Assembly (NCBI GenBank): GCA_035528415.1
Contig: DATKYQ010000044.1
Location: 4,473 to 68,472, forward strand
Source of the DNA: Myxococcota bacterium
Lineage (GTDB): Bacteria > Myxococcota > B64-G9
Direction of reading: 5' to 3'
Length of the DNA: 64,000 bases
Part shown: positions 1 through 64,000 of the stretch, piece after piece
Layout: every line of letters begins with the position of its first letter
Numbering within the stretch: position 1 is the first letter of the stretch
Position numbers and translations under genes: made by a program
Notes under the pieces: generated by a model
Seen by the model: the letters and a program-made list of their open reading frames with translations, nothing else
Told to the model about the DNA's origin: nothing
Database searches by the model: none

Positions 1-2
1 AT

Positions 3-182
3 CCCCAGACGGCGCCGGTGCTGGCCAACAACGAGTTTCTGAAGGCCGGGGTGAGCGAGGCGCGGCCGATCGCAGTGGTGTTGCTGGTCGTCTGCCTGTG
101 GATCTTCGTGCTTTTGCAGTTCGGAAAGACCTTCCTGCCTCACGCCTACCGACGCGGCTCTTCCGGGGAGGGCATGCGTTGA
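3..182 (+). CDS. ABC transporter permease, C-terminal fragment (gene begins upstream of window)
   Basis: Frame 3 is open from the window edge to TGA at 180-182; translation ends in a hydrophobic TM stretch (VLLVVCLWIFVLLQFGKTFL) typical of an ABC permease C-terminus; directly followed by an ABC ATPase gene. Confidence 0.45.
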   Translation, partial: PQTAPVLANNEFLKAGVSEARPIAVVLLVVCLWIFVLLQFGKTFLPHAYRRGSSGEGMR

Positions 183-187
183 TCGTA

Positions 188-985
188 ATGAGCAACCTGC
201 GGCGGCGCTTCGGTGAATTCAGCATTGAGATCGACGATCTCGAAATCAAGCGCGGCCGTTATACCGTCATTCTGGGCCCAAGCGGCAGCGGCAAGTCGCT
301 GCTGCTCAAGCTGCTGGCCGGGCTGCACCACCCGCACAGTGGAAGCCTGCTGATCGACGGCAAGGATGCGCTGAATGTTCCGGCCGAGCGCAGAAACATC
401 GGGCTGGTATTTCAGGAAGCCTCTTTGTTTCCGCACCTGTCTGCCAGGAGCAACATCGCTTACGGCTTGCGCGCCCGGCACGTCCCGGCTGCCGAGCGCA
501 AACGCCGACTGGACGAGATGGTCACCCGACTGGGCATCGCGGACATTCTCGGGCGACCGGTTGTCTCTCTGAGCGGCGGTGAGGCCCAGAAGATCGCCCT
601 GGCTCGCGCACTGGTGGTGCGCCCGCGCATCCTGCTGCTGGATGAGCCCCTGAGCCAGGTGGATCACAACGCCAGATTGGAGTTGCAAAAAGCTCTCAAG
701 CGCCTGCAGCGTGAACTCGATCTCACCTGTCTGCACGTGACTCACGATCGCGAAGAAGCCGTCGTGCTGGCCGAGGATTGCGCGCTGATGCTGGGCGGGC
801 GGGTCATCCAGGCGGGCGGGCTGGATAATCTGCGCGATCGGCCGGCTTGCGATTTCGTGGCCTGGTTTTTAGGCGTCGATCCCGGGAGATATCCCGGCGC
901 CCCGGAAGACTGCGGTAAGAGCTGTCTTTCGGGAAGCGGCCGCTGCGACCGGGGTCGGACGCTGAAGGATTCCGATGCAAGGTAA
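188..985 (+). CDS. ABC transporter ATP-binding protein (ModC/TupC/CysA-like importer ATPase)
   Basis: ATG at 188 (MSNLRRRFGEF); Walker A GPSGSGKS, ABC signature LSGGEAQKIALARAL, Walker B LLLDEPLSQVD, H-loop VTHD; the ORF track extends the N-terminus artificially to 98. Confidence 0.8.
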   Translation: MSNLRRRFGEFSIEIDDLEIKRGRYTVILGPSGSGKSLLLKLLAGLHHPHSGSLLIDGKDALNVPAERRNIGLVFQEASLFPHLSARSNIAYGLRARHVPAAERKRRLDEMVTRLGIADILGRPVVSLSGGEAQKIALARALVVRPRILLLDEPLSQVDHNARLELQKALKRLQRELDLTCLHVTHDREEAVVLAEDCALMLGGRVIQAGGLDNLRDRPACDFVAWFLGVDPGRYPGAPEDCGKSCLSGSGRCDRGRTLKDSDAR

Positions 986-2009
986 CTACCTGCCACTCTG
1001 GAAGCTCCTCGACGCGCCGCTGATCTCGCTCGACGAGAGCCACGTCGAGCTTCTCTCTGTGCTGGCCTTGATGCTGCTGGCCATGCTTGCCCTGGTGGCG
1101 CCCCGCGGCCGGCGCCAGTGGATACGTCACCTGGTGCAGCTGCTTTCGGTGATGATCTTCTTCTACGTAGTCTACTCCTGCCTGGGCGTGTTCGGCATGG
1201 TGCGCAACGTGATATACGGCTCGACGCTGATTGGTACCATCTTCACCGAGTCGTTTTTCTGGATGAGCCTGCCGCTGGCCGTGATCGCCTTCAGCCTGAC
1301 CAGCGGCCCCTACTTCTGCGGTTGGATCTGCCCGACCGGGGCTTTCCAGGAACTCTCGGCCGCCGTCAGAGAGCGTATCTCGAGACGACTGCGCCGGGGT
1401 ATCAAGGATCGCACCCGCGTCCGCCCGCGCTGGTATAACCAGATTCTACTGGCTCTGTTCTTCGCGGGCTTTCTGGGGCTGATCTTCTACCTCGGCACCA
1501 CAAAACGTTTCTACGTCGAAGATTCGAGTCTCTACTGGGCCTCCTCGCTCTTCCTGCTCATCTACCTGGTGCTCACCCGGGCGGTGGACGACGCCGCTAT
1601 CCGGACGCTGCGCGGCGTGAGCTTTACGATCATCGTCGTCTCGACTCTGTTCAAGACGGCCATTGTCTCTCCGGTCCACTTCGCCTTTGAGGACGTCAGC
1701 GATCCCGCCTCGGCGCTTTCGACCCTGGCGCTGGTGGTAGCCTCCCTTTTCATCAGCCGCGCCTGGTGCCGCTACGTCTGTCCCTGGGGATATCTGATGG
1801 GCTGCATCCAGCGAGTCTCGCGTCTCAGGGTGCAGGCCGGCGACGACTGCAAGGAATGCGGGACGTGTGAGAGCGTTTGCCGGGTGGGGGCGATCCACGC
1901 GGGGCGGGTGGAGATTTCGGAGTGCCAGTTTTGCCTGGCCTGCATCGACAAGTGTCCCAGCAATGCAATCAAGGTGGTGGATGTCTGGAAGAAGCAAGGG
2001 CATGCCTGA
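975..2009 (+). CDS. Membrane-bound polyferredoxin, NapH/MauN/NosR-like (COG0348-type 4Fe-4S binding protein)
   Basis: Multiple TM segments; two CX3CP motifs (CGWICPTG, CRYVCPWG); C-terminal tandem ferredoxin motifs CKECGTCESVC and CQFCLACIDKCP; ATG overlaps upstream stop by 11 nt. Confidence 0.7.
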   Translation: MQGNYLPLWKLLDAPLISLDESHVELLSVLALMLLAMLALVAPRGRRQWIRHLVQLLSVMIFFYVVYSCLGVFGMVRNVIYGSTLIGTIFTESFFWMSLPLAVIAFSLTSGPYFCGWICPTGAFQELSAAVRERISRRLRRGIKDRTRVRPRWYNQILLALFFAGFLGLIFYLGTTKRFYVEDSSLYWASSLFLLIYLVLTRAVDDAAIRTLRGVSFTIIVVSTLFKTAIVSPVHFAFEDVSDPASALSTLALVVASLFISRAWCRYVCPWGYLMGCIQRVSRLRVQAGDDCKECGTCESVCRVGAIHAGRVEISECQFCLACIDKCPSNAIKVVDVWKKQGHA

Positions 2010-3504
2010 CCGGTTTGGTCATGGGGCGATCATCCTTTTGTGCCTTGCGGGTACGATTACGACCGGCGCCGCCGAGTGGTTTCCCAGCGGCGCCGTCCCG
2101 CGTCCGGGCGACTGGCTGCTCGCGCGCCACGACGCGGCCAACTCGGCGGTAACGATCCTTGACCACGACCCGCCTCAGGCGGCCCGGGCATGGACCCACC
2201 AGCTCTCGCGGCACGTGTTCGGTTACCGCCCCGGAATGAGCGTCTGGTCCTCGGCCGCGGTCGGCGACGTTGGCGGGCGGGCGGTGGTGGCCGCGGGCAG
2301 CTACGATCATAACCTCTACCTTTTCGACGCCGCCGAGGGAAACCTGGTGTGGCGTTTCACTACCGGCAACGGAGTGTACTCGGCCCCGTTGATCTGGAAG
2401 GACGGCGAACGGGAGTGGATCTTCGTCGCCTCGAGCGACAGGTTAATCTACGGCCTGGACGCCGTACTCGGCAACCGGCGCTGGAGCCGCGCCGTGGCCG
2501 GCTACCAGCCTACTCTTGGGGGCAGCCGCCTGTCCGCGCCTTGCCTGGGCCTGTCCAAGGGAACCCCCGCCGTTTTTGTCGGCTACCGGGTCTGGGACAA
2601 GTCGCTGGCCAACTCGACTCAGAGCGGAGGACTGATCGCCGTCGCCGCACGATCTGGAGAGCGTCTGTGGCAGGTAGACTTTCTGGACAATTCTGTTTCC
2701 GACCCCGTCTTTGCCGTCTTTGACGATCACTCATATGTCTTTGCGGCCTCCAGCGACGGCAACCTGCGCGCCCTGGATGCCGACAGCGGCAAACTACTCT
2801 GGTTTCACCGCGAGACCGAGCCGATCATGGGCGCGCCGCTTTTCTATCAGGCTAGAAGCGGGCCGCGGGTAATCATCGGCTCGCACTTCGGCAAGCTGCG
2901 CTGTCTCGACGCCCACGATGGGCGTGAGATCTGGAGCTTCAAGACGGGCAACTGGATTACCGGGGCCGCGGCACTCTACCGCTCGGGTGGGCGCGACCTG
3001 GTGGCCTTTGGATCGTACGACCGCCACCTGTACGTCCTGGAGGCCGAGAGTGGCCGTAAGGTGTTCGCCCATCTCGCCGCGGGGCCTGTTTATTCTTCTC
3101 CTGCGGTTGTTCCGCTGGAACCCGAGCCGCAGATTCTCTACGCGGCATGGGACAACCGCATCTACTGCCTGTCCGGTCTGGACGGCACCCAGCTCTGGAC
3201 GCTATTCACGGGCCAGCCCCTGTGGGACGCAGTGGCCCAGGGAGACAGCAACTGGTCCTCGCCGGTGGCGGCGCGCATCGACGGGCGCTGGATGTTGTAT
3301 CACGGCTCCTATAACGGCGTCTTCTACGCCATCCCGCTGGCACAGGCCGCAACGGCCGTCGGCGCGCATCCCTGGACAAACCTGCGCTTCTGGGTGACGA
3401 TGTTTTTAGCCATGGCCTTCTCGGGCGCCCTGGCTTTCTACCTCGACCGCCGCCGGCGCGGGCGCACGGCGGTTCGGGTGGACCGGAAATCTCCCCGCGA
3501 GTAG
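2002..3504 (+). CDS. PQQ-like beta-propeller repeat protein with N-terminal signal/TM and C-terminal TM anchor
   Basis: Repeated PQQ/BamB-like blades (YLFDAAEGNLVWRF, YGLDAVLGNRRWS, LRALDADSGKLLWF, LRCLDAHDGREIWSF, LYVLEAESGRKVF, IYCLSGLDGTQLWT); hydrophobic N-terminus GHGAIILLCLAG; C-terminal TM FWVTMFLAMAFSGALAFYL followed by RRRRGR; start chosen at ATG 2002 (alternative 1981), the ORF-track start 1867 overlaps the upstream gene. Confidence 0.65.
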   Translation: MPDRFGHGAIILLCLAGTITTGAAEWFPSGAVPRPGDWLLARHDAANSAVTILDHDPPQAARAWTHQLSRHVFGYRPGMSVWSSAAVGDVGGRAVVAAGSYDHNLYLFDAAEGNLVWRFTTGNGVYSAPLIWKDGEREWIFVASSDRLIYGLDAVLGNRRWSRAVAGYQPTLGGSRLSAPCLGLSKGTPAVFVGYRVWDKSLANSTQSGGLIAVAARSGERLWQVDFLDNSVSDPVFAVFDDHSYVFAASSDGNLRALDADSGKLLWFHRETEPIMGAPLFYQARSGPRVIIGSHFGKLRCLDAHDGREIWSFKTGNWITGAAALYRSGGRDLVAFGSYDRHLYVLEAESGRKVFAHLAAGPVYSSPAVVPLEPEPQILYAAWDNRIYCLSGLDGTQLWTLFTGQPLWDAVAQGDSNWSSPVAARIDGRWMLYHGSYNGVFYAIPLAQAATAVGAHPWTNLRFWVTMFLAMAFSGALAFYLDRRRRGRTAVRVDRKSPRE

Positions 3505-3514
3505 ATTGATCACG

Positions 3515-4558
3515 ATGCGCGACAAATTCAACAGCCGGTCCATCTCGCGCCTGCGCTTGGTCATACAGATCCTTTTCTTCGCCGTTTTGATCTATGGAGG
3601 CTTTGCGGTAAGCGGGATCGAGACATGGCTGAGCCGCGGACCGGCCCGGATCGACCGCCTGACCGGCCCGGCCAACGTCAAGCAGGTCGTCAAGCGCAGC
3701 ACCACCACTGACATCTACCTCCCGGCGACTTCCTGCATCTACCAGCGCCAGGGTTTGTGCAAGGGCTGCAGCCTCTACTACCTGACCGACATCATCGCCT
3801 GGCACCCGAAGATCGAGAAAGTGCTTGCCTACCTAGGTGTGCTCCTTCTGCTGATGCTCGTCGGCGGGCGCCTGTGGTGCGGTTGGGTCTGTCCCCTGGG
3901 GCTGCTTTCGGACATAATGACCAGGCTGCGCGCCAGGACTGGAATATCGAGAGTGCGCGTATCGAAGGGCTTTCGCGAGGGACTGGTGTGGGCCAAGTAT
4001 GTCATTCTCTTGGCGGTGCTCTCTGTCGCAGCCCTGGCTTCATTGCCTTCCATGGCCGATTATCGCCTAAGCCTGTCAGAGCCATTCTGCCAGGTCTGCC
4101 CCTCGCGGATCTTCCAGGCCTTCTTCTCGTTCGATACTGTCTGCTGGACCAACCCGGCCGACAAGATCACCACTGTCTTCACCGTGCTCGGATTACTCGC
4201 CTTCGGGCTGTTCTTCATCGGCCTGACCGTTCGCAGGTTCTGGTGCCGGCTGTGTCCAATCGGGGGGCTGAACGCCGCCTTCAACCGTACCGGCCTGGTG
4301 ATGATCGTCAAGGACGGGCAAAAGTGCACCCGCTGCGGCGCCTGCGAACGCTCGTGCCCGCTGGACGTCCAGCGTGTCTTCGAGGGCCGCGGGCGCGGCC
4401 CGGTTACCTCGTACGAGTGCCACCTGTGCCTGCGCTGTGTTGAAAGCTGCCCGGAGGATGGCTGTCTCGAGTTCCGCTGGCTGGGGTTTACTCTCGCCTC
4501 GAGCGGCGTTTCAAAAAAAGGCCCCAGAACACGAGCGCCAGAAGTGGAATCAGGCTGA
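3515..4558 (+). CDS. Second membrane-bound polyferredoxin, NapH/MauN-like paralogue
   Basis: TM segments; CGWVCPLG and CRLCPIGG motifs; C-terminal CTRCGACERSCP and CHLCLRCVESCP 4Fe-4S motifs; ATG at 3515 (the track uses TTG at 3506). Confidence 0.7.
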   Translation: MRDKFNSRSISRLRLVIQILFFAVLIYGGFAVSGIETWLSRGPARIDRLTGPANVKQVVKRSTTTDIYLPATSCIYQRQGLCKGCSLYYLTDIIAWHPKIEKVLAYLGVLLLLMLVGGRLWCGWVCPLGLLSDIMTRLRARTGISRVRVSKGFREGLVWAKYVILLAVLSVAALASLPSMADYRLSLSEPFCQVCPSRIFQAFFSFDTVCWTNPADKITTVFTVLGLLAFGLFFIGLTVRRFWCRLCPIGGLNAAFNRTGLVMIVKDGQKCTRCGACERSCPLDVQRVFEGRGRGPVTSYECHLCLRCVESCPEDGCLEFRWLGFTLASSGVSKKGPRTRAPEVESG

Positions 4559-5024
4559 GCGCGGCAAGCCCCAGCACGCGCGATGTCCGGCTGCTCTTAC
4601 CGACGTTGATGGTGCCCGCCTCCATCCAGCCGCGTCCTTGCCTGCCTGCCCGCGGGCTGTTGTCCGCGAAAAGGCGCAGGCTGTGCAGGTCGGGCTGTCC
4701 GCGGGCGTGAAGTGTTGCACTGATCGGGAACCGGACGTGCGGAGTTGTCGCCTTGCTCTTCGCATCGATCTCGAAGACGCAGCGATCGGCGGGCAGGCAG
4801 CGCGGGATGCTCGCCGGCCGCACCACGATCTCCAGGGGTGTCTCGCTCTCGACCGACACCCGGGCATCCAGGAGCGCAATTGGAGATTCGTTGCGGTAGA
4901 TCAGCCTGATCGATCCGCTGCCCCGCGGCAACCTGATCTCGGAATCGGTCGTAACCAGCGTGACTCCACCCGCCAGGGCCAGCGGGGGAAAGAAGGTCAA
5001 GAATGTGATGGCTACGATTCTCAA
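4488..5024 (-). CDS. Hypothetical exported protein with C-terminal TM anchor
   Basis: ATG start; N-terminal signal peptide MRIVAITFLTFFPPLALAGG; C-terminal TM LAALSLIPLLALVFWGLF followed by KRRSRRE; its 3' end overlaps the convergent ferredoxin gene by about 70 nt, which lowers confidence. Confidence 0.4.
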   Translation of the reverse strand: MRIVAITFLTFFPPLALAGGVTLVTTDSEIRLPRGSGSIRLIYRNESPIALLDARVSVESETPLEIVVRPASIPRCLPADRCVFEIDAKSKATTPHVRFPISATLHARGQPDLHSLRLFADNSPRAGRQGRGWMEAGTINVGKSSRTSRVLGLAALSLIPLLALVFWGLFLKRRSRRE

Positions 5025-5033
5025 AGGCGATTC

Positions 5034-5738
5034 CTACCTGGTCGGTTGGGACATTTCGAGCGGCGTGCGTCCGGAGCGATCCTTGGCGAAGATGCTGGCC
5101 CCGGCCATGATCAAGGCGTTGGCCACCTTTTCGTTGCGGGCCAGGTGCAAAGCCGTCATACCGTACTCGTCGTGGGCCTCGACATCTGCTCCGGCCGCGA
5201 TCAGCAACTCGGCGATCTCGGCCGTAGACGCTTCGTGCAACGGTGTCAACTGGTAGCGATTACGCGCGCTCACGTTGGCGCCATGCGCCAGCAGCTGGCG
5301 CACCATGACCGCCCGGCCGAGAATGGCGGCCCAATGCAGGGCACTCATGCCGTTGCGCGTGCGACCGTTGACATCGGCCCGGTGATCGAGAAGAGCCCCG
5401 GCCACGTCGACGTGATTTTGCATCGCGGCCGTGTGCAGCGGCGTCCAACCATACACGTTGCGGGCGGCCACCGGCGCCCCGTGCGAGATCAGTAGTTCGG
5501 CCACCGCGGCACTGCCCGCAAGATGCAAGGGCGTCAGGCGTAAGCTGTCTTCGGCGGCTGGCGGCTCCCCGGCATCCAGCAGGCTGCGCACACGCTCGGC
5601 ATCACCTGCGAAGCTGGCAAGTGCCAGGTCGGAAAGCCCGGCTTCTGAGACCGGTAAATTATAAAAGGGAAGTTCTCCCGGCATCGACTCGGCACAGCCG
5701 CTAAAGGCCAGAATTATAAGCAGCACAAAAGCACGCAT
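5034..5738 (-). CDS. Ankyrin-repeat lipoprotein
   Basis: ATG at 5738 gives the lipoprotein signal MRAFVLLIILAFSGC; at least 5 ankyrin repeats (TPLHLAGS, GWTPLHTAAMQNHVDVAGALLDHRADVN, MSALHWAAILGRAVMVRQLLAHGANV, LTPLHEAS, MTALHLAR). Confidence 0.75.
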   Translation of the reverse strand: MRAFVLLIILAFSGCAESMPGELPFYNLPVSEAGLSDLALASFAGDAERVRSLLDAGEPPAAEDSLRLTPLHLAGSAAVAELLISHGAPVAARNVYGWTPLHTAAMQNHVDVAGALLDHRADVNGRTRNGMSALHWAAILGRAVMVRQLLAHGANVSARNRYQLTPLHEASTAEIAELLIAAGADVEAHDEYGMTALHLARNEKVANALIMAGASIFAKDRSGRTPLEMSQPTR

Positions 5739-5829
5739 GTGCACAATCTTGACCTCTGGAGCCATGCGCGTCAAGCGAGAAGGGAGCAAGATGGGCATAA
5801 CCTTCTCGATGTGCTAGGATGATCCGGCA

Positions 5830-6879
5830 ATGGAAGAGAAGCGGCGAAATGAACGAGACAAGATCGACCGGCGGCGCTTTTTGAAAGTCGCCTGTGGTTC
5901 GGCCGCCTGCCTGGGAGCGGCGGCCTGCCTGCCCCACGCGGATGGCGACTGGGATTCGTGCACTGAAAGCCAGCCGCTGATAGAGGCCCCGTCTTCCAAT
6001 CGGGTGGTCGAAGTGCACTCGGAGCAGGCTGTCATCCAGGTTGAGGGAAAGAGCGCCATCGACGCCGGAGTGGTGATCGCCATGTTCGCGGCCGGTTTGC
6101 AGTCCTTGACCGGGCAGGCTGAGGCTGCCGAAGCCTGGCGAGTCGTCCTGCCGGGACGAAAGGACGGAGAGCGCATCGCGCTCAAGGCCAATGCATTGAA
6201 CCAGGATGTGCCGAGTTCTCCAGAACTTCTGGCCGCCGTCATCGGCTCGCTAACCGAAGGCGGCATCCCGGCCGCGGATGTTTTCGTCTGGGATCGCACT
6301 GTGCGTGAACTCGAGCTGGCCGGTATCACCCCCGAGCGACTGGGCGTCGACTGCCGCGGCACGATCTACTCTTCGGGCGACGACAGCGGTCCGGGCTACG
6401 AACAGGAGGCGGCCTGTCTTTCGGGGTGCAAGATACATCTCTCAACCATCCTGACTCGCGAGACAGATCATCTGATCAACGTGGCCGTGCTGAAAAACCA
6501 TTTCGCGGCCGGCTTCTCCGGCTGTCTCAAGAACAACTACGGCTGCTTCGAAAATCCCTACGACTTCCACGATGGCTGCGAGCAGCACATAGCCCTGCTC
6601 AATGCGCTGCCGCAGATCGCCTCGGTCGCCCGCCTGTGTGTGTTAGATTCCCTCTTCGCGGTCACGTCAGGAGATACCAACAAGCCGGCCGACTGCGAGC
6701 CGGGGCTCATACTGCTCTCGTTCGATCCCGTGGCCATCGATCAACGCGGCCTGGACGTCCGCGACCGGATTCGCGCATCGCGCGGGCAAGACCCGGGCAA
6801 TCCGGCCGGCTACCTGCAGGTGGCAGCCGATATGGGCATGGGCAACATCGACTACGACCTTCAGACAATCGAGATCTGA
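5830..6879 (+). CDS. Tat-signal DUF362-family protein
   Basis: Twin-arginine motif DRRRFLKVACGSAACLGAAA; conserved blocks shared with the paralogue at 13906 (KAN/KPN ... L[KN]NH ... D.VA.D ... L.AS.D); family assignment from memory of the DUF362 architecture. Confidence 0.6.
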   Translation: MEEKRRNERDKIDRRRFLKVACGSAACLGAAACLPHADGDWDSCTESQPLIEAPSSNRVVEVHSEQAVIQVEGKSAIDAGVVIAMFAAGLQSLTGQAEAAEAWRVVLPGRKDGERIALKANALNQDVPSSPELLAAVIGSLTEGGIPAADVFVWDRTVRELELAGITPERLGVDCRGTIYSSGDDSGPGYEQEAACLSGCKIHLSTILTRETDHLINVAVLKNHFAAGFSGCLKNNYGCFENPYDFHDGCEQHIALLNALPQIASVARLCVLDSLFAVTSGDTNKPADCEPGLILLSFDPVAIDQRGLDVRDRIRASRGQDPGNPAGYLQVAADMGMGNIDYDLQTIEI

Positions 6880-6881
6880 AC

Positions 6882-8129
6882 TCAGTCCGTCTTCCGGGCG
6901 ACAATCATCTCTAGCAGGGCTTCGATCCTGGTTCTCAAACGACCCGTGTCCTCAGGCCCGAATTCGGTGTTGATCGAAAGCCAGGGCAGCCCGCTCTCAG
7001 CGAAAGACCCCGCCAGCCCCGGCTCATCCAGGTCGAAAAGCTGACACAGGCGCTGAGTATGGTGAACGATCCCGTCCACGCTGTGGCTCTCAACCAGTTC
7101 GCGCAGGCGGTCGGTGCGCCCGTCGCTTCCGACCAGGCAGGGACAGGTGGAGGGCAAGAGCACTCGCTCCCCGGCCGCGCGGATCAGCCCGTCGGTCGTC
7201 CATTCGTCCACCACGACGGGGTGCCGCAGACGCTCGCTGCCCGAGCACAGCTCGTCGGCCACAATGTCGGCCCCGCATTCGAGCAGCAGAAGCGGCAGCT
7301 TGAAATCCGGCCATAGCACGGGCGAGCCGGTCAGCAGGATGCGCGCACGCGGCCTGCTTCCGCTGCCGTCAGCCGCACGTTGCTCGAGTTCGCCGAGAAG
7401 CACGGCGGTCTTCTCCGTCCACCAGTCGGGATCGGCGAGGAAGCCGGCCTGCATCACCAAAAGCGCGTCGGCACCGTTGACAGGCGGTCTGGCCGACTTG
7501 CGCAGCTCGTTCATCCTGCGCACCAGCGCCACGCGCTCGTTGACGTGCTCGATGGCCGCGCGCAGCGAGCGCCGCGTGACGCGCCGGCCGCAGAGTTTCT
7601 CGATGCGCCTGGTAAGGCGCCGCATCTCGGAAAGCCAGGCCGACCGCGCTCGCTCTCCCTGGTTTGTCTGCGGCAGCTCCAGATTGAACACTTCGTGCCT
7701 GCCCGAAAGCAGGCCGCCGAGTTTTTTCTTGCCGTCGCACGAAGTCGGAATCACCAGCAGATCGGCGGCAGCCATGGGATCATCGTCGTCGTCCACCCGG
7801 CCCATGAGCGCGCGCAAAGCGCAACAAACTTCGGCCTGCAGACGCCTGGCACCACGCCGCACCGTTGCCGAGCAGCCGTCGTCGAGGCGAATCGGCACTC
7901 CTCCCGCGGCCAGCACCAGCTCGTCCGGCACGAAGTTGCACACTTGGCCGACAAGCTTGCGCCCGGTCCCGGCAAGCTGACCGCGCCAGAGTTGCTTACG
8001 AAAAAATTCGTCGAACGGCTCGATGCCCCTCGGCCGATCCTTCACGGCAGCCAATGCGTCCAGAACCTGAACGACCTCTTGCTGACACTCAGACACGACC
8101 TGCTTCCTCCGCAATCTCAGGCGGGACAT
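6882..8129 (-). CDS. 2-hydroxyacyl-CoA dehydratase / benzoyl-CoA reductase B-D subunit family protein (HgdB-like; possibly a double-cubane-cluster protein)
   Basis: ATG at 8129 (MSRLRLRRKQVV) with GGAG 8 nt upstream; C-terminal half has the characteristic Cys pattern (ELCSGSERL ... STCPCLVGS ... HTQRLCQLFD); the 120-aa arginine-rich ORF extension upstream to 8486 is rejected as non-coding. Confidence 0.55.
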   Translation of the reverse strand: MSRLRLRRKQVVSECQQEVVQVLDALAAVKDRPRGIEPFDEFFRKQLWRGQLAGTGRKLVGQVCNFVPDELVLAAGGVPIRLDDGCSATVRRGARRLQAEVCCALRALMGRVDDDDDPMAAADLLVIPTSCDGKKKLGGLLSGRHEVFNLELPQTNQGERARSAWLSEMRRLTRRIEKLCGRRVTRRSLRAAIEHVNERVALVRRMNELRKSARPPVNGADALLVMQAGFLADPDWWTEKTAVLLGELEQRAADGSGSRPRARILLTGSPVLWPDFKLPLLLLECGADIVADELCSGSERLRHPVVVDEWTTDGLIRAAGERVLLPSTCPCLVGSDGRTDRLRELVESHSVDGIVHHTQRLCQLFDLDEPGLAGSFAESGLPWLSINTEFGPEDTGRLRTRIEALLEMIVARKTD

Positions 8130-8258
8130 CTCCGGGCAAAAAATAGGCTTCGGGGCCCACAACATCAAGAACAATCGCCGGCAGCCAGGTGAGCAGGGCC
8201 TGGAGATCCTGATTCTGGTCTTTTGTCGGCAGCCGGTATAGCATTTGCGAAATCGGAG

Positions 8259-9104
8259 ATGGAGGCTATGGGTTCCAAATATAAAGTTACGCTGGCGTTT
8301 CTGCTGGTGGCCGCGGTCACTTTTGCAGCGCTCGAGCTGTTCATGTCCCCGTCCAGCGGTCCTGATGTTCCGCTGACCGAGGAAGCCGTTGCTTTTCCTG
8401 GCGCCGGATCTTCTATACCGCGCGCAGGTAACGAAAAAACCACGGCAGAGGAACCCGCGCCGGCGGCCCGGGCGGCCGAACCGCAACTGGTGCCCGTCGT
8501 ACCGCGGGGCCCGGTTTCCATGCGAAAAGAGGCCAGGCTCCCCGTTCCTCCGTCCGAGTCCGAGCCCGGGCTCACGGCAGTTTACATGGTCAAGGATACC
8601 ACCCCGCCAAGGCTTTCGATTCTGTCGCCGGTCGACCGTTCATACACCATGGAGCGACAGATCAAGCTGACGGTTCGCTCCGAGGCGGGCGCCCGGGTCG
8701 ATCTGAACGGTTCTGCCCTTGCCGAAAAGCCGCCCGGCTTTTTCCGCGGCAGCGCCGGTTTGTCGCCCGGGCAAAACAGCATCGTCGTGCGGGCCACGGA
8801 CGCTGTCGGTAACGTTTCTACGGCCTTGGCACGGGTGACCTTCATCGATCCGGCAAACATCCGGGCCGAGAAAAGTCGCCTGGTCGCCCTATTGAAGCAG
8901 CTCGATGAAGTACGCGCCGCGGCCCGGGATGTCGACCAACGTATCGCCGAATTGCTCGGTCAGATCGAAGACGCCAAGGATGTCAAGCGCATTCCCGAGT
9001 TCAGCAATATCCTGCGCGAGGTGCGCAACAACCGCAAGCAGTTGCAACAAGAGATTGAACACGCAATTGTTAAAATCGACAAGTCCTTGCCTGGCGTGAA
9101 ATGA
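8259..9104 (+). CDS. Membrane-anchored hypothetical protein with Ig-like domain and C-terminal coiled coil
   Basis: N-terminal TM KVTLAFLLVAAVTFAALELF; Pro/Ala-rich linker; Big-like segment IVVRATDAVGNVSTALARVTF; C-terminal heptad-rich region (LVALLKQLDEVRAAARDVDQRIAELLGQIEDAK); start uncertain (ATG 8259 or 8268). Confidence 0.5.
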   Translation: MEAMGSKYKVTLAFLLVAAVTFAALELFMSPSSGPDVPLTEEAVAFPGAGSSIPRAGNEKTTAEEPAPAARAAEPQLVPVVPRGPVSMRKEARLPVPPSESEPGLTAVYMVKDTTPPRLSILSPVDRSYTMERQIKLTVRSEAGARVDLNGSALAEKPPGFFRGSAGLSPGQNSIVVRATDAVGNVSTALARVTFIDPANIRAEKSRLVALLKQLDEVRAAARDVDQRIAELLGQIEDAKDVKRIPEFSNILREVRNNRKQLQQEIEHAIVKIDKSLPGVK

Positions 9105-9161
9105 TACATTCAGTCGCTGTGCTAGATTGACTTCTCCATTTGTCCGGGTTAGGTACGGGCC

Positions 9162-10619
9162 ATGTCGGTCATCGCCACTGTCTTCAAAAAAGAATTGCTC
9201 GACGTCCTGCGCGATCGGCGCACGCTGATCTTCATGCTGGTCATCCCGACGCTGTCCATTCCCGTCCTGATGTGGGTCCTCACAAGCGTCATGGTTCACT
9301 TCACAGAAAAGTTGGCCCGCGAACAGGTGAACGTCCTGATGATCAATCCGCAGGCGGCACCGGATCTGGCAAAAGGCCTTACGGATCGCTCCACCATCGT
9401 CGGCCGGGCGCAGCGTGTCGCCGGGGTGCTTGGCGAGTACGGCATAGGCGAGAAGGAACTCGGCATGGTCAGTGGCGATTCACAGGCATTCATCAGACTG
9501 CTCGAGAAGAAAGGAGTCGATCCCGACCAGCTTGCGGCCCGGCTGCGGGGTGTCTCCGGGGACGATGAGTTCGATTTTTCGCCCGCCGGTATCATCGGCA
9601 GCGCCTACCCACCCAATTTCCATATCATCACCTCATTGCCCACGGGGATGCCGGACGTCTCCGACCCAGCCGACAGGCAGGCGGCCTTGCTGCAAGCCGT
9701 CCGTCGGGACAAGATCGCCGCCGCCGTCGAGTTCGAGCAGGATGCCCCGAAGCGCTTGGCCGGGGGCAATTTCACCGTGGTAAAAGTATACTACATCGAG
9801 ACGTCCGATCGCTCGGCACGAGCATTCAGAGGCCTGCGGACGATCCTGGGATCCCTGGGCAAGGATATCACCATCGAGAGGATCCGCGCCCACGATCTGC
9901 CGCCGGGGTTCGCAACGCCAATAAAAGTGCGCTCGCGGCGCCTGCCGGGGCCGAGCTTGATGGCCAAGATCCTTTCGCAGATCCTTCCCTACATGATCCT
10001 GCTCTTTTCCATGCTCGGCGCCCTCTACCCGGCCATCGATCTCGGCGCGGGCGAGAAAGAACGCGGCACGCTGGAGACGCTGTTGGTAGCCCCGGTCAGC
10101 AGGTTGTCCATCGTGCTCGGCAAGTTCACCGTGATTCTCTTAGCAGCGCTGGTGTCGGCGTTGCTGGCCACAGCAAGCCTTGCGATCTCCTTGCGGATCG
10201 GCGTCTTTGCGACCCTGTCGGTGATTGGCGGCGGATCGTTCACTTTCAGCCCGATCGAGGCGCTGGTGGCTTTACTGATGGTGGTGCCGGTCGGCTGCAT
10301 CTTCGCGGCGCTGCTTTTGGCCATCTCAATCTTCGCCAAGAGCTTTAAGGAGGCCCAGTCCTATGCCAGCCCGTTGCAGATGTTCATCGTCATGCCGGCC
10401 TTCGCCTCATTCATCCCCGGAGTCGATCTCGACTGGCTGACCGCCTCCATTCCAATCGTCAACGTATCGCTGGCGCTCAAGGAAATATTCACCGGCAATC
10501 TCGACCAGCATTGGGCTCACGTGGGCCTGATCTTTTTATCCACCACTTTCTACGCGGGACTGTTGCTGTGGTTCGCCGCCTGGTGGTTCCGCCGTGAGCA
10601 GGTTCTTTTCAGGTCTTGA
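9162..10619 (+). CDS. ABC-2 family transporter permease (NatB-like, large extracytoplasmic loop)
   Basis: N-terminal TM, about 250-aa loop, then 5 C-terminal TM segments; typical NatB N-terminus MSVIATVFKKELLDVLRDRRTLIFMLVIP. Confidence 0.75.
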   Translation: MSVIATVFKKELLDVLRDRRTLIFMLVIPTLSIPVLMWVLTSVMVHFTEKLAREQVNVLMINPQAAPDLAKGLTDRSTIVGRAQRVAGVLGEYGIGEKELGMVSGDSQAFIRLLEKKGVDPDQLAARLRGVSGDDEFDFSPAGIIGSAYPPNFHIITSLPTGMPDVSDPADRQAALLQAVRRDKIAAAVEFEQDAPKRLAGGNFTVVKVYYIETSDRSARAFRGLRTILGSLGKDITIERIRAHDLPPGFATPIKVRSRRLPGPSLMAKILSQILPYMILLFSMLGALYPAIDLGAGEKERGTLETLLVAPVSRLSIVLGKFTVILLAALVSALLATASLAISLRIGVFATLSVIGGGSFTFSPIEALVALLMVVPVGCIFAALLLAISIFAKSFKEAQSYASPLQMFIVMPAFASFIPGVDLDWLTASIPIVNVSLALKEIFTGNLDQHWAHVGLIFLSTTFYAGLLLWFAAWWFRREQVLFRS

Positions 10620-10677
10620 TACAATAATTGACAAGGCTCGCGGCTAAACCATATAAGGGCGCATCCGGAGGTGCGCT

Positions 10678-11973
10678 GTGAGCGTGACAATCGGTGTCCG
10701 CAGGGAAGATAAAAACGTATTCGAGCGCAGAACACCGCTCTTGCCGGATCACGTAAAAAGACTCGTCGGCGCAGGGATCGAGGTCGTCGTCCAGCCTTCC
10801 CCGATTCGGGCCGTAGACGATGCGGCTTACCGCGCGGCCGGGGCGCGGGTGGACGAGGATCTCTCGGGCTGCGCGGTCGTCTTTGCCGTCAAGGAGATCC
10901 CGGAGACAATGTTCAGGCGCGACGGCGTCTACGTTTTTTTCGCTCATGTCATCAAGGGTCAGGCTCACAACATGCCTATGCTGACCAGGCTGCTCAATCT
11001 CGGCTGTTCGCTGGTCGACTATGAAAAGGTGACTGATGCTTCGGGCCGTCGACTCATTTTCTTCGGCCGCCATGCCGGGCTGGCGGGAATGATCGACAGC
11101 CTCTGGGCCCTGGGACGGCGTCTCGAGTGGGAAGGCCACCAGACGGCCTTCTCGGCGATCAGGCCGACACACGAGTACACAGATCTTGCGCAGGCCAAGC
11201 AGGCCGTAGCCGAAGTCGGGCGGCGCTTGGAGCGAGAGGGCCTCCCTGCAGAGCTTACGCCCATGGTGTTCGGCTTTGCCGGCTACGGCAACGTCTCTGG
11301 CGGGGCCCAGGAGGTGTTCGACATCCTGCCGCATGAAACACTGTCGCCTGTCGAACTCGATACGTCCGCGGACAAGCAATCCGGCGTTCTTTACAAAGTC
11401 GTCTTCAAGGAAGAACACATGGCCGAGCCCAGGCTGCCGGGCCACCTGTTCGAGCTGCAGGAGTACTACGACCACCCGGAGCGCTTCAGGGGAACCTTCG
11501 CCCGCCACCTGCGCCGACTTACTGTGCTGATGAACTGTATCTACTGGACCGAGCGCTATCCCAGACTGGTGACGCGCGCCATGCTCGATGAGATCTGGCG
11601 CGAAGAAAAGCCCCGGCTGAAAGTCATCGGCGATATCAGCTGCGACGTCGAGGGCGCGATCGAGTGCACTCTCAAATGCACGGAGACGGATGCTCCGGTA
11701 TACGTCTACAACGTCCGTCAAGGTTCAATCAGCCCGGGCGTAGCCGGTGACGGCCCGGTAGTACTGGCCGTCGACAACTTGCCCTGCGAGTTGCCGATCG
11801 AGAGCTCTCGTGACTTCGGGGACGTGCTGATGCCGTTCGTCGCCGATATCGCCAGGGCCGATTTCTCGCGGCCCGTTTCCGAATTGGAGCTGCCTGCCCC
11901 GATCAAGAGAGCCTTGATAGTCCACCGGGGTGAGCTGACTTCCGACTACCGCTACCTGCAATCACATCTTTAA
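10678..11973 (+). CDS. Lysine-ketoglutarate reductase (saccharopine dehydrogenase, L-lysine-forming; AlaDH/PNT family)
   Basis: GTG start with GGAG 7 nt upstream; N-terminus MSVTIGVRREDKNVFERRTPLLPDHVKRL matches the conserved LKR N-terminus (ALRREDVNAWERRAPL in eukaryotic AASS). Confidence 0.75.
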   Translation: MSVTIGVRREDKNVFERRTPLLPDHVKRLVGAGIEVVVQPSPIRAVDDAAYRAAGARVDEDLSGCAVVFAVKEIPETMFRRDGVYVFFAHVIKGQAHNMPMLTRLLNLGCSLVDYEKVTDASGRRLIFFGRHAGLAGMIDSLWALGRRLEWEGHQTAFSAIRPTHEYTDLAQAKQAVAEVGRRLEREGLPAELTPMVFGFAGYGNVSGGAQEVFDILPHETLSPVELDTSADKQSGVLYKVVFKEEHMAEPRLPGHLFELQEYYDHPERFRGTFARHLRRLTVLMNCIYWTERYPRLVTRAMLDEIWREEKPRLKVIGDISCDVEGAIECTLKCTETDAPVYVYNVRQGSISPGVAGDGPVVLAVDNLPCELPIESSRDFGDVLMPFVADIARADFSRPVSELELPAPIKRALIVHRGELTSDYRYLQSHL

Positions 11974-11986
11974 TAGGAGAACCATC

Positions 11987-13300
11987 GTGAAAAAAGTATT
12001 GGTTCTGGGGGCCGGGCTGGTTTCGCGCCCACTGGTGCGTTACCTGCTGGACAACGGATTCGAGGTAACCGTTGCCAGCCGCACCGTTGCCAAGGCCGAA
12101 AGGCTAATCGCCGGCCACTCTCACGGCCGGGCCTTGTCTCTAAACGTGGACGATGTCAGCGCCATGCGCGAACTGATCGCCGCCTGCGACATGGCGGTCA
12201 GCCTGTTGCCCGCCACGCGCCACATCGAGGTTGCCCGCGCCTGCCTGGATCTTGGCAAGCACATGGCAACCACTTCGTATGTCAGCCCCCAGATGCGGGC
12301 CCTGGATGGAGAGGCCCGCCGGAAAGGCCTACTGCTGCTAAACGAGATGGGCGTCGACCCGGGCATCGATCACATGTCCGCTATGAAGGTTATCCATCGC
12401 GAGGAGGCTGCAGGCGGCACGCTGGTGGGTTTCTCTTCCTGGTGCGGCGGACTGCCCGCCCCCGAGGCCAACGACAACCCCTTCGGCTACAAGTTCTCCT
12501 GGAGCCCCAAGGGAGTGTTGATAGCGGCCCGCAACGGCGCACGCTACCTGAAAGACGGAAGGGTTGTCGAAGTGCTTCCAGAACGTCTCTTTGCAGATCC
12601 GGCCTCGGTGGATATTCCAGGTGTCGGAAATTTCGAGGGCTACCCCAATCGCGACTCGGTGGCCTACATGAACACCTATGGCTTCGACGAACGGGTCAGG
12701 GACATGTTCCGTGGAACCCTGCGCAACAAGGGCCATTGCAGGCTCTATACCCAGCTGATCGAGTTGGGCTTGCTGGAAGACCAGCCGCGCCGGGAATTGT
12801 CCGGTCTTTCATGCCTGGATCTTATGGAAAAGCTCTTCGGCAAGCCGGTCACGGAGACTATCCCCGAAAGGTTAGGAGTCTCTCCCGGCGAGTCACCGAT
12901 CGAGGCCCTCGGCTACATCGGCCTGCTCGAAGATCGCCCGATCGACATGCAGGCGGGAACGCTCATGGACCTGCTGGCCGATCGCATGAACGCGGCCCTG
13001 TGCTACAAGGAAAGCGAACGGGACATGTTGCTCATGCGCCACGATATCACATTCAGCTACGCGGACGGCGACCGGCGCGAGCGCATCACGGCTGTCATGG
13101 TCGACTACGGCATTCCCGGCCAGGACAGCTCGATGGCCCGCACCGTCTCGCTGCCGACCGCCATCGGCGTCCGCATGCTGCTCGAGGATCGCATCAAGAT
13201 AAAAGGTGTTCACATTCCGATCAAGCCTGAGATCTACGAGCCCGTGCTTGCGGAACTTGAGCGCCTTAACATCGCTTTCAGCGAGACCCGATCGATCTGA
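11987..13300 (+). CDS. Saccharopine dehydrogenase (NAD+, L-glutamate-forming) domain protein
   Basis: GTG start with AGGAGA RBS; Rossmann motif KKVLVLGAGLVSRPLVRYLLDNGFEVTVASR; length and layout match the SDH half of the bifunctional LKR/SDH enzyme. Confidence 0.8.
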   Translation: MKKVLVLGAGLVSRPLVRYLLDNGFEVTVASRTVAKAERLIAGHSHGRALSLNVDDVSAMRELIAACDMAVSLLPATRHIEVARACLDLGKHMATTSYVSPQMRALDGEARRKGLLLLNEMGVDPGIDHMSAMKVIHREEAAGGTLVGFSSWCGGLPAPEANDNPFGYKFSWSPKGVLIAARNGARYLKDGRVVEVLPERLFADPASVDIPGVGNFEGYPNRDSVAYMNTYGFDERVRDMFRGTLRNKGHCRLYTQLIELGLLEDQPRRELSGLSCLDLMEKLFGKPVTETIPERLGVSPGESPIEALGYIGLLEDRPIDMQAGTLMDLLADRMNAALCYKESERDMLLMRHDITFSYADGDRRERITAVMVDYGIPGQDSSMARTVSLPTAIGVRMLLEDRIKIKGVHIPIKPEIYEPVLAELERLNIAFSETRSI

Positions 13301-13357
13301 TACGGTAACGCGACGCTGTAATTGACTCACGCCGGATATGACAATAGTATTATTCTT

Positions 13358-13909
13358 ATGAAACGATTGGTGTGCGTCATTTTCTGCCTCGCTCTCGCCC
13401 TACCGGCTGCGGCGGCCACGGTAGAGGCCAACTGGAACGCGGTCAGCCGGGATGTCAACGGCCAGCCGGAGTCTGTCAGCCACTACATACTCTACTATGG
13501 TGAGACGGCCCGGCCAGGCAACGTCGTCCACCCTTCCGATCCGGCCTTCGCCTATGATCATCAGGCCAATGTTGGCAACGTCACCCAGGTACAGCAGGGC
13601 AACTTGACGGTCGGACAGACTTATTTTTTCGCAGTCGCCGCGGTCGACGCGGCCGGCAACCTTTCCGACTATTCCGGCGAGGTGAGCATCATTGTCCCCG
13701 AGCCATCCGACGGCGGCCCGTCTGATGGCGGCCCGTCTGATGGTGACTCCCATACAGATGCCGGAGCCGACAGCGGACAGCAGGTGGATAGCGGGGGGCA
13801 GACCGTCAGCGGCGGCTGCGGCTGCGCCGCCGCGGGCACGGCCCGCTCTTGCTGGTTGATGATACTGCTGGTGCCGCTCGTCCTCCGCAAACAGGTCCGA
13901 TCAGCTTGA
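13358..13909 (+). CDS. Secreted FN3-like domain protein with MYXO-CTERM-like C-terminal sorting tail
   Basis: Signal peptide MKRLVCVIFCLALALPAAAA; FN3-like body (YILYYGETARPG ... GQTYFFAVAAVDAAGNLSDYSGEVSI); tandem SDGGP repeats; C-terminus SGGCGCAAAGTARSCWLMILLVPLVLRKQVRSA (GC-x-C, TM, basic). Confidence 0.6.
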   Translation: MKRLVCVIFCLALALPAAAATVEANWNAVSRDVNGQPESVSHYILYYGETARPGNVVHPSDPAFAYDHQANVGNVTQVQQGNLTVGQTYFFAVAAVDAAGNLSDYSGEVSIIVPEPSDGGPSDGGPSDGDSHTDAGADSGQQVDSGGQTVSGGCGCAAAGTARSCWLMILLVPLVLRKQVRSA

Positions 13910-14847
13910 AAAACAGCCGCCGAGACTTTGTTCGCAAAAGCATCTTGGCAGGCGCAGCCGTTGCGCTGTGCAAGACGCGTCTCGGCCGGGCAGCGGCGAG
14001 AACCGGCCCGGCCAAGTCTGCGGTTCGTCCCGAACTTGCCGCGGTCAGCGGAAAAGACGCCGGGCGTATGTTCGCGCGGGCAGTCGATCTCCTGGGAGGA
14101 GCCGAGAAATTCGTCTCGCCCGGCGATCGGGTGGTGATCAAGCCCAATGCCTCCTTTGCCAACCCCGCGAATTGGGGCAACAACACCAACCCCGAGGTGC
14201 TGGCCGCCGCCTGCGAGTTCTTCATAAAAGCCGGGGCGCGCAAGGTCGTAGTCGTCGACTATCCGCTCATGGGCGGAGCCAAGGCGCCCCAGGCCAATGG
14301 GCTGGCCGCCATATGCCGCGGCCTGTCCGGCGTGGAACTTTCCGTGCTGTCCGCCCGACACCAGTTTCGCAAGCTGTCAGTGCCCGGGGGAGAGACCCTG
14401 AAGACAGTTGAGGTGTCCCGCGAGGTGCTGGACGCCGACTTGCTCGTCAACCTGCCGGTGGCCAAGGCGCACGACGCCGTGGCGGCCAGCATCGGCCTGA
14501 AGAACTTGATGGGGATAATATGGGACAGGGCCGCCTTTCATACCATGCTGGAGATCAACCGCGCCATCGCCGAGCTTTCACTGGCGGTGCGCCCACAGCT
14601 GACCGTCGTCGATATGACCCGGGTGATGGTGACCAATGGCCCTAAGGGGCCGGGCGAGGTTGCCACCCCTAACTTGTTGGTGGCCTCGAGCGATCCCATC
14701 GCCGCCGACGCCTACAGCTTGACCAAGGCGCGCTTCAACGGGCGCCGCTTCCGGCCCAAGCAGATTCGCTATCTGCGCTATGCCCACCAGGCCGGACTGG
14801 GCGAGATCGATCTTTCTGCGGTCGATATCCGCGAGGACCGTGTGTGA
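13906..14847 (+). CDS. Tat-signal DUF362-family protein (paralogue of 5830..6879)
   Basis: TTG at 13906 overlaps the upstream stop (TTGA) and gives MKNSRRDFVRKSILAGAAVALC (Tat motif); blocks VVIKPNASFANP, VNLPVAKAHD, IAADAYSL shared with the other DUF362 copy. Confidence 0.65.
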   Translation: MKNSRRDFVRKSILAGAAVALCKTRLGRAAARTGPAKSAVRPELAAVSGKDAGRMFARAVDLLGGAEKFVSPGDRVVIKPNASFANPANWGNNTNPEVLAAACEFFIKAGARKVVVVDYPLMGGAKAPQANGLAAICRGLSGVELSVLSARHQFRKLSVPGGETLKTVEVSREVLDADLLVNLPVAKAHDAVAASIGLKNLMGIIWDRAAFHTMLEINRAIAELSLAVRPQLTVVDMTRVMVTNGPKGPGEVATPNLLVASSDPIAADAYSLTKARFNGRRFRPKQIRYLRYAHQAGLGEIDLSAVDIREDRV

Positions 14848-17800
14848 GCCACCGGTTTATCGGTTTTCTGCTTGTTTTTGCAATCCTCGCCTGGCTGCCG
14901 GGCCAGGCCGCCGCTGGCATGCGCTATCCACGCGTTGTACGCGATTCGCAGGGGACCTGGATAGCCACCGACGAGGCGCTGATTCACCTGGTCGGTGATC
15001 TTTGGACTTTCTACGGTACAAACGACGGCTTACCGGCCGACCGGGTGCGCATGGTGGCGCCCGACGACCGCGAGGTCTGGGCGGCCACGCCGCGCGGCCT
15101 GGGCCGCATGGATCGCAGTTCGCGGCGCTGGGAGGCTTTCACGGCGCCCGACCCGTTGCCTTCAAGCAACGTCTTTGCCGTTGCGGTTGACGACCGCTAC
15201 GCATGGGTGGGCACCGCGCGGGGCGCCGTACGCTACGATAAGACCAGCCGTGAATGGAGCCGTCTTGCCGACGCCGGCGGTCCGGGTGAGCAAGCGGTGT
15301 TCGACGTACTCTCGTTCGGGCGCAGCGTCTGGCTGGCCACCACCCGGGGCGTCTATCGCTACGACCGTCAGACGCAGGTCTTCAGGCATTTTGGACCGCA
15401 GGAAGGGCTCGACCTGGGTGATGTCTTCGAGATCGTCCTGGCCGGCCAGAGCCTGTGGTTCTTGTGCCGCCGGGGATTGGCCCGCTTCGATCTGCACAGC
15501 GAGGCCATCTCGACATTTACCGAAAAGGACGGCCTGCCTAGTACGCGAATTACCGCCTTTGCCCAGGTGCAGGGAGACATATGGATAGCCACCCCCAAGG
15601 GCATGGCGGTTTACAGTCCGGGCGCCGACGCCATCGGGCCTTTCATCTACTCCCGCGGCATGCCGGCCGGCACGGTGACAGGGATCGAGGCGGCCCTGCC
15701 ATGGGTATGGGTCTCTAGCGATCACGGCCTGGGCATGTTCAACACTTTGCGCCGTGTGTGGGAGGAGAAGCGATCCGCGGATGGCCTGGCCAATAACATC
15801 ATCGATGGAATCGCCATGGCCGGCTCGACCTTGGTACTTCTTCAGCCAGGAGGCTACCAGGGCTATCTGATCCAGCAGGACGACTGGGTGACCTACTCGC
15901 GGGATGATGTCTGGTCTGGCACGATGGGAACCAGGAGCGAACCGTCCGCCTGGCGCTTCAATTTCGAGATGACCCTCAGCGGCGAGGGAAACTTCTCGAA
16001 ATCCGGCGGTAGCTGGGAAAACAACCGGCAACTAGTGCCCGACCTGCGCCTGGGAATGGGAACCGAGCTGGAAGGCGGGCGTACGCTGGACGCCTCGATT
16101 CGTCTCGATGCAGGCGATGTCACCCTGCCGGGAATACGCGAATACGACGCGGAGTTACGTATCAGGGGCAACCAGACCGACACCATCCGCGAGCTGCTTG
16201 TATCCGACATGATGCCGCTGATGGGCAACGAGAACGACCACGATCTGATCGCCGACGCCTGGCTCGAGGGTCTGGGTATCCGCCAGCGCATGGGAGACGG
16301 CACCGGGCGCAAGCGCGATCCAGTCGAGGTCGAAGCCGACGTCGGCCTGCGCCGGGGTGTGCGCCAGCGCGAGTTCTTCCGTGGCTCGATCGATCTCAGC
16401 TACCAGCTGGCCAAGCAATACATTACGCCCGGCTCGGACATCGTCAAGGTCGACGGCATGATCCTCGAGCGCGGCGTCGACTACATCATCACTCACACCA
16501 CCGGTCAGCTTTCCTTCCTGAATCCCGATCGGGTCAACGCCCTCAGCCTGATCGAGGTCAACTACACCTACGAGCAGATCCCCCGCAAGGAAACCTCCGG
16601 GCGCTCGCTTCTGGAGATGCTTCCCTGGGACAACGAGCTGGGAACCTTCGTGCGCTCCGGCACGCCGGTTTACGTGACTGACGAGGGGGGTCTGTATGCC
16701 CAGATCGACGGAGCGGCGCCCAAGTATATCGATCGAGGTTGGGTCGAGAGCGTCTTTCAGGACTATTCCCAGGGCTCGACCAAGGTAAGCGTGCAGATCC
16801 ACGACATGGGCTCGCTCGAACAAGCCTCCGAGATCTTCGACTACGACCGTCCGGTCTCGTACCAGGTCTTGTTCGAGGACGAGGACTCCGTCGCCCTGCT
16901 GGACGAGAGCCTGCCATCGGGCTACGCGGTCAAGATGCGCATGGATCGTTTCTACGTCGAGCTGACGATCGACGAGAAGAGCCGATCGTCCGAGATCCTG
17001 GTAAACCTCTTCGCCCAGGCAATTAAGACCAAGGGCAGCCTGTCCGGCACTCTGATGGACTCGCTGCGTCCGTTGATCGGGCGCCTGCGCGTGGGTGTCA
17101 ACCCAAGCGATCACTACGGCTTCGGGGCATCCTACCTGGGCAGCGGGGACGTGGAAGACAACCAGATAGAGAAGCGCCTCGATCTCGACGCCGGACGTTA
17201 CGATCTGGCCAGCCTGGACATGTGGACGAACAACGACATCGGCGCCGGCGACTACGGCGGTAACCTGTACTCATTTCTCCAGGTGGCCAAGGGCCACGCC
17301 CAAAACGGCCCGACAGACAGCCAGGGGTACGCCGCCTCGGGCAATGTTCTATACAACGCCCCGGCTTTGAATCTGCGCCTGGACGGCGAGGCTCACTCGC
17401 GCGATTTCACCACGCTGGGCACGCGGGACACCCCGCTCGGCACCTTCGCCGCTGATGTCAGGGGAGACGCCACATTCATGCCACTGCGCTGGCTCTCGTT
17501 GCGCTTGCTGTACGATCACCAGCGTTCCTACCTGGCGCCCGAACTTGCCGCGGGCTCACCCGCCGACGGGGTGAACGAGAGCCAGCTGGGCAAGCTGACC
17601 TTCATGCGGGCGCGTTGGCCCACGCTCTGGTTTTTGGCCGGGCACAGCATCCTGCTGGGAGGCGGACATCGAGATGAGAAGATCCGCCTGGCCGGCAGCC
17701 TCGAGTACGACCTTGCAAAGGGGATCCTCGATTTTCTTGGTTTTCGCAAGCTGGCGGTCAAGGGTTATTTCGACAATTCATCGAGCGACGTCTCAGGCCC

Positions 17801-18917
17801 GCTAACTGCAGACAGCGGAAACTTCCAGGTCTTTGGATCGACGCCCGGAACGGCGCGCAATATGCGTTTCGAGTTGAAAGCCGCACCGACCCGCACCGAG
17901 GATTGTTACGCCCGCTTCGAGCGCAAGACGTTCGATCCCGCCCAGGGAATGACCGGCGGCCAGCAACCGCTCGAGTCCTGGGAACTGGTCATGGGCGCGG
18001 CCAGCCGCTATGTCGAGGGACTTGTGCCGACATTCAACGGCAAACTCTCCCGTTACAGGGGCAGCCAGCTTAAGGGCGACGCCGTGACGAATGTCGACAC
18101 GGCCCAGGCGCTCCTGTCGGGGCAGATCGAGATGTTTCCCGGACGCTGGATCGAGACTCTCGGCAGCCTGATGCTGGCGGTGGGTTACGGCTACACCAAC
18201 ACCGAAGAGGCCGAGGCCATGTCCATGCAGGCGCACCTGCAAAAGCACCAACTGGACGGGCGAGCGGCCTTCGGCAACTACGACGATCCGTTCCGCATCG
18301 AAACACGCGGCCGGTACTGGACGGTGTCAGAAGACGAGCACCAGGACAATACCGAACGTTTCTACGAGGTGCTAAACCGTCTGACCTTCAGGCCCATCTA
18401 TACGTCGCCCATCACGCTGCGCTTCGATATCAGCAGGCTTGAGCAAACTCCTATAGACACCCGGCGTAGCGGAGTCGTCATGCGCTACTTTCCCTCGATC
18501 GAGTGGGAGCGCCGCTGGTCGCTCGACCTGGCAACCAAGATTCGTATCGAGACGCCCTTGCGCCTATTGGATGACGCCCTGGACGAGAACCTGGGGGCCA
18601 ATGTTACTTTCAAGGAATGGTCGCTGAAGCCTTGGGTCGAGGCGCGCCTGCGCCTGCGTGACATGTGGCGGGGAAGCCTGTTGCGCCTCATCGTGCGAGG
18701 CTCGTTTGCCTGGGTCGACTGGTTCGAGTCCGGCACAGGCGCCGAGCGGGCCTGGGAAACAATGGGTTCTGTGTGGCTCGACTGGGAAAAGGCGGGCGTG
18801 TTCATCGTTCGTCTGGGAGTTATCTATACGCGCCACAAGTGCCAGGAGCGCGTCGGCACGGACTGCGCCAGCTTTCATTCCATCCAGCCGTCGATAAAGG
18901 CCATAGCACGCTTTTGA
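14844..18917 (+). CDS. Large (1357 aa) secreted protein: N-terminal two-component-regulator-propeller (Reg_prop/Y_Y_Y-like) repeats plus about 1000-aa C-terminal domain, putative outer-membrane beta-barrel
   Basis: GTG start overlaps the DUF362 stop (GTGA); signal peptide FIGFLLVFAILAWLPGQAAA; at least 6 repeats W-x-[AG]-T-x-x-G-[LAV]-x-R-[YFM]-D-x-x-x-x-x-W; C-terminal region with alternating hydrophobic patterning ending in ARF (aromatic terminal residue typical of OM barrels). Confidence 0.65.
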   Translation: MSHRFIGFLLVFAILAWLPGQAAAGMRYPRVVRDSQGTWIATDEALIHLVGDLWTFYGTNDGLPADRVRMVAPDDREVWAATPRGLGRMDRSSRRWEAFTAPDPLPSSNVFAVAVDDRYAWVGTARGAVRYDKTSREWSRLADAGGPGEQAVFDVLSFGRSVWLATTRGVYRYDRQTQVFRHFGPQEGLDLGDVFEIVLAGQSLWFLCRRGLARFDLHSEAISTFTEKDGLPSTRITAFAQVQGDIWIATPKGMAVYSPGADAIGPFIYSRGMPAGTVTGIEAALPWVWVSSDHGLGMFNTLRRVWEEKRSADGLANNIIDGIAMAGSTLVLLQPGGYQGYLIQQDDWVTYSRDDVWSGTMGTRSEPSAWRFNFEMTLSGEGNFSKSGGSWENNRQLVPDLRLGMGTELEGGRTLDASIRLDAGDVTLPGIREYDAELRIRGNQTDTIRELLVSDMMPLMGNENDHDLIADAWLEGLGIRQRMGDGTGRKRDPVEVEADVGLRRGVRQREFFRGSIDLSYQLAKQYITPGSDIVKVDGMILERGVDYIITHTTGQLSFLNPDRVNALSLIEVNYTYEQIPRKETSGRSLLEMLPWDNELGTFVRSGTPVYVTDEGGLYAQIDGAAPKYIDRGWVESVFQDYSQGSTKVSVQIHDMGSLEQASEIFDYDRPVSYQVLFEDEDSVALLDESLPSGYAVKMRMDRFYVELTIDEKSRSSEILVNLFAQAIKTKGSLSGTLMDSLRPLIGRLRVGVNPSDHYGFGASYLGSGDVEDNQIEKRLDLDAGRYDLASLDMWTNNDIGAGDYGGNLYSFLQVAKGHAQNGPTDSQGYAASGNVLYNAPALNLRLDGEAHSRDFTTLGTRDTPLGTFAADVRGDATFMPLRWLSLRLLYDHQRSYLAPELAAGSPADGVNESQLGKLTFMRARWPTLWFLAGHSILLGGGHRDEKIRLAGSLEYDLAKGILDFLGFRKLAVKGYFDNSSSDVSGPLTADSGNFQVFGSTPGTARNMRFELKAAPTRTEDCYARFERKTFDPAQGMTGGQQPLESWELVMGAASRYVEGLVPTFNGKLSRYRGSQLKGDAVTNVDTAQALLSGQIEMFPGRWIETLGSLMLAVGYGYTNTEEAEAMSMQAHLQKHQLDGRAAFGNYDDPFRIETRGRYWTVSEDEHQDNTERFYEVLNRLTFRPIYTSPITLRFDISRLEQTPIDTRRSGVVMRYFPSIEWERRWSLDLATKIRIETPLRLLDDALDENLGANVTFKEWSLKPWVEARLRLRDMWRGSLLRLIVRGSFAWVDWFESGTGAERAWETMGSVWLDWEKAGVFIVRLGVIYTRHKCQERVGTDCASFHSIQPSIKAIARF

Positions 18918-18932
18918 AAGGGAGAGTGTCGC

Positions 18933-19691
18933 GTGTCCAGCGATAACGGAATAGAAATACAGGCACGGGATCTTACCAAGACCTTTGCCGCCGGGAAGGG
19001 CAAGCAGCTCTGTGCGGTGAACGGGTTGAGCTTCGAGGCGCAGCGTGGCGAGGTTTTCGGGCTACTGGGAATGAACGGCGCCGGTAAGACCACGACGCTG
19101 CGCATGTTGGCGACAATGTTGACGCCGACGAGGGGCGATGCACAGGTGGCCGGCTACTCGGTAACCCGCAAGCCCGAGGAGGTGCGGCGCCGAATTGGTT
19201 TCATGTCCAGCGCCACGAGTCTTTACGGTCGTCTGACGGCCCGCGAGATGATCGCATACTTCGGCCACCTGCACGGCATGAGTAATGATCGCATTGCCCG
19301 GCGCACGCAGGAGTTGTTCACCCTGCTGGACATGCATGCTTTCGCCGATCGCCGCTGTGACCGTTTGTCGTCGGGAATGAAGCAGAAGGTCTCGATAGTC
19401 AGGACGGTGCTGCACGATCCCGACGTGATGATCTTAGACGAGCCCACCACCGGTCTCGATGTCCTGACTTCCAGGGTGATCGTCGATTTCATCAAGGACT
19501 GCCGCGCCCGTGGCCGCTGCGTCGTGCTGTCCACTCATATAATGTCCGAGGTGGAGAAACTGGCAGATCGGGTGGGAGTGATCCACGCGGGCAAGCTTCT
19601 GAGCTGCGAGACAATTAACGACCTTCGCGCCCGAACACCCGGCGGCCGGGTCGAGGATGCTTTTATCAAACTGGTCGAAGGGCTATCCTGA
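18933..19691 (+). CDS. ABC transporter ATP-binding protein (ABC-2/NatA-like)
   Basis: GTG start preceded by GGGAGAG; Walker A GMNGAGKTTT, signature LSSGMKQKVSIV, Walker B MILDEPTTGLD. Confidence 0.85.
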   Translation: MSSDNGIEIQARDLTKTFAAGKGKQLCAVNGLSFEAQRGEVFGLLGMNGAGKTTTLRMLATMLTPTRGDAQVAGYSVTRKPEEVRRRIGFMSSATSLYGRLTAREMIAYFGHLHGMSNDRIARRTQELFTLLDMHAFADRRCDRLSSGMKQKVSIVRTVLHDPDVMILDEPTTGLDVLTSRVIVDFIKDCRARGRCVVLSTHIMSEVEKLADRVGVIHAGKLLSCETINDLRARTPGGRVEDAFIKLVEGLS

Positions 19692-19708
19692 TCACTGGAG
19701 GCGTGGCC

Positions 19709-20092
19709 ATGAAGGGATCCTGGAAAAAGTCCTGGTTCGTACATTCATACCCGGACGCGGTAATACGCATGATCAAGCTCATGCCGCGTGTCTACGAGGA
19801 TGGCGCCCTGGCCGGAATAGTGGGCTGGATGGGCCGGACCTACTCTCACCAGCGCAGGGACGCTCGTCCCAAGTCCCCGAAACTTTCGGTCGACAAAGGC
19901 GAGCGGCTGATTTTCCAGCACGATCAGATTACCCCTTTCACCTACACTGTTCAGATGAAAGAACAAGAAGGCGGGACACAGATTGAGGTCGAGGTAAAAA
20001 CATCCGGCAGCAGCCGGGACACGACCTCCAGCGAACAGGTCGTGACGCTTCTCTTCGCTTTAACCAAGGCGCTGGAGCCAGGCACGGGTTAA
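19709..20092 (+). CDS. Small hypothetical protein (about 127 aa)
   Basis: ORF directly downstream of the ABC ATPase on the same strand; no recognisable motifs. Confidence 0.4.
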   Translation: MKGSWKKSWFVHSYPDAVIRMIKLMPRVYEDGALAGIVGWMGRTYSHQRRDARPKSPKLSVDKGERLIFQHDQITPFTYTVQMKEQEGGTQIEVEVKTSGSSRDTTSSEQVVTLLFALTKALEPGTG

Positions 20093-20904
20093 GTGCGGCG
20101 CGGGGCTCTTCCCAGTAGTGACTCAAGCTCGGCGGCGACGTCGGCGGCATTATTCAAAAACGGACGGTAGAGCACCTTCTGGGCCCCCTGGTGGATCGCC
20201 TCAACTGCCCCTTCCAGGCCGTGCACCATGGCCACGGCCACAAAATTCACTTCGGGATGGATCATCAACGTGCTCCGCAGAAAACAGGCCCCGGCGTTGT
20301 CACGCTGGAGAATCTCGAGCTCGCAGATCAAAGCGTCTGCCTCTTTCGCTCTCAGAGACTCCAGGATCCTCGACACTTTTCTGACCGGCACGGCTTTGTG
20401 TCCCAACAATTCGACGCCCTCGCGCAACAGGCCGCCGATTCGCTCATCGCTTTCGCAGATCAGCACCCGGCACCTGTCCGCCGCCGGACGCGTGCTTTTC
20501 GAACGACGGCTGCGTTTATCGCGCCGATCGAGCACCTCGATCACCTTGGCCTCGAGGTCGGCGACATCGAACGGCTTGACGATGTAGTCGTCTACACCGA
20601 TGGCCATGGCCTCTTCGGCCGACTCGCGCGATGCATAAGCGGTGATCAGCAGGGTGGCTATGTTGGCGTCGTGTGCCTTGGCCCGCCTGATGACGTCAAG
20701 CCCGGTGATTCCGGGCAGGTTTTTATCGACGATCAGTAAATCGAAGTGCTCTTTAAGCGCCAGCGAGATAGCCTTCTCTCCGTCGGGGGCATAGACAAGG
20801 TACATCCCCGGACGTTCGAGGGTGTTGCGGACAACCTCCCAGACGACGACCTCGTCATCAACCACAAGAATACGGCAGGGTCTGTCAACAAACGCCGCGC
20901 TCAA
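20089..20904 (-). CDS. Response regulator, receiver domain plus second divergent receiver-like domain
   Basis: CRILVVDDEVVV ... LLIVDKNLPGITGLDV ... LLITAYAS ... DDYIVKPFD match REC-domain landmarks (phospho-acceptor Asp in LLIVD). Confidence 0.7.
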   Translation of the reverse strand: MSAAFVDRPCRILVVDDEVVVWEVVRNTLERPGMYLVYAPDGEKAISLALKEHFDLLIVDKNLPGITGLDVIRRAKAHDANIATLLITAYASRESAEEAMAIGVDDYIVKPFDVADLEAKVIEVLDRRDKRSRRSKSTRPAADRCRVLICESDERIGGLLREGVELLGHKAVPVRKVSRILESLRAKEADALICELEILQRDNAGACFLRSTLMIHPEVNFVAVAMVHGLEGAVEAIHQGAQKVLYRPFLNNAADVAAELESLLGRAPRRT

Positions 20905-21008
20905 GTCAATCGTCCCTTTCTTCTCACAATAGATGACATTCTAGCGCTGCCGTGGGAGCTATACAAGCTTCCTTATCGATCTGCTTGCATTCAGCACGGT
21001 GACTGGCT

Positions 21009-22097
21009 ATGCTCGCGACGATTCCCGGACCTGGAGGATCGTTGGAAGATTTTCCTCGAGTCGAAAGCTACACCATCCAGGTAAAGCTGTTAAGCGATTT
21101 CCTGGCACATATCCGGCGCTGCAAGAATGAGTTGGCCGGTCTCGATCCCGCCGAGACCCAGGCTCTGTGTCTCCAGGCCGCCTCCAACGCGGCCGGCGGG
21201 TCTCCGGCTATTTTGCTGGCGGCCGATTCAGGAGGCTCTCTTTTCAGCCTCGACCTTGCTTCGGCCCAGCTCGACTGCGATCCCGAAAAGCTGAAGTTGC
21301 GACTCTCGTTCGGCGATCGCAAAGAAGTAGCCGGAAACCCCTCCTTGCTTTGCGAACTGCCTGCTTTCCGCGGCATGGTCCGCGATGCCTTCGGTCGCGA
21401 GAACGCTTTCGGCAGGGCCATGGTGCGCGATGCCCAGCCAAGCGGCGCACTTGTTATCCTGCCTCCGGCCGGACGCTCGTTCACGGCCGAGGAAGTCGGA
21501 ATGCTGCATCCTTTGACTTCGCAGATCGACTCTCTGCTCGAGGCATCCGAGATGTTCGCCGCCTTGATTCACCAGTCGCTGGTCGACGAACCGACCGGCC
21601 TGTTCAATCATCGTTACCTGCGCACCCGTCTTTCGGCCGAGATCTCTCGGGCTTCGCGCTACGGTCATCCGCTCTCGATCATCTTTTGCAAGTTGGACGA
21701 CTTTTCCGTCTACCTGGAAAACAACGGCCGGTATGCCGCCGACCGGCTGGTGAAGGATTTGGCGGCATTTCTCAACACCCGTACAAGGCCCGAGCCGGGC
21801 TCGTTTTGTTTCCGGGCCTCCGATGTCACTTTCCACTACGAAGTGAACAAGTTCGCGGCGCTGCTTCCCGAGACACCCAGATCGGGCGCCATTATAAAGG
21901 CCGGCCGGCTGGTAAAAGCGGTGGCCGGAACCAGCTTTATCGGCGGACGCGCCCAGCCGCAGGGCGCAATCACCGTCAGCGTCGGCGTGGCCACTTTCCC
22001 CGACGATGCCTCTGACGCCGTATCGATGCTGGACATGGCAGACCGAGCGTTATCGGCCGCCCGTAAGGCGGGAAAGAATAACGTCCAGGGCGTTTGA
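21009..22097 (+). CDS. GAF-like plus degenerate GGDEF domain protein (likely catalytically inactive; candidate c-di-GMP effector)
   Basis: GGDEF-domain landmarks LFNHRYL, RYGHPLSIIFCKLDDFSVYLENNG, VSVGVATFP, ADRALSAARKAGKNNV are present, but the GG[DE]EF signature is replaced by YEVNKF. Confidence 0.65.
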   Translation: MLATIPGPGGSLEDFPRVESYTIQVKLLSDFLAHIRRCKNELAGLDPAETQALCLQAASNAAGGSPAILLAADSGGSLFSLDLASAQLDCDPEKLKLRLSFGDRKEVAGNPSLLCELPAFRGMVRDAFGRENAFGRAMVRDAQPSGALVILPPAGRSFTAEEVGMLHPLTSQIDSLLEASEMFAALIHQSLVDEPTGLFNHRYLRTRLSAEISRASRYGHPLSIIFCKLDDFSVYLENNGRYAADRLVKDLAAFLNTRTRPEPGSFCFRASDVTFHYEVNKFAALLPETPRSGAIIKAGRLVKAVAGTSFIGGRAQPQGAITVSVGVATFPDDASDAVSMLDMADRALSAARKAGKNNVQGV

Positions 22098-22139
22098 TTA
22101 GGGCGGCAACATCGTCAGGGCGGCGCTCCAACAGACCGA

Positions 22140-24071
22140 TCAAAAGATTCGGGCTGCACGCCGCAGGCCCAGGAACGCCAGCGCGGCCAGCAGTATCAGG
22201 CCCGTGCCCGTGCACGCGCTATGGCAGCCCGAGCAGCCGGCGGCCTGGTCGGGGGCGGTCAGTTCCTCGATCTTTTGGGCCACTTGCCGCCGGGCGTCGA
22301 GCAGGACGTTTTCGTCCAGGGTCCAGGGCTGGTCGTCGGGGCAGTAGTAGGACTCGTCCGAGGCCTGGCAGTCCTCGTAGAACAGGTCGCCGAAGCGGCT
22401 GTAGGCCCGCCTAACCTGCTGGCGGACGAAGTCCTCGGCGCCCAGGTCGCTTGCCAGGCGGAACATCTCCCAGTCCTCCAGGCCGTCGCGGATCTGCTTG
22501 AGACGGAAGCTCTCGATCGGCCCGTCGATGGCGATCTCCGGCGGCGACCCCTTGCCCCCGGCCGTGCCGTCGTGATCGCCGGGGTAGAGCAGAAAGCCGT
22601 CGCCGTTGCGGGCGCTCAGATCACCGAACTCGTCCAGGTTGAGCAGCACGTGCCAGGGATCGTCTTCGACCCAGTAGTTGGTCCTCCAGTACAAAAAGCC
22701 CGTGGCCCGCTCGAACCAGGCGCCCCACTTGACGATCCGCGGCTCGTAGCCGATGGCCGAGTCGAGGTCGTAGCCGGCGTAGGGCGGGGTGTTGTGGTTG
22801 CAGACGTAGAACCACAGCTCCTCGCCCAGCGCCAGCCGCTCGGTGTAGGTGTCCCAGCCGGCCTTGGGCTCCCAGGAGTAGAACCAGTCATCGTACATCG
22901 GGGTGACCGGGCACCAGATGCCGATCCGGCCGGCGACCCGCTCGTCGAACGGGCCGGTGACCAGCACGTGGCCCTTCCACAATGGGCTTGCCGCCTCCAG
23001 GCGCTCGGCGTCCTCGGCGATCTGGGCGTAGGTGCCGTCGGGGTCGGAGCGGCCCCAGGGCTCGTCGGTGGCGTAGACGTAGGCCCGCTGCCACCAGCCC
23101 TGCTCCTGTAGGTGCTCGGCAAAGGCCGCGGCTGCCACCTTGTACTGGGCCTCGGTCAACGAGCCCAGTCCGCTGCCGGGCCTGAAGCGCCCGACGTTGA
23201 AACGGGTCATGCCCACCCCGTCCGGGAAGCGGCTGCCGTCGAGCCAGGGGCCGACGGCCGCGTCGTAGCCGCTCCAGTCGACCGGCAGGAGCTGGTCGCC
23301 GTCGAACTCGAAGTCGACCGGTCCGTCGATCGTGGTCGGGTCGATGCGGTTCTCGTGCAGGGCCATGTAGTAGCGGTCGGTGATCGCCGGGACGTCCCCG
23401 GCCGGCGCCCCCTCGGGCCCGCCGTGGAAGCGGCGGACTAGGTTGGCGCTGAAGCCGAAGGCGGTGCCGATGCTGCGCTCCCGCGGGATGGCGAAGCTCC
23501 AGACCGTCAAATGGATCGGCAGCTCGACCGCCTGCCGGCCCTCGGCCGTCACCCGGGCGCTGCCGGTGTAGTCGCCTGCGGCCGCGTCCAGCGGCACGTG
23601 CCAGTCGACAAAGATCACCTCGGTCTCACCCGCGGCCAGGTCGAAGGGCGCGCCGACCGGCCGCTCGTCGTCCGAGTAAGGATCGTGGAAAGGGATCAGC
23701 GGATCAGGGTAGAGCCCGGCGGCCCGCTCGTGCAGCGTGACCCACAACGACGAAGGGTGGGTCACCTCGACGAAGTACTCGCGGTAAAGCCGGGCGGCCG
23801 AGGCCGGAATGCAAGCCCCGCCCGCCGCGCACAGCTCGGACAGGCTGACGTCGACGCTAGAGGCGCCGGCCTCGTCGCGAATGACGATCTGGAACGCCTC
23901 CCACTCGTTGCGGGCCGCCTCCAGCTCGGCCTCCACAGCCTGCGGCATCGGCGTGGCCGGCAGGATCTTGCGGGTCGAAGGTGCAACACCCAAATCGAAG
24001 GCCCGAGCCGGGCCGGACCAGACCCCGAGCAAGACCGCCAGGGCAAAGGTCGCAATGTGCCGCTTGTACAT
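22140..24071 (-). CDS. Secreted DUF4091/GH123-like putative glycoside hydrolase with MYXO-CTERM-like tail
   Basis: Signal peptide MYKRHIATFALAVLLGVWSGPARA; blocks EAFQIVIRDE, LTVWSFAIP, YVYATDEPW consistent with DUF4091 (family assignment from memory, moderate); C-terminus AAGCSGCHSACTGTGLILLAALAFLGLRRAARIF. Confidence 0.6.
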   Translation of the reverse strand: MYKRHIATFALAVLLGVWSGPARAFDLGVAPSTRKILPATPMPQAVEAELEAARNEWEAFQIVIRDEAGASSVDVSLSELCAAGGACIPASAARLYREYFVEVTHPSSLWVTLHERAAGLYPDPLIPFHDPYSDDERPVGAPFDLAAGETEVIFVDWHVPLDAAAGDYTGSARVTAEGRQAVELPIHLTVWSFAIPRERSIGTAFGFSANLVRRFHGGPEGAPAGDVPAITDRYYMALHENRIDPTTIDGPVDFEFDGDQLLPVDWSGYDAAVGPWLDGSRFPDGVGMTRFNVGRFRPGSGLGSLTEAQYKVAAAAFAEHLQEQGWWQRAYVYATDEPWGRSDPDGTYAQIAEDAERLEAASPLWKGHVLVTGPFDERVAGRIGIWCPVTPMYDDWFYSWEPKAGWDTYTERLALGEELWFYVCNHNTPPYAGYDLDSAIGYEPRIVKWGAWFERATGFLYWRTNYWVEDDPWHVLLNLDEFGDLSARNGDGFLLYPGDHDGTAGGKGSPPEIAIDGPIESFRLKQIRDGLEDWEMFRLASDLGAEDFVRQQVRRAYSRFGDLFYEDCQASDESYYCPDDQPWTLDENVLLDARRQVAQKIEELTAPDQAAGCSGCHSACTGTGLILLAALAFLGLRRAARIF

Positions 24072-24179
24072 GGGTCTGCCCTCCGGCTATGTTCGATACC
24101 ACCGGATGCTACCACCGCCCGCCAATCCCGATCCACCTCCACGGATGGAAGCCCCTTCGAAGGTGACAAACGAACCCCA

Positions 24180-24674
24180 ATGGCGGCCCAACGGCGAATC
24201 ATGATCACGGGCGCCTTTTCCTACACCGGAAGCGCGGTGGCGGCTGCACAGCACCGGCGCGGCTTCAGGCTGTCCACCCTTACCAACCGCACTCGGCCCG
24301 TCAATCCGCCCCCGTGCAACATCGAAACATACCCGCTCGGCTTCGGGGATCCCGGCCAGCTGGCCGAATGCCTGCATGGCGTGGAAGTCCTGGTCAACAA
24401 CATCGCCTGGTTCATCCGCCGCTTTCCCTTCTTCGCCTTGCCCGGAGACGGGCGCTACCGCCTGCAGCCGATCACCCTGCAAGACACCGGCGAGATAATC
24501 GCCGACGCCTGCGAAGCCGAAGACGACGCCGTCATGGACGCGGCCGGGCCGCGGATAGTCAGCTTCGAAGAGCTGGTGAGAGCGATCGCCCGGGCGGTTG
24601 GCTGCAAACCGCATATTGTCCATCTGCCGGGCTGGCTCTCACTTGTCTTGCTCAAGAATGTACAGGGCGCCTGA
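24180..24674 (+). CDS. Short NAD(P)-binding Rossmann-like protein (NmrA/epimerase-like; possibly truncated)
   Basis: MAAQRRIMITGAFSYTGSAV resembles the GxxGxxG N-terminus of atypical SDR/epimerases; about 165 aa is short for the family; the 5' 670 nt of the track ORF overlap the convergent gene and are rejected. Confidence 0.4.
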   Translation: MAAQRRIMITGAFSYTGSAVAAAQHRRGFRLSTLTNRTRPVNPPPCNIETYPLGFGDPGQLAECLHGVEVLVNNIAWFIRRFPFFALPGDGRYRLQPITLQDTGEIIADACEAEDDAVMDAAGPRIVSFEELVRAIARAVGCKPHIVHLPGWLSLVLLKNVQGA

Positions 24675-24696
24675 TATCGACGACCGGCGACGGTTC

Positions 24697-27600
24697 TCAC
24701 TGCGGATAGATGAAGGTCACGCCGTTGATGTCGGAAGTCGCCAGGGTGACGCGTGAGGGATCGCACGGGCCGATGGCGTAGTACATGGTCGCGTCCTGGA
24801 CGTTGGGATGATCGAGACCCAACAGGTGCCCCTCTTCGTGCGTGGCCACGCCCTCGATGTCGGTCAACTGGCTCGACCAGCACGAAGACGCCGCCGCCTC
24901 GGCGTTGGTGCCGAAGGGAACCCCGTCGTTGAAGACAATATCCGAGTCGGTGATGCGGTAGAAAGTGATGCCGTTGGTAACCATGCTCTGGCCGTTGGTG
25001 TAGGCGATGATCGTAGCTCCCAGTGTGCCCGTTCCCAGGTCTCCGTCGGGATCGCCGAAAGTCATGGTGTTGTGCCCGTCCCACGAGGCGAACCCGCCGC
25101 TCGACGTTGAGGCCGTCTCCTGGAAAGTGATCGTCGCCGTGGCAACGTCCTGCCAGTGTTGGAACCCGTTGCTCACGGCGCCACGTGCCTCGGCCTGGGT
25201 CAGGCCGGCCTGTGAGTTGCCGTTGACGAAGCGGAATTCGACCGGCATGTCCTGGGGAAACCACTTGCGGGCGGGATTGAGCAACTCGAAGACATCGGTA
25301 GTGCCAACCGTCTGGGAAGACGGCCCGTCGATGTTGTTGCCCTCGTTCGATTCGGCCACCGCCTGCATTGTGTCGCACTGCACGTAGGCGCTGTACTCGC
25401 CGGGATCGGCGTCGGAAAGAACCAGGTCGACGGGAATGCTGTCTCCCATTGCCAGTTCGTCGTAGCTCTGGTTCCAGTTGCCGTCCTGGCTGGCAGTGGG
25501 CGGGTTTTCGAGATCGATGTACAGATCGAGCCTGAAAGGATTCACGCAATCGACGTTGCCCTGGTTGGTAACCACGAAGTGGTAGTGAATGTCATTGCCG
25601 GCCAAGGCGGTCGTGAACTCACTGAAAGTCAGATCAACCACTCCTCCGGCTAATCTCAGCGGCAGGCTGTCGGTCCAGTGGTTCACCCCGTCTGTGATGT
25701 CGAGATCCAGCATGTACTGATAGGCATCGGCTCCAGAGGAGATCTGCACCTGGTAGCCCGAAGCCGCTTTCGTCTGGCCGGCCGCGATGGTTCCGTAACT
25801 CCCGCTGTCGTGACCAGCGACAACCGTAACATCCGCATCGGTCGAAGATATCGTGGCCGTCACGTTGGTCGCGTCCTCGGCACCATCGTTTTTCAAGGTA
25901 ATGTTCAGATTGACCGAGTCGCCCGGCGCGGGGCTGGCCGGCGTACTGGTGTGTGAATCGTAGTTCAGTTCCGTGGCCTGGCAGCCGTGCGGGCGCAGCA
26001 TGGCAGAGATTCCCTGTGCCGTCCAACTCGAGCCGCTCTGATCCCAGAGCACGCCGTTGCTCCATGACGGGTTGTTCCCGTCGTCGGCTAACACTGCGAA
26101 GTATTCCAGGGACGAAAGATCGCTTTGCGACTCGACCAGCGCGAAGAAGGTATTGCCCTGCTTGAACGTCAGCGCCGTGGGCAGGTTGAATACATGGCTT
26201 ATGGGTGTGTTGTTGCCCGGACCCGAGACGGACTCCCAGCCCGAGGTCGAGATAAGTTGATCGGGGGCGCCGGCCAGGTAGGTGTAAACCTTGACCCGGA
26301 AGTTTCTCGAGGCCGGGCTAGCCACCGTCTTGTAGAACTGCACCTCGACCCCGGTCATGTTGAAGGAAGTTGAGTCGACCGCGAAGTAGTTTCCGAACAT
26401 ATCGCCCGCCGCCAGTGGCATGACGTAGGTGGCCGTGTCGTTGTCGGCGGCCAGGGCATGGTTGTCCTGGCTGCAGCCGCTGCCCTGGACGTACAGGCCG
26501 AAGGCGTGACCCCACGAATTGGCGCCGTCCGAACTTGCCAGGCTCATGCCGTAGATGCCGAAGGCGACAGCGTCCGGCAGTACCGAGAAGTTGGGGCTTC
26601 CGGCAGCCACGCCGTCAATTGCGATGTTTCCGAACGAGGTGCTGTCCGCGGTGATTGCCATCTCGGGTTTTTCGCAAGACAACACCCCGTTGACTCCGCT
26701 TGCGGCAGCGAAGCCCCGGTTGTGCAGCGAGGCGCTGAGAGTGACTGCGCTGCCCGGCTGCGCGATGGCCGGAGTCGATGAGTGGGATTGCAATTCGAGC
26801 CACGGCCCGTCGCCGCAACCCTCGACCCTGATCTGCCAGTTGCCGTTTGCCTGGTAGTACTGGCCGTCGGTGGCGTCGTGCAGGAAGCCGCCCATGTAGG
26901 GAATCAGCGCCGGCGGGCAGAAGATGGGCAAAAAGGCGTCGCCGTTGCCCTGGTCGTCGGTCTCCTGCTCGTGAGAGTGAACCGCCACCCAGAACAACTG
27001 ACCATTGGTGAAAGATACGGGCGCAGGCAGAACGAAAGTGGCCCAGGCTATGTCCTGGGGATCGCTCTCGGGATCGCAGCCGCCCTGCCTGCCGACCGCC
27101 TGGGTGGCGCTGGCCGCGAGTTCCTGGCCAACCGCCCCGGCGTCATCGGCATAGATGTGTACCGAGTATTGACCCTGGTCTCCACCACTGTCGCAGTTGA
27201 AGTCATAGAAGGCGGCCTTGACCTGGATGACGTTATAGGAACTCGACTCGACGAAGAAGGCGTTCAGCGCCTCGTCGTCGGTGTCAATCATGTAGGCGCC
27301 GCCGAACGTGTCGTTGTCGATCACCAGTTCCGCGGCCGGATCGACGGCCGAGCAGCCCGAGCAGCCCTCGTCGGTCAGGTAGTTGCAATTGTTGTCCTTG
27401 CTATCGCCGCAAATCTCCGGCGCGCCGGGATGGCTGTTGGGATCGTTATCGTCGCAATCATCGCCCCCGCAGGCCTGGTCGCCGTACGTATCCAGGTCGA
27501 CGTCCTGGGGATCGCCGACACAGAAACCATTGGAGCAGTGGTCATTGATCATGCAAGGATCCGCATGCACACAGTTAGCGCCGTCGTCCGGCGGGAAAAC

Positions 27601-36900: not shown

Positions 36901-37643
36901 GTTCGCTGGCCCGTCGAGCACTCGTCGAGACAGTCGGGAGAACAGGTGACGCTGGATGCGTTACAGGTCTCGCCGCTCGAGCATGAATAGAAGTCGCCCC
37001 ACTCCTTGCAGCCATCTGAGTTGTAGTCGCCGCAGGTCTCGACACCGTTCTTCGGCGGCTGGGCGCAGCGGGTGGCGTCCTGGGTCGTGCACTCGTCCGA
37101 GCAGGTCGAGACGCAGTTGCCGTCAACGCAGGTCAGTCCAACCCCGCAGGTGTTCAGCGGCCCCCAGTCGAGGCAATCGTCGCCGTCGTATTCGCCGCAG
37201 ACGCGGTAACCGTTGGCACCTTCCTTGTCGCAGACCTGGGCGCCAACGCGACTGCACTCGTCCGTGCAGCTTGTCACGCACTCGCCGTCGACGCACAACT
37301 CGCCGGTTCCGCAATTCTGAGGAGCCTGCCATTCCTTGCAGGTGTCGTTGTCCGGATCGCCGCATACCTGAAACTGAGTAGTGCTGCCCAGCGCACAGCG
37401 CTTGTCACCGTCGCCGCACTCGTTGTTGCAGGCGGTGCAGTTAGCGCTTATACATTCCTGCCCGCTCAGGCAGGCATTTTCACACGAGCCGCAGTGGTTG
37501 CGATCGCTCGAGGTGTCGAGGCAAATACCGCCGCACTCTAGCTGGCCTGCCGGACACGGGTTGCTCGAACCGCCGCAGCCGGCCGAAGCCAGGGCAAGAA
37601 ACAAAGCCGAGCTAACATATAGGCAACATATACGCTTCTTCAT
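33918..37643 (-). CDS. Giant (about 1240 aa) lipoprotein: about 13 Cys-rich 48-aa repeats, lamin-tail domain (LTD), C-terminal PQQ-like beta-propeller
   Basis: ATG at 37643 with GGAGGAG RBS; lipoprotein signal MKKRICCLYVSSALFLALASAGC; repeat E-C-x-x-G-x-x-x-C-x(5-8)-CG-x-x-D-x-D-x-C-[LI]-[ED]-W-x(5)-C-x(4-5)-C-x-x-G-x-C; LTD-like block ILVISKLLYDCDGSPDIDYAYIEIFGPAG ... GGHFVIAPS; PQQ blades (GSIYFGTRGGGFMALDSDGSQKW, GTVYVGCDDGYLYAFNGATG). Confidence 0.8.
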   Translation of the reverse strand: MKKRICCLYVSSALFLALASAGCGGSSNPCPAGQLECGGICLDTSSDRNHCGSCENACLSGQECISANCTACNNECGDGDKRCALGSTTQFQVCGDPDNDTCKEWQAPQNCGTGELCVDGECVTSCTDECSRVGAQVCDKEGANGYRVCGEYDGDDCLDWGPLNTCGVGLTCVDGNCVSTCSDECTTQDATRCAQPPKNGVETCGDYNSDGCKEWGDFYSCSSGETCNASSVTCSPDCLDECSTGQRTCDGAGYRTCGQHDADLCLDWSAVTDCQSWEVCNAANGQCETACSDECQQGQRQCHSDTEIDLCANYDSDPCLEWGIIDTCNADEKCVNGQCVEDCKNECDPQGARMCQNVGSDAGYRVCGDWDSDSCIEWSTPTACDSGQSCSDGVCSDTCVDECDLGQKECFGTGFHQCGESGDGDSCRDWLAVVPCQAWEVCDQVTATCVVNCSDECGPAGSKACDGDNSGYMVCGNWNADPCLEWGAVNECGAGRICDPAINDCRDDCSDECPGSGSKQCADTDTWQTCANWDNDSCLEWGGDTDCQSGYVCSNGSCASTCSDECSQAGTTVCDGTGGWRLCDHLDADPCLDLGSFNACAGNEECQNGACVVICTDDCTPNDLQCNAGNDAVEVCAADGDSDPCFEWKTQQSCTAGTEVCHQAQCVSTTAPAILVISKLLYDCDGSPDIDYAYIEIFGPAGLNLNHYSLVGVNGNGGTDYVEFDLSGYTMPDGGHFVIAPSSTLWDQSLIDIFSNNADLQNGPDGVQVRWAGQTVVDGLAYEGTGAGTPQGGEGDPAPSAKYDTTYDIMYCLARRYDNDSGTYLDTDDNVTDFMTRTYCQPGGAGYGLRLAEYNTWSTVDATPAVDPATGAVFAPSYDYFDEVLPDFSSYAWFDVVAGDKSSPALSADGTVVYVGISAGAGAADSGLRAYQTAAGGATFPTVLWTAADTIEVRSSPAVGADGSIYFGTRGGGFMALDSDGSQKWVPYAETNWIDSSPALGNIGSGGEELVVFGVGGVGSGKVVALNAATGAEVWSDSTPTGGCNGSPGIGSDGTVYVGCDDGYLYAFNGATGAAQTGFPVLISADSGGTPEMVDGRSVAVAPASGGGDVIMATSSGSDTNFNIINSDSTISHYNMGPAPSSVTITADGGFLFVYGDGAGGAFIVAYGPQWTLEWYDYIGSSDDMAWITSSPNVLDVGYGQVYVGTHEGKIYSYYWAAGLFNGAGSFPKFRGDLVNSGRGF

Positions 37644-37806
37644 TCTCTCCTCCAAAGAAATGGCAAGATCAACATGTTTCTGGACCATCTAGACTCGGCC
37701 ATCCGACCCCGGCCGGTCAAGTAAAAAAAGCCGCCGGGAATCTTGAAAGCGGCTCGCAGAACGTGGTAGCTTCCGTCACCCAAACGATTTTTTCCGAGGA
37801 GGTGCG

Positions 37807-39939
37807 ATGGACCGCTCAGCCGAGACGCAAGCTAAGCTATTGCCCGCCAATGCCTATACCAAGCTCGAGCCAGGCCAGGAATACCGGCCCATCGTCCCTG
37901 CCGCGGACACGCGCGCCGAGGTGACCCCCTGGTCGATCGGCACGGGGCTGGCGATGGTAATCATCTTCACCGCCGCCTGCGTCTACATCGCGCTCAGGGC
38001 CGGCAACGGCATCGAGGCATCCATTCCAATCGCCATTCTGGCCATCTTTTTCGGCAAGATGAGAAAGATAAAGAGCACCATTCTCGAAAACGTGATGGTG
38101 CAGAGCGTGGGCCAGGCATCGGGGGTAGTGGCCGCCGGGGCCACTTTCGTTATCCCGGCTCTGTACATCAACCAGCTCGACGTCGCCTGGTGGGAAATCT
38201 TCTTGGCCAGCGCCGTGGGCGGCTTTTTGGGAATTGTGCTGATCATTCCGCTTCGCAAGTACTTCGTAAAGGACCTGCACGGCGACCTTCCTTTCCCCGA
38301 GGCCACCGCCATCAACGAGGTACTGGTCACGGGCGAGAGCTCGGCTGCCGGGGCGGGCAAGATTCTGCTGATGGCCTTCCTGTTGGGAGCCGGCTACGAC
38401 TTCATGGTCGAGGCATTCCGCCTCTGGAACCCGGACATTTCTACAACAAACATTCTGGGCTCGTTCGGCCAGGCCATGGGCGGCGTGCGGATCGAGCTGC
38501 AAATTTCCGGCCTGGCGGCCCTGTTCGGTCTGGGCTACATCATCGGAATCCGCTACGCATCCATAATCGCCGCAGGATCGGTTTTGGCAATGCTGGTGCT
38601 GGTGCCGCTGGTGTATCTTTTCGGCAAGAACCTGGGCTCTTTTTCTTATGCCAGCCAGGTCTTCGATCTCGGAAACATGAACGCCAATCAGATCTTCGGC
38701 AACTTCGTGAAACCGATAGGCATCGGGGCTATCGCCATCAGCGGACTGGTGGGTATCATCCGCATGGGCAAGATCGTCATGAGTTCCGTTACGCTGGGTT
38801 TCAAGGGCTTTTCCAAGAAAGGGCGGGCCGAGGCCGAGGCCGAGAGAACTCAGCTCGACATGGCCCCGCGAAACGTCTTGCTTATCGAACTCGGCTCGGC
38901 TCTGGCCATGGGTGTGCTCTTTTTCGTGGTGGCCAACATCACCACGGTCGGCGGTGAATCTTACGGGCTGGGCCAGAGCCTGGTCTTCGCCGTGGTGGGC
39001 ATGCTGGCCGGGTTTCTGCTGTCTTTCCTGTTCACACCGGTGGCAGCCCAGGCGATCGCCATCGTGGGCGTCAACCCGGTCTCGGGCATGACGCTGATCA
39101 CCGTGACTCTGGCCATCGGAGCGCTGATCATGGTGGGTCTGGCCGGTAAAGCCGGCATGATCATCGCCCTGGTGGTCGGTTGCGCCGTCTGCACGGCGCT
39201 ATCGACCTCGGGGGCGCTTATTTCCGATTTCAAGATTGGCTACTGGATCGGCGCCACCCCGCGTAACCAGCAGCGCTGGAAATTCCTGGGCGTGCTGGTG
39301 GCCGCGCTGGTGGTGGCGGTCGTCATTCCCTTGATGGATCAGGCTTACCACTTCATTGACCCCCTTACCGGCCTTTCGAACAATCAACTTCCCGCGCCGC
39401 AGGCAAACATGATGGCCGCGGTCTCGCGCGGCCTGATGGACAACCCGGCCAACCAGCCCTGGCTGCTCTACGGCCTGGGCGGCATCGTGGCGATCATGCT
39501 GCTGATGTCGGGAGTGCCGATGTTGGCCTTCGCCCTGGGAATGTACCTGCCGATCTCGATCAACATGGCCGTGCTGGCCGGGGCGGTCTGCGCCTGGGCG
39601 ATATCCCGCACCGGAGGAAGCGAACGGGTGCGCAAGGCACGCGCCGAGCAGGGCACGCTGATAGCCTCGGGCATGATGGCCGGCGCGGCCATCTTCGGTA
39701 TCATCACCGCCGCCATGCGTCTGACGGACCTGGGCGCGCCAATCCAGTACACCAGTGTCGGCGTAGCCTGCCTGGTCAAGAACGGGGTGCTGCACGAGAA
39801 AGCCGCAACCTGGTTTTCGGGACCCCCGGGCCAACTAATCAGCGTGGGCATGTTGTTGATGCTATCGTTCGCCTGCTACGGGCTCGCCCGCATGGGAGCC
39901 AAATGGGTACTGGGCAGGCCTGGCAAAACAGAAACATGA
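37807..39939 (+). CDS. OPT-family oligopeptide transporter
   Basis: 710 aa; about 16 TM segments; N-terminal architecture (YRPIVPAADTRAEVTPWSIGTGLAMVIIFTAACVYIALRAGNGIEASIP) typical of bacterial OPT proteins. Confidence 0.8.
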   Translation: MDRSAETQAKLLPANAYTKLEPGQEYRPIVPAADTRAEVTPWSIGTGLAMVIIFTAACVYIALRAGNGIEASIPIAILAIFFGKMRKIKSTILENVMVQSVGQASGVVAAGATFVIPALYINQLDVAWWEIFLASAVGGFLGIVLIIPLRKYFVKDLHGDLPFPEATAINEVLVTGESSAAGAGKILLMAFLLGAGYDFMVEAFRLWNPDISTTNILGSFGQAMGGVRIELQISGLAALFGLGYIIGIRYASIIAAGSVLAMLVLVPLVYLFGKNLGSFSYASQVFDLGNMNANQIFGNFVKPIGIGAIAISGLVGIIRMGKIVMSSVTLGFKGFSKKGRAEAEAERTQLDMAPRNVLLIELGSALAMGVLFFVVANITTVGGESYGLGQSLVFAVVGMLAGFLLSFLFTPVAAQAIAIVGVNPVSGMTLITVTLAIGALIMVGLAGKAGMIIALVVGCAVCTALSTSGALISDFKIGYWIGATPRNQQRWKFLGVLVAALVVAVVIPLMDQAYHFIDPLTGLSNNQLPAPQANMMAAVSRGLMDNPANQPWLLYGLGGIVAIMLLMSGVPMLAFALGMYLPISINMAVLAGAVCAWAISRTGGSERVRKARAEQGTLIASGMMAGAAIFGIITAAMRLTDLGAPIQYTSVGVACLVKNGVLHEKAATWFSGPPGQLISVGMLLMLSFACYGLARMGAKWVLGRPGKTET

Positions 39940-41159
39940 GCATCCTGACCCTGAACTGCGGATCTTCCTCGGTCAAGTACTCGCTCTTCGACACCCGCGG
40001 GCATGATTTCACCTGCCGCGGCCTGGTGGAGCGGGTAGGCATGGGCAAGAGCTTTCTCAGACAACAATATGCCGGCCGGGAGACTCGAATAGATCGAGAT
40101 TGCCGTGATCATGCCGCTGCTGTCGGCCTGGTTCTCGATATTCTCACAACCGGCGAAGACTCGCCCATCCGCGCCGTCGGTCACCGGGTGGTCCACGGCG
40201 GCGAAGAGTTCGCAGCCAGCGCCTTGGTGACCCCCGAGATGCTGAGCACCGTAGAGCGCGTGGCCGAGTTGGCCCCGCTGCACAACCCGCCCAACCTGGC
40301 CGGCATTCGGGCGGCCGGGGCTCTGTTGCCGGGCATTCCACAGGTGGCCGTCTTCGATACGGCTTTTCACCAGCGCATGCCGCCGGAAGCCTACATATAT
40401 CCGCTACCCTACGAGTGGTACGAAAAATACGGCATCCGGCGCTACGGCTTCCACGGCACCAGCCACCTGTACGTCGCGGCCCGGGCGGCGGTCATGCTCG
40501 GCCGCCCGCTCGAAGAACTGAAGCTAGTCACGCTTCACATCGGCAACGGCGCAAGCGCGGCGGCGGTGCTGGACGGTCGTTCGGTGGACACTTCCATGGG
40601 CTTCACGCCGCTGGAGGGACTGGTCATGGGCACCCGTTGCGGCTGGATCGACCCGGCCATAGTAACCTACGTCATGCAGCGCGAAGATCTCGACGCCGAC
40701 GAGATGGACCGGCTGCTCAACAAACGCTCCGGCCTGCTGGGCCTGAGCGGCCGCTTCACCGACCGGCGCGATATCCTGGAAGGCGCGGACCGCGGAGACG
40801 AACGTTGTGAGCTGGCGCTACAGATAGAGTGCCGGGCCATCACTAAAATCATCGGAAGCTATGCGGCGGTCATGGGCGGGCTCGACGGCGTGGTCTTCAC
40901 CGCCGGGGTGGGCGAAAACGCGGCGGCCATCAGGGCCCGCGCCCTCGAAGGCCTCAGGTTCCTGGGCATCCGACTCGATCCCGCAAGGAACGAGCGCGCG
41001 CTCGGCGGCGCGCGCGAAGAGTTCATATCGAGCGACGCCAGCCCGGTCGCAGCACTGGTTATCCCTACCAATGAAGAGCTGGTAATTGCCGAGGACACTC
41101 AGGCCATTCTCGAAGGCCGCCTCGAAGATCCCGACTTCAGCTACTCCTTCGCCCGGTAA
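39936..41159 (+). CDS. ackA: Acetate kinase
   Basis: ATG overlaps OPT stop (ATGA); MSILTLNCGSSSVKYSLFD N-terminal motif; VVHGG, HLGNGAS, TSMGFTP, FTAGVGEN landmarks. Confidence 0.9.
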   Translation: MSILTLNCGSSSVKYSLFDTRGHDFTCRGLVERVGMGKSFLRQQYAGRETRIDRDCRDHAAAVGLVLDILTTGEDSPIRAVGHRVVHGGEEFAASALVTPEMLSTVERVAELAPLHNPPNLAGIRAAGALLPGIPQVAVFDTAFHQRMPPEAYIYPLPYEWYEKYGIRRYGFHGTSHLYVAARAAVMLGRPLEELKLVTLHIGNGASAAAVLDGRSVDTSMGFTPLEGLVMGTRCGWIDPAIVTYVMQREDLDADEMDRLLNKRSGLLGLSGRFTDRRDILEGADRGDERCELALQIECRAITKIIGSYAAVMGGLDGVVFTAGVGENAAAIRARALEGLRFLGIRLDPARNERALGGAREEFISSDASPVAALVIPTNEELVIAEDTQAILEGRLEDPDFSYSFAR

Positions 41160-43170
41160 TCTTTGCCAGCGCCGCCTGAAAATCCTTGATGGTCGCCGGC
41201 TTGGCTATGAAGTCATCCATTCCCGCCGCCAGGCAGCGCTCGCGGTCTTCTTCGAGCGAGTGGGCGGTCATGGCAATCATGTACACGTGGCGATCGCCGC
41301 CGGCTTCATGGCGGCGAATCTCTTTCGTGGCATCGAAGCCGTCGACGCCGGGCATCTGGCAATCCATGAAAATCGCGTCGTAATCTCCGCGCGCGGCCAT
41401 CTCGACCGCCTGCCGACCGTCGGCGGCCAGCTCGATCTCGCAGCCCAGCCTCCCGAGAATGGTCAGAGACACTTCCTGGCTGACGTCGTTGTCTTCCGCC
41501 ACCAGCACTTTCAACCCAGTTGGTACGCTTTTTTCGGTTCGCTCTTCCGGAACGGGCTCGTCTTCACACGGGGACTCGACTACAGAAAGATCCAGAACGA
41601 AGAAGAACTCCGAACCCTGCTCCGGCCGGCTTTTCACCGATAACTCACCGCCCATCATCAGGACGAGCTGCTTGCTGATGGCCAGGCCCAGTCCGCAACC
41701 CGCGTAGCGGCGCGAGGCCGATGAATCGACCTGGGTGAACTTGTCGAAGATGCCGTCGAGCTTCTCGCCGGGAATCCCGATTCCTGTGTCATGAACCGAG
41801 AAACGCAACCGGGCCATGTCTCCTTTTCGTCCCTCGCTCTCGACTGCCAGCCTGACCCGCCCGCGCTCGGTGAACTTCAGGGCATTGTCTACCAGGTTGA
41901 CCAGTACCCGTCTGATGCGTCCGGCGTCGCCGACGAGCCGGTGAGGCGCCAGGGGAGCATAGCGCATGGACAGATCGAGACCTTTCTCAATCGCCAAGGG
42001 CGATAGCATCTCGACAACGTCGGCCGTCAGCGCCCGCATATCCAGCGGGGCCGGATCGAGCGTCAGACGTCCCGCCTCGATCCTCGAGAAATCCAGAAGA
42101 TCGTTGATGACGTTCAAGAGCACCTCGGCCGAGCGCGTGATCGTCTCAACATAGCGCCTCTGCTTGTCATCGAGACCACCGTCATCGAGCAGCGAGGCGA
42201 CTCCGATGATGCCGGCCAAGGGAGTGCGAAGTTCGTGACCCATGTTGGCCAGGAACTCGCTCTTGGCCCGGTTGGCCGCCTCGGCATCTTCCTTGGCTGC
42301 CTGGAGAGCACTCAGGACCTTGCGGCGTTCGGTTACGTCGCGCGCGATCACCAGCACCGCCGGCCGGCCGCCGTGCTTGATGGCCGTATCGGAGATCTCG
42401 AGATCGCGCATCTGGCCGTTGCGATCTCTAAATCTCACCTCGGCCTTGTCCTGCCTGCGCTCACCCGAGAGAAGCGCGCTTACGCGGGCCAGGCTTCCTT
42501 GCTTCTCGTCTTCTCCAAGGTAATCTATGTAGTCGCTCTCGATCACCTCGGCCGGCCGCCTGCCCCCCATTTTCGCGAGGGCCCGGTTCAGGAAGATCAC
42601 CTTGCCGTCCTGCAGGATGGCCACCCCGTCGCTGGCCGCCTCGACCAGCGCCAGGTAAAGGGCCTCGGATTCCTCGCTGCGCACCAGCAGATCTCTCTGC
42701 GCCCGAACCTTTTGCGTGCGCAGGCGATGGATCTCGAAGACACGGTCCAGCAAGCGCAGGAGAGTACGGCTCTCGATCGGCTTGCGCAGGTAGTGAAAGG
42801 CGCCCTTCTCCATGGCCGCCACGGCCGAGTCGAGATCGGCATGCGCGGTCATGACGATGCATAAGCAATCTGGATGGCGCCCCTTGAACTCCGATAGAAA
42901 ATCGGTGCCCAGCCCGTCCGGCAGACGCAAGTCGATAAGCGCCACCTGGAATTCGCGCTTGGCTGCAATAGCTCGCGCCTCTGCACAGTTTCCGACGAAG
43001 GTTACCCGGCAGCCTTCCTTTTCCAGAATGTCAGCGAGCAACCCGCAAAGAGCCGCATCGTCGTCCACCACCAGGATGGTTCTTTCGTTCGAGTCCGCCA
43101 AACTCCCTCCAAAAAGCATCCTATCCACAAAACAGGACCCATTGATATGACACCCGCACACAGGAATCAA
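41137..43170 (-). CDS. Hybrid sensor histidine kinase: REC - PAS - HisKA - HATPase_c - REC
   Basis: N-terminal receiver (ILVVDDDAAL ... ALIDLRLPDGLG ... FHYLRKP); PAS-like middle; H-box ANMGHELRTPL; N, G1 and G2 boxes (DTGIGIP, GCGLGLAIS); C-terminal receiver (LVAEDNDVSQ ... IFMDCQMPGVDG ... IAKP); true start may be the internal ATG around 43122. Confidence 0.8.
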   Translation of the reverse strand: MIPVCGCHINGSCFVDRMLFGGSLADSNERTILVVDDDAALCGLLADILEKEGCRVTFVGNCAEARAIAAKREFQVALIDLRLPDGLGTDFLSEFKGRHPDCLCIVMTAHADLDSAVAAMEKGAFHYLRKPIESRTLLRLLDRVFEIHRLRTQKVRAQRDLLVRSEESEALYLALVEAASDGVAILQDGKVIFLNRALAKMGGRRPAEVIESDYIDYLGEDEKQGSLARVSALLSGERRQDKAEVRFRDRNGQMRDLEISDTAIKHGGRPAVLVIARDVTERRKVLSALQAAKEDAEAANRAKSEFLANMGHELRTPLAGIIGVASLLDDGGLDDKQRRYVETITRSAEVLLNVINDLLDFSRIEAGRLTLDPAPLDMRALTADVVEMLSPLAIEKGLDLSMRYAPLAPHRLVGDAGRIRRVLVNLVDNALKFTERGRVRLAVESEGRKGDMARLRFSVHDTGIGIPGEKLDGIFDKFTQVDSSASRRYAGCGLGLAISKQLVLMMGGELSVKSRPEQGSEFFFVLDLSVVESPCEDEPVPEERTEKSVPTGLKVLVAEDNDVSQEVSLTILGRLGCEIELAADGRQAVEMAARGDYDAIFMDCQMPGVDGFDATKEIRRHEAGGDRHVYMIAMTAHSLEEDRERCLAAGMDDFIAKPATIKDFQAALAKITGRRSS

Positions 43171-43221
43171 GCAACAGGTTTACCGATTGCCGCTTGCATG
43201 CCTGTCTGCTACGCTTCAACA

Positions 43222-44295
43222 ATGATTGCTGTTATCGATAGGCGGCCGAGATGGAAGCGCCTGATGGCTATAGTTCTCGGCGCTGTGGTCACACTGGCTC
43301 TTGTTTTCGCGGGAGTGCTGATGTTGATCGAATGGAAGCCCGGGCCAGTCGAGGACACGCCGGTATCCGGAGGCGGCGACCGGGCACTGAAGCCGCCTGT
43401 GTCGCTGGATCTATTGTCTTTCAACATAGGCTACGGAGGGCTTGGCCGGCAGGCCGACTTCTTCATGGACGGCGGCGAACAGGTGCGCCCTGAGCGGGAT
43501 GCCGTCGAGGCCAACCTCGCGGCCTTCGGGGATGTCTTGCGCTCTCATCCGGCCGACATCGTCTTGCTCCAGGAGGTCGACCGCGACTCCTCTCGAAGCT
43601 ACGGCATCGACCAGGCCGCGGCCCTGGCCGGCGTGCTGCCGGGCTTTGCCCGCTCGATGGCGCTCAACTTCAAGGTGCCCTGGATTCCCTACCCCGTGTT
43701 GCGCCCGCTGGGCAGGGTTGAAAGCGGCCTGCTCTCTTTGAGTCGCTACCCGTTAGGCTCGGCCAAGCGCTTACAACTTCCCGGCTACTACCCCTGGCCG
43801 GTGCGCGTCTTTCATCTCAAGCGCTGTCTGCACCTGTTACGCTTCCCGGCCCCGGACGGCAAGGACTGGGTGATAATCAACCTGCACCTGTCGGCTTTCG
43901 ACAAGGGCGGCCGCCTGCGGCAGGAGCAGATGGTCTACCTGAAGAAACTGGTTATGGATCTGACAGGCGCCGGGCATCACCTGATCGCCGGGGGCGATTG
44001 GAACCAGGCCTTTCCCGGGATCGACGGCGGCACTTTTGCGCACGGCGATCCCGTTCCAGGCTGGTTCCAGCAGATGGATCCAGCCTGGCTCCCAGCCGGC
44101 TTCCGGTGGGCCTACGACCGCATGCAACCCTCGCTGCGCGCCATCAACAAACCCTACACACCAGGCGAGAACTTCCTGACAATAGTAGACGGCTTCTTAG
44201 TCGGCCCCGGAATAGAAGTGCTCGAAGTACACACGACCAACCTCGGCTTTGCCAACAGCGACCACAACCCGGTGCTGCTGCGGGTGAGGCTCTAA
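43222..44295 (+). CDS. Endonuclease/exonuclease/phosphatase (EEP) family protein, N-terminally membrane-anchored
   Basis: TM MAIVLGAVVTLALVFAGVLMLI; EEP landmarks LLQEVD, NLHLSAFD, GDWN, SDHNPVLL. Confidence 0.7.
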   Translation: MIAVIDRRPRWKRLMAIVLGAVVTLALVFAGVLMLIEWKPGPVEDTPVSGGGDRALKPPVSLDLLSFNIGYGGLGRQADFFMDGGEQVRPERDAVEANLAAFGDVLRSHPADIVLLQEVDRDSSRSYGIDQAAALAGVLPGFARSMALNFKVPWIPYPVLRPLGRVESGLLSLSRYPLGSAKRLQLPGYYPWPVRVFHLKRCLHLLRFPAPDGKDWVIINLHLSAFDKGGRLRQEQMVYLKKLVMDLTGAGHHLIAGGDWNQAFPGIDGGTFAHGDPVPGWFQQMDPAWLPAGFRWAYDRMQPSLRAINKPYTPGENFLTIVDGFLVGPGIEVLEVHTTNLGFANSDHNPVLLRVRL

Positions 44296-45317
44296 TTTCC
44301 CGGCTCGATGATTACTTTTATAGACTCGTCGCCTTGTGCGACCAGGCGGAAGCCTTCCTGGATTTGAGACAGCGGCAGGCGGTGGGTGACCATCTCGGCG
44401 ACGGAAACCGTCCGGCCGGCTATCAGATCCAGGGCTTCCGCGCAGTCGGCGGGCGAGCCGGCGTAGGACGGGACAAGGGTTATCCCGTTTCGCCAGAAGT
44501 CGTTCACCGGAACGGGAAGATCCTGGCCCGGGGGCGGGGTGGCGAAGAAGAGAACGGTTCCTCCCCGGTCGACCGAAAGGATGGCCTGATTGAGGACAGG
44601 GATGGTCCCGGCGCAGACTATTACCACGTCGGCACCGCGGCCCTGGTTGATCTTGCGGATTTCCGCCGGCACGTCGTCGTCCCCGTGCAGAACCGCCGTG
44701 GCACCGAACTTCTCGGCCTGTTTCATGCGGTAGGTGTTGATGTCTGTTGCTATCACCTGCGAAACGCCTAGTGCACGCGCGAGCGCAATGTGCAAGATAC
44801 CCGAGATGCCGCTTCCCAGCACTGCAACCGTCTTGCCGGGCTTGACCCCGGCGATGCGCTGGCCGCGAAGCACGCAGGCCAGCGGCTCAATAAAAGTACC
44901 CTCCTCGAAGCTCATGCTGTCCGGCAGAATAAAAAGGCCGCGATCGACATTGATGGCCGGTACGCGGACGAACTCGGAAAAACCTCCGGGATCGAAGTTG
45001 GTGGTATGCAGTGTCTCGCAGACGGTGTGCTGCCCGCTCAAGCAGTAGCGACAGGTGTTGCAGGGCACATGGTGGCTGACAAATACGCGCTCTCTGACCT
45101 TGTAGCGTGAAACTCCCGGGCCGACTTTCTCTATTGTGCCCGCGATCTCATGGCCCAGCACAAGCGGCGCTTTCTTGATGCGGTACCACTCCATGACATC
45201 GCTTCCGCAGATGCCGCTGGCGGCAACCCGCACCAGGATTTCGCCCGGCCCGATTTCGGGAACGGGCCGTTCCTCGACGCGGCTGTCTGTGTTGTTGTGG
45301 TAGACGGCGACCTTCAT
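44292..45317 (-). CDS. Zn-dependent medium-chain alcohol dehydrogenase (sorbitol/threonine dehydrogenase-like)
   Basis: GICGSDV ... GHEIAGTIEKVG catalytic Zn site; structural Zn Cys cluster CNTCRYCLSGQHTVC; Rossmann VAVLGSGISG. Confidence 0.8.
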   Translation of the reverse strand: MKVAVYHNNTDSRVEERPVPEIGPGEILVRVAASGICGSDVMEWYRIKKAPLVLGHEIAGTIEKVGPGVSRYKVRERVFVSHHVPCNTCRYCLSGQHTVCETLHTTNFDPGGFSEFVRVPAINVDRGLFILPDSMSFEEGTFIEPLACVLRGQRIAGVKPGKTVAVLGSGISGILHIALARALGVSQVIATDINTYRMKQAEKFGATAVLHGDDDVPAEIRKINQGRGADVVIVCAGTIPVLNQAILSVDRGGTVLFFATPPPGQDLPVPVNDFWRNGITLVPSYAGSPADCAEALDLIAGRTVSVAEMVTHRLPLSQIQEGFRLVAQGDESIKVIIEPGN

Positions 45318-45322
45318 GAGCG

Positions 45323-46111
45323 CTACTTTTCAGACGCCTTCAGATCCTGGTACATCTCGTAGGCCTGTCCGGCCGGCAGGTTCTTGTGAACAACGGCGCG
45401 CACCGCCTTGATCATGGCCACCGGGGAATCTGACTGGAAGACGTTGCGGCCCATGTCCACCCCGGCGGCGCCGTCGCCCACGGCGTTGGCGGCCATTTCT
45501 AAAGCATCCTTCTCGGGCATCTTCTTGCCGCCGGCGATCACCACCGGAACCGGAGTGGCGGCAATGATTTTCGAAAAATTCTCGCAGTAGTATGTTTTCA
45601 CCATGTGGCTGCCGATCTCGACGGCCATCCGGCAACACAGCCCCAGATAGCGGGCATCCCGGGCCATCTCGCGGCCCACCGCGGTCACGGTCATGACGGG
45701 GATGCCGTACTTGTTGCCCCAGTCGGCGAGCTTGCCCAGGTTGATAAGCGTCTGGTGCTCGCCCGGTGTGCCGACGAAGATGGACAGGGTGATGCCGCAG
45801 ACATTGAGCCTGATTGCATCTTCAATGTCGCAGGTGAGGCCTTCGTTGGAAAGTTCTGTGAGAATGCTGTTGCCCCCCGAGACGCGCAACATGATCGGCA
45901 CGTCGCTGTCGGGGTCGACACAGATGCGCAGCATTCCCCTTGTGATCATCAGGGTGTCGGCGTACGGCAGTAAGGGGTCGATCGTGCTCTTGAGATCCCT
46001 AAGGCCGGTGGTGGGTCCCTGAAAGTAGCCGTGGTCCACGGCCAGCATGACGATCCGTCCGGTATCGGGTTTGATCATCCGCGCCATTCTGTTCTTCATT
46101 CCCCATTCCAT
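45323..46111 (-). CDS. Class I DhnA/LsrF-type aldolase (fructose-bisphosphate aldolase family)
   Basis: 262 aa; blocks IVMLAVDHGY, ITRGM, MLRVSGG, HMVKTYY resemble archaeal-type class I FBP aldolase / LsrF. Confidence 0.7.
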   Translation of the reverse strand: MEWGMKNRMARMIKPDTGRIVMLAVDHGYFQGPTTGLRDLKSTIDPLLPYADTLMITRGMLRICVDPDSDVPIMLRVSGGNSILTELSNEGLTCDIEDAIRLNVCGITLSIFVGTPGEHQTLINLGKLADWGNKYGIPVMTVTAVGREMARDARYLGLCCRMAVEIGSHMVKTYYCENFSKIIAATPVPVVIAGGKKMPEKDALEMAANAVGDGAAGVDMGRNVFQSDSPVAMIKAVRAVVHKNLPAGQAYEMYQDLKASEK

Positions 46112-46206
46112 GTTCTTCCTCCTTCATGGTTCGAGAGTGCAATCTTATGCAACGCAGTATGGAAGTCAAGCTGCTCAGCGAACGACGATCCGCCTCTCGT
46201 TGACAC

Positions 46207-46218
46207 CCCGATATCGGG
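46207..46218. promoter_or_regulatory. 12-bp perfect palindrome CCCGATATCGGG in the 190-bp gap upstream of the aldolase/ADH genes
   Basis: Perfect inverted repeat inside the only sizeable intergenic gap of the BMC region; candidate operator; function not demonstrable from sequence. Confidence 0.2.
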
Positions 46219-46302
46219 ACTTAGATTGTTCTACAGGAAAGACGGGAGGTCGCCATGGCTGGCATAAAAAACCATTCTGGCCTGCCCGAATTGCATCGCC
46301 CG

Positions 46303-47748
46303 TCAGTTCCCCTTCTGGCCGGCAGACTGGCCGGTGGCGATGGCCACCGAGGCCGAGGCGCCGATACGCGTGGCGCCGGCCGCCACCATGGCCTCGGCCG
46401 TCTGACGATCCTTGATGCCTCCCGAGGCCTTGACGCCCATCTCGGGCCCGACCGTCTCGCGCATCAGGGCAATGTCCTCGACTGTGGCCCCGCCCCCGCC
46501 GAAGCCGGTCGAGGTCTTTACGAAATTCGCCCCGGCCATCTTGGCCAGCAGGCAGGCCTTGACGATCTCCTCCTTGGCGAGCAGGGCGGTCTCGAGGATC
46601 ACCTTGACCAGCGCCTGGCCGCGGGAGGCGTTGACGACTCCCTCGATGTCCCGGCGCACCAGTTCGTCGTCACCCGATTTCAGGGCCCCGACGTTGATGA
46701 CCATGTCGATCTCTCTGGCCCCGTTGGCGATGGCGTCGCGTGTCTCCATGGCCTTGGACGTCGGTGTCGTCGCGCCCAGCGGAAAGCCGATCACTGTGCA
46801 AACCTTGACGTCGCTGCCGGCCAGCAACCGGGCGCACAAGGCCACCCGACCGGGATTGACGCACACCGAGGCGAAGTGGAACTGCCTGGCCTCGGCGCAC
46901 AATTTATGAAACTGATCTTCGGTGGCGTCCGGCTTGAGCAGGGTGTGATCGATCATGCGGCTGATGTCGCCTGAGACAGGCTGCGCCCCAATCGAGGATC
47001 CAACACGCGCGGCGCCGCCTTCTACCAGCTTGCTGACCGCCTCTGGGTTGTTCTCGATGCACAGCCCGCAAGAGCTGCACTCGCCGATGGTCGCCAGCGT
47101 GCAAGCCGGGTTGGGCTTTTGCTCGCCCGTAACGGGATCGACGATTGTTCCCGGGCCGGTCATTTTATCGACGTCGCACAGGCACACGCCCAGCGCCGCA
47201 AGCTGTTTCTCGATGTCGGCGATCTTTTGCCTGACGGCGGCCGGCGCCGCGGCCGGCTCGATCTCGGCGGCAAACAGCGAGTCACGCGCGGCCACCACCG
47301 TGATTCCGCGCATCAGTCCATAGATTGCCAAGATGCAAACCAGGCTGTCGGGCAGCATGGTCAGCAGCTTCGAAGCTGCGTTGAGCGACATGTTCGGCAG
47401 GTAGATTACACCGACGCCGTCGAGCAACTTCCAGACGTCGCCCTCGGTGAGAACCTCGGCTTCGGGGGCGGCCCGGCGTACGGCCGGCACGCCGACAATC
47501 TTCTGCGCCGAGGAAGAGAGAACCACCTTGCAGTCCTCGCAGCAGTCGCAGATCTTGCCTACTTGCGAAAGCGCCTCTGTGAGCCTGCGGTTGCCGCCGG
47601 TGAGCAGGACCAGCACGCGTTTGCCCTTGGGCGTCGCGGGCGGTATCCAGCCGCTGTCCATTCTCTTCTCGCCTTCCGTGGACGGGGACGGCCCCAGCCG
47701 TTTGATCACTTCCGCGGATATCCTGCGAACCAGATCGTCGGAATCCAT
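46303..47748 (-). CDS. deoC: Fusion protein: N-terminal Cys-rich domain of unknown function with putative encapsulation peptide + C-terminal deoxyribose-phosphate aldolase
   Basis: C-terminal half has DERA landmarks ([28 protein letters not shown] with Schiff-base Lys, VKASGGI); N-terminal 250 aa start with the amphipathic [15 protein letters not shown] and contain CDCCEDC and CSSCGLC. Confidence 0.8.
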
Positions 47749-47889
47749 AGGTGTCCTCCACTACGGGCGGACCCGGGGCGTTCCCGGGCCCGGGCTCCGC
47801 ATGGGACGAAGTTATCCCAGGCTCGGCCGTAACCCTCACACTGCGAGGGCCGCTGAGAAACGCGGAAACCACGGCACGAGCGGCGCCGA
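47749..47889. promoter_or_regulatory. GC-rich palindromic intergenic segment between the BMC-H stop and the deoC-fusion start
   Basis: Nested GC palindromes (cccggg, cgggcccg) able to form a stable RNA stem-loop on the minus-strand transcript; no trailing U-tract, so not a canonical intrinsic terminator. Confidence 0.25.
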
Positions 47890-48177
47890 TTACTTGCCGG
47901 CGGTCTTGGGCAGGATGCCTTCCACGTCGCCGTGCGGACGCGGGATGACATGCACCGACACCAACTCGCCGACCTTCTTGGCCGCCACCGCGCCGGCTTC
48001 CACCGCGGCCTTGACCGCGCCGACGTCGCCGCGCACCATGACGGTCACGAACCCGCCGCCGATGAACTCCTTGCCTACCAGGGACACCTTAGCTGCCTTG
48101 ACCATTGCGTCGGCCGCCTCGATTGCGCCCACCAAGCCTTTGGTCTCGATCATTCCCAGCGCTTCTTTCGACTCCAC
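47890..48177 (-). CDS. BMC shell hexamer protein (BMC-H, PduA/EutM/CcmK family)
   Basis: 95 aa; GTG start; canonical Pfam00936 sequence [26 protein letters not shown] ... VHVIPRPH. Confidence 0.95.
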
Positions 48178-48199
48178 GTCAAACCTCCGTCTGTTGAAC

Positions 48200-48502
48200 T
48201 TAGGGATTCCAGATCTTCACACGGCCGCCGGGTTCTTCCTCGACGGCCAACTCATCCACGTATCCAACTATGGTCGCATCCACCGGGGGCTTGTCGCCTA
48301 AAGCGATGGCCGCGTCCCTCTTCATGACCAGGTAAACCACATCGCCGGGCCCGGCGCAACGAATCCCGTCGACTGCGACGAACGCTTCGCCCGAGGGCCG
48401 CAGGTTTTGGTCGAGCCCCTGAACGACCAGAAGCCTGAGACCCTCGAGTTCGGGGTCCTTGATCGTCGCCACTACGCGCCCGATGACTTTTCCCAAGCGC
48501 AT
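48200..48502 (-). CDS. BMC vertex pentamer protein (BMC-P, EutN/PduN/CcmL family), copy 1
   Basis: 100 aa from ATG 48502: [28 protein letters not shown] ... [10 protein letters not shown]; the track ORF start at 48712 overlaps rpiB and is rejected. Confidence 0.9.
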
Positions 48503-48509
48503 ACCTTGC

Positions 48510-48977
48510 CTACCCTTCCCGAACGCGATTCTCGACCGCGGTGATCTTGTCGAGCCTTTGCTGGTGCCGTCCACCGGCATAGTCGGTCTCAAGCCAGAGC
48601 TTGGCCAGATCCTTGGCCAGGCCCGGGCCGAGAACTTGTCCGCCCAGGCAGAGCACGTTGGCGTCGTTGTGCACCCGGCTGCTCTTGACACCGAAGGCAT
48701 CGTATCCGGCAATCGCCCTGATACCCGGCAGCTTGTTGGCCACGATGGCGCTGGCCTGCCCTATGCCGTCAATCATGATGCCCCGGCAATCCGCGGAAAC
48801 CCGCGAAGCTCCGGCCACGGCCTGCGCCACCAAAAAGGCGAAATCGGGATAATCGCAAGCATCCTTCCCGTGACAGCCGAAGTCGCGCACCTCGTGCCCA
48901 AGTTCCACCAGAAATGTCTTCAGCGACTCTTTCAGTTGGTAGCCACCGTGGTCGCTGCCGATAAAAATCTTCATCAC
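48510..48977 (-). CDS. rpiB: Ribose-5-phosphate isomerase B (RpiB/LacAB family)
   Basis: MMKIFIGSDHGGYQLKESL ... GIMIDGIGQASAIVANK ... NDANVLCLGG landmarks; 155 aa. Confidence 0.9.
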   Translation of the reverse strand: MMKIFIGSDHGGYQLKESLKTFLVELGHEVRDFGCHGKDACDYPDFAFLVAQAVAGASRVSADCRGIMIDGIGQASAIVANKLPGIRAIAGYDAFGVKSSRVHNDANVLCLGGQVLGPGLAKDLAKLWLETDYAGGRHQQRLDKITAVENRVREG

Positions 48978-49843
48978 GCCTTCTCCCGGGCCGTAATGGC
49001 GATGATTTCACTCAACGCTTCGGGATTCAAGCCCGCTCCTCCCACCAGGAAACCGTCGCAGTCCGGCATTCGCGCAAGATCCCCGGCGCTGCCGACACCG
49101 ACGCTGCCCCCGTAGAGCAGGCGCGACCGTTCGGCCCAGGCATGTGAAAACAACTCGCCCAACCTGTCGCGGATGAAAACCAGGGCCTCCTGGACCTGGG
49201 AGGGCGAGGCGACCAGTCCGCTGCCGATGGCCCAGATCGGCTCGTAGGCCACTACGATCTCCTGCGGATCGGGTGCCGGCTGCCCCAGCCCGGAAAGCGC
49301 CAGCGTGAGCTGGGCGCGCAGCACGCGGAAGGTCGCGCCCCGCTCGCGCTCTTCAAGCCGCTCGCCGACGCACAGAACAGGAGTCAGGCCTGCGGACAGC
49401 GCGGCGAGCAGCTTGCGGCGCACCAGTTCGTCGTCCTCGCCGGCCGCCCGGCGCTCGGAATGTCCCACGATCACGTAGCTCGCGCCGGCATCCTTTATCA
49501 TCTCGGCGCTGTGCTCCCCTGTATGCGCGCCGGAGTGTTCCGGGTGCAGATCCTGGGCGCCCAGGCTGACATGCGTGCCGTTGGAGAGCGCGCCGCGCAA
49601 CACCGGCAGCAGCACCAGCGGCGGGCACAACAGCGTGTCCACTCCGCTGTCCGCGTGAGGATTCAGTTTGGCCGCGTAGCGCCGCGCGTCCTCGGCCAGC
49701 AAGTTCATTTTCCAGTTGGCGGCGATCAGCGGCCGGCGACCGCCGCTGGCGGATAACCGATGTATATCTGCATCGCCCGCGGCCATGGTCTCGTAGACCA
49801 CCTGGCGCACCACCCGTTCCACTCTGTCCCGCAGGTCGCTCAC
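48974..49843 (-). CDS. tpiA: Triosephosphate isomerase with N-terminal extension of about 30 aa (candidate encapsulation peptide)
   Basis: IAANWKMN, VIVGHSERR, AYEPIWAIGSG, GGSV TIM landmarks; GTG at 49843 (GGGGAGGG RBS 9 nt upstream; overlaps the upstream BMC-P stop as GTGA) gives MSDLRDRVERVVRQVVYETMAAGDADIHRLSASGGRRPL before the IAANWKMN core; alternative start is the internal ATG around 49786. Confidence 0.8.
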   Translation of the reverse strand: MSDLRDRVERVVRQVVYETMAAGDADIHRLSASGGRRPLIAANWKMNLLAEDARRYAAKLNPHADSGVDTLLCPPLVLLPVLRGALSNGTHVSLGAQDLHPEHSGAHTGEHSAEMIKDAGASYVIVGHSERRAAGEDDELVRRKLLAALSAGLTPVLCVGERLEERERGATFRVLRAQLTLALSGLGQPAPDPQEIVVAYEPIWAIGSGLVASPSQVQEALVFIRDRLGELFSHAWAERSRLLYGGSVGVGSAGDLARMPDCDGFLVGGAGLNPEALSEIIAITAREKA

Positions 49844-50157
49844 TTGTGTGCACCCTCCCCGGCCGGCGCCTCGAGCGCCAGGCGTTCGCCGCGCACCCGG
49901 ACCTGATCGATCACCCCAACGATGATCGCTTCGCAAGGCGCGCTATCGCTGCCGAGCACCTGCCGGGCGCTCTTGCCTTCCTCGACCACCAGGACGTAGT
50001 CACCAACGCCCGCCTGGGCGGCGTCGATGGCGATAAAAGCAGGATCGGTCTGCCGCCCCTTGCTGTCGATCGGGCCGACGAACATCAGCTTACAGCCGAC
50101 ATGATCCGGATGCTTGACTGTCGCAACCAGCGACCCGATGACCCTCGCGATTTTCAA
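49840..50157 (-). CDS. BMC vertex pentamer protein (BMC-P), copy 2
   Basis: 105 aa: MKIARVIGSLVATVKHPDHVGCKLMFVG ... AIIVGVIDQV. Confidence 0.9.
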   Translation of the reverse strand: MKIARVIGSLVATVKHPDHVGCKLMFVGPIDSKGRQTDPAFIAIDAAQAGVGDYVLVVEEGKSARQVLGSDSAPCEAIIVGVIDQVRVRGERLALEAPAGEGAHK

Positions 50158-50186
50158 GTCAATCTCCTTATCCGTCCATCAGGCGA

Positions 50187-50750
50187 TCACAACAACTTCG
50201 CAACCAGGTCGGGATGCGGGGCCGGGATCACGGTCGTAGCCAACAGCAAGCCGTGATCGCGGGCCGCACGCTGTCCGGCCTCGACGGCCGCCCTGACGGC
50301 GGATACCTCGCCGGTCAGCAGCACATAGCCCTTGCCTCCCAGTGCCCGGGCCAGACGGATCTCGAGCAAGTCGACCCGGGCGCTCTTGACCGCCTGGTCG
50401 CCGGCGATGATCGCCGCAGCCAGCGAAAAAGTCTCGATCACTCCCAGGGCGGCGATGCCGGCCGGCACGGTCGTAGCGCTGAAGGCATCGAGTACCTGCG
50501 GATGAACGTTGGGAATGACGATCTCGTCCACTAAGCTGTCTCTGGCCTCGGTCTTCCCGGCCGCGACCGCGGCCTGCGTATCGGCCACCGCTCCACCGAT
50601 GATTGTCAGGTACTTGCCCGGGCAGACCGGGCTGGAAAACAGCAGACGCACCCGGGCGGCCTTGAGCATGGCATCAGCCGCCCGGATTCCCGTGACCACG
50701 CTGCTGGTCTCGACACAACCAATCGCCTGCTCATTTTTTTTCTCGACCAC
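50187..50750 (-). CDS. BMC tandem-domain shell protein (BMC-T, PduT-like)
   Basis: 187 aa with two BMC domains (AIGCVETSSVVTGIRAADAMLKAARV and ALGVIETFSLAAAIIAGDQAVKSARV). Confidence 0.85.
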   Translation of the reverse strand: MVEKKNEQAIGCVETSSVVTGIRAADAMLKAARVRLLFSSPVCPGKYLTIIGGAVADTQAAVAAGKTEARDSLVDEIVIPNVHPQVLDAFSATTVPAGIAALGVIETFSLAAAIIAGDQAVKSARVDLLEIRLARALGGKGYVLLTGEVSAVRAAVEAGQRAARDHGLLLATTVIPAPHPDLVAKLL

Positions 50751-50753
50751 GGT

Positions 50754-52106
50754 TTACTCCACGTCGATGGTGACGGCCGTCGGACTGACTTCGGCCACCC
50801 GTCCGGCAAGGCCGGTGTGTACGCATGCGCCCAGAGCGTCCCCGGGGACCTCTCCCAACAGCTCTCCGGCCGCTACATTCTGGCCGGCTTCTACCACGGC
50901 CTGTGCCGGCTGGCCGGCATGTTGCTTCAACGGTATGGTCAGGCGCGTCAGCTCGATTTCAAATGCAGCCCGGGGCGCCGGGCGATCGTAGGCGTCTAGG
51001 CCCAGGCGGGCAATCAGGCGTTTGGAAGGCACCCTGCGTAACGGACTGAATTCGCGTTCCGCCGATGTCACCGCCGGCTGCGGGCGAGGCATCCCGGCTT
51101 CCGTAAGTCGCCCTACAAACTCTTTGTTCATGGCGCACGGGTCGAGATTCATCACACAACCATAGGCCGTACATAACCCGCAGCCTGAGCAGAGAAAGGC
51201 CCCCGTGTAAGCCTGCAGATCCTCGCTCACGCTCGCGGCCAGGTTACGCATCAGTCGGTCGGGATAGAGCCGGTGGCCAAGCAAGTTGCGCGGGCAAATT
51301 TCGGTGCACAGCATGCACTTCAGACAAGCCGAGCGCGCCAGGTGAATTTGGCGCTCGACTGTCCGCCGTCGACGTGTGACCTGCGGGTGATCCGCGGGAA
51401 GCACGAGCATAAGGCTTGTGGTCTTGGTTACTACTGAGGAACTCTCGTCCACGATCGAACCCATCATCGGCCCGCCGGAAATGACTACTGCCGATTCGCA
51501 GGCTGCTCCCCCGGCCGCTTCCAGCAGAGCCGACAAGGGAGTTCCAAGCGGCACGCGGAAGGTGGCCGGGCTCCCGACCGCGCCCGCCAGGCTGACGTAG
51601 CGGTGCGTGACAGGCTGCCGGCCGTCGACGGCCGCGGCCACATCGATCAGGGTAGAGACATTCGACACCACGGCGCCCACCGCGAGCGGCAGGCCGAACT
51701 CGGGAATTACACGATCGAGCACCTCGCGTACCAGCACAAACTCGTCCCCGGCCGGGTAAAAGTCATCCAGCAGGCGCAACTCAATCTTCTCGCCAATATT
51801 GCCGAGTTTGATTGCCTCGCCGAGCGCATCGATCGCTGGGGCGTATTTTTTCTTGAGCGCCACGATCCCGCGCCGGGCACCGGTGATCTCCATGGCGATC
51901 TGCAGCCCGCGCAGCACCTCGCGGGGCTTCGAGGCCATGCGCTGCTGGTCGACCCGCGCCAGCGGCTCACACTCGGCCCCGTTACCGATGACTACCTCCA
52001 CCTGCGCTGCATACTTGACATGGGTGGGGAAACCCCCGCCTCCGGCGCCGACCACGCCGGCCGTGCGAATTCTTTCGAGCCACTCTTTTACAGAACCATG
52101 GACCAA
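50754..52106 (-). CDS. PduS-like RnfC/NuoF-family Fe-S flavoprotein (BMC-associated oxidoreductase)
   Basis: GAGGGGFPTHVK nucleotide-binding N-terminus; SLBB-like region; two 4Fe-4S motifs CLKCMLCTEICP and CSGCGLCTAYGC; 450 aa. Confidence 0.8.
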   Translation of the reverse strand: MVHGSVKEWLERIRTAGVVGAGGGGFPTHVKYAAQVEVVIGNGAECEPLARVDQQRMASKPREVLRGLQIAMEITGARRGIVALKKKYAPAIDALGEAIKLGNIGEKIELRLLDDFYPAGDEFVLVREVLDRVIPEFGLPLAVGAVVSNVSTLIDVAAAVDGRQPVTHRYVSLAGAVGSPATFRVPLGTPLSALLEAAGGAACESAVVISGGPMMGSIVDESSSVVTKTTSLMLVLPADHPQVTRRRRTVERQIHLARSACLKCMLCTEICPRNLLGHRLYPDRLMRNLAASVSEDLQAYTGAFLCSGCGLCTAYGCVMNLDPCAMNKEFVGRLTEAGMPRPQPAVTSAEREFSPLRRVPSKRLIARLGLDAYDRPAPRAAFEIELTRLTIPLKQHAGQPAQAVVEAGQNVAAGELLGEVPGDALGACVHTGLAGRVAEVSPTAVTIDVE

Positions 52107-52117
52107 GCCAGCTCCTC

Positions 52118-53587
52118 TCAGACGATCCTGAAGGCCCCGGCCAGCACGCAGCGGCGCTGCCTGGTGAACGTGCGCGCCGAGGTCAGGCCCTCGCCGGTGG
52201 GGCCGGCGATGCTCAGCGTGGTAAAACCCTCGCCGCCGAATCCCAGCCCGGCGTAGGAGGGAGCGTTCTTGACGAAGATGGTGGTCTCGATCTCGCGGGC
52301 CACCAGGCTCATGTTGCTGACGCTCTCCGAGTGCATCATTGCCGAGTGCCGGTTGCCATGCTCGGCCTGCTTGGCCTTGGCAAGCGCAGTGGTGAGATCG
52401 GGCACTGCAACGATCGGCAGGATAGGCATCAGCATCTCGGCCTGCACCAGGGGATGCTCGAAGGGCACCCGGCAGATCACCAGGCGCGTATCGGGACCGG
52501 CCGTGAGGCCGATCTGATCCAGCAAGACCGAGGCGTCTTTGCCGACGAACTTCTTGTTGGGGTGCGGGTGAGGCCGGCCGGGCTCGACCAGCACCGAGGT
52601 GATCTTATCGACATCGTCGCCCGAGATCAGACGCGCTCCATAGGTAATCATCTCATCGATCAACCTGTCGGCGACGTTTTCTAAAACCAGCACCTCTTTC
52701 TCGGCCGTGCACAGGACGTTGTTGTCGAACGATGCCCCGTCGACGATACAGCGGGCGGCCTTGCGGATATCGGCGGTGTCGTCGACGATAACCGGCGGGT
52801 TTCCCGGTCCGGCCGCGACCGCCTTCTTGCCGCAGGTCATGGCCAGCCTGACCACCTCGCCCCCACCGGTGACCATCAATAACCGGATGCCGGGATGCAT
52901 CATGATCGCCTGCGATGTCTCCAGGCTGGGCTGGGCGATAGAACACAGCAGCGTCTCGGGACCGCCGGCAGCATGGATGGCCTTGTTCAGAAGACTCACG
53001 GCCTCGTTGCTCACCCCCTTGGCCAGCGGGTGAGGATTGAAGACCACCGCGTTGCCGGCCGCCACCATCGAGATGCCGTTGTTGATCACGGTGGCCACCG
53101 GGTTTGTGCAAGGGGTAACGGCGGCGACGACACCGTAGGGCGCCGGCTCAACAAGCGTCAAGCCGTCGTCGCCCGTGTAACACATCGGCGTCAGGTCTTC
53201 CACTCCCGGTGTCTTGCGGGCCGCCAGCAGGTTCTTCTGCACCTTGTGCTCGGCGCGCCCGAAACCCGTCTCGGCCACAGTCTTGCGCGCCAGGTCCTCG
53301 GCCATCTCGATGCCCGCCTGCCGCATAGCCTTGATGAACACCCGGCGGCGTTCGAGAGACACGCCCGAGAATGCCTGGTAGGCGGCCCCGGCGGCGGCGA
53401 TGGCCTCTTCCATCGTCTCGAAGACGCCATTCGCAGTTGACCCGCCATTTTGCGCGCCGGCCCGCGGCTCGCAAATAAGTGACCGCGGACGTGGTTCTGC
53501 AACAGGCTGCGAATCGCCGTTCGTCACTCGCCTGACGATCTCGGTCACCAGCCGCTCGATCTCTTTTTCGTTCACCGGAATGGTCAT
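52118..53587 (-). CDS. CoA-acylating aldehyde dehydrogenase (PduP/EutE family) with N-terminal encapsulation peptide
   Basis: N-terminal amphipathic EKEIERLVTEIVRRV; ALDH superfamily body with catalytic Cys region NNVLCTAEKE; 489 aa. Confidence 0.9.
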   Translation of the reverse strand: MTIPVNEKEIERLVTEIVRRVTNGDSQPVAEPRPRSLICEPRAGAQNGGSTANGVFETMEEAIAAAGAAYQAFSGVSLERRRVFIKAMRQAGIEMAEDLARKTVAETGFGRAEHKVQKNLLAARKTPGVEDLTPMCYTGDDGLTLVEPAPYGVVAAVTPCTNPVATVINNGISMVAAGNAVVFNPHPLAKGVSNEAVSLLNKAIHAAGGPETLLCSIAQPSLETSQAIMMHPGIRLLMVTGGGEVVRLAMTCGKKAVAAGPGNPPVIVDDTADIRKAARCIVDGASFDNNVLCTAEKEVLVLENVADRLIDEMITYGARLISGDDVDKITSVLVEPGRPHPHPNKKFVGKDASVLLDQIGLTAGPDTRLVICRVPFEHPLVQAEMLMPILPIVAVPDLTTALAKAKQAEHGNRHSAMMHSESVSNMSLVAREIETTIFVKNAPSYAGLGFGGEGFTTLSIAGPTGEGLTSARTFTRQRRCVLAGAFRIV

Positions 53588-53600
53588 GAACTCAACCTCG

Positions 53601-53891
53601 TTACTTGGCGAAAGTCTGCCGCCCGCCGATGTCGATAAAATCTACTATGGCCACAATGGTCGCGTCGACCGGCGAATCATGGGTGGTGTCGGTCAGCCTC
53701 GACGATGAGCCCTGAACCACCAGCACTATCTCGTCCTCGCCGGCCCCGACTGAATCCACGGCTACCAGTTGTTTGCCGCTGGCTTCCTGTTTCTCGAAAT
53801 CGACCGGATCGACGACCAGCAGCTTGGTTCCGGAAAGCTTCTCGGATTTCCGTGTGCTGACTACGTTTCCTACAACTCGCGCAAGAAACAT
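53601..53891 (-). CDS. BMC vertex pentamer protein (BMC-P), copy 3
   Basis: 96 aa: MFLARVVGNVVSTRKSEKLSGTKLLVVD ... ATIVAIVDFI. Confidence 0.9.
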   Translation of the reverse strand: MFLARVVGNVVSTRKSEKLSGTKLLVVDPVDFEKQEASGKQLVAVDSVGAGEDEIVLVVQGSSSRLTDTTHDSPVDATIVAIVDFIDIGGRQTFAK

Positions 53892-53935
53892 GTTTCGTGC
53901 TCCTTTCGGTCAATATGTCGACCCGCAGTCGTTCA

Positions 53936-54703
53936 TCACACATCCAGCTTGACGATCTCAATGCCGAGATCGCGCGCCCGGCTTTCCGCCATAGGCGTCA
54001 CGATGGTGCCCGCGGGCAGCGTAAGTTGGCGTTCACCCGCCCGCGCCAGTTGTTCTACGTCGTCCTCCGTCACAAGCCCGTCGAAAGAGCGGGCCCGCGT
54101 GGTACCGGACGTCCCGATGTGTTCGATCAGCCCCGCTATATCGGCCGCGGCTACAGGCTGCAACCCCAGCGTGTCCAGGTCACGCAAAATGCTTGCGGCC
54201 TCGGCCCCCGTCTGACCCCGTGCGCCCAACCCGGACGGTCGCAGATCGTCCGTGACCAGGGCCACGCGCCGCCCGGCCAGAAGAGCCTGACTGACCAGCC
54301 TGACGAAGGGCTGCCCATCGCGCCTGTCAATCAGCGCCCGGGCGTGCTCGAAGCCGATACTGCCCACCAGCACCAGGTCATCGCGGCCGATCTCGCCAAG
54401 CGCATAGCTTAAGTCCGCCTCCGAAAAAGCGGAGATATCGCCGCCCAACTTCCCGCGCAAGCCCCCGCTATCGATGTCGCCGAGCAGGGCTGACTCACAG
54501 AGTACCCTCACGCGCGCGCCGCCTGCGACCAGGGGTGCCAGTTGGTCTGCCAGGATCCCGAGGTTTGCCGAGGCCACTGGCAACACCACGAGGATTCGCG
54601 GTGCGTGGCCCGCTGGGGGCAAACTCGCGGGGGACCCCAAGCGCGCCAGAACACGTCCGGTGATTTCCTCAATCAGGCGCTCGATTTCCTTGTCGTCTGC
54701 CAT
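53936..54703 (-). CDS. BMC-associated protein of unknown function with N-terminal encapsulation peptide
   Basis: N-terminus MADDKEIERLIEEITGRVLARL nearly repeats the aldehyde dehydrogenase EP (KEIERL); 255 aa; C-terminal TEDDVEQLARAGERQLTLPAGTIVTPMAESRARDLGIEIV block; no confident family assignment. Confidence 0.6.
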   Translation of the reverse strand: MADDKEIERLIEEITGRVLARLGSPASLPPAGHAPRILVVLPVASANLGILADQLAPLVAGGARVRVLCESALLGDIDSGGLRGKLGGDISAFSEADLSYALGEIGRDDLVLVGSIGFEHARALIDRRDGQPFVRLVSQALLAGRRVALVTDDLRPSGLGARGQTGAEAASILRDLDTLGLQPVAAADIAGLIEHIGTSGTTRARSFDGLVTEDDVEQLARAGERQLTLPAGTIVTPMAESRARDLGIEIVKLDV

Positions 54704-54720
54704 GCGTACAATTGTCCCGT

Positions 54721-55413
54721 TTACCGAATCGTCACACCGCCGGCCGTGTAATCACAGAAGGGACGCGTGTTGCCACCCTCGGTGCTCTGGGAGGCAAGGC
54801 ATCCCTCGCGGCCGCACAGGTCAAGGCACAGGCTTGGGACAACCTCGACCCGGCTGCCTGCTACGACTCCCGCCGCGTTGCCCTCATCGGTGTCCAGGTG
54901 CAACTCGGTCAGAAATTTGTCGCTCACCCGCACGACGATTTCATCGAAGATCAGCGAGCGCGGCCCCGGAAAGTGAACATACACCTTCTGGCCGTTTGTT
55001 ACTCCGAGCCTGCGGGCGTCCTGCGGTGTCGCGTGGATGTGGCGCACGGCGCAGATGCAGCCCGAGTTCAGCCGAACCGCCCCGCGGGGTCCAATCAGAT
55101 CGGCGCCCGGTGTGCCCGCCAGGTCGCCGGACAGGCGCACGGGCACGTTTATACCCAAGGCAACCCCGTCGCTTACCGACAACTCCACCTGGCTCGCGCC
55201 GCGGGGAGGGCCGAGAATTCGCACCCCGGGAATCGAGCGCCGCGGTCCGACGACCTCCAGCGTCTCGCGCGCGGCATACTGGCCCGGCTGGGACAAGGCG
55301 GACACAGGGGTCAGGCGGTAGCCGTGCCCGAAAAGCTCTTCCACATGCCGATCAGACAGGTGAACGTGCCGGGCCGAGAGGGCGACCGGGATGGTGCGAT
55401 CTCCGTTTTCCAT
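54721..55413 (-). CDS. pduL: Phosphotransacylase PduL (phosphate propanoyl/acetyltransferase)
   Basis: Two PduL-type repeats with metal-binding His motifs: SARHVHLSDRHVEELFG and ICAVRHIHATPQDARRLGV; 230 aa. Confidence 0.85.
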   Translation of the reverse strand: MENGDRTIPVALSARHVHLSDRHVEELFGHGYRLTPVSALSQPGQYAARETLEVVGPRRSIPGVRILGPPRGASQVELSVSDGVALGINVPVRLSGDLAGTPGADLIGPRGAVRLNSGCICAVRHIHATPQDARRLGVTNGQKVYVHFPGPRSLIFDEIVVRVSDKFLTELHLDTDEGNAAGVVAGSRVEVVPSLCLDLCGREGCLASQSTEGGNTRPFCDYTAGGVTIR

Positions 55414-55457
55414 ATGATCCGGGCCCGGGCAACGCCAGTCAGGCGGCCCTTATATTG

Positions 55458-56033
55458 TTACTTCGCCTTCAGGGAGTTCATGGCCTTGCCGACGGTGGCC
55501 GCCTCGCCCGGGCACTTCTGCGAAAAATCCATCATGACCTTCTGCATCTCGATCATGGTGGGCGCCATTAAAGCCACCAATTGCTGACCCATCTTGGCCG
55601 CATCGGGTCCCTTCATGTTCTTGCTCATCTCCTTCATTTTCTTAGAACACATCTCGATTTCGGCCTTGTTCTTCTCGACGTAGGCCGTGGCGGCAGCGGC
55701 CGCTTTCTTGCAATCCGGCATGCCGCCCTTGACGGCCTGCGTCACCTGGTTGATGTGCGCGACCATCTTCTTCATGTGCTCGGGCGCGGTCGAGGTGTCG
55801 ACGTTCTTGGCCATCTCGGCCGCGGCCGCGACGGCTTTGGCTGCGTCATCCTTGGCTGCCTCGGCGGCGCCCTCGACTGCCTCGGCTGCGCCCTCGACTG
55901 CCTCGGCGGCGCCCTCGGCTGCCTTGACGGCACCCTCGGCGGGCGCGTTCTCGTCGGTCTTCTTGTTGCAGCCAAGCGCCATGAGACTCGCGATTGCCAA
56001 CATGGTAACGAAAATCTTCAGAATCCGGTTCAT
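55458..56033 (-). CDS. Lys/Ala/Glu-rich lipoprotein with AEAVEGA tandem repeats
   Basis: ATG at 56033 gives MNRILKIFVTMLAIASLMALGC (lipobox); repeats AEGAVKAAEGAAEAVEGAAEAVEGAAEAAKD encoded by 21-nt DNA tandem repeats; visibly lower GC and Lys-rich compared with neighbours. Confidence 0.55.
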   Translation of the reverse strand: MNRILKIFVTMLAIASLMALGCNKKTDENAPAEGAVKAAEGAAEAVEGAAEAVEGAAEAAKDDAAKAVAAAAEMAKNVDTSTAPEHMKKMVAHINQVTQAVKGGMPDCKKAAAAATAYVEKNKAEIEMCSKKMKEMSKNMKGPDAAKMGQQLVALMAPTMIEMQKVMMDFSQKCPGEAATVGKAMNSLKAK

Positions 56034-56251
56034 GTCTTCCTCCTCCGAGGTTTTTGTACCCCGTCCATACGGGACACCAAGAACTTCATCCCGTATAACC
56101 GGGCAATCTATATCCACGACAAGTCGCCACAGTATCCCTCCCCGGAACGAATTTCAAGTATGTTCTTTCCGTCATCGAGAAACTGCGGACTTGAACGAAA
56201 CCGCCTTTCCCCCTAGTGTTATATGGAACAGAAAAAAGGGGAGACGATCTC

Positions 56252-59200
56252 ATGATCACAGAGAAACCAGGCAGGCTATCTTTGTCCCGCGCTTTCTTGC
56301 TGCCGGCGCTTGCCGGCCTGTTGTTGTCGGCCTGCGGCTCGGACAAGGCAGGCTCGAAGTGCGGCGACTGCTCCACGCTCGACGGGCCCTGCAGCCAGGG
56401 AGCCTGCAACGAAGACACCCGCGAGTGCTTCGCCGATGCGATTAACGAGGGCACCGACTGCAGTGACGGCGACAAGTGTACACTCGACGACAGCTGTCAG
56501 GCCGGGCAGTGTGTGGGCACGCCCATGGAGTGCACCGAGCAGGTGTCCGAGTGCGTGGCCGGTGTGTGTGACAAGGGCGAGTGCACATACCCAGCTCGGC
56601 CGGACGGCACGGCCTGCATCAGCAAGACAGATGAGTGCAACGACGGCCAGTGCCTGGCCGGCGAGTGCAGCGCCGTTGTGAAAGCCGACCAGACACCCTG
56701 CAACGACGGCGACTGGTGTACCACCCCCGACAGTTGCGCAGCCGGCGTCTGCGATGGTACGGCACGCAACTGCTCGGACGGTCTCGACTGCACCAGCGAC
56801 TCGTGCGACCCGGATCGTAACGCCTGCGGCTACCAGGTGGCCGCAGACAACTGCCTGATCGCCGGCAACTGTTTCGCGGACGGTGACCCCAACCCGGACA
56901 ATTCCTGCCAGGAATGCGCTGCCGCCATGAACCAACAGGACTGGTTCAACGATGACAGCAACGCCTGCGATGACGGCAACCTGTGCACGGATCCGGATGG
57001 GTGCACGGACGGGGTATGCTCGGGAACGCCCGTTTCCGGCTGCTGCCTTGCCGACGGCGATTGCGGCGACGGCAAGGACTGCACTACTGATGTCTGCAAC
57101 ACGGCGGACGGCACCTGCACGAACGGCGTCGATGCCGGATATTGTCTGATCGGCGACCTGTGCGTTACCGACGGCACCCTCAACCCGGCCAATGCCTGCC
57201 AGTCCTGTATCGCTGTGACAAACCAGACCGGCTGGGCGGACAACAATGATCCCTGCGACGACGGATTGTACTGCACAACGGACGACCATTGCGGCGGCGG
57301 ATCGTGCCAGGGCACCAGCGGCACGATCTGCGATGACGGCGTAGACTGTACCGACGATGTCTGCAACGAATCGGCCCAGAGTTGTTCTCATGCGCCCTCT
57401 GCCGGCCAGTGCCTGATCGGCGGCACCTGCTTCGCGGCGGGAGCACTCAACCCGAACAACGACTGCCAAGAGTGTATTCCGGCAGGCAGCCAGACAGACT
57501 GGAGCGCCGACGACAGCAACACCTGCGACGACGGAAACAACTGCACCGACTCCGACCACTGCAGCGCAGGCACCTGCACCGGAACGCCCATTCCCAACTG
57601 TTGCACCAGCGACGCGGAATGTAACGACAACCTGGATTGCACCAGCGACAGCTGCACGCTGGCCACAGGCGCCTGCACAAACTCCGTCAATGCCGGCCAG
57701 TGCCTGATCGCGGGCGCCTGCTACGCCAACGGAATTCCCAACCCCAACAACAACTGCCAGGCCTGCGCGGCAGGCACTGTCCAGGACACCTGGTCGCCGG
57801 CCAACGAAGGCGCCGAGTGCGGCGGGATCTGCCAGGCATGCCAGGGTGGAACATGCGCAAACATGCCCGACACGGGCGACGCCGATCCCTTCGGCGAATG
57901 CCCGCCCTGCCGCGTGTGCGACGGGTCCGGCGGCTGTCGTAACGCCCAAAACGGCACCGACCCCAAGAACGACTGCCAGGCGGCCGAGTGCGTCTTCGAC
58001 GTTTGCCAGGCAGGCTCCTGCAACATGACATCGGGCACGCAGTGTACCGACAGCGACCAAGGCGACTGCAACGACGCCCAGTGCAATAGCCTGGGCACTT
58101 GCCTGCAGGACTTCGCCTACGAGGCATCCGGCTACGCCTGCGATGACGCAGACGCCTGTACCACTCCAGATCAGTGCGACACGTTGGGACAGTGCGCGGG
58201 CGCTGCACTGGCGCCCGATCCCGATCCCGATTCGGTTGTTTCGGCAACCAGCGCCTGCCTGACCTACTCCACGAACTCCCGCACGGTAGTCAGCGTCGCC
58301 CTGAACGACACGGGCGGAACCCCGATCGGCGCCGCCACGGTGACCATCGAGGCCGACGACGCAGGCATCAGCTGGAGCGGCCCGGTCGTAGAATCGGCCG
58401 TTGCGCCGGGAGTCTACTTCCGCGTCATGCAAACCCCGGCGGCGCAGATTCCGGGCGACGACACCGTGGTATCGGTAAGCGCGCATTCGGGGTCTGGCGC
58501 CTGTCAGTCTTCCGAGGAAGCAATGAACACGACCGCAACTATCGTCTTCGCCGCGCAGACCGCGGCGGGAGCCGCGGCCGGCACCGGCGGCTGCCCGATC
58601 GACAACAATCTCAGGGTGCGCGTCATTGACGCCCGCGATTCGAGCCCCATAGCCGGCGCCTACGTCATGGTGGGCCTCGCCCCTGGCGACGTTTTCGAAG
58701 ACGACTTCGAGCAAGTCCTTTCGGGCGCGGCCAGCCTGACAAACGCCGGGCGGGCCGATACCGGCGGGATGATTGAGTTCGAGGACCAGGGCACGGCCCT
58801 GGATGGGCCGCAGATTGTAACAGCCGGTTTCGACAACATGAGTTACACGAGCATGGTCGACGTCGACGCGGCCGACATCGTCATCTCGCTGACCCCTATT
58901 AGCGCCATCCCGGCCATGGCGAAGATCGCGGGCTCGGTGACCGGGTTGCCGATCGTAAGCTACGACGACATCGTCAATGCGGCCATGGTTATCAACCAGT
59001 TCAATATGGACAGCCTGGTCAAGTTCAGGTTCGACGATCTGCTGGCCCAGGAGGAAGACTGCTGGCTGGCGGCCTCCATCTTTCTGCTGGGCGACCAGTG
59101 GGCGTCCATGCCGGCCAACATCGACGTTCCCCAGCAAACCGAGAGATATATCTTTCCCGTGACTATCAACCCGCACTTCTACCAAACCGTCCCGCTCGAG

Positions 59201-60148
59201 GTGGGATCCGTCGATCAACATATAGTGGCGCTGGGCGGAACGGTGCCCTTCGGCGATATCGTCAATATCCTGATGAACGGCGGCAGCCTGGCAGGCCTCG
59301 TCAACTTGCTCAGTGTGGACCGCATCGGCCTGATCACCCGAAACCAGATAAGCGGCAACGAGAACAACGTCTCCATCGCAGCCGACACGGCGCTCAACGC
59401 CAATATAAGCTGCGCGATTTCGAACAAACCGGTTTCCCTTTCGGGAAGCGATGACCTGTGCCTGACCTTAGGCGACTGGGACGGTACGCTGGGCGACGGC
59501 CCTATGTTCATCATGGGATTCCGGGCGCTTTCGGGAGGTTCCGGCATGCTCAGCAACGTGCCCGGCTCGGGCGCCTTTTCCGGAATCGGCCGCTTAGGAA
59601 TGGCAGTTTTGGCCTATCTCGATTCGAGCACTTTACCCGGCGGCGACGAATGGAAAAGCGGGGCCACCTCGGGCATCCTCGACCGCTCGGGCAGCTTGAG
59701 CCCGTCCGGCGGCGCCTTGGATTTCGACAACGACTTTCTGGAGATCACGCCGCTGAACCGCTCCGGCAGAAGCTTCCAGTGGAACCAGGTGTCGACGGCC
59801 AATACTCAGGCGCACTTTTCTGAACACGACATCGACCTGATCGAGTCGACAACCACCTGGATCGGCTCGGAGTGCGATGACGTCACCGAGGATGTCTGGC
59901 GCAACACCTATTGGAGAATATTGGCCCCGGCCGGCACGACCTCTTTCAACCTGCCCAATCTGCCCGCCGGCTGGCCGCGCGCCGCCGACGGCGGGCTGGC
60001 CGCCCCGGGCGCCGACGAACGTTTCAACTGGTCGTTCTCGGCCCTGCACATGCAGCCGCTTTCGGCATCCTTCGATTTCAACCATTTCGACTTCGCCGCA
60101 GCGCTCGGACTCGCCACCCATACATCCAGCAACAGCACAGATTTCTGA
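56252..60148 (+). CDS. Giant (about 1300 aa) lipoprotein with N-terminal Cys-rich repeats (about 10 units) and large Cys-free C-terminal domain
   Basis: ATG 56252 with GGGGAG RBS; lipoprotein signal LSRAFLLPALAGLLLSAC; repeats C-x-DG-x-x-CT-x-DD-x-C-x-AG-x-C and CDDG[NL]xCTD; C-terminal 650 aa devoid of Cys. Confidence 0.75.
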   Translation: MITEKPGRLSLSRAFLLPALAGLLLSACGSDKAGSKCGDCSTLDGPCSQGACNEDTRECFADAINEGTDCSDGDKCTLDDSCQAGQCVGTPMECTEQVSECVAGVCDKGECTYPARPDGTACISKTDECNDGQCLAGECSAVVKADQTPCNDGDWCTTPDSCAAGVCDGTARNCSDGLDCTSDSCDPDRNACGYQVAADNCLIAGNCFADGDPNPDNSCQECAAAMNQQDWFNDDSNACDDGNLCTDPDGCTDGVCSGTPVSGCCLADGDCGDGKDCTTDVCNTADGTCTNGVDAGYCLIGDLCVTDGTLNPANACQSCIAVTNQTGWADNNDPCDDGLYCTTDDHCGGGSCQGTSGTICDDGVDCTDDVCNESAQSCSHAPSAGQCLIGGTCFAAGALNPNNDCQECIPAGSQTDWSADDSNTCDDGNNCTDSDHCSAGTCTGTPIPNCCTSDAECNDNLDCTSDSCTLATGACTNSVNAGQCLIAGACYANGIPNPNNNCQACAAGTVQDTWSPANEGAECGGICQACQGGTCANMPDTGDADPFGECPPCRVCDGSGGCRNAQNGTDPKNDCQAAECVFDVCQAGSCNMTSGTQCTDSDQGDCNDAQCNSLGTCLQDFAYEASGYACDDADACTTPDQCDTLGQCAGAALAPDPDPDSVVSATSACLTYSTNSRTVVSVALNDTGGTPIGAATVTIEADDAGISWSGPVVESAVAPGVYFRVMQTPAAQIPGDDTVVSVSAHSGSGACQSSEEAMNTTATIVFAAQTAAGAAAGTGGCPIDNNLRVRVIDARDSSPIAGAYVMVGLAPGDVFEDDFEQVLSGAASLTNAGRADTGGMIEFEDQGTALDGPQIVTAGFDNMSYTSMVDVDAADIVISLTPISAIPAMAKIAGSVTGLPIVSYDDIVNAAMVINQFNMDSLVKFRFDDLLAQEEDCWLAASIFLLGDQWASMPANIDVPQQTERYIFPVTINPHFYQTVPLEVGSVDQHIVALGGTVPFGDIVNILMNGGSLAGLVNLLSVDRIGLITRNQISGNENNVSIAADTALNANISCAISNKPVSLSGSDDLCLTLGDWDGTLGDGPMFIMGFRALSGGSGMLSNVPGSGAFSGIGRLGMAVLAYLDSSTLPGGDEWKSGATSGILDRSGSLSPSGGALDFDNDFLEITPLNRSGRSFQWNQVSTANTQAHFSEHDIDLIESTTTWIGSECDDVTEDVWRNTYWRILAPAGTTSFNLPNLPAGWPRAADGGLAAPGADERFNWSFSALHMQPLSASFDFNHFDFAAALGLATHTSSNSTDF

Positions 60149-60212
60149 GATTAATTGACTCCCGTGTGCCGCATGCCGTAGGCTGTGCCGGTCGGGAAGC
60201 TACTCCGGAGGA

Positions 60213-62396
60213 ATGCCGGTGGAACACATGACGGACGAGGGGCAGGAGCCCCAGATCGATCTGCGCGATTACTGGAACGTGGTCCTGAAGCGCAAGTGGA
60301 CGGTGCTGGCTTTCTTCGTGGTGATCGTCACATTGGTCACCATCTTCACCCTGCGTCAAACCAAGATCTACGAGGCGAAAGCCTCGGTGGTCATCGAGCC
60401 CTACGCCCCGCAGGTACTCGGCAACGTCAGGGAGGTGTACAACCTGGGTGCGGGATCCTACTGGAGCAATAAGGAGTACTACGAGACCCAGTACAACGTA
60501 ATCACCAGCCGTACCGTGGCCCTGAAGGTCGTGCAGTTGCTCAGGCTCGAGGGCAACAAGGAATTTCTTGGAATCGACAAGCTGGCCGCGGACGACCAGA
60601 AAAGCTTTATGGAGAATTCTATCAACTATGCCGACCTGGTCCGCGGCATGCTAGAGGTGGAGCCGGTCAAGGACAGCCGCACGGCCTACATCAAGGCCCG
60701 CCACCGCTCTCCCAAGTGGGCCCCGCGAATCGCCAACGCGGCAGTCAACGCTTACATCGATTACAACCGCCAGACCCGGCGCAAGGTCACCCAGGACGCC
60801 GCCGGCTGGCTTGGCAGCCAGGCCAGCGTATTGAAGAAACAGATGGAGACCGGCGAGCTGAAGCTATACGAGTTCAAGAAGAGCAACAAGATCCTCTCGG
60901 TTTCGCTGGAAGATCGTCAGAATATCACTTCCCAGCGGCTGCAGGATCTCAACCAGACCATCAACCGCGTCCAGGCCGAGCGCATCACCCTCGAAGGCAG
61001 GCGCAAGCAGATTCTCGACGTCAAAGAGAACCGCCTGCCGCTGGACTCGGTAGACAAGGTAATCAGCAACAGCCTGATCCAGCAACTGAAGGAATCCTAC
61101 GTTAAATTAAAAGAGCAGAAGACCGAGCTGGGCGCCAAGTACCTGCCCGACCATCCGCGCTACAAGGTGATCGAGAACAAGCTCAAGCTCATTCGCAACA
61201 ACATCGACCGGGAGATTGCCAACGTCATGGAGAGCCTCGAGTCCGAGTACCGGGCCAAGCAGGATAGCGAGGCGTCGCTGCGCCGGGAGTTAACCAAGGT
61301 TAAGAGCGAGGCTCAAGATATCAACAAGAGAGAACTCGGCTACAACCGGCTAAAGCGGGTCGCCGACAATTACGCCACCCTGTACAAGCATGTGCTGACG
61401 CGCCAGAAGGAAGCCGGCCTGGCCGCCCACCAGGAAACCAATAACATCTACAAACTCGACTCGGCGATCGAGCCTTTATTTCCCGTCTACCCACGCGTCA
61501 AGCTCAACATCCTGCTGGCGGTCGTGGTCGGGCTGCTGGGCGGAATCGGACTGGCATTTTTCCTGGAGTATCTCGACAACACCATAAAGAACCAGGAAGA
61601 CGTGGAGCGCTACTTGCAGGTTCCCTTCCTGGGCATCATCCCCAGTATCAAGCTGGACCCACACACCGAAGAAGGACAGGACACCCCCCAGCGGGACACT
61701 TACCTTATCAGCCATCCCAAGAGCTCGGTGGCCGAGTGCTGTCGCACGGTACGCACCAATATCCTGTTCATGTCTCCGGAGAAGCCTTCCCGCCGAATCC
61801 TGGTGACGTCCGCCGGCCCCCAGGAGGGCAAGAGCACCGTGGTGATCAACCTGGGCACGACCATGGCCCAGAGCGGTTCAAAGGTGCTGCTGATCGACAC
61901 AGACATGCGCCGCCCCCGGCTGCACAAGGCCTTCGGCATCGAGCGCGGCACCGGGCTGACCACCGCCATTCTCGGCGAGGCCGAGATCGACGACGTCATC
62001 CAGCAAACTGAGGTGCCGGGCTTGCGCGTGATGCCCTGCGGCCCGATCCCCCCAAATCCCACCGAGTTGTTCCACACCGAGCGCTTCGCCCAAATCGTCG
62101 CTGAACTGGAGGAAAAGTACGACCGGGTCATCTTCGACAGCCCGCCGGCCGTGATGGTCGCCGATGCACTGATTCTCTCGCGCATGATGGACGGTGTGAT
62201 CATGGTGATCAAGGGAGGCCACACCTCACGGGACATGGTCAGGCGGGCTCTTCGGCAGTTGCAAGACGTCAACGCGCGCATCCTGGGCACGGTGATCAAC
62301 GATCTGGATCTCGAGCAGCGCGAGTACGGCTACTACTACTATCGCCAATACGGCTACTACTACGGAGAGAAAGAAGGCGATGCCACCAATAGTTGA
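60213..62396 (+). CDS. Polysaccharide co-polymerase / tyrosine autokinase (Wzc/EpsB-like BY-kinase)
   Basis: N-terminal TM plus Wzz-like periplasmic coiled-coil domain, second TM (ILLAVVVGLLGGIGLAFFLEY), Walker A GPQEGKST, Walker A-prime and B (VLLIDTDMRRP, VIFDSPP), C-terminal Tyr cluster YGYYYYRQYGYYYGEK. Confidence 0.85.
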   Translation: MPVEHMTDEGQEPQIDLRDYWNVVLKRKWTVLAFFVVIVTLVTIFTLRQTKIYEAKASVVIEPYAPQVLGNVREVYNLGAGSYWSNKEYYETQYNVITSRTVALKVVQLLRLEGNKEFLGIDKLAADDQKSFMENSINYADLVRGMLEVEPVKDSRTAYIKARHRSPKWAPRIANAAVNAYIDYNRQTRRKVTQDAAGWLGSQASVLKKQMETGELKLYEFKKSNKILSVSLEDRQNITSQRLQDLNQTINRVQAERITLEGRRKQILDVKENRLPLDSVDKVISNSLIQQLKESYVKLKEQKTELGAKYLPDHPRYKVIENKLKLIRNNIDREIANVMESLESEYRAKQDSEASLRRELTKVKSEAQDINKRELGYNRLKRVADNYATLYKHVLTRQKEAGLAAHQETNNIYKLDSAIEPLFPVYPRVKLNILLAVVVGLLGGIGLAFFLEYLDNTIKNQEDVERYLQVPFLGIIPSIKLDPHTEEGQDTPQRDTYLISHPKSSVAECCRTVRTNILFMSPEKPSRRILVTSAGPQEGKSTVVINLGTTMAQSGSKVLLIDTDMRRPRLHKAFGIERGTGLTTAILGEAEIDDVIQQTEVPGLRVMPCGPIPPNPTELFHTERFAQIVAELEEKYDRVIFDSPPAVMVADALILSRMMDGVIMVIKGGHTSRDMVRRALRQLQDVNARILGTVINDLDLEQREYGYYYYRQYGYYYGEKEGDATNS

Positions 62397-63561
62397 AGAT
62401 CCGGCGGGCGGCGAGATTCCGCTTCTGGATCTGAGATCCCAGCACCGGCAAATACAGGCGGAAATATTGGCGGCCATCGGCCCGCTGATCGAGCGACAGC
62501 GCTTCATCAACGGCCCGGAGGTGGCACAGTTCGAGTCGGGAGTGGCCGACTACCTGGGAGTCGAGCACGCGATCGGAGTGTCGTCGGGCACGGACGCCCT
62601 GCTGGCCGTGCTCATGGCTCTCGGGGTCGGGCCCGATGACGAAGTCATCACTACCCCCTTCTCTTTCATTGCGACAGCCGAGGTCATCCTGCGCCTGGGG
62701 GCTCGGCCTGTTTTCGCGGACGTCAGCGGCGAGAGTTGTCTCATTCGGCCGTCAGCCGTGCGCAAACTCCTCACCAACCGCACGCGGGCGATCATCCCGG
62801 TGCACCTGTACGGCAAGGTGTGCCAGATGGACGAATTTCTCGATCTTTCGGCCGAACGCGGTATTCCGATCATCGAGGATTGCGCCCAGGCCATGGGAGC
62901 CAGGCAGAACGGACGGGCCGCGGGATCGTTCGGGCTGGCCGGCGCTTTCAGTTTCTTTCCCTCGAAAAATCTCGGGGGCTGGGGCGACGGGGGAATGCTG
63001 ACCACCAATGACGCCGCGCTGGCGCATAAGTTGCGCAGCATTCGCGAGCACGGCGCCGACGACGACATGCGCTACTCTCTTTTGGGCGGCAACTTCCGCC
63101 TGGACACCATCCAGGCCGCTGTTTTAAGCGTCAAGCTCGGGCACCTCGACCAGTGGCTGCAGGCCAGGAAGACGGCGGCGCAGTACTATATCCAGCTCAT
63201 GGTTGAGGCCGGCCTGTCCGCAGGCCAGAACGAGACCCGGCACCCGGGCCATCAACTTCTTCCGCCTCCGGTTTGGGACGAGCCGGATCACGCCTTCAAC
63301 CTCTTCGTCGTCCGGGCGGAGAGACGCGACGCATTGAAGACACACCTCGACTCGGCGGGAATAGGCTGCGCCGTCTACTACCCCACTCCGTTGCACCTGC
63401 AGCCGTGTTTCGCAAAGTTAGGTTACCGCCCGGGGGACTTCCCGGCCGCCGAGGAGGCGGCCCGCAGCGTACTGGCCCTGCCTCTGTACCCCGAGATCGG
63501 CCGCGCCCAGCAAAAAAGGGTGGTGGAAGCCATAGCCGGGTTCTACCACGCCCGGGCCTGA
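62380..63561 (+). CDS. DegT/DnrJ/EryC1/StrS-family PLP-dependent aminotransferase (sugar aminotransferase)
   Basis: LDLRSQHRQIQAEI ... FINGPEVAQFE ... GVSSGTDAL ... ITTPFSFIATAE landmarks; PLP-Lys region FFPSKNLG; 393 aa. Confidence 0.9.
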   Translation: MPPIVEDPAGGEIPLLDLRSQHRQIQAEILAAIGPLIERQRFINGPEVAQFESGVADYLGVEHAIGVSSGTDALLAVLMALGVGPDDEVITTPFSFIATAEVILRLGARPVFADVSGESCLIRPSAVRKLLTNRTRAIIPVHLYGKVCQMDEFLDLSAERGIPIIEDCAQAMGARQNGRAAGSFGLAGAFSFFPSKNLGGWGDGGMLTTNDAALAHKLRSIREHGADDDMRYSLLGGNFRLDTIQAAVLSVKLGHLDQWLQARKTAAQYYIQLMVEAGLSAGQNETRHPGHQLLPPPVWDEPDHAFNLFVVRAERRDALKTHLDSAGIGCAVYYPTPLHLQPCFAKLGYRPGDFPAAEEAARSVLALPLYPEIGRAQQKRVVEAIAGFYHARA

Positions 63562-63567
63562 ACCGAC

Positions 63568-64000
63568 ATGAGCCGCCCGGAAGAGCCCGCCTGGTACGCC
63601 GTGCACACCCGTTCGCGGCACGAGCGCAAGGTGCTGGCCGAACTGGCGCGACAATCTTTCGAGGCCTTCCTGCCCGAGTACCGCACCTGGTCGCGCCGCA
63701 AGGATCGGCGCAAGCAGATCCTCAAACCTCTTTTCCCGGGCTACCTGTTCGTACGCAGCGGCATGTCGCCTGCCCTGCGCCTGGCCATCCTGCAGACGGC
63801 CTCGGTTGTGCGCCTGGTTGGCATCGGCTACGAACCGGTCCCGGTTCCCGATCGCGAGGTGGAGTCGATCAAGATCCTATTGCAGGGAGCCGGAGACGCC
63901 CGGCCCGCGGAGCCTCTGAAGATCGGCCAGCGGGTCCAGGTGATGGAAGGCCCCCTGAGCGGAGTGATCGGCGTCGTCGAACAGAGCGCCCGCCGCCGCA
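63568..64000 (+). CDS. NusG-paralogue transcription antiterminator (UpxY/TaA/LoaP-like), 3'-truncated by window end
   Basis: NGN-domain start WYAVHTRSRHERKV ... LFPGYLFV; KOW-like KIGQRVQVMEGPLSGVIGVV; positioned directly after polysaccharide genes. Confidence 0.7.
   Translation, partial: MSRPEEPAWYAVHTRSRHERKVLAELARQSFEAFLPEYRTWSRRKDRRKQILKPLFPGYLFVRSGMSPALRLAILQTASVVRLVGIGYEPVPVPDREVESIKILLQGAGDARPAEPLKIGQRVQVMEGPLSGVIGVVEQSARRR

Follow-up and report, generated by a model that had tools for sequence, protein, structure and literature searches.

The window, that is, the whole 64,000-nucleotide stretch analysed, comes from a metagenome-assembled genome named 'Myxococcota bacterium' at NCBI, which agrees with the Myxococcota-like origin suggested by the initial annotation. 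It carries a minus-strand array of 12 genes for a bacterial microcompartment (BMC), which runs from PduL to a flavoprotein-DERA (deoxyribose-phosphate aldolase) fusion (Table 1). The array encodes PduL, a flavoprotein-fold protein tagged with an encapsulation peptide (EP), three BMC-P, one BMC-H and one PduT-like BMC-T shell protein, a CoA-acylating aldehyde dehydrogenase (AldDH), a PduS-like metabolosome NADH dehydrogenase (MNdh), triosephosphate isomerase (TPI), an RpiB-family protein and the DERA fusion. In profile searches against Pfam and NCBIfam, every listed gene matched its expected model, the 255-aa flavoprotein-fold protein being excepted from Pfam. These results confirm the places first assigned to the genes and, except for the 'DhnA-type aldolase', their families, with acetate kinase (AckA) on the plus strand.

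Table 1. Features of the locus, with the matches or comparisons that define them
Feature	Position	Strand	Basis
Lipoprotein, 191 aa	55458-56033	-	Conserved first gene upstream of PduL
SPU metabolosome operon, 12 genes	46303-55413	-	PduL to flavoprotein-DERA fusion
PduL-type phosphotransacylase	54721-55413	-	PF06130, 238 bits; NF011652, 246 bits
EP-tagged flavoprotein-fold protein, 255 aa	53936-54703	-	Weak TIGR02536 match, residues 209-252
BMC-P paralogue 1, pentamer vertex protein	53601-53891	-	PF03319, 106 bits
CoA-acylating AldDH, EP-tagged	52118-53587	-	NF011927, 652 bits; PF00171
PduS-like MNdh	50754-52106	-	PF01512, PF10531, PF13534, PF13375 in order
BMC-T(s), PduT-like (T^SE)	50187-50750	-	Two PF00936 domains, 156 bits; TIGR02526, 124 bits
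BMC-T/BMC-P2 junction, 29 nt, site of second BMC-H (H2) in relatives	50158-50186	-	Junction alignment
BMC-P paralogue 2	49840-50157	-	PF03319, 90 bits
TPI, 289 aa	48974-49843	-	PF00121, 258 bits
SPU-type RpiB-family protein	48510-48977	-	TIGR01120, 148 bits (cut-off 139)
BMC-P paralogue 3	48200-48502	-	PF03319, 79 bits
BMC-H (hexamer), sole copy	47890-48177	-	PF00936, 100 bits
EP-flavoprotein-Cys4-DERA fusion, signature enzyme	46303-47748	-	TIGR00126, 280 bits
Deletion scar	46112-46302	-	Comparison with L004
Sigma-70-like promoter match, TTGACT-16-TAAGAT, upstream of LsrF-like gene	46142-46169	-	Consensus match only
LsrF-type thiolase (PF01791 family)	45323-46111	-	NF006081, 399 bits (cut-off 297)
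Zn-dependent medium-chain dehydrogenase (threonine/polyol dehydrogenase-like)	44292-45317	-	PF08240 + PF00107
Membrane-anchored endonuclease/exonuclease/phosphatase-family protein	43147-44295	+	PF03372, 42 bits; TM helix
AckA	39936-41159	+	PF00871, 483 bits; TIGR00016, 476 bits

The intergenic spacing from PduL to BMC-H is at most 29 nt, with a single exception of 44 nt; 4-nt overlaps also occur. The array is best read as one operon, with transcription probably starting ahead of the lipoprotein gene at 56033. Each of the 14 ORFs that remain has its full length, and dN/dS, computed against the related loci L003 and L004, is 0.04-0.36 for each gene, indicating that the operon ORFs are uninterrupted and evolve under purifying selection. 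The gene order is common to six other loci, in which the DUF protein is only 41-83% identical.

The lipoprotein gene was lacking from the original list of 12 operon genes; L003, L004, L006, L007, L008 and L093 each have a ~190-aa counterpart at this place and in this orientation, without a Pfam match. The product in the window consists of a signal peptide, an LMALGC lipobox, a linker rich in Ala and Glu, and a helical domain with conserved Cys, and AF2 models it as a helical bundle (pLDDT 77-92 for residues 70-180). It had no Pfam or NCBIfam match and no significant fold match; presumably it is exported, and therefore it is not lumenal cargo. At the other end, the endonuclease/exonuclease/phosphatase gene lies tail to tail with the operon, and distant relatives conserve it as a 3' neighbour: the copies in L005 and L093 encode proteins 64% and 59% identical to that of the window, and both are convergent just 3' of the operon. 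The acetate kinase noted nearby is present, its end 3.1 kb from the Zn-dependent dehydrogenase (Zn-ADH), but it is not part of the operon. With a 4-nt overlap between its start and the stop of an OPT transporter gene, it is translationally coupled to that gene, in a separate operon on the other strand. AckA is likely to be the cytosolic partner of PduL.

A tblastn search of the entire window with the shell proteins as queries returned exactly one BMC-H, one BMC-T and three BMC-P and no further BMC-H, as first described, with the sole BMC-H near the 3' end. The profile check proposed for the shell ORFs placed BMC-H and BMC-T in PF00936 and the BMC-P proteins in PF03319 (79-106 bits). BMC-P paralogue 1 is 34-39% identical to the other two. 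The BMC-T gene starts 3 nt past the MNdh stop, and its product has a CPGK pore motif beginning at C43. BMC-H has the standard interface motifs KAAK and PRPH, and shares 89-96% identity with its equivalents in L003, L004, L005, L008 and L093. A second BMC-H (H2), found in L003 (14566-14823) and L005 (5555-5863), is cleanly missing from the BMC-T/BMC-P2 junction of the window, indicating that this copy lost it relative to its kin. In the junction alignment, the window retains the ribosome-binding region preceding H2, whereas L004 retains that preceding P2, which suggests that the two deletions were independent.

The deletion scar, initially described as a plain gap, marks a second loss. The beginning of a class II aldolase gene, its first six codons (MQFGQA), survives at positions 46279-46296. 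The ~1.9 kb of L004 that is missing here encodes Aldolase_II, which has an EP-like tail at its C-terminus, a NifU_N protein and, on the opposite strand, a Mo-oxidoreductase. In L004, L005 and L008 the last operon gene is a class II aldolase with such a tail; L093 has none. These results indicate that this copy lost the terminal class II aldolase relative to its kin.

N-terminal amphipathic helices with linkers tag four proteins, namely AldDH, TPI, the 255-aa protein and the DERA fusion; the helix was identified from the AF2 model for the 255-aa protein, and from sequence and hydrophobic moment for the others. Motif inspection showed that DERA, AldDH and TPI have kept their catalytic residues. 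For AldDH, the EP helix is supported by its motif and a hydrophobic moment of 0.89. For TPI, the EP-like helix is SDLRDRVERVVRQV, and the 289-aa start is backed by the source-contig gene call and by an alignment with L003 and L004 over the full length; the K/H/E triad is intact, within the motifs NWKMN, GHSERR and YEPIWAIG. PduL-type enzymes convert acetyl-CoA and Pi to acetyl-P and CoA. The PduL of the window has no recognisable N-terminal EP, and its C-terminal tail of ~45 aa carries four conserved cysteines (C196, C200, C205 and C220) and is kept in five loci. MNdh comprises an FMN/NADH domain, an SLBB domain, two Cys clusters with Fe-S motifs (C261xxCxxCxxxCP and C306xxCxxC) and a C-terminal RnfC barrel domain.

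For the 255-aa protein, the AF2 model contains an amphipathic helix (residues 4-21), a disordered linker (19-34), a Rossmann-like alpha/beta domain (37-198) and a small C-terminal beta-alpha-beta unit. No Pfam model matched, and the best fold matches were UbiX/CoaC flavoproteins (E 3.5e-5, TM 0.43/0.56). An exhaustive HMMER search gave a family of 226 representatives, mostly of ~250 aa, with a TIGR02536 match in 40/60 members and a CoaBC match in 11/60. The protein, initially listed as an unknown EP protein, is thus a divergent eut_hyp/TIGR02536 and PF02441-like member, of the kind already noted for SPU4 of the sugar-phosphate-utilisation (SPU) class.

The DERA fusion comprises, in order, the EP helix, a flavoprotein-like domain (~45-200), a Cys4 linker (C216-x7-C224-x2-C227-x2-C230) and the aldolase (262-470), in which the catalytic D/K/K residues are intact (EIDMV, VKTSTGF and VKASGG). 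Its N-terminal part aligns with the family of the 255-aa protein (hhalign probability 99%, E 4e-18). More than 110 full-length homologues were found, one with precomputed PF02441 and PF01791 annotation; the EP is conserved across 116 homologues, and the Cys4 motif is retained in 71-74% of 117 aligned sequences.

The RpiB-family protein has no EP. In an alignment to solved RpiB structures, Asp and Ile (IMIDGIGQAS) stand where E. coli has Cys66 and Thr68. L003, L004, L005 and L008 share the Asp66 change, which the RpiB of the non-BMC locus L011 lacks. All SPU RPIs are reported to carry this Cys66-to-Asp substitution, and a Chloroflexi SPU6 RPI with it showed negligible R5P isomerase activity (PMC11585597). 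Activity of the window protein as a pentose-phosphate isomerase is therefore not to be assumed.

These results make it quite likely that the locus is an SPU metabolosome operon for the breakdown of 2-deoxyribose-5-phosphate (dR5P), with a shell, AldDH/PduL/MNdh chemistry, two gene losses and a separate downstream cassette; the functional scheme is drawn from homology and from experimental work on Chloroflexi SPU6 DERA and RPI. The organelle would probably break down deoxyribose phosphate from DNA. After entry of dR5P into the shell, DERA would cleave it to acetaldehyde and glyceraldehyde-3-P, AldDH would convert acetaldehyde to acetyl-CoA, generating NADH, and PduL would regenerate CoA and release acetyl-P, from which cytosolic AckA could make ATP. 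This core route, as initially predicted, is the published SPU scheme. MNdh would re-oxidise NADH, with electrons leaving via an Fe-S cluster in the BMC-T pore (mechanism in PMC11275729). The adjacent MNdh/BMC-T pair, with its CPGK pore cysteine, is most likely the NAD+ recycler; of the two candidates first named, the PduS-like protein thus appears likely and the ADH does not. TPI would convert the triose-P to DHAP, and this drain would drive the reversible DERA reaction towards cleavage. The RpiB-like protein with Asp66 would most likely be carried in bound to DERA, as in the reported SPU DERA-RPI complex (PMC11585597), instead of working as an R5P isomerase.

An SPU-like shell serving a physiological substrate other than dR5P is unlikely. 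The ancestral class II aldolase pathway may have split a ketose-1-phosphate into DHAP, taken by TPI, and an aldehyde. Alternatively, a different sugar phosphate may be the substrate of the Asp66 RpiB-like protein and both flavoprotein domains. The EP-like tail of the aldolase that terminates the operon in relatives is consistent with such a substrate, as are the SPU RPI without a known substrate (PMC11585597), the flavoprotein domains and Cys4 motifs without an assigned role, and the view of Dwyer et al. that subtype-specific pathways are still to be tested. However, the aldolase is deleted here and missing in L093, DERA is kept everywhere with a canonical active site, and an SPU DERA, that of Chloroflexi SPU6, cleaves dR5P in vitro (PMC11585597).

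The initial annotation continued the locus into a 'DhnA-type aldolase' handling triose-P and a Zn-ADH recycling NADH, both as organelle parts, a reading that we regard as quite improbable. The former protein is instead an LsrF-type CoA-dependent thiolase by NF006081 and by its scores of 315 bits to E. coli LsrF structures versus 59 bits to class I FBP aldolases; its Schiff-base Lys is conserved (VKTYY). LsrF chemistry yields DHAP and acetyl-CoA, which are substrates of TPI and PduL. Both genes lie on the operon strand, 191 nt downstream, the pair is also near the operon in L004, and a Nitrospirae locus without shell genes (L011) has TIM-PduL-LsrF-ZnADH-RpiB consecutively, all of which would fit the extended locus. 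However, neither protein has an EP or an N-terminal extension, and the pair is missing downstream of the operon in the more distant relatives L005, L008 and L093. Among 83 unrelated metagenome loci, LsrF and ADH are paired as a stand-alone cassette in 54 (ADH 46-68% identical in most), adjoined by TPI, PduL and RpiB in one of the 83 and by a BMC shell, DERA or AldDH match in none. In L004, a NifU-like gene and the opposite-strand Mo-oxidoreductase separate the pair from the operon, and the contiguity in the window is a product of the ~1.9 kb deletion. The cassette also retains its own promoter-like block conserved with L004, although the two promoter matches in the region compare with 1.8 expected by chance. 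The Zn-ADH scores below the cut-off of every NCBIfam equivalog, and BMC alcohol dehydrogenases in SPU loci are pfam00465, not Zn-MDR (PMC11585597). These results indicate that the thiolase and Zn-ADH form a separate neighbouring cassette and are not organelle cargo, which makes lumenal NADH recycling by the Zn-ADH unlikely.

That the locus is a decaying relic without a working organelle is very improbable: the clean losses of one BMC-H and the class II aldolase would fit decay, but the remaining ORFs are full length under purifying selection with intact catalytic motifs, one BMC-H is likewise all that L004, L008 and L093 have, L093 lacks the aldolase yet keeps all else, and the catalogued SPU subtypes 3, 5, 6 and 7 have one BMC-H each (Sutter 2021).

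Several features count against the dR5P-degrading SPU metabolosome as the best explanation. Nucleoside phosphorylase and phosphopentomutase, which make dR5P, were not found within the window. The grey- and orange-clade BMC-P genes are always adjacent in SPU loci (Sutter 2021), whereas no two BMC-P genes are adjacent here, and EPs are predicted for all SPU PTACs (PMC11585597), unlike the PduL of the window. Conversely, the domain order of MNdh is that given in PMC11275729, and the enzyme set, by which the match was judged, corresponds to SPU4, as defined in Sutter 2021, Supplementary Data 2, and to the Myxococcota SPU loci of a 2025 preprint, in keeping with a metabolosome rather than a carboxysome. 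The composition had been thought possibly new, but TPI with an EP and the EP-tagged eut_hyp/flavoprotein-like protein, which the proposed catalogue comparison matched to SPU4, are described there (Sutter 2021, Supplementary Data 2). PMC12747264 reports the flavoprotein-DERA fusion, TPI and 'DUF' from loci of Myxococcota and Hodarchaeales, with PTAC and class II aldolase also in those of Myxococcota. The locus is thus an SPU metabolosome, of the subtype found in uncultured Myxococcota and of a type already catalogued, as the initial annotation stated for the class, and its composition is not new.

Every gene family that had been listed for the minus-strand array, from 55413 down to 44292, was confirmed by Pfam and NCBIfam (see the table). 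In the window, which has a G+C content of ~62%, ORFs with high third-position GC gave a clean gene map. The intergenic gaps from PduL to BMC-H are ≤29 nt, except for one of 44 nt, and some genes overlap by 4 nt. All of the operon genes are full length, with dN/dS values of 0.04-0.36 against L003 and L004, two related loci from uncultured Myxococcales metagenome-assembled genomes, and the catalytic motifs of DERA (the DeoC-type deoxyribose-phosphate aldolase), AldDH, and TPI are present. The shell ORFs matched the BMC Pfam models above the gathering scores (PF00936, one single-domain and one tandem protein; PF03319, three proteins), and the clustering of these shell genes with enzyme genes identifies a BMC locus.

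Coordinates of the genes of the array and its flanks (window positions)
Feature	Position	Strand	Assignment
Lipoprotein, 191 aa	55458-56033	-	
PduL	54721-55413	-	Pfam/NCBIfam
255-aa protein	53936-54703	-	Without Pfam match
BMC-P (P1)	53601-53891	-	PF03319
CoA-acylating AldDH	52118-53587	-	NF011927, 652 bits
PduS-like flavoprotein (MNdh)	50754-52106	-	Pfam/NCBIfam
BMC-T, tandem-domain	50187-50750	-	PF00936, tandem
BMC-P (P2)	49840-50157	-	PF03319
TPI	48974-49843	-	pfam00121
RpiB	48510-48977	-	pfam02502
BMC-P (P3)	48200-48502	-	PF03319
BMC-H	47890-48177	-	PF00936, single domain
DeoC fusion, 481 aa	46303-47748	-	TIGR00126, 280 bits
Second PF01791-family protein (LsrF-type thiolase), 262 aa	45323-46111	-	NF006081, 399 bits
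Zn-ADH	44292-45317	-	Pfam/NCBIfam
Membrane-anchored EEP-family hydrolase	43147-44295	+	EEP family
Acetate kinase (AckA)	39936-41159	+	Pfam/NCBIfam

In Sutter 2021 (Nat Commun), sugar-phosphate utilisation (SPU) loci are defined by pfam01791 and pfam02502 proteins, an AldDH, and a BMC-P triplet, and its Supplementary Data 2 places encapsulation peptides (EPs) also on AldDH, DERA, and roughly half of the TPIs. The window encodes the enzyme set of SPU4, namely AldDH, the RpiB-family protein (RPI), DERA, the PduL-type phosphotransacylase (PTAC), TPI, and a eut_hyp/PF02441-related protein with an N-terminal EP. The DERA carries the D/K/K motifs and a 260-aa extension that opens with an amphipathic helix, and the AldDH is of the acylating type and begins with an EP-like helix, KEIERLVTEIVRRV. 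Neither RuBisCO nor carbonic anhydrase was found among the Pfam assignments of the locus and its flanks. Matched by enzyme content, the locus is a predicted SPU metabolosome with an SPU4-like enzyme set, in agreement with the initial annotation, which had proposed an SPU-class metabolosome rather than a carboxysome.

In the RPI, the window sequence IMIDGIGQAS aligns with E. coli ILICGTGVGIS, corresponding to the replacements Cys66 to Asp and Thr68 to Ile. The Asp66 change is kept in L003, L004, L005, and L008, all loci of the same clade, and not in a non-BMC RpiB. Asp66 was a candidate for novelty and was dropped, as it is the SPU norm according to Dwyer 2024.

The 255-aa protein, which had been described as an unknown EP protein, was modeled by AF2 (mean pLDDT 74) with an N-terminal helix at residues 4-21 that a disordered linker joins to a Rossmann-like domain, and with a small unit at the C-terminus. 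The best fold matches are UbiX/CoaC-type flavoproteins, and they are weak (E 3.5e-5, TM 0.43/0.56, 13-17% identity). A word-index search with this protein gave only 4 matches, and an exhaustive profile search revealed a family of 226 cluster representatives, mostly of ~250 aa; among 60 aligned members, 40 matched TIGR02536 (eut_hyp) and 11 the CoaBC flavoprotein domain. Homology to this family extends to the N-terminal 200 residues of the DeoC fusion (hhalign probability 99%, E 4e-18). The locus thus encodes two putative paralogous domains of flavoprotein fold with EP tags, of which one stands alone and the other is joined to DERA. Full-length homologues of the fusion number more than 110, and one has a precomputed PF02441 plus PF01791 annotation. 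Between the flavoprotein-like and DERA domains, at residues 216-230 (47059-47103), lies a Cys4 motif, C-x7-C-x2-C-x2-C, which 71-74% of 117 aligned sequences retain and which one subclade has lost by a clean deletion; no mention of it was found in the available text of the SPU and MNdh literature.

A second cysteine cluster is present in PduL, whose C-terminal ~45 codons (54721-54858) contain C196-x3-C200-x4-C205...C220, conserved in all five of the loci compared. This PduL lacks an N-terminal EP, and EPs are predicted for SPU PTACs in Dwyer 2024 (PMC11585597). The Cys4 tail may form a site for a metal or an Fe-S cluster, or it may be an unusual tail for targeting. In addition, the four-domain PduS-like protein has two Fe-S motifs and adjoins, with a 3-nt spacing, the tandem BMC-T, which has the pore motif CPGK at residue 43. 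Its C-terminal RnfC_N domain was considered unusual and then set aside as part of the ordinary MNdh arrangement. As described in Sutter 2024 (PMC11275729), PduS has been recast as MNdh, a metabolosome NADH dehydrogenase that exports electrons via the Fe-S cluster of its partner BMC-T, and the predicted domain order and adjacency in the window fit this electron-export model.

Six related loci were recovered (handles L003, L004, L005-L008, and L093), a contig scan having yielded two close loci only. Their common order is lipoprotein, PduL, 255-aa protein, BMC-P, AldDH, MNdh, BMC-T, (second BMC-H, H2), BMC-P, TPI, RpiB, BMC-P, BMC-H, flavoprotein-DERA, (class II aldolase), where the genes in brackets are present in part of the relatives. 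Across these loci the identity of the 255-aa protein falls to 41-46%, and that of BMC-H is still 89-92%. The 141-nt spacer between BMC-H and DERA is kept in close relatives only; Rfam gave no match in the window, this spacer included, and a promoter and terminator scan was overall at chance level.

The three BMC-P proteins are mutually 34-39% identical, and their genes are never neighbors in the window, TPI and RpiB lying between P2 and P3, and P1 lying 3.4 kb off. This separated arrangement is common to all of the related loci and hence to the whole clade. In the Sutter 2021 catalogue, grey-clade and orange-clade BMC-P genes are adjacent in SPU loci; the window departs from this adjacency, which is a descriptive trait of the catalogue, not a functional one.

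The window has a single BMC-H, towards the 3' end of the operon as had been noted, and no BMC-T(dp); tblastn with the shell proteins turned up no second BMC-H and no additional shell gene anywhere in the 64 kb, although a satellite BMC-H may lie elsewhere in the genome. L003 and L005 carry two BMC-H genes, with H2, recognizable by KAAA/KTAA interface residues and a Gly/Arg tail, located between BMC-T and P2. H2 is missing in the window, L004, L008, and L093. At the H2-less junction of the window (50158-50186) the ribosome-binding region that precedes H2 is kept, whereas L004 keeps the region that precedes P2. These differing deletion junctions suggest that H2 was probably lost independently in the window and in L004.

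The array had been read as continuing, after a gap, with a DhnA-type aldolase and a Zn-ADH, and this reading did not hold. The 262-aa protein scores 399 bits against the LsrF thiolase model NF006081 (cut-off 297), and matches E. coli LsrF structures over its full length with 315 bits, compared with 59 bits for class I FBP aldolases; its Schiff-base lysine is conserved. Neither this protein nor the Zn-ADH has an N-terminal extension. A Zn-ADH gene adjoins the LsrF gene in 54 of the 83 loci found with an LsrF alignment, many of the remainder being short contigs, and BMC shell, DERA, or AldDH genes are beside it in none of the 83. A sigma-70-like match (46169-46142) lies inside a conserved block 5' of the LsrF-type gene.

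The 191-nt "gap" that follows DERA is the scar of a deletion, in which positions 46279-46296 retain ATGCAATTCGGGCAGGCC (MQFGQA), six codons that align with the start (MQFGKA) of the class II aldolase gene of L004; past this remnant, the window sequence jumps to the region immediately 5' of the LsrF-like gene. Relative to L004, ~1.9 kb was lost, comprising three genes there: a PF00596 class II aldolase with an EP-like C-terminal tail, a NifU_N protein, and, on the opposite strand, a Mo-oxidoreductase. From these gene contexts we conclude that the LsrF/Zn-ADH pair is most probably a separate cassette and not part of the organelle, and that a deletion brought it beside DERA, so that its adjacency to the BMC operon is an annotation trap, corrected here. 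The NifU_N/IscU-like scaffold gene (L004:19170-19571), which overlaps the stop of the class II aldolase gene and is deleted in the window, could encode a supplier of the organelle's many Fe-S or Cys sites.

The clade as a whole resembles a natural "knock-out series". H2 occurs in two loci and is lacking in four. Three loci carry the class II aldolase, which is also the last operon gene in L005 and L008; one locus, L093, lacks it, and in the window six codons of it are left. All of the other operon genes stay under purifying selection. These losses suggest a minimal shell of one BMC-H, one BMC-T, and three BMC-P, and suggest that DERA, not the class II aldolase, is the indispensable source of aldehyde.

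For the cassette itself, the similarity to E. coli LsrF, the thiolase of AI-2 degradation, runs the full length, takes in the Schiff-base lysine, and exceeds the NCBIfam equivalog cut-off. Unlike in E. coli lsr, the LsrF-type gene of the window has a Zn-dependent dehydrogenase gene as its partner, an arrangement that many bacteria and archaea share; LsrF-type homologues were seen in Abyssobacteria, Nitrospirae, Thaumarchaeota, and Odinarchaeia (names as given by the source). The ORFs of the window that were scanned include no lsrK, lsrG, or lsrACDB, and no lsr partner gene was seen in the three cassette neighborhoods inspected. The unseen lsr partners and the pairing with the dehydrogenase suggest a function that has nothing to do with AI-2. 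On chemical grounds, the cassette could plausibly oxidize a phosphorylated (deoxy)pentulose to the LsrF substrate, and a literature search found nothing specific on the LsrF/Zn-ADH pair. A general link of the cassette with TPI, PduL, or RpiB was rejected, because these genes are beside the LsrF gene in only one of the 83 loci. That locus, from Nitrospirae (L011:3563-7307), lines up TIM, a PduL-type PTAC, LsrF-like, Zn-ADH, and an RpiB whose catalytic Cys is normal, with no shell genes within the 10.8 kb examined, and, as a single case among 83, may represent a shell-less pathway to DHAP and acetyl-P.

The gene of the 191-aa lipoprotein lies 5' of PduL in every related locus that reaches that far. 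The protein has the lipobox LMALGC and a helical domain with conserved Cys; it gave no family match, and AF2 with Foldseek gave a generic helical bundle and no significant match. At the other end, the membrane-anchored EEP hydrolase gene is convergent with the operon and its product is 59-64% identical to convergent counterparts in L005 (10598-11599) and L093 (13484-14587), the three lineages being divergent; searches by sequence gave no solved relative, only a generic family match. In L092, a further recovered locus, a staphylococcal-type (SNase) nuclease follows the aldolase instead. The lipoprotein, hydrolase, and nuclease neighbors fit, without proving, a link to nucleic-acid scavenging, and the lipoprotein, the hydrolase, and the Cys4 motifs are flagged as conserved, unstudied accessories.

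Farther out, and divergent from the operon, 56216-60148 (+) encodes a Cys/Asp/Gly-rich protein of 1310 aa whose N-terminus resembles that of a lipoprotein; it has no Pfam match and is conserved at 83-91% in L003 and L004. A 1667-aa protein (24697-29700, -) has Dictyostelium-type CTDC repeats, CARDB, and a C-terminal matrixin (M10) protease domain. A cluster at 966-8639 and 13792-14847 encodes two Fer4_5 membrane ferredoxin-like proteins, a PQQ beta-propeller, an ankyrin-repeat protein, two DUF362 proteins, and a homologue of the 2-hydroxyglutaryl-CoA dehydratase D-component.

The proposed core chemistry, from DeoC through AldDH to PduL, agrees with the published SPU scheme and with homology. 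On these two grounds, 2-deoxyribose-5-phosphate (dR5P) would be cleaved by DERA, with the Asp66 RPI serving as its partner; the acetaldehyde would be converted by AldDH to acetyl-CoA and by PduL to acetyl-P, and the triose-P would be interconverted by encapsulated TPI. NAD+ would be regenerated by MNdh/BMC-T, the only recycler expected since a lumenal alcohol dehydrogenase is absent. Thus, for NADH recycling by ADH and/or PduS, as first suggested, the PduS part stands and the ADH, which belongs to the separate cassette, does not; likewise, for the triose-P, TPI is retained and the "aldolase" is not. The predicted acetate kinase is indeed present, and its gene, on the strand opposite the operon, overlaps the stop of an OPT transporter gene; AckA is a plausible cytosolic partner, not an operon member.

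Two readings go beyond the literature, and taken together we regard them as unlikely. In one, the two EP-tagged flavoprotein-fold domains, one of them tied to DERA by a Cys4 motif, and the Cys4 tail of PduL may be extra lumenal redox or metal centers, and the operon with its exported lipoprotein and membrane-anchored EEP hydrolase may form a unit that harvests extracellular nucleic acid. In the other, the cassette dehydrogenase may oxidize a phosphorylated (deoxy)pentulose to a 2,4-diketone, which the thiolase may cleave to DHAP and acyl-CoA; this route may be widespread, independent of quorum sensing, and feed the same PduL, TPI, and AckA steps.

Few metabolosomes are as widespread as SPU compartments, which presumably recycle sugar derived from DNA. 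Among them, enzyme data are known only for SPU6 of Chloroflexi (Dwyer, Sutter & Kerfeld 2024, Commun Biol, PMC11585597), whose DERA cleaves dR5P and whose RPI showed negligible R5P isomerase activity and binds DERA at ~1:1; Asp replaces E. coli Cys66 in all SPU RPIs. The window shares with SPU6 the RPI change and a DERA with conserved D/K/K and an N-terminal extension. Unlike the window, SPU6 as described there has BMC-T(dp), a C-terminal EP on AldDH, a DERA extension of ~70 aa, and an EP on RPI, and PduS/T, PTAC, and TPI are not core.

Compared with SPU4 as described in the catalogue, the window has the same N-terminal EPs on AldDH, DERA, and TPI, the BMC-P triplet, no BMC-T(dp), and the PduS/BMC-T(s) pair found in part of SPU4. 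In contrast, SPU4 loci come mostly from Firmicutes, as a rule encode two similar BMC-H rather than one, and have a short DERA extension, whereas the window DERA bears a whole flavoprotein-like domain and its PTAC has a Cys4 tail and no EP. With the PduS/PduT module of PDU and other metabolosomes (Sutter 2024), the window shares the four-domain order, the two Fe-S motifs, the adjoining tandem BMC with a pore cysteine, and an AldDH alongside; unlike PDU, it has neither a B12-dependent enzyme nor a lumenal alcohol dehydrogenase.

A further match is a 2025 preprint (bioRxiv 10.1101/2025.11.08.687404; PMC12747264), which describes SPU BMCs of uncultured Myxococcota (B64-G9, HGW-17) and type II "archaeal microcompartments" of Hodarchaeales. 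The Myxococcota content given there is PTAC, "DUF", flavoprotein-DERA, MNdh, T(s) with CPGK, TPI, class II aldolase, two BMC-H, and three BMC-P. The window agrees with the Myxococcota and Hodarchaeales loci in PTAC, "DUF", AldDH, MNdh, CPGK BMC-T(s), three BMC-P, TPI, RPI, the flavoprotein-DERA fusion, acetate kinase as an outside partner, and the Myxococcota host. Unlike those loci, it has no second BMC-H, no class II aldolase (PF00596), no citrate synthase, and no K/R-rich tail on BMC-P2. The two BMC-H plus aldolase that define the preprint loci are thus incomplete in the window, where the remaining components are present; the close relatives have them (aldolase in L004 and L005, H2 in L003 and L005), which indicates that the window copy is a trimmed derivative. 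It has been proposed that the Asgard archaeal microcompartments derive from the Myxococcota versions.

The composition of a TPI with extension, a DhnA aldolase, and an unknown EP protein had been put forward as possibly new. The matches in Sutter 2021, Dwyer 2024, Sutter 2024, and the 2025 preprint show that it was already published (Sutter 2021; PMC12747264). The locus adds nothing new in class, and its modest extra value is that of a naturally trimmed variant of these known systems.

Follow-up and report, generated by a model that had tools for sequence, protein, structure and literature searches.

The window, a 64,000-nt stretch of DNA from an uncultured Myxococcota bacterium, contains a microcompartment locus (44292..55413) in which Pfam identifies genes for one BMC-H, one BMC-T, and three BMC-P shell proteins together with AldDH, PduS, PduL, TPI, and RpiB; the BMC-T carries a PduT-like Fe-S CPGK motif. 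The same locus encodes a 481-aa protein that joins an encapsulation-peptide (EP)-like helix, a flavoprotein-fold (Flav) domain, and a four-Cys motif to a C-terminal deoxyribose-phosphate aldolase (DERA/DeoC), a class I aldolase (Table 1). The DERA core is recognized by the TIGR00126 equivalog model (279.9 bits versus a cut-off of 117.3, residues 262-470) and by Pfam PF01791 (E 3.4e-15). In a set of 15 fusions, D348, K382, and K440 are invariant and K411 is nearly so, with the catalytic residues found in the contexts IDMVIN (D348), FVKTSTGF (K411), and GVKASGG (K440); in E. coli numbering, the Schiff-base Lys and the proton-relay Asp and Lys of DERA are D102, K167, and K201. The C-terminal Tyr of E. 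coli DERA, Y259, also contributes to catalysis. The window protein ends in QKGN and has no such Tyr, which is present at the end of 11 of its 14 homologues and of its >90%-identical relatives. The C-terminal Tyr is an accessory rather than a defining feature of DERA. The RpiB gene (48510..48977) reads IMIDGIG, with Asp where E. coli has the catalytic Cys (ILICGTG). This replacement of the catalytic Cys by Asp has been reported for all RPIs of sugar-phosphate-utilisation (SPU) microcompartments (PMC11585597). Judged by its residues and its neighbors, the fusion is an active-looking DERA and the signature enzyme of an SPU microcompartment locus. The neighboring aldehyde dehydrogenase, PduL, and PduS/BMC-T would handle the acetaldehyde and NADH next. 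The initial annotation had also suggested that the N-terminal domain delivers substrate to DeoC, and we found nothing in support of such a role.

Table 1. Features of the fusion gene and of its paralogue at the locus, in window coordinates.
Feature	Residues	Position	Strand	Basis or remark
Whole gene, EP-Flav-Cys4-DERA fusion	1-481	46303..47748	-	ATG start, 481 aa; ORF list and sequence
Ribosome-binding site GGAGG		47755..47759	-	6 nt 5' of the ATG; read from sequence
EP-like N-terminal helix (15-residue leader stretch at 4-18)	3-18	47695..47742	-	AF2, conservation
Disordered linker	19-43	47620..47694	-	pLDDT, identity, dN/dS
Predicted HFCD/PF02441-type flavoprotein-fold domain (VLVLLTGG at 45-52; 10-residue segment at 118-127)	44-195	47164..47619	-	AF2, Foldseek, profiles
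CDCCEDC, lineage-specific Cys run within the flavoprotein-fold domain	67-73	47530..47550	-	
Variable low-confidence linker	196-215	47104..47163	-	pLDDT <50; length differs widely among homologues
Four-Cys motif C216-x7-C224-x2-C227-G-x-C230, putative metal-binding knuckle	216-230	47059..47103	-	12/15 fusions
Linker helix and strand (with a 16-residue stretch)	231-261	46966..47058	-	Part of the common SPU-DERA extension
DERA/DeoC TIM barrel	262-481 and stop codon	46303..46965	-	TIGR00126
Standalone 255-aa paralogue: EP-like helix, degenerate flavoprotein-fold domain, PduM-like C-terminal tail		53936..54703	-	

The GenBank entry for the same locus in a Myxococcota MAG (HUU01869.1) comprises only residues 265-481 and misses the N-terminal 264 residues. 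Such an annotation by the NCBI pipeline would fit a reading in which the long ORF is an illusion of annotation or assembly and the true product is a 217-aa DeoC initiated at Met265, with the upstream 264 codons either untranslated or belonging to a gene joined by a frameshift. We regard this as extremely improbable. The ORF is uninterrupted and runs from the ATG at 47748 through Met265 without a stop codon, and its GC content is even along its length. The upstream ATG is preceded by GGAGG and Met265 only by a weak AGG, which supports the long start over that of GenBank. The identical 481-aa protein was called by other gene callers on 5 contigs from independent samples, and the same architecture occurs in 14 full-length homologues of 41-62% identity as well as in two GTDB genomes. 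It should be noted that this homologue set comes from an exhaustive search, whereas a word-indexed search gave only 3 relatives. In comparison with a close relative, the 264 codons upstream of Met265 are constrained, having a dN/dS of 0.14 overall and domain-specific values of 0 (EP helix), 0.91 (linker), 0.10 (Flav domain), and 0.09, next to 0.078 for DeoC; the AF2 model of residues 44-195 is likewise confident (pLDDT >90). ORFs antisense to the fusion gene gave no family match and were rejected as genes. Dwyer et al. (PMC11585597) reported that automated annotation systematically truncates the N-terminal extensions of SPU DERAs, which also argues against a genuine start at Met265. Thus, the 481-aa gene is real. 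The initial annotation was correct in stating that this DeoC is not standalone, as a region of ~260 aa is fused to its N-terminus in one ORF shared by 14 homologues, and the frameshift between two genes that it had named beforehand as its refutation is ruled out by the open reading frame, the homologues, and the constraint upon the N-terminal region. Given that GenBank lists only the last 217 residues, surveys of deposited proteins will under-count this fusion architecture.

The leader had been described as EP-like from its amphipathic appearance, and several features agree with this description. AF2 predicts a helix at residues 3-18 with a block-mean pLDDT of 77-89, followed by a linker in which residues 20-32 fall below a pLDDT of 50. 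Mean pairwise identity among the fusions is 45% in the helix and 13.5% in the linker, and the dN/dS of 0 for the helix was obtained at a dS of 0.51, while the linker is near neutral. A helix followed by a poorly conserved flexible linker is the layout of an encapsulation peptide. The leader motif L(V/I)xxI(T/S)xEV(L/I) is common to non-fused SPU DERAs and to a standalone flavoprotein-like family. The hydrophobic moment of the leader, 0.48, does not significantly exceed that of shuffled sequences (0.33 +/- 0.16), 18% of which reached it. By eye, the hydrophobic residues follow an i, i+3/4 spacing. The N-terminal extension of SPU DERAs was previously proposed as a putative EP (PMC11585597), and EP-dependent recruitment to shells was demonstrated for an archaeal Flav+DERA homologue using GFP fusions and EP deletion (PMC12747264). 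By analogy with that experimental result, the N-terminal helix and its floppy linker would form an encapsulation peptide and thereby recruit the enzyme into the shell.

Residues 1-261 have no match to any Pfam or NCBIfam family, PF02441 does not match the window protein even at E<=10, and a phmmer search of the PDB sequences with the single window sequence returned only chance matches. The identity of the domain emerged from structure and profile comparisons. AF2 predicts an alpha/beta domain at residues 44-195, and the best 50 Foldseek matches in the PDB are all FMN-binding HFCD/UbiX/AfpA proteins (E 1e-7 to 1e-5, target-normalised TM 0.5-0.72, identity 9-17%). The AF2 models are monomers with a pTM of 0.52, leaving the inter-domain geometry undefined. 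The profile of the family matched the PDB sequences of DpaB (6.5e-8), TvaF (6.8e-7), and EpiD (3.2e-6). One fusion homologue (P0007) has a weak precomputed PF02441 match, and ten standalone relatives score 25-48 bits against the PF02441 cut-off of 22.7 bits. The VLVLLTGG stretch, which the initial annotation had called Rossmann-like, is indeed placed by both the profile and Foldseek at strand 1 and the Gly loop of a Rossmann-like nucleotide (flavin)-binding fold. The predicted domain has this fold in common with the HFCD/UbiX/AfpA flavoproteins (EpiD, MrsD, TvaF, CoaC/PPC decarboxylase, UbiX, DmrB, and DpaB), along with the Gly loop after strand 1 and a P-x-x-(S/T)-x-N-(T/A)-x-x-K-x-A-x-x-x-x-D segment; it differs from them in its low identity and its location within a microcompartment-targeted aldolase, and no decarboxylase substrate-clamp motif was seen. 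Homology to a known non-microcompartment protein with conserved function had been named in advance as a refutation; it applies here in a formal sense only, since the domain shares its fold with the HFCD flavoproteins whereas its nearest relatives are proteins specific to microcompartments. Thus, as modeled, the N-terminal domain has an HFCD/UbiX/AfpA fold and represents a microcompartment-specific branch of it. This likeness at the level of fold and profile could also indicate a catalytic HFCD-type enzyme (cysteine decarboxylase/CoaC-like, UbiX-like prenyltransferase, or DpaB-like subunit) that forms a two-step pathway with DERA. However, this seems very unlikely, considering that identity to the HFCD enzymes is just 9-17%, the profile alignments end before their C-terminal substrate-binding part, the closest relatives carry EPs and are specific to microcompartments, the domain evolves fast across homologues, and no pathway logic joins such reactions to deoxyribose phosphate. 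HFCD decarboxylases carry a PxMNxxMW motif, and the family consensus has GKPVxAAxDxxD in its place.

The closest relatives of the fused domain belong to a standalone PF02441 'Flavoprotein' family of ~250-285 aa, related to TIGR02536 (eut_hyp), whose members consist of an EP-like helix, a linker, and a flavoprotein-fold domain just as in the fusion. They were recovered by phmmer with E values down to 1e-13, and their genes adjoin shell-protein genes. Where the fusion has the Cys motif and DERA, the standalone members instead end in a ~45-residue PduM/EutQ-N-like tail with the pattern ...T..D...IVTPLA.D.A...GI.I, which is also present in the 255-aa paralogue at the locus; the PduM/TIGR02536 tail is absent from the fusion, and its residues 1-261 are without an NCBIfam match to it. 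The tail of the paralogue matches TIGR02536, and orthologues occur in the same position at two related loci (L083 and L088). BLASTP between the fused N-terminal domain and the paralogue was not significant, and their relation is shown by profile comparison only, in which hhalign aligned the paralogue with the family profile over its full length (probability 99.1%, E 1e-18). The fused domain as a recent duplicate of the paralogue was rejected, as the two are separated by a distance of about 0.9. The flavin-site motifs are much stricter in the standalone members than in the fusions: the flavin-site Asn is present in 71 of 82 standalone relatives versus 7 of 14 fusions, and the third Gly of the flavin-site loop in 57 of 82 versus none of 14, with Asp after the GG pair in 6 of the 14 fusions. 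FMN binding in the HFCD superfamily is associated with a Gly-rich loop behind strand 1 and a P-A-S/T-A-N-T segment; the window copy retains T50-G51-G52, P118-x-x-S121-x-N123-A124, K127, and D134. In the paralogue, the flavin-site motifs are lost while the length, the EP, and the tail are kept. A neighbor-joining tree of the domain did not yield a clean single clade for the fusions; 12 of 17 fall into a group that also includes five fragments and a single full-length standalone protein (P0055), and the other 5 lie elsewhere on long branches. These comparisons tie the fused domain to the microcompartment 'flavoproteins' that end in a PduM-like tail, a widespread family.

Two Cys clusters had been assigned to the N-terminal domain. 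Both sequences are present, but only one lies within the folded domain. In the AF2 model, CDCCEDC runs from the end of a helix into the first part of strand 2. Relatives of >90% identity have it as CDCCQDC, whereas P0001, P0003, P0004, and all other homologues lack it. It was consequently rejected as the conserved metal site that had been suggested. CSSCGLC (residues 224-230) together with C216 forms the four-Cys motif, which was modeled with low confidence and, in the 12 of 15 fusions that have it, is always ~43 residues ahead of the DeoC 'IDHT'. This motif sits in the linker and DERA extension outside of the folded N-terminal domain. The Cys-rich extension is shared by the majority of SPU-type DERAs, whether or not they have a flavoprotein domain. 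Of 47 DERA extensions of the microcompartment type, 29 contain three or more Cys in this position and 12 contain 2, some with His; in SPU DERAs the spacing is highly variable and a Cys is sometimes His or absent. The segment that follows, with a helix predicted at residues 235-249, contains G245 and R248, both invariant among the fusions, and the nearly invariant A246; this AGAxR(I/L) element is also found in non-fused SPU DERAs. The four-Cys motif probably forms a small knuckle around a structural metal (Zn or Fe-S), and it recurs in SPU-DERA extensions as a general trait that had not been pointed out before. The arrangement as a whole suggests that an SPU DERA of the ordinary kind, Cys-rich extension included, acquired a flavoprotein-fold domain by insertion behind its EP helix.

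As for the function of the N-terminal module, we lean towards targeting and assembly as its most likely role, with the Flav domain acting as a lumenal assembly factor or adaptor. A number of observations point to an adaptor over a catalyst, including the 25% identity of the Flav domain across homologues versus 66% for DeoC, which marks it as much faster-evolving, the relaxed flavin motifs of the fusions, the locus paralogue that has dispensed with these motifs while conserving its length, EP, and tail, and the PduM-like tail of the standalone family. PduM is a structural microcompartment protein. To our knowledge, every solved HFCD/UbiX/AfpA protein is a trimer or a larger assembly built from trimers, in which the flavin sits between subunits. 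Since a solved DERA is a dimer, the combination of a trimer-type Flav domain and a dimeric DERA in one polypeptide could cross-link the enzyme core, an idea that rests upon the behavior of other HFCD proteins. Non-catalytic packaging proteins derived from enzymes are a recurrent theme in microcompartments (PMC11585597). Speaking against an adaptor, the dN/dS of 0.10 for the Flav domain among close relatives indicates a tight constraint that equally fits cofactor binding, and the window copy retains T50-G51-G52, S121, N123, K127, and D134. The Flav domain may therefore still hold FMN, even though the fused copies as a group are relaxed in their flavin-site motifs.

The same retention of most flavin-motif residues and the same strong purifying selection would be expected of a redox device, in which FMN on the Flav domain and an Fe-S cluster on the four Cys pass electrons, for example from the NADH of AldDH, to PduS/MNdh-BMC-T(Fe-S) for export or sense the redox state of the lumen. 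We consider this rather unlikely, although it has several points in its favor. The structural neighbors of the domain are all FMN proteins and include the electron-transfer flavoprotein DmrB/AfpA, the CxxCGxC and the xxxxP behind it look like one half of a ferredoxin motif, PduS is encoded at the locus along with a BMC-T that has an Fe-S CPGK motif, and an NifU_N/IscU-like Fe-S scaffold gene is located two genes downstream in the operon of a close relative. The literature on the standalone family is limited to speculation on electron shuttling, with PF02441 proteins in MNdh operons proposed as possible electron acceptors (PMC11626177); however, the proposed acceptor would lie outside the shell, whereas the fusion carries an EP. 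DERA chemistry is also non-redox, no NAD(P)H-binding element was found, and a Pfam scan of the window protein gave no Fer4 match. Furthermore, the variable spacing of the Cys motif, its Cys-to-His replacements and losses (the motif is missing in 3 of 15 fusions) are more typical of a structural Zn site, and the fusions are relaxed at the flavin-motif positions. The Cys motif also occurs in Anaerolineae-type SPU DERAs (SPU6 in PMC8217296), whose loci are all without a flavoprotein domain, which indicates that the motif is not tied to a flavin partner; PduS is encoded in every SPU subtype except SPU6 (Dwyer et al., PMC11585597). The narrower proposal that the Flav domain and the four Cys together form a lumenal FMN/Fe-S module on a non-redox aldolase, either feeding PduS(MNdh)-BMC-T export or switching DERA activity or packaging according to redox state, is in our estimation improbable. 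If true, such a module would link the cleavage of the substrate with the recycling of cofactors in metabolosomes in a new way, and the microcompartments of Hodarchaeales would have inherited it.

Among known systems, the SPU DERAs with a ~70-residue N-terminal extension (Dwyer, Sutter & Kerfeld 2024; PMC11585597) share with the window protein the DERA core, the EP-type helix motif, and a Cys-rich hairpin region and AGAxR helix ahead of the barrel, and their loci include an RpiB neighbor with Asp for the catalytic Cys. The fusion differs from these by the ~150-residue flavoprotein-fold domain and linkers located between the EP helix and the Cys-rich segment, and that study notes neither cysteines nor a flavoprotein domain for the extension. 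A 2025 preprint (bioRxiv 10.1101/2025.11.08.687404; PMC12747264) described Flav+DERA fusions in Hodarchaeales microcompartments. It reported that the archaeal operons derive from uncultured Myxococcota, and singled out the fusion as 'a distinct feature' of them that is 'uncommon in BMC'. No role was proposed there for the Flav domain, nor were the Cys motif and the link to the standalone PduM-tail family described. Compared by description of architecture and operon, the archaeal proteins likewise have an EP and a flavoprotein domain N-terminal to DERA, and the operon content is matched here by PTAC, 'DUF', AldDH, MNdh/PduS, a CPGK T-type shell protein, three P-type shell proteins, TPI, and RPI, with acetate kinase nearby; the class II aldolase of Hodarchaeales-type operons is present in the close relatives L083 and L088. 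In contrast to the archaeal loci, the locus studied here is bacterial and has no BMC-P with a Lys/Arg-rich disordered tail. A fusion reported as a trait of Hodarchaeales, the closest archaeal relatives of eukaryotes, exists in a bacterium from Myxococcota, the phylum proposed as the donor, and no fewer than 14 diverged lineages, bacterial or metagenomic, have it as well. The Hodarchaeales fusion was probably inherited rather than an archaeal invention. The kind of fusion is already known from the archaeal preprint (PMC12747264), to which the bacterial member described here is a solid but incremental addition.

The fusion gene is one uninterrupted ORF of 481 codons, with an ATG start preceded by GGAGG 6 nt 5'. 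The initial annotation had proposed that its DeoC is fused to an N-terminal domain rather than standalone, and all of the motifs it quoted are present in the sequence: the leader at residues 4-18, VLVLLTGG at 45-52, CDCCEDC at 67-73, and CSSCGLC at 224-230, with an additional cysteine at 216. An identical 481-aa product is encoded by contigs of different samples, five in all, 14 full-length homologues (41-62% identity) share the same architecture, GC content is uniform along the gene, and its antisense ORFs had no family matches. When its codons were compared with those of a relative that is >90% identical (locus L088), the leader helix had a dN/dS of 0.0 and the linker one of 0.91; the folded N-domain (0.10), the Cys and helix segment (0.088), and DeoC (0.078) lay between. 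The contigs, homologues, GC content, and dN/dS together argue that the first 264 codons are translated and constrained, and on the same grounds we rejected an artefactual ORF. The GenBank protein from the same locus in a 'Myxococcota bacterium' MAG (HUU01869.1) has only 217 aa, exactly residues 265-481, starting at Met265 and leaving out the encapsulation peptide (EP), the flavoprotein-fold domain, and the Cys motif. Dwyer et al. (PMC11585597) warned of start-site truncation of this kind in microcompartment enzymes. Surveys relying upon deposited proteins would overlook the fusion, and the corrected gene start is a useful by-product of this analysis.

Pfam and NCBIfam scans of residues 1-261 matched no model. 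An exhaustive HMMER search returned 103 relatives of the N-domain, including ~14 DeoC fusions of 446-504 aa, while the remainder are mostly standalone proteins of 250-285 aa. The PF02441 'Flavoprotein' gathering score of 22.7 was exceeded by 10/10 standalone relatives tested (25-48 bits), and there were sub-threshold matches to CoaBC, DpaB, AfpA, and TIGR02536, the last being an uncharacterised ethanolamine-utilisation protein. The last ~45 residues of the standalone relatives gave a sub-threshold match to PduM and the EutQ N-terminus, and one of their genes is flanked by a EutJ-like gene and a BMC-P gene. Against PDB sequences, the family profile matched DpaB (6.5e-8), TvaF (6.8e-7), and EpiD (3.2e-6), as well as human PPC decarboxylase, CoaBC, AtHAL3a, AfpA, and UbiX, which are solved HFCD-superfamily proteins. 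An AlphaFold2 model, built from an alignment of 102 sequences, contains a very confident alpha/beta domain; its pTM of 0.52 leaves the domain-to-domain arrangement undefined. The top 50 Foldseek matches of the N-domain model in the PDB all belong to the HFCD superfamily (TvaF, UbiX, PPC decarboxylase, MrsD, EpiD, DmrB), with E from 1e-7 to 1e-5 and target-normalised TM mostly 0.5-0.72. These profile and Foldseek matches identify VLVLLTGG as the predicted strand 1 and Gly loop of a flavoprotein fold, in keeping with its earlier description as Rossmann-like and of a nucleotide-binding type. The EP-like leader proposed at the same time is likewise upheld by a predicted helix and disordered linker that differ sharply in dN/dS.

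Positions matching the HFCD motifs were counted in 82 standalone relatives and 14 fusions. The standalone consensus, F-T-G-G-(T/S)-I-G and P-V-L-T-x-N-T-A-A-K-x-A-x-G-I-x-D, is strongly conserved (Asn 71/82, Lys 76/82, Asp 80/82), whereas the fusions retain the Asn and the second Gly in 7/14 each and the third Gly in 0/14, the GG pair often being followed by Asp. The window copy retains T50, G51, G52, S121, N123, K127, and D134. Mean identity among the homologues is 25% for the flavoprotein-fold domain, 45% for the leader helix, and 66% for DeoC. We read this as a flavoprotein fold probably retained to serve in structure or in binding; it may still bind a cofactor.

The two Cys clusters fared differently. 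CDCCEDC, which in the model runs from the last part of helix 1 into strand 2, is confined to the nearest relatives, where it reads CDCCQDC, and is absent from all other homologues; we rejected it as a conserved site. C-x7/8-C-x2-C-G-x-C is found in 12/15 fusions, always ~43 residues N-terminal of the barrel-opening 'IDHT'. When DeoC was searched for in one genome per species, 80 loci were found. Non-microcompartment DeoC (Bacillus, Listeria, others) have no N-terminal extension, whereas ~47 microcompartment-type DERAs carry 55-130 residues comprising an EP-type helix (LVEIITREVL…), a Cys-rich segment, and an 'AGAxR(I/L)' helix. At least three Cys are present in 29/47 (spacings CxxxCxxxxCxxxC, CxCxxxCxxxCP, CxxCGxC), two in 12/47, several as CSPHHxxC, and none or one in 6/47. 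Because fused and non-fused DERAs share this segment, the Cys motif is part of a common extension of sugar-phosphate-utilisation (SPU) DERAs, and in the window protein the flavoprotein domain is inserted between EP helix and Cys segment. Dwyer et al. (PMC11585597) described the extension as 'a helix and two low-confidence beta strands' and did not mention cysteines. Recognition of this widespread motif is a second useful by-product. Its spacing varies, His replaces Cys in some DERAs, and the Cys are occasionally lost, which suggests a small metal site with a structural role; an Fe-S cluster is a further possibility.

The C-terminal part is a bona fide deoxyribose-phosphate aldolase. TIGR00126 (cut-off 117.3 bits) scores 279.9 over residues 262-470, and PF01791 also matches. 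D348, K411, and K440, which we take to correspond to E. coli DERA D102, K167, and K201, are invariant among 15 aligned homologues, or nearly so for K411. The C-terminus (codons 46303..46308) reads ...QKGN in the window and ...GY in >90%-identical relatives and most homologues; the C-terminal Tyr of E. coli DERA is reported to be important for catalysis.

The fusion gene lies in a minus-strand cluster encoding, in transcription order, PduL, a 255-aa protein without Pfam hits, BMC-P, aldehyde dehydrogenase, PduS (Complex1_51K/RnfC/Fer4), BMC-T, BMC-P, TPI, RpiB, BMC-P, BMC-H, and the fusion protein. A thiolase and a dehydrogenase gene follow immediately 3', and acetate kinase and an EEP-family nuclease/phosphatase are encoded nearby. 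By the usage of Axen 2014, Sutter 2021, and Dwyer 2024, this is an SPU microcompartment locus, and L083 (locus of the homologue P0004) and L088 are syntenic with it. The 255-aa protein is a full-length member of the N-domain family (hhalign probability 99.1%, E 1e-18) with an EP-like helix, degenerate flavin-site motifs, and a PduM/TIGR02536-like C-terminal tail; L083 and L088 have orthologues of it at the equivalent place, and it is probably the 'DUF' of a preprint on archaeal microcompartments (PMC12747264). A further by-product is that the fused domain can be linked to the flavoprotein family with the PduM-like tail.

Features of the fusion protein and of the window and related loci
Feature	Location	Strand	Remark
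Fusion gene	46303..47748	-	481 aa
Helix	residues 3-18		AlphaFold2
Disordered stretch	residues 20-32		pLDDT below 50
Alpha/beta domain	residues 44-195		AlphaFold2 block means 91-98
Low-confidence region with Cys motif	residues 200-260		helix at 235-249
TIM barrel	C-terminal to residue 260 region		AlphaFold2
EEP-family gene	43147..44295	+	retained near locus in window, L083, L088
Zn-dependent dehydrogenase	44292..45317	-	directly 3' of thiolase
LsrF-type 3-hydroxy-5-phosphonooxypentane-2,4-dione thiolase	45323..46111	-	NF006081, 398.7 bits vs 297 cut-off
Spacer	46112..46302		~190 nt
Promoter-like site	46169..46142		TTGACT-16-TAAGAT, conserved
RpiB homologue	48510..48977	-
TPI ORF	48974..49936	-	overlaps upstream BMC-P gene
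Tandem-domain BMC-T	50187..50750	-	PduT-type 'CPGK' Fe-S ligand motif; directly 3' of PduS
PduS	50754..52106	-
255-aa paralogue	53936..54703	-
First cluster gene	55458..56117	-	lipoprotein-type signal (…LMALGC)
Corresponding segment in L088	11462..13540		between fusion gene and LsrF-like gene
5'-nucleotidase, L087	447..2006		between BMC-P genes
Proteins with N-terminal PduM/EutQ-N-like motif	L018 9190..9903; L032, L038 9270..9977; L044 9149..9856; L014 6178..6945; L026 743..1552	+
Candidatus Ozemobacter sibiricus-type fusions	L001 9998..11485; L002 9953..11509	+	only two BMC-P genes adjoining

Several further features of the locus were observed. A thiolase making DHAP and acetyl-CoA beside an SPU microcompartment is absent from published SPU schemes, and the promoter-like site lies ahead of the thiolase/dehydrogenase pair. 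Where the window has a spacer, L088 encodes a class II aldolase, a NifU_N/IscU-like Fe-S scaffold, and a molybdopterin oxidoreductase-family protein, ~2 kb that was either lost here or gained there. RpiB has Asp ('IMIDGIG') at the catalytic Cys position, as reported for all SPU RPIs (PMC11585597), but lacks the N-terminal extension of SPU6 RPI. An N-terminal extension of ~60 residues on the TPI ORF contains an EP-like helix (DLRDRVERVVRQVVYETM); gene callers give 289 aa, and the start is ambiguous. The first cluster gene encodes a small protein with Ala/Glu-rich repeats (AAEAVEGAAEAVEGAAEAA); L083 and L088 have 198-204-aa ORFs without Pfam matches at its position. The EEP-family gene and the 5'-nucleotidase of L087, another fusion-bearing contig, are consistent with nucleic-acid scavenging as a source of deoxyribose phosphate. 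In SPU loci of Anaerolineae, Acidobacteria, and others, the gene just upstream of DERA encodes a ~236-280-aa protein, presumably the SPU RPI, which carries near its N-terminus the ~45-residue PduM/EutQ-N-like motif found at the end of the standalone family; the short module is possibly a docking element common to both.

From family membership, DERA would cleave deoxyribose 5-phosphate, with acetaldehyde, NADH, and CoA handled by neighbouring enzymes. The N-terminal helix and linker would target the enzyme to the shell lumen, as supported both here and by experiment on a homologue. Every solved HFCD/UbiX/AfpA protein known to us is oligomeric. SPU6 DERA is a dimer (PMC11585597). We infer that the flavoprotein-fold domain most likely acts as an assembly or adaptor module; if it also oligomerizes, it would cross-link dimeric DERA into the enzyme core. 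This reading fits the relaxed flavin motifs of the fusions, the retention of a degenerate paralogue in the operon, and the PduM-like tail of the standalone relatives. In the main rival reading, which is less likely, the N-terminal region would instead form a lumenal FMN/Fe-S redox module tied to PduS and BMC-T, which match the MNdh/BMC-T(SE) electron-export pair of PMC11626177. Strong purifying selection on the domain, the flavin-motif residues of the window copy, the ferredoxin-like CxxCGxC…P, and the IscU-like gene of L088 all favor such a module, but the Cys motif is present in DERAs without the flavoprotein domain and missing from some fusions. Substrate delivery to DeoC by the N-domain, as initially envisaged, was not supported.

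Among known systems, the SPU paper (PMC11585597) mentions no flavoprotein domain on DERA, while the PduS/MNdh paper (PMC11626177) noted PF02441 proteins in such operons as possible electron acceptors. In our species-representative scan, the domain was found in 2 of ~47 microcompartment-type DERA loci, both satellite-like with two BMC-P genes (Candidatus Ozemobacter sibiricus and an uncultured bacterium). The L001 and L002 fusions lack the TGG loop and carry eight Cys in two clusters (CxxCx5CxxC, Cx4Cx6Cx3C) between the flavoprotein-fold domain and DERA. The frequency agrees with the November 2025 preprint (PMC12747264), which reported DERA fused to a flavoprotein domain in most Hodarchaeales operons, called this 'uncommon in BMC', and derived these operons from uncultured Myxococcota. 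Their content (PTAC, DUF, AldDH, MNdh, T(s) with CPGK, three P, TPI, RPI, Flav+DERA, and acetate kinase, with a class II aldolase in type II operons) agrees with that of the window, L083, and L088. The Flav+DERA architecture has therefore already been described, and the window gene, on a contig of a Myxococcota MAG, is a bacterial member of it from the proposed donor phylum.

Follow-up and report, generated by a model that had tools for sequence, protein, structure and literature searches.

Three BMC-P paralogues and few hexamer genes in a probable sugar-phosphate utilization metabolosome operon of a Myxococcota bacterium

Sugar-phosphate utilization (SPU) metabolosomes are recognized in the literature by the combination of a DERA-type aldolase, an RpiB-type isomerase, an aldehyde dehydrogenase (AldDh), and at least three BMC-P genes, with a change of the catalytic Cys of RpiB to Asp as a further hallmark. 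A BMC-P triplet has been reported for all SPU loci (Sutter et al. 2021), and two of the triplet members are described as “always next to each other.” The shell sets catalogued for SPU5, SPU6, and SPU7 consist of the triplet together with one BMC-H and one BMC-T. Descriptions of BMC-P triplets and H-poor shells date from 2014, 2021, and 2024, and Haliangium ochraceum, with one BMC-H, three BMC-T, and three BMC-P genes, was highlighted in 2014 as an extreme P-rich, H-poor case.

Here we analyze a microcompartment locus within a 64-kb stretch of DNA from a Myxococcota bacterium (the window, meaning the whole stretch of 64,000 nucleotides), an uncultured organism for which Polyangia are the nearest named relative. 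We read it, with a probability of roughly 85%, as an SPU metabolosome operon that carries the canonical BMC-P triplet and represents a natural minimal variant. Since a triplet accompanied by few hexamer genes has already been catalogued and is widespread, the window locus is an ordinary example of that pattern.

Shell genes of the window

The original prediction counted three BMC-P genes, one BMC-H gene, and one BMC-T gene, and Pfam matches confirmed this inventory, with all five genes on the minus strand between positions 47890 and 53891; gene calls made independently on the source contig returned the same shell genes. BMC-P1 (53601-53891, 96 amino acids [aa]; PF03319, E = 2e-30) starts with ATG and has an AAAGGAG ribosome binding site (RBS), BMC-P2 (49840-50157, 105 aa; PF03319, E = 1.6e-25) starts with TTG and has an AAGGAG RBS, and BMC-P3 (48200-48502, 100 aa; PF03319, E = 3.6e-22) starts with ATG. 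The BMC-H (47890-48177, 95 aa) contains one PF00936 domain (E = 8.8e-29) and is PduA/EutM-like, with PDB matches to EutM and PduA at E values of 1e-34 to 1e-40. Its translation includes the KAAK and PRPH interface motifs, and it is 96% identical to its orthologue in L089, the closest relative of the locus (dN/dS of 0.04).

The BMC-T (50187-50750, 187 aa; E = 2.3e-46 for two PF00936 domains) is of the single-layer, PduT type. Its best PDB match is 3nwg (E = 5.9e-53), followed by the PduT structures 3pac and 3n79, and its pore cysteine lies in the motif PVCPGKY, which is conserved with 3nwg in the alignment. The match to TIGR02526 (eut_PduT; E = 7.4e-36) is under the equivalog cutoff. A PduS homologue lies 3 bp upstream, and the features by which PduT-type BMC-Ts are recognized (tandem PF00936 domains, a pore Cys, and an adjoining PduS homologue) are thereby all present.

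When the 64-kb window was searched in six frames with phmmer/tblastn, no further shell genes were recovered, and sister contigs contained no PF00936 or PF03319 genes within approximately 3.9 kb and 3.2 kb past the window ends. One additional candidate, at positions 20639 to 20791 (matched by the BMC-T seed with 15.5 bits), was rejected because its 36-residue match, in a 51-codon stop-to-stop fragment, falls short of a BMC domain.

BMC-P groups and syntenic relatives

The three BMC-P proteins score 105.6, 89.8, and 79.1 bits against PF03319 (cutoff, 25), and each covers profile positions 1 to 83 of 83. Pairwise identity is 36 to 45% over residues 1 to 45 and 37 to 38% over residues 46 to 85, and divergence is confined to tails of 10 to 20 residues past the Pfam domain. 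The earlier description of paralogues that share only an N-terminal consensus and diverge in their C-terminal halves is contradicted by these values, as the tails alone diverge. Overall, the paralogues are just 34 to 38% identical to one another, so the duplications are ancient rather than recent.

Homologues form orthologous groups P1 (n = 44), P2 (n = 32), and P3 (n = 31), with identities of 62 to 67% within groups versus 39 to 43% between groups. The window proteins fall into three separate clusters, corresponding to the three distinct-clade paralogues that define a triplet (Sutter et al. 2021). Exactly one member of each group was present in 26 of 39 DERA-linked loci, with an extra P1 in 4 more, and the groups are kept one per locus across Chloroflexota, Actinomycetota, Myxococcota-like, and Planctomycetes-Verrucomicrobia (PVM)-like loci. 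Where P3 genes had at least 3 kb of flanking sequence, P2 was found in the same locus in 35 of 36 cases and was directly adjacent in 25 of those; in the window, P2 and P3 are parted by two isomerase genes (~1.7 kb). P2 and P3 probably correspond to the clades labeled “grey” and “orange.”

All three BMC-P proteins match solved pentamers by sequence. BMC-P1 is the nearest to solved vertex pentamers, and its best PDB match is the pentamer of the H. ochraceum shell (5v74, E = 8.7e-20). An AlphaFold2 model of BMC-P3, built on a three-sequence alignment, had a low pLDDT of 63 and was thus used for fold class only; its top 39 PDB fold matches are all BMC-P proteins, with TM scores of 0.55 to 0.74. 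The core motifs (V6, G8, T13, A.D, AG.GD, and a C-terminal D) are common to all three groups, suggesting that all three proteins most likely form pentamers able to dock at vertices. Group-specific features include an Arg in P3 that replaces the Gly of P1 and P2 in a “GSSAR”-type loop (alignment columns 64 to 70) and longer, variable C-terminal tails in P2 and P3. All three genes are under purifying selection, with dN/dS values of 0.07 to 0.30: the ratio is 0.07 to 0.21 for P1 and, in comparisons with L089, 0.08 for P3 and 0.30 for P2, the fastest evolving of the three (compared with 0.12 for the DERA gene).

The gene order PTAC-unk-P1-AldDh-PduS-T-(H2)-P2-TPI-RPI-P3-H-DERA is kept in 10 complete loci. 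In most syntenic relatives a second BMC-H with a basic tail (H2) lies between BMC-T and BMC-P2, and two BMC-H genes occur in L083, L085, L086, L088, L093, L095, and L096. This second gene is missing in the window, making the locus a natural minimal variant and not a new architecture. In L087 and L089, BMC-T is likewise followed directly by BMC-P2, and L067 has the same count of three BMC-P, one BMC-H, and one BMC-T genes as the window. A shell set of the triplet, a single BMC-H, and a single BMC-T was the commonest configuration in our locus sample, which was anchored on DERA or P3 homologues, so that its frequencies are not population estimates. The metagenome query was a narrow P3 alignment, which biases the metagenome sample to close relatives and AldoII-type loci.

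Enzymes, SPU subtype, and other triplet shells

Like the shell genes, the enzyme genes of the operon lie on the minus strand. The DERA (DeoC) signature aldolase (46303-47748, 481 aa) matches PF01791 over residues 266 to 476, and no variation is seen at D348, K382, or K411 across 18 homologues; it has an N-terminal extension of ~260 aa and many full-length homologues. The RpiB-type sugar-phosphate isomerase (48510-48977; PF02502, E = 2.2e-45) has Asp in place of the catalytic Cys, with GIMIDGIG aligned to GILICGTG of Escherichia coli RpiB (1nn4). The acylating AldDh (52118-53587, 489 aa; PF00171, E = 3.3e-37) has its domain from residue 49 onward, and the preceding 48-residue extension contains an amphipathic helix, EKEIERLVTEIVRRV, a putative encapsulation peptide (EP) by its appearance. 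A pfam01791 DERA-type aldolase, a pfam02502 RpiB-type protein with the Cys-to-Asp change, and an AldDh with a putative EP are the features by which SPU loci are identified, and all were found here.

Four further genes complete the operon. A triosephosphate isomerase (TPI; 48974-49843, 289 aa as called; PF00121, E = 8.6e-77) carries an N-terminal extension of ~37 aa with an EP-like helix, DLRDRVERVVRQVVYETM. A PduS/RnfC-like flavin and Fe-S oxidoreductase (50754-52106, 450 aa) matches PF01512, PF13534, PF13375, and PF10531, and a PduL-type phosphotransacylase (PTAC; 54721-55413, 230 aa) matches PF06130 (E = 8e-71). The fourth gene (53936-54703) encodes a conserved 255-aa protein that has no Pfam match, has an EP-like N-terminal helix, and is syntenic in all close relatives; its match to eut_hyp (TIGR02536) is weak (E = 2.3e-4, 20.9 bits against a cutoff of 152.6) and limited to residues 209 to 252. 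The idea that this protein and the N-terminal domain of DERA are paralogous was dropped at the sequence level, as BLASTP returned no similarity between them.

Assignment to an SPU subtype is ambiguous. The enzymes fit SPU4 (Sutter et al. 2021, Supplementary Data 2), which combines AldDh, pfam02502 RpiB, pfam01791 DERA, PTAC, and pfam00121 TPI with a BMC-P triplet, with N-terminal EPs on AldDh, DERA, and TPI, and with an EP-bearing protein related to eut_hyp or flavoproteins (matched here weakly, over the C-terminal 44 residues of the 255-aa protein). PduS-associated BMC-Ts are also found in a subset of SPU4 loci. However, the catalogue gives SPU4 a pair of similar BMC-H genes, whereas the window has one, and SPU4 is known mostly from Firmicutes, with a single deltaproteobacterial member. 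The 260-aa, flavoprotein-like extension of the window DERA is a further difference.

Other described shells resemble the locus in part. SPU5 shares the triplet, one BMC-H, and PduS-associated BMC-Ts with a pore Cys but lacks RpiB. SPU6 is alike in size, with the triplet, one BMC-H, and one BMC-Tdp, and the Chloroflexi SPU6 loci in our sample, among them that of Levilinea (L042), which is catalogued as SPU6, contain the same P1, P2, and P3 groups as the window; the BMC-domain HMM missed the permuted BMC-Tdp of SPU6, and BMC-T counts for these loci were taken from the literature. Unlike the window, SPU6 has a BMC-T of the Tdp type and an AldDh whose EP is at the C terminus, and it lacks PduS, PTAC, and TPI. 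SPU7 shares one BMC-H, the triplet, and the PduS/T pair but has DERA and two of its BMC-P genes in a satellite locus. H. ochraceum, despite the similarity of its pentamer to P1, has three BMC-T genes including a BMC-Tdp, and its locus lacks DERA and RpiB. PVM and ACI loci have simple shells in which the BMC-P triplet is accompanied by one or two BMC-H genes, and the P1, P2, and P3 groups are present in such loci that we recovered, both PVM-like ones of the order AldoII-H-H-PTAC-P1-P3-P2-AldDh and others of the order AldoII-H-P1-P3-P2. A class II aldolase takes the place of DERA as the signature enzyme of PVM and ACI loci, which have neither BMC-T nor PduS.

Against this background, we find no support for regarding the inventory as unusual, as was done originally: the set is that of SPU5, SPU6, and SPU7, it is the commonest in our sample, and H. 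ochraceum had been flagged in 2014. The accompanying premise, that most metabolosome loci have a single pentamer, is right only in part.

Possible roles of the triplet and its cargo

In the shell that we envisage, the facets would be tiled with hexamers of the single PduA/EutM-like BMC-H; the number of genes does not dictate how much protein is made, and one BMC-H gene is enough, as it is for the shell of H. ochraceum. Beside PduS, its partner, the PduT-type BMC-T would take a place in the facets, presumably to recycle electrons or cofactors. The three BMC-P proteins are ancient, nonredundant paralogues, and we infer that P1 acts as a generic vertex cap and that P2 and P3 are the pair that always co-occurs across BMC types.

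It is possible, though we lean against it, that P2 and P3 have a role beyond that of homopentameric vertex caps, for example, in mixed pentamers, in a specialized vertex or portal, in size control, or in assembly or cargo tethering. Such a role has been suspected in the literature, and the original prediction pointed to it on the grounds that a shell has only 12 vertices for three paralogues; of that reasoning, our data support only the part that the paralogues are not inactive duplicates. It would be in line with the near-obligatory co-occurrence of the two genes, which are usually adjacent, and with the Arg-for-Gly loop of P3 and the long, variable tails. On the other hand, the same core motifs and a full-length domain are found in all groups, which ordinary pentamers fit equally well. 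Moreover, in the solved structure of the H. ochraceum shell (5v74), a single BMC-P closes the shell. A more specific version, in which the P2/P3 pair forms a distinct assembly (a mixed pentamer, a specialized vertex, a portal, or a size-determining element) on which lineages with a single BMC-H and without a second, basic-tailed hexamer rely to close and organize a minimal shell, strikes us as somewhat more doubtful. If it were true, the role of the triplet could be dissected in a natural system as compact as this locus of H, T, P1, P2, and P3.

A second alternative, which we consider unlikely, is that the inventory is minimal in appearance only, with more BMC-H or BMC-T genes residing in satellites at other places of the genome. 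BMC systems commonly have such satellites, as do SPU7 (two BMC-P and DERA) and SPU1 (sometimes PduS/T). The second BMC-H of most syntenic relatives is missing here, and our view covers ~71 kb of the genome. Against this alternative stand the empty census of the window and sister-contig flanks, the catalogue (in which SPU4 generally has no satellites and SPU5 has none), the direct passage from BMC-T to BMC-P2 in L087 and L089, and the shell gene count of L067, which equals that of the window. Finally, it is highly improbable that two members of the triplet have no function of their own and are redundant copies or copies in decay, an outcome that the original prediction had itself named as counting against it: the fast evolution of P2 and its TTG start might hint at decay, but all three open reading frames are intact, with full-length Pfam domains and plausible RBSs, each belongs to its own orthologous group kept one per locus across phyla, the low paralogue identity points to an ancient duplication, and dN/dS is well under 1 for all three.

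As an SPU operon with a canonical triplet, the locus is of modest value, adding one more metagenomic SPU representative that is naturally reduced to five shell genes. Such a set might be used to address the triplet question on a small scale or to supply parts for shell engineering, but the window does not in itself make that question more testable.

For the cargo, we infer that DERA would split deoxyribose-5-phosphate into acetaldehyde and GAP, that AldDh, PTAC, and acetate kinase (AckA) would convert acetaldehyde to acetate with formation of ATP, and that TPI would handle GAP. With regard to this deoxyribose-5-phosphate pathway, the only DERA assayed in the literature is that of SPU6. An acetate kinase gene lies at 39903-41159 on the plus strand, next to genes for a hybrid histidine kinase (41137-43170, minus strand) and an EEP-family nuclease or phosphatase (43147-44295, plus strand), all identified by Pfam; these neighbors recur in L086 and L088.

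Operon structure was read from the close spacing of the genes, which overlap or are separated by small gaps. Promoter-like matches were at the level of shuffled sequence in the promoter scan (2 versus 2.5 expected), and most matches in the terminator scan fell within genes or were on the wrong strand. Beyond DERA, a gap of 191 bp that contains a promoter-like match precedes two more minus-strand genes (44292-46111), which possibly form a separate transcription unit. They encode an LsrF-type class I aldolase/thiolase (45323-46111; NF006081, 398.7 bits against a cutoff of 297) and a Zn-dependent alcohol dehydrogenase (44292-45317; PF08240 and PF00107).

Two side observations may interest SPU specialists more than the shell count: one is the fusion of the DERA to a flavoprotein domain that is UbiX/HFCD-like and has a Cys4 motif, and the other is the LsrF-type thiolase, which stands where a class II aldolase is usual.

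Gene cluster and locus type

The interval originally flagged lies within one co-directional cluster, in which all genes from ~55413 down to 44292 are on the minus strand. The cluster encodes a PduL-type phosphotransacylase (PTAC; 54721-55413), a conserved protein of 255 aa that matches no Pfam family (53936-54703), BMC-P1 (53601-53891), an aldehyde dehydrogenase (AldDh; 52118-53587), a PduS/RnfC-like flavo-Fe-S protein (50754-52106), a tandem-domain BMC-T with two PF00936 domains (50187-50750), BMC-P2 (49840-50157), a triosephosphate isomerase (TPI; 48974-49843), an RpiB-type isomerase (48510-48977), BMC-P3 (48200-48502), a BMC-H with one PF00936 domain (47890-48177), a 481-aa DeoC-type aldolase (DERA; 46303-47748), an LsrF-type class I aldolase/thiolase (45323-46111), and a Zn-dependent alcohol dehydrogenase (44292-45317). 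From PTAC to BMC-H, genes are spaced by 3 to 44 bp or overlap by 4 bp. Gene identities and synteny, like the pentamer grouping and selection described below, were observed directly, and the coordinates match independent gene calls made on the source contig, which is 70.8 kb long and comes from an ENA metagenome assembly.

Sugar-phosphate utilization (SPU) metabolosomes are defined by DERA (pfam01791), RpiB (pfam02502), AldDh, and at least three BMC-P genes (Sutter et al. 2021; 2024 SPU paper), and a Cys-to-Asp replacement has been reported in all SPU isomerases. The window RpiB carries this replacement, with GIMIDGIG aligned opposite GILICGTG of Escherichia coli RpiB. Judged from sequence, AldDh, TPI, and DERA each carry an N-terminal amphipathic helix of the encapsulation peptide (EP) type. 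The BMC-T aligns with PduT-type structures, and its pore cysteine (PVCPGKY) is retained; the BMC-H is PduA/EutM-like, with interface motifs KAAK and PRPH. The locus is a new metagenomic example of an already known kind of BMC. We leave its subtype at "SPU4-like," because its single BMC-H does not fit SPU4.

Shell gene inventory

The original prediction counted three BMC-P genes, one BMC-H, and one BMC-T. Pfam domains agree, and this inventory is correct for all visible sequence because a phmmer/tblastn census of all six frames, queried with each of the five shell proteins, found no other shell gene in the 64 kb, and sister contigs reaching ~3 to 4 kb past each window end have no PF00936 or PF03319 gene. 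The sole extra census match, 36 residues within a 51-codon fragment, was discounted as a shell gene. Additional shell genes may be present in satellite loci elsewhere in the host genome.

Seven syntenic relatives (L083, L085, L086, L088, L093, L095, and L096) have a second canonical BMC-H of 102 to 126 aa with a basic C-terminal tail, located between BMC-T and BMC-P2 in five of the seven; the copies at this position (L083:7138-7518, L085:7212-7571, L086:5555-5863, and L088:7166-7525) have a KAAN-type motif, and their tail is Arg/Lys-rich. A further comparison locus, L084, has four BMC-H genes. In the window, BMC-T and BMC-P2 are 29 bp apart (50158-50186), with no detectable trace of a second BMC-H. 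A single BMC-H without a remnant of another is also seen in L089, the closest relative, and in L087, which is more distant, so this state is a recurrent variant and not an assembly artifact.

The inventory had been called skewed, as if unusual; catalogued shell sets and counts from our own sample make it the norm for this large BMC-type group. A BMC-P triplet occurs in all SPU loci; triplets comprise a grey-clade and an orange-clade member, which always co-occur, and a third from another clade (Sutter et al. 2021). The catalogued shells combine this triplet and one BMC-H with PduS-associated BMC-Ts bearing a pore Cys in SPU5, with one BMC-Tdp in SPU6, and with a PduS/T pair in SPU7, and H. ochraceum (one BMC-H, three BMC-T, and three BMC-P) was named the most extreme case in 2014. 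In our sample, which is biased, 36 loci had complete shell neighborhoods; at least three BMC-P genes occur in 31 of these, and 20 of the 31 have a single BMC-H. Why triplets exist is again given as unknown in the 2024 SPU paper, and the interpretation offered with the original prediction restated this known open question without added leverage.

Three maintained pentamer groups

The comparison covered 80 DERA-encoding genomic loci, 7 syntenic metagenomic loci recovered via close DERA homologues, and 36 loci recovered via P3 alignment. The 114 BMC-P domains of the DERA-linked set formed three main clusters, each containing one window member, with mean identities of 62 to 67% inside groups versus 39 to 43% across groups. 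Exactly one P1, one P2, and one P3 were present in 26 of 39 shell-bearing loci, and four more had an extra P1. Loci with the three groups came from Anaerolineae and other Chloroflexota, one actinomycete, one Polyangia MAG, and close relatives; the groups were also found in PVM-like loci (AldoII-H-H-PTAC-P1-P3-P2-AldDh) and in soil-metagenome AldoII-H-P1-P3-P2 loci. Of 36 P3 loci with adequate flanks, 35 also had P2, directly adjacent to P3 in 25 and ~1.7 to 2.2 kb away in 10, as in the window. The published BMC-P triplet is reproduced here on independent data.

All three window pentamers match PF03319 over its full length (E = 2e-30 for P1, 1.6e-25 for P2, and 3.6e-22 for P3), with pairwise identities of 34 to 38% across 91 to 96 aligned residues. 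The earlier observation holds in substance, except for the detail that the pentamers share only an N-terminal consensus and diverge in their C-terminal halves: identity is 36 to 45% over residues 1 to 45 and 37 to 38% over residues 46 to 85, and divergence is confined to short tails past the domain. Core motifs are common to the three groups, the clearest group-specific change being Arg instead of Gly in P3 (a "GSSAR"-type loop). Relative to L089, whose DERA is 90% identical, dN/dS was 0.30 for P2 and 0.08 for P3, compared with 0.04 for BMC-H and 0.12 for DERA; for P1 it was 0.07 to 0.21, measured against relatives more distant than L089. Among the three, P1 most resembles solved vertex pentamers (best match, H. 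ochraceum shell pentamer, E = 8.7e-20), and the P3 AF2 model (shallow alignment, low confidence, pLDDT 63) has structural matches exclusively to BMC-P. Together, the three conserved groups, P2/P3 co-occurrence, shared motifs, dN/dS of at most 0.30, and structural matches exclude inactive or recent duplicates.

BMC-P2 is the fastest-evolving shell gene and varies greatly in its C-terminal tail, which in the L087 orthologue (L087:7521-7901) is a repeated Ser-Arg dipeptide (SKSRSRSRSRSRSRSR).

Proposed shell, cargo, and neighboring genes

Going by gene families and the published SPU model (2024 SPU paper), the facets would be made of the one BMC-H, with PduT-type trimers sitting in them beside PduS for redox or cofactor recycling. 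The pentamers are predicted to cap vertices, with P1 as the presumptive default cap and P2/P3 as a conserved pair of putative specialization. DERA would open the cargo pathway by converting deoxyribose-5-P to acetaldehyde and GAP; acetaldehyde may then yield acetate and ATP via AldDh, PTAC, and acetate kinase, and GAP would be handled by TPI.

The DERA N-terminal extension (46969-47748, minus strand) is ~260 aa long, versus ~70 aa published for SPU6 DERA, and comprises an EP-like helix (residues 3 to 17), a well-predicted domain (~44 to 195; pLDDT mostly 81 to 96), and the motif C216-x7-C224-x2-C227-x2-C230. The domain has a predicted UbiX/HFCD-type flavoprotein fold (Foldseek versus UbiX 7km2, E = 8.6e-9) and also matches EpiD, MrsD, and DmrB; homologue P0084 matches PF02441 (E = 1.5e-5). 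Each Cys column is at least 90% conserved in 13 homologues, and the motif is absent from some more distant ones. These features suggest that the signature aldolase bears a fused flavin and/or Fe-S module. The nearest named relative of this DERA, from a Polyangia MAG, is 53% identical; window GC is 62%. Taken with the two very large Cys-rich proteins described below, these two features hint at a host resembling Myxococcota.

In most relatives (L083, L086, L088, L089, L093, and L096) DERA is followed by a class II aldolase (PF00596). The window instead has, after a 191-bp gap that contains a promoter-like match, an LsrF-type 3-hydroxy-5-phosphonooxypentane-2,4-dione thiolase (NF006081, 398.7 bits versus a cutoff of 297) and the alcohol dehydrogenase (44292-46111, minus strand), neither with an obvious EP. 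The 255-aa protein, kept in every syntenic locus, has an N-terminal EP-like helix (DKEIERLIEEITGRVLARL) and at its C terminus weakly matches TIGR02536 eut_hyp (E = 2.3e-4); it probably corresponds to the protein described for SPU4 as "eut_hyp-type, flavoprotein-related."

Operon neighbors (37807-44295) kept in relatives L086 and L088 encode an OPT-family transporter (37807-39939, plus), acetate kinase (39903-41159, plus), a PAS-containing hybrid histidine kinase (41137-43170, minus), and an EEP-family nuclease/phosphatase whose N terminus includes a hydrophobic segment (43147-44295, plus), the last consistent with the proposal that links SPU compartments to DNA scavenging. Directly upstream of PTAC, a 191-aa open reading frame without a family match (55458-56033, minus) combines a lipoprotein-like signal (…LMALGCNKK) with a repeat region rich in Ala, Glu, and Lys; it is conserved there in L083, L087, L088, L093, and L096. 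Farther out are two Cys-rich, probably secreted proteins, one of 1,310 aa (56216-60148, plus) and one of 1,649 aa (24697-29646, minus) that combines CARDB and matrixin domains with Dictyostelium-type Cys repeats.

Follow-up and report, generated by a model that had tools for sequence, protein, structure and literature searches.

A triosephosphate isomerase (TPI) gene among shell-protein genes of a microcompartment (BMC) poses a question of identity and of destination: is its product an ordinary, active TPI, and do the residues that precede its catalytic domain direct it into the shell? We examined this for a locus of a Myxococcota bacterium, using a 64,000-nucleotide stretch of DNA (the window). 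The reading we favor, with a probability of roughly 80%, is that the gene encodes a competent TPI with an encapsulation peptide (EP) in its first ~21 residues, followed by a linker, and that the protein is made from a GTG start, in translational coupling with its neighbors, and targeted to a sugar-phosphate utilisation (SPU) microcompartment.

A sugar-phosphate microcompartment locus

The genes in and near the locus are listed below.

39903-41159, acetate kinase
45323-46111, LsrF-like thiolase (NF006081, 398.7 bits against 297), without a terminal extension
46303-47748, minus strand, deoxyribose-phosphate aldolase (DERA), the signature enzyme (TIGR00126, 279.9 bits, residues 262-470)
47890-48177, minus strand, BMC-H hexamer shell protein (PF00936, E=9e-29)
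48200-48502, minus strand, third BMC-P gene (PF03319, E=1.2e-19)
48510-48977, minus strand, ribose-5-phosphate isomerase B, RpiB (PF02502, E=2e-45; TIGR01120, 147.7 against 138.65 bits)
48974-49843, minus strand, TPI coding sequence, 289 aa from a GTG start (TGA stop at 48974-48976, from the translation)
49840-50157, minus strand, BMC-P (EutN/CcmL) pentamer gene (PF03319, E=1.6e-25), the neighbor in 10 of 10 related loci
50187-50750, minus strand, tandem-domain BMC-T shell protein (PF00936 twice, E=2e-46)
50754-52106, minus strand, PduS/RnfC-like flavin and Fe-S oxidoreductase (PF01512, PF13534, PF13375, PF10531)
52118-53587, minus strand, CoA-acylating aldehyde dehydrogenase, AldDh (NF011927, 651.8 bits), with EP-like N-terminal helix NEKEIERLVTEIVRRV
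53601-53891, minus strand, BMC-P gene (PF03319, E=2e-30)
53936-54703, minus strand, 255-aa protein with EP-like N-terminal helix DDKEIERLIEEITGRVLARL and weak eut_hyp similarity
54721-55413, minus strand, PduL-type phosphotransacylase, PTAC (PF06130, E=8e-71; NF011652, 246.3 bits)

The shell genes of the window comprise three BMC-P, one BMC-H and one BMC-T, and beside them lie DERA (pfam01791), RPI (pfam02502) and AldDh, the enzymes by which SPU loci are recognized. The TPI gene sits in a sugar-phosphate (DNA-sugar) SPU microcompartment cluster. This setting is conserved, as all 10 related loci, as far as they were fetched, hold BMC-P, TPI, RpiB, BMC-P, BMC-H and DERA in that order, while their upstream part contains PTAC, an EP-bearing protein of ~250 aa, BMC-P, AldDh, a PduS-like protein, BMC-T and sometimes BMC-H. 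The relatives possess two or three BMC-H genes, as opposed to one in the window, and in them a PF00596 class II aldolase, bearing an EP at its C-terminus, immediately follows DERA. NCBIfam gave no match for the 1310-aa Cys-rich protein and the 219-aa protein that adjoin the locus, and a promoter and terminator scan returned counts no better than chance.

Described SPU4 loci share with the window AldDh, DERA (pfam01791), RPI (pfam02502), PTAC and a pfam00121 TPI, as well as a BMC-P triplet and an optional PduS/BMC-T(s) pair. Their eut_hyp/flavoprotein-like protein with an N-terminal EP has a possible analogue in the 255-aa protein, whose match to TIGR02536 is weak (E=2.3e-4; score 20.9 bits, cut-off 152.6 bits) and for which a Pfam search found no match. 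N-terminal EPs are reported in SPU4 for AldDh, for DERA and for roughly every second TPI, and EP-like helices are likewise found on AldDh, DERA and TPI of the window, where DERA has an additional domain of ~250 aa. In contrast to SPU4, which is described as mostly from Firmicutes with one deltaproteobacterial member, the window locus is from Myxococcota; it also lacks the N-terminal EP on PTAC, which begins MENGDRTIPVALS and leaves no room for one, and has a single BMC-H gene where SPU4 has two similar ones. A class II aldolase whose C-terminus bears an EP, as the relatives encode, is listed for SPU5. Myxococcota SPU BMCs described alongside Hodarchaeales type II archaeal microcompartments (PMC12747264) resemble the window in TPI, Flav+DERA, AldDh, PTAC, a DUF protein, RPI and a nearby acetate kinase, but differ from it in that the window is without a class II aldolase.

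Catalytic domain and translation start of the isomerase

The TPI gene and its immediate 5' region can be divided as follows.

49853-49860, minus strand, Shine-Dalgarno-like GGGGAGGG, nine nucleotides 5' of the TPI GTG
49781-49840, minus strand, predicted amphipathic helix and putative EP, residues 2-21 (SDLRDRVERVVRQVVYETMA; AF2)
49733-49780, minus strand, linker, residues 22-37, ending GGRR, poorly conserved and adjacent to the non-conserved Met20
48977-49732, minus strand, TIM-barrel catalytic domain, residues 38-289 (AF2 pLDDT >90, alternating β/α)

Motifs and profile matches indicate that the gene product is a normal, active-looking and probably catalytically competent TPI. It matches PF00121 over residues 38-282 (E=6e-77; 258.9 bits against a cut-off of 20.1) and TIGR00419 with 162.8 bits against 130.6. 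Across 75 aligned sequences the catalytic residues Asn43, Lys45, His128 and Glu201 are unchanged, and AYEPxWAIG (residues 199-207, with V or I at 203), YGGS (244-247) and Gly264/Gly268 are invariant; the phosphate-gripper motifs of loops 6, 7 and 8 are present. The AF2 model (mean pLDDT 92.2, pTM 0.87) alternates strands and helices from residue 39, and solved TPI structures all align from residue 35 or 36 and cover the domain end to end. Housekeeping TpiA enzymes, such as those of E. coli (1TRE) and T. maritima (1B9B), share fold and catalytic residues and are 45-51% identical over residues 36-283, but are without the N-terminal extension and keep the genomic company of glycolytic genes instead of shell proteins. 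That the protein forms a distinct clade with ~50% identity to housekeeping TPIs, and fails to reach the thresholds of several PRK-type TPI equivalogs in NCBIfam, might point to a TPI-fold paralogue that acts on a different substrate and is no true triosephosphate isomerase. Given that TIGR00419 is passed, that the catalytic and phosphate-binding residues, including the loop 6 and loop 7 motifs, are all invariant, and that the identity to bona fide TPIs of 45-51% extends across the full domain, we consider such a paralogue very improbable and rejected it.

The original prediction had placed a TPI gene at 48974-49843, a location borne out by the translation and the PF00121 match, which assign it to the minus strand that had been left unstated. 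Its account of the start also held: the 289 codons plus stop open with VSDLRDRVERVVRQVVYETMAAGDADIHRLSASGGRRPLIAANWKMN from a GTG codon at 49843-49841, a Shine-Dalgarno-like sequence lies nine nucleotides upstream, and the sequence GTGA joins the start to the TGA of the BMC-P open reading frame at 49840-50157. Among loci L001, L003, L004, L086 and L087, most show a purine-rich motif 5' of this extended start. At the other end of the gene, the RpiB start overlaps the TPI stop, and in 10 of 11 loci the two genes overlap or directly adjoin each other. The TPI sequence of the window, with the start residue alone being different, recurs as HUU01873.1 and in locus L090.

Initiation at an internal ATG (MAAGDAD), named in the original prediction as the alternative, would yield an ordinary cytosolic TPI and reduce the upstream sequence to an untranslated spacer. 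Codon 20 is indeed an ATG (49786-49784), and gene callers have annotated some homologues short, P0041 and P0049 among them; yet both of these encode the helix in frame upstream, and the Met20 column is not conserved, with 34% Leu and the rest mixed. Codons 2-21 are conserved nearly like the catalytic core and, with a pN/pS of 0.16-0.24 compared to 0.17-0.19 in the core, the helix is under purifying selection. Even a start at Met20 would put Asn43 23 residues in, versus 5-11 in housekeeping TPIs, and there is no start codon between Met20 and the TPI core. The internal start was rejected on these grounds as the least probable of the readings considered here, and the GTG start stands.

The N-terminal helix as a candidate encapsulation peptide

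The asparagine of the NWK motif is residue 43 in the window TPI; it lies 5-11 residues from the start in housekeeping TPIs of the homologue list, and 27-57 residues from the start across the extended TPI clade, in which linker length is variable. Given this distance, the beginning of the TIM barrel at residue 38 and the alignment of solved structures from residue 35 or 36, the extension amounts to ~34 residues (~34-37 by the different boundaries). The original estimate of about 30 is close to this. A structure prediction for residues 1-30 had been proposed alongside that estimate, and AF2 places a helix at residues 2-21 with a pLDDT of about 80-83, followed by a linker at 63-76.

The amphipathic periodicity claimed for this segment is also found. 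The hydrophobic moment of the N-terminal 18-mer, 0.575, is the highest in the protein, although a shuffle test on this single sequence is marginal (1227 of 20000 shuffles, p about 0.06). In 53 homologues the mean helical moment is 0.48-0.61 at 90-100 degrees, compared to 0.28 in shuffles, and 82-100% of sequences have a hydrophobic residue at positions 4, 8, 11, 12, 15 and 16 (73% at position 19). Over 56 sequences, the mean top-residue fraction is 0.62 in the helix and 0.68 in the core, compared to 0.28 in the linker, and it is this conservation of the helix across the 56 sequences that carries its amphipathicity beyond chance. Approximately 55 homologues, with 42-90% identity, open with M-x-[DE]-L-R-D-R-V-E-R-V-V-R-Q-V-V. 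We rejected a signal peptide or membrane anchor, as the helix is highly charged and has a mean hydrophobicity of -0.45.

[quoted passage not shown] In four of five loci, the TPI peptide is more similar than at least 299 of 300 shuffles to the peptides at the termini of AldDh, DERA, the eut_hyp-like protein or class II aldolase from the same locus; in locus L004 its similarity is no better than that of shuffles. Helices of this kind are carried in the locus by TPI, AldDh, DERA and the eut_hyp-like protein, and in relatives by the class II aldolase. Canonical EPs of the PduP, PduD, EutC and EutE type have the same terminal amphipathic helix of ~18-20 aa and poorly conserved linker, are likewise absent from non-BMC homologues and likewise occur on an enzyme of a BMC locus, but differ in that their necessity and sufficiency for targeting were shown experimentally (Fan 2010 and Aussignargues 2015, as cited in PMC12747264), while the TPI peptide is predicted.

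An extension that is translated without being a shell-targeting signal might instead serve higher-order oligomerisation, regulate TPI, or attach to the outside of the shell or to a partner in the cytosol. Amphipathic helices mediate interactions of many kinds, encapsulation of TPI is a prediction, and the presumed lumenal PTAC and RpiB carry no such peptide. Together with the PduS-like protein, which is also without one, these two enzymes indicate that the presence of an EP provides no simple cargo rule here. Against a non-targeting role, the same motif is common to the AldDh and DERA N-termini and the class II aldolase C-terminus of the same loci, positions which in other BMC types hold experimentally validated EPs, according to the literature cited in PMC12747264, and among the homologues and related loci examined the extension is confined to TPIs inside BMC loci. 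We therefore regard a non-targeting role as unlikely and favor a targeting one. The predicted EP-tagged, encapsulated TPI is well supported computationally, and the original proposal of a candidate encapsulated TPI gains support from the extension, the predicted helix, its conservation, the SPU synteny in 10 of 10 loci and the likeness to cargo peptides.

The view of such encapsulation as unusual was overstated. [quoted passage not shown] A 2025 preprint (bioRxiv 10.1101/2025.11.08.687404, PMC12747264) includes Myxococcota SPU loci that contain TPI. Our full-text literature search found no experiment showing encapsulation of a native SPU TPI. Since the idea is already published as a prediction, the window locus adds a well-conserved Myxococcota example and no new concept.

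Possible role in the lumen and wider meaning

From these features and general enzymology, we infer physical encapsulation of TPI, the direction and purpose of its lumenal reaction, and a role in thermodynamic pull. TPI would be translated from the GTG at 49843, coupled with the upstream BMC-P and the downstream rpiB, and its peptide, joined to the TIM barrel by a flexible linker of ~16 residues, would bring the dimeric enzyme into the lumen, or the cargo core, of the SPU microcompartment during assembly. There, DERA would cleave 2-deoxyribose-5-phosphate to acetaldehyde and glyceraldehyde-3-phosphate (GAP), and AldDh and PTAC would take the acetaldehyde via acetyl-CoA to acetyl-phosphate. TPI would interconvert GAP and DHAP, most likely reducing lumenal GAP; lower GAP would pull DERA cleavage forward, and the ketose-phosphate would be passed to the cytosol.

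The opposite direction, in which an encapsulated TPI mainly turns DHAP into GAP on behalf of DHAP-releasing enzymes instead of clearing the GAP of DERA, is a minor possibility, if a slightly stronger one than a non-targeting extension. PF00596 enzymes are DHAP-dependent aldolases, and the EP-tagged class II (FucA/DrdA-type) aldolase that relatives encode just after DERA could be one source of DHAP; the LsrF-like thiolase at 45323-46111, from a family whose reaction gives DHAP and acetyl-CoA, could be another. However, no class II aldolase is present in the window and the LsrF-like protein is not extended at its termini, whereas the conserved signature enzyme, DERA, makes GAP, and the TPI equilibrium favors DHAP. 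GAP removal by TPI is accordingly the direction we prefer.

Two further suggestions are more tentative, and we hold them to be improbable. Because the helix is found on TPI but not on RpiB, which begins MMKIFIGSDHGG without a terminal extension, and because their genes overlap or adjoin in nearly all loci, an EP-bearing TPI dimer might be the adaptor through which RpiB, itself without an EP, enters the lumen, the two making up a sugar-phosphate isomerase module. Thermodynamically, TPI in the lumen might also be required for DERA cleavage to continue while the compartment retains acetaldehyde. In the literature searched, neither the adaptor idea nor the lumenal thermodynamic need was found to have been tested.

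In practical terms, the locus is a warning that a targeting peptide is often clipped by gene callers, and TPI residues 2-21 could be a candidate tag with which to load cargo into SPU or HO-like shells. A demonstration of native encapsulation would mean that packaging of a central glycolytic enzyme is routine in a metabolosome type that is among the most widespread, and the standard model, in which a signature enzyme works with AldDh, PTAC and AlcDH, would be widened to include the handling of a non-aldehyde co-product.

The extended triosephosphate isomerase and its SPU locus

The minus-strand gene at 48974-49843 encodes, on translation, a triosephosphate isomerase (TPI) of 289 residues with the N-terminus VSDLRDRVERVVRQVVYETMAAGDADIHRLSASGGRRPLIAANWKMN. 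The predicted GTG start with its ribosome-binding site, overlapping the stop codon of the upstream shell-protein gene as GTGA, is confirmed on that strand.

49843-49841, minus strand: TPI start codon GTG, 9 nt downstream of GGGGAGGG (49860-49853)
49840-50157, minus strand: upstream BMC-P (pentamer shell protein)/EutN ORF (PF03319), its stop codon overlapping the TPI start
48510-48977, minus strand: rpiB (ribose-5-phosphate isomerase B, RpiB), its start overlapped by the TPI stop
54721-55413, minus strand: PduL-type phosphotransacylase (PTAC), without an N-terminal encapsulation peptide (EP)

Enzyme identity is established: TPI passes TIGR00419 (162.8 bits against a cut-off of 130.6), and catalytic N43, K45, H128 and E201, together with the phosphate-binding loops, are invariant in a 75-sequence alignment. 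Because the Pfam TIM domain covers only residues 38-282 (E=6e-77), alignment to every solved TPI begins only at residue 35/36, and housekeeping TPIs in the homologue list place the NWK motif 5-11 residues from their start, we conclude that the protein carries about 34 extra N-terminal residues, close to the roughly 30 predicted. No second TPI occurs within the 64-kb window.

The gene is a member of a sugar-phosphate utilisation (SPU) bacterial microcompartment locus, whose minus-strand order is PTAC, an EP-bearing 255-aa protein, BMC-P, CoA-acylating aldehyde dehydrogenase (AldDh) with an EP, a PduS/RnfC-like protein, BMC-T (tandem-domain shell protein), BMC-P, TPI, RpiB, BMC-P, BMC-H (hexamer shell protein) and deoxyribose-phosphate aldolase (DERA), the last bearing an EP and an extra N-terminal domain. 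Gene order around TPI is the same in all 10 related loci examined, with TPI identity down to 42%, and the same 90% cluster holds HUU01873.1, a full 289-aa Myxococcota MAG protein annotated as triose-phosphate isomerase. In this lineage RpiB is 154-168 aa long and lacks both an EP and a long linker, and in this it differs from the SPU RPIs of Dwyer et al. (2024, PMC11585597). In 10 of 11 loci the rpiB start overlaps or abuts the stop codon of TPI; in the window, translation of RpiB may truly begin with the ATG at 48974 and not with the GTG at 48977. EPs have been reported on SPU PTACs (Sutter et al. 2021, PMC8217296). The PTAC has a Cys-containing tail of ~40 aa, with C-x(14-17)-[RQ]P[FY]C spacing in all five loci compared (the window and related loci L002-L005).

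The N-terminal helix as a predicted encapsulation peptide

Database searching recovered a distinct clade of about 55-65 extended TPIs (42-100% identity, 282-315 aa) that begin with M-x-[DE]-L-R-D-R-V-E-R-V-V-R-Q-V-V-x-E and then run through a variable linker into RRPL[VI]AANWKMN, while lower-ranked matches were ordinary TPIs of 246-258 aa without the start motif. In the clade the mean top-residue fraction of residues 3-18 (0.62) is close to that of the catalytic domain (0.68) and well above that of residues 19-35 (0.28), establishing conservation of the helix. Positions 4, 8, 11, 12, 15 and 16 are hydrophobic in 82-100% of clade sequences and position 19 in 73%, and positions 5, 6, 9, 13, 14 and 18 are polar in 80-98%. 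For two relatives (90% and 82% identity), pN/pS is 0.16 and 0.24 across helix codons 2-21 versus 0.17 and 0.19 in the core.

AlphaFold2, run with the 75-sequence alignment (mean pLDDT 92.2), predicts the expected helix at residues 2-21 (pLDDT about 80-83), then a low-confidence linker (63-76) and a confident TIM barrel. No other stretch of the protein has a helical hydrophobic moment as large as that of its N-terminal 18-mer (0.575). A shuffle test of this moment on the window sequence alone was marginal (p about 0.06), and the predicted amphipathic periodicity is borne out by 53 homologues, whose moments average 0.48 at 100 degrees and 0.61 at 90 degrees (shuffles 0.28) and drop at non-helical angles. 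The peptide also resembles the N-termini of the co-encoded AldDh (EKEIERLVTEIV), DERA and 255-aa eut_hyp-like protein (DKEIERLIEEIT) and, in relatives, the C-terminus of a class II aldolase; in four of five loci the observed score was matched or beaten by no more than 1 of 300 composition-matched shuffles, and in the fifth, L004, similarity to the cargo peptides was no better than shuffles. Helix, conservation, locus membership and cargo-peptide likeness together support, computationally, the reading of the extension as an EP and of TPI as a probable lumenal enzyme.

Initiation at an internal ATG is very unlikely: Met20 is unconserved across the clade, the window TPI has no further start codon between Met20 and its catalytic core, and the start is GTG in six of seven loci read there. 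Two database homologues are annotated without the helix, though it is encoded in frame immediately 5' of the called start: P0041 (L088 5896-6000; MBI-type NCBI MAG annotation) and P0049 (L089 5869-6000; JGI). Both agree with a published comment that extensions of this kind are frequently cut off by automated annotation (Dwyer et al. 2024, PMC11585597); start-site miscalls conceal EPs in public annotations.

Genes flanking the locus

45323-46111, minus strand: LsrF-like 3-hydroxy-5-phosphonooxypentane-2,4-dione thiolase (NF006081, 398.7 bits against a cut-off of 297)
44292-45317, minus strand: Zn-dependent dehydrogenase, directly downstream of DERA with the LsrF-like gene
43147-44295, plus strand: endonuclease/exonuclease/phosphatase-family protein (PF03372) with a hydrophobic N-terminal segment
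41137-43170, minus strand: 677-aa hybrid histidine kinase/response regulator, adjoining acetate kinase
39903-41159, plus strand: acetate kinase (PF00871, E=6.5e-145), a few kb from the locus
56216-60148, plus strand: 1310-aa Cys-/Asp-rich repetitive protein adjoining the locus, with a lipoprotein-like N-terminus

The products of the LsrF reaction, dihydroxyacetone phosphate (DHAP) and acetyl-CoA, belong to classes that the BMC pathway also makes. Neither the LsrF-like thiolase nor the dehydrogenase has a terminal extension; the pair recurs near the locus in L086, an 82%-identity relative, and is absent from more distant loci. In the window only a 190-bp gap (46112-46302) separates DERA from the LsrF-like gene; L086 has there (L086 13541-15478) an aldolase, a NifU_N gene and an opposite-strand Mo-oxidoreductase. 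Its class II aldolase (PF00596) ends in an EP-like tail, EQLVETITRAVIEEISKT.

The PF03372 protein flanks the SPU locus in the window, L001, L086, L088 and L089, and is a candidate nuclease/phosphatase feeding DNA breakdown products into the pathway. The hybrid kinase may regulate the locus. The 1310-aa protein has no NCBIfam match; L086 and L087 carry a 1298-aa gene at its position.

Prior descriptions and a proposed lumenal role

The original prediction presented encapsulated TPI as unusual. The idea is correct, but it is already a published prediction: two enzymes, one being TPI, prompted the naming of SPU loci (Axen et al. 2014, PMC4207490); about half of SPU4 TPIs are reported to have an N-terminal EP (Sutter et al. 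2021, PMC8217296), predictable according to Dwyer et al. (2024, PMC11585597), who draw TPI converting glyceraldehyde 3-phosphate (GAP) to DHAP within the shell; and a 2025 preprint (PMC12747264) names as the donors of Hodarchaeales microcompartments Myxococcota SPU loci that carry TPI and class II aldolase. The literature searched yielded no experimental work on encapsulation of native TPI; papers that place TPI in shells loaded the E. coli enzyme by an engineered SpyTag. The enzyme set fits subtype SPU4 (AldDh, RPI, DERA, PTAC, pfam00121 TPI and an EP-bearing eut_hyp-type protein; Sutter et al. 2021, Supplementary Data 2), with the window's 255-aa protein showing weak similarity to eut_hyp, but unlike SPU4 the window has a PTAC without an N-terminal EP and a single BMC-H, and the class II aldolase with a C-terminal EP described for SPU5 occurs in its relatives, so subtype membership is not clean.

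TPI might instead run from DHAP to GAP, serving DHAP-releasing enzymes, for which the EP-tagged PF00596 aldolase of relatives and the neighbouring LsrF-like thiolase are candidates; this is less likely here, since no class II aldolase is present anywhere in the 64-kb window. We also consider it improbable that, in this lineage, the EP-bearing TPI recruits the translationally coupled, EP-less RpiB, or that DERA thermodynamically requires TPI in a closed lumen.

We favour the GAP-to-DHAP direction. The helix would direct the TPI dimer into the compartment, where DERA would cleave deoxyribose-5-phosphate to acetaldehyde and GAP, AldDh and PTAC would convert acetaldehyde to acetyl-phosphate, and TPI would equilibrate GAP with DHAP. 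Acetate kinase, encoded nearby, would complete the route from acetyl-phosphate to acetate and ATP. In general enzymology the DERA equilibrium lies towards condensation and that of TPI towards DHAP; TPI in the lumen should therefore keep GAP low, draw the cleavage reaction onward and also clear a second reactive aldehyde from the surroundings of AldDh.
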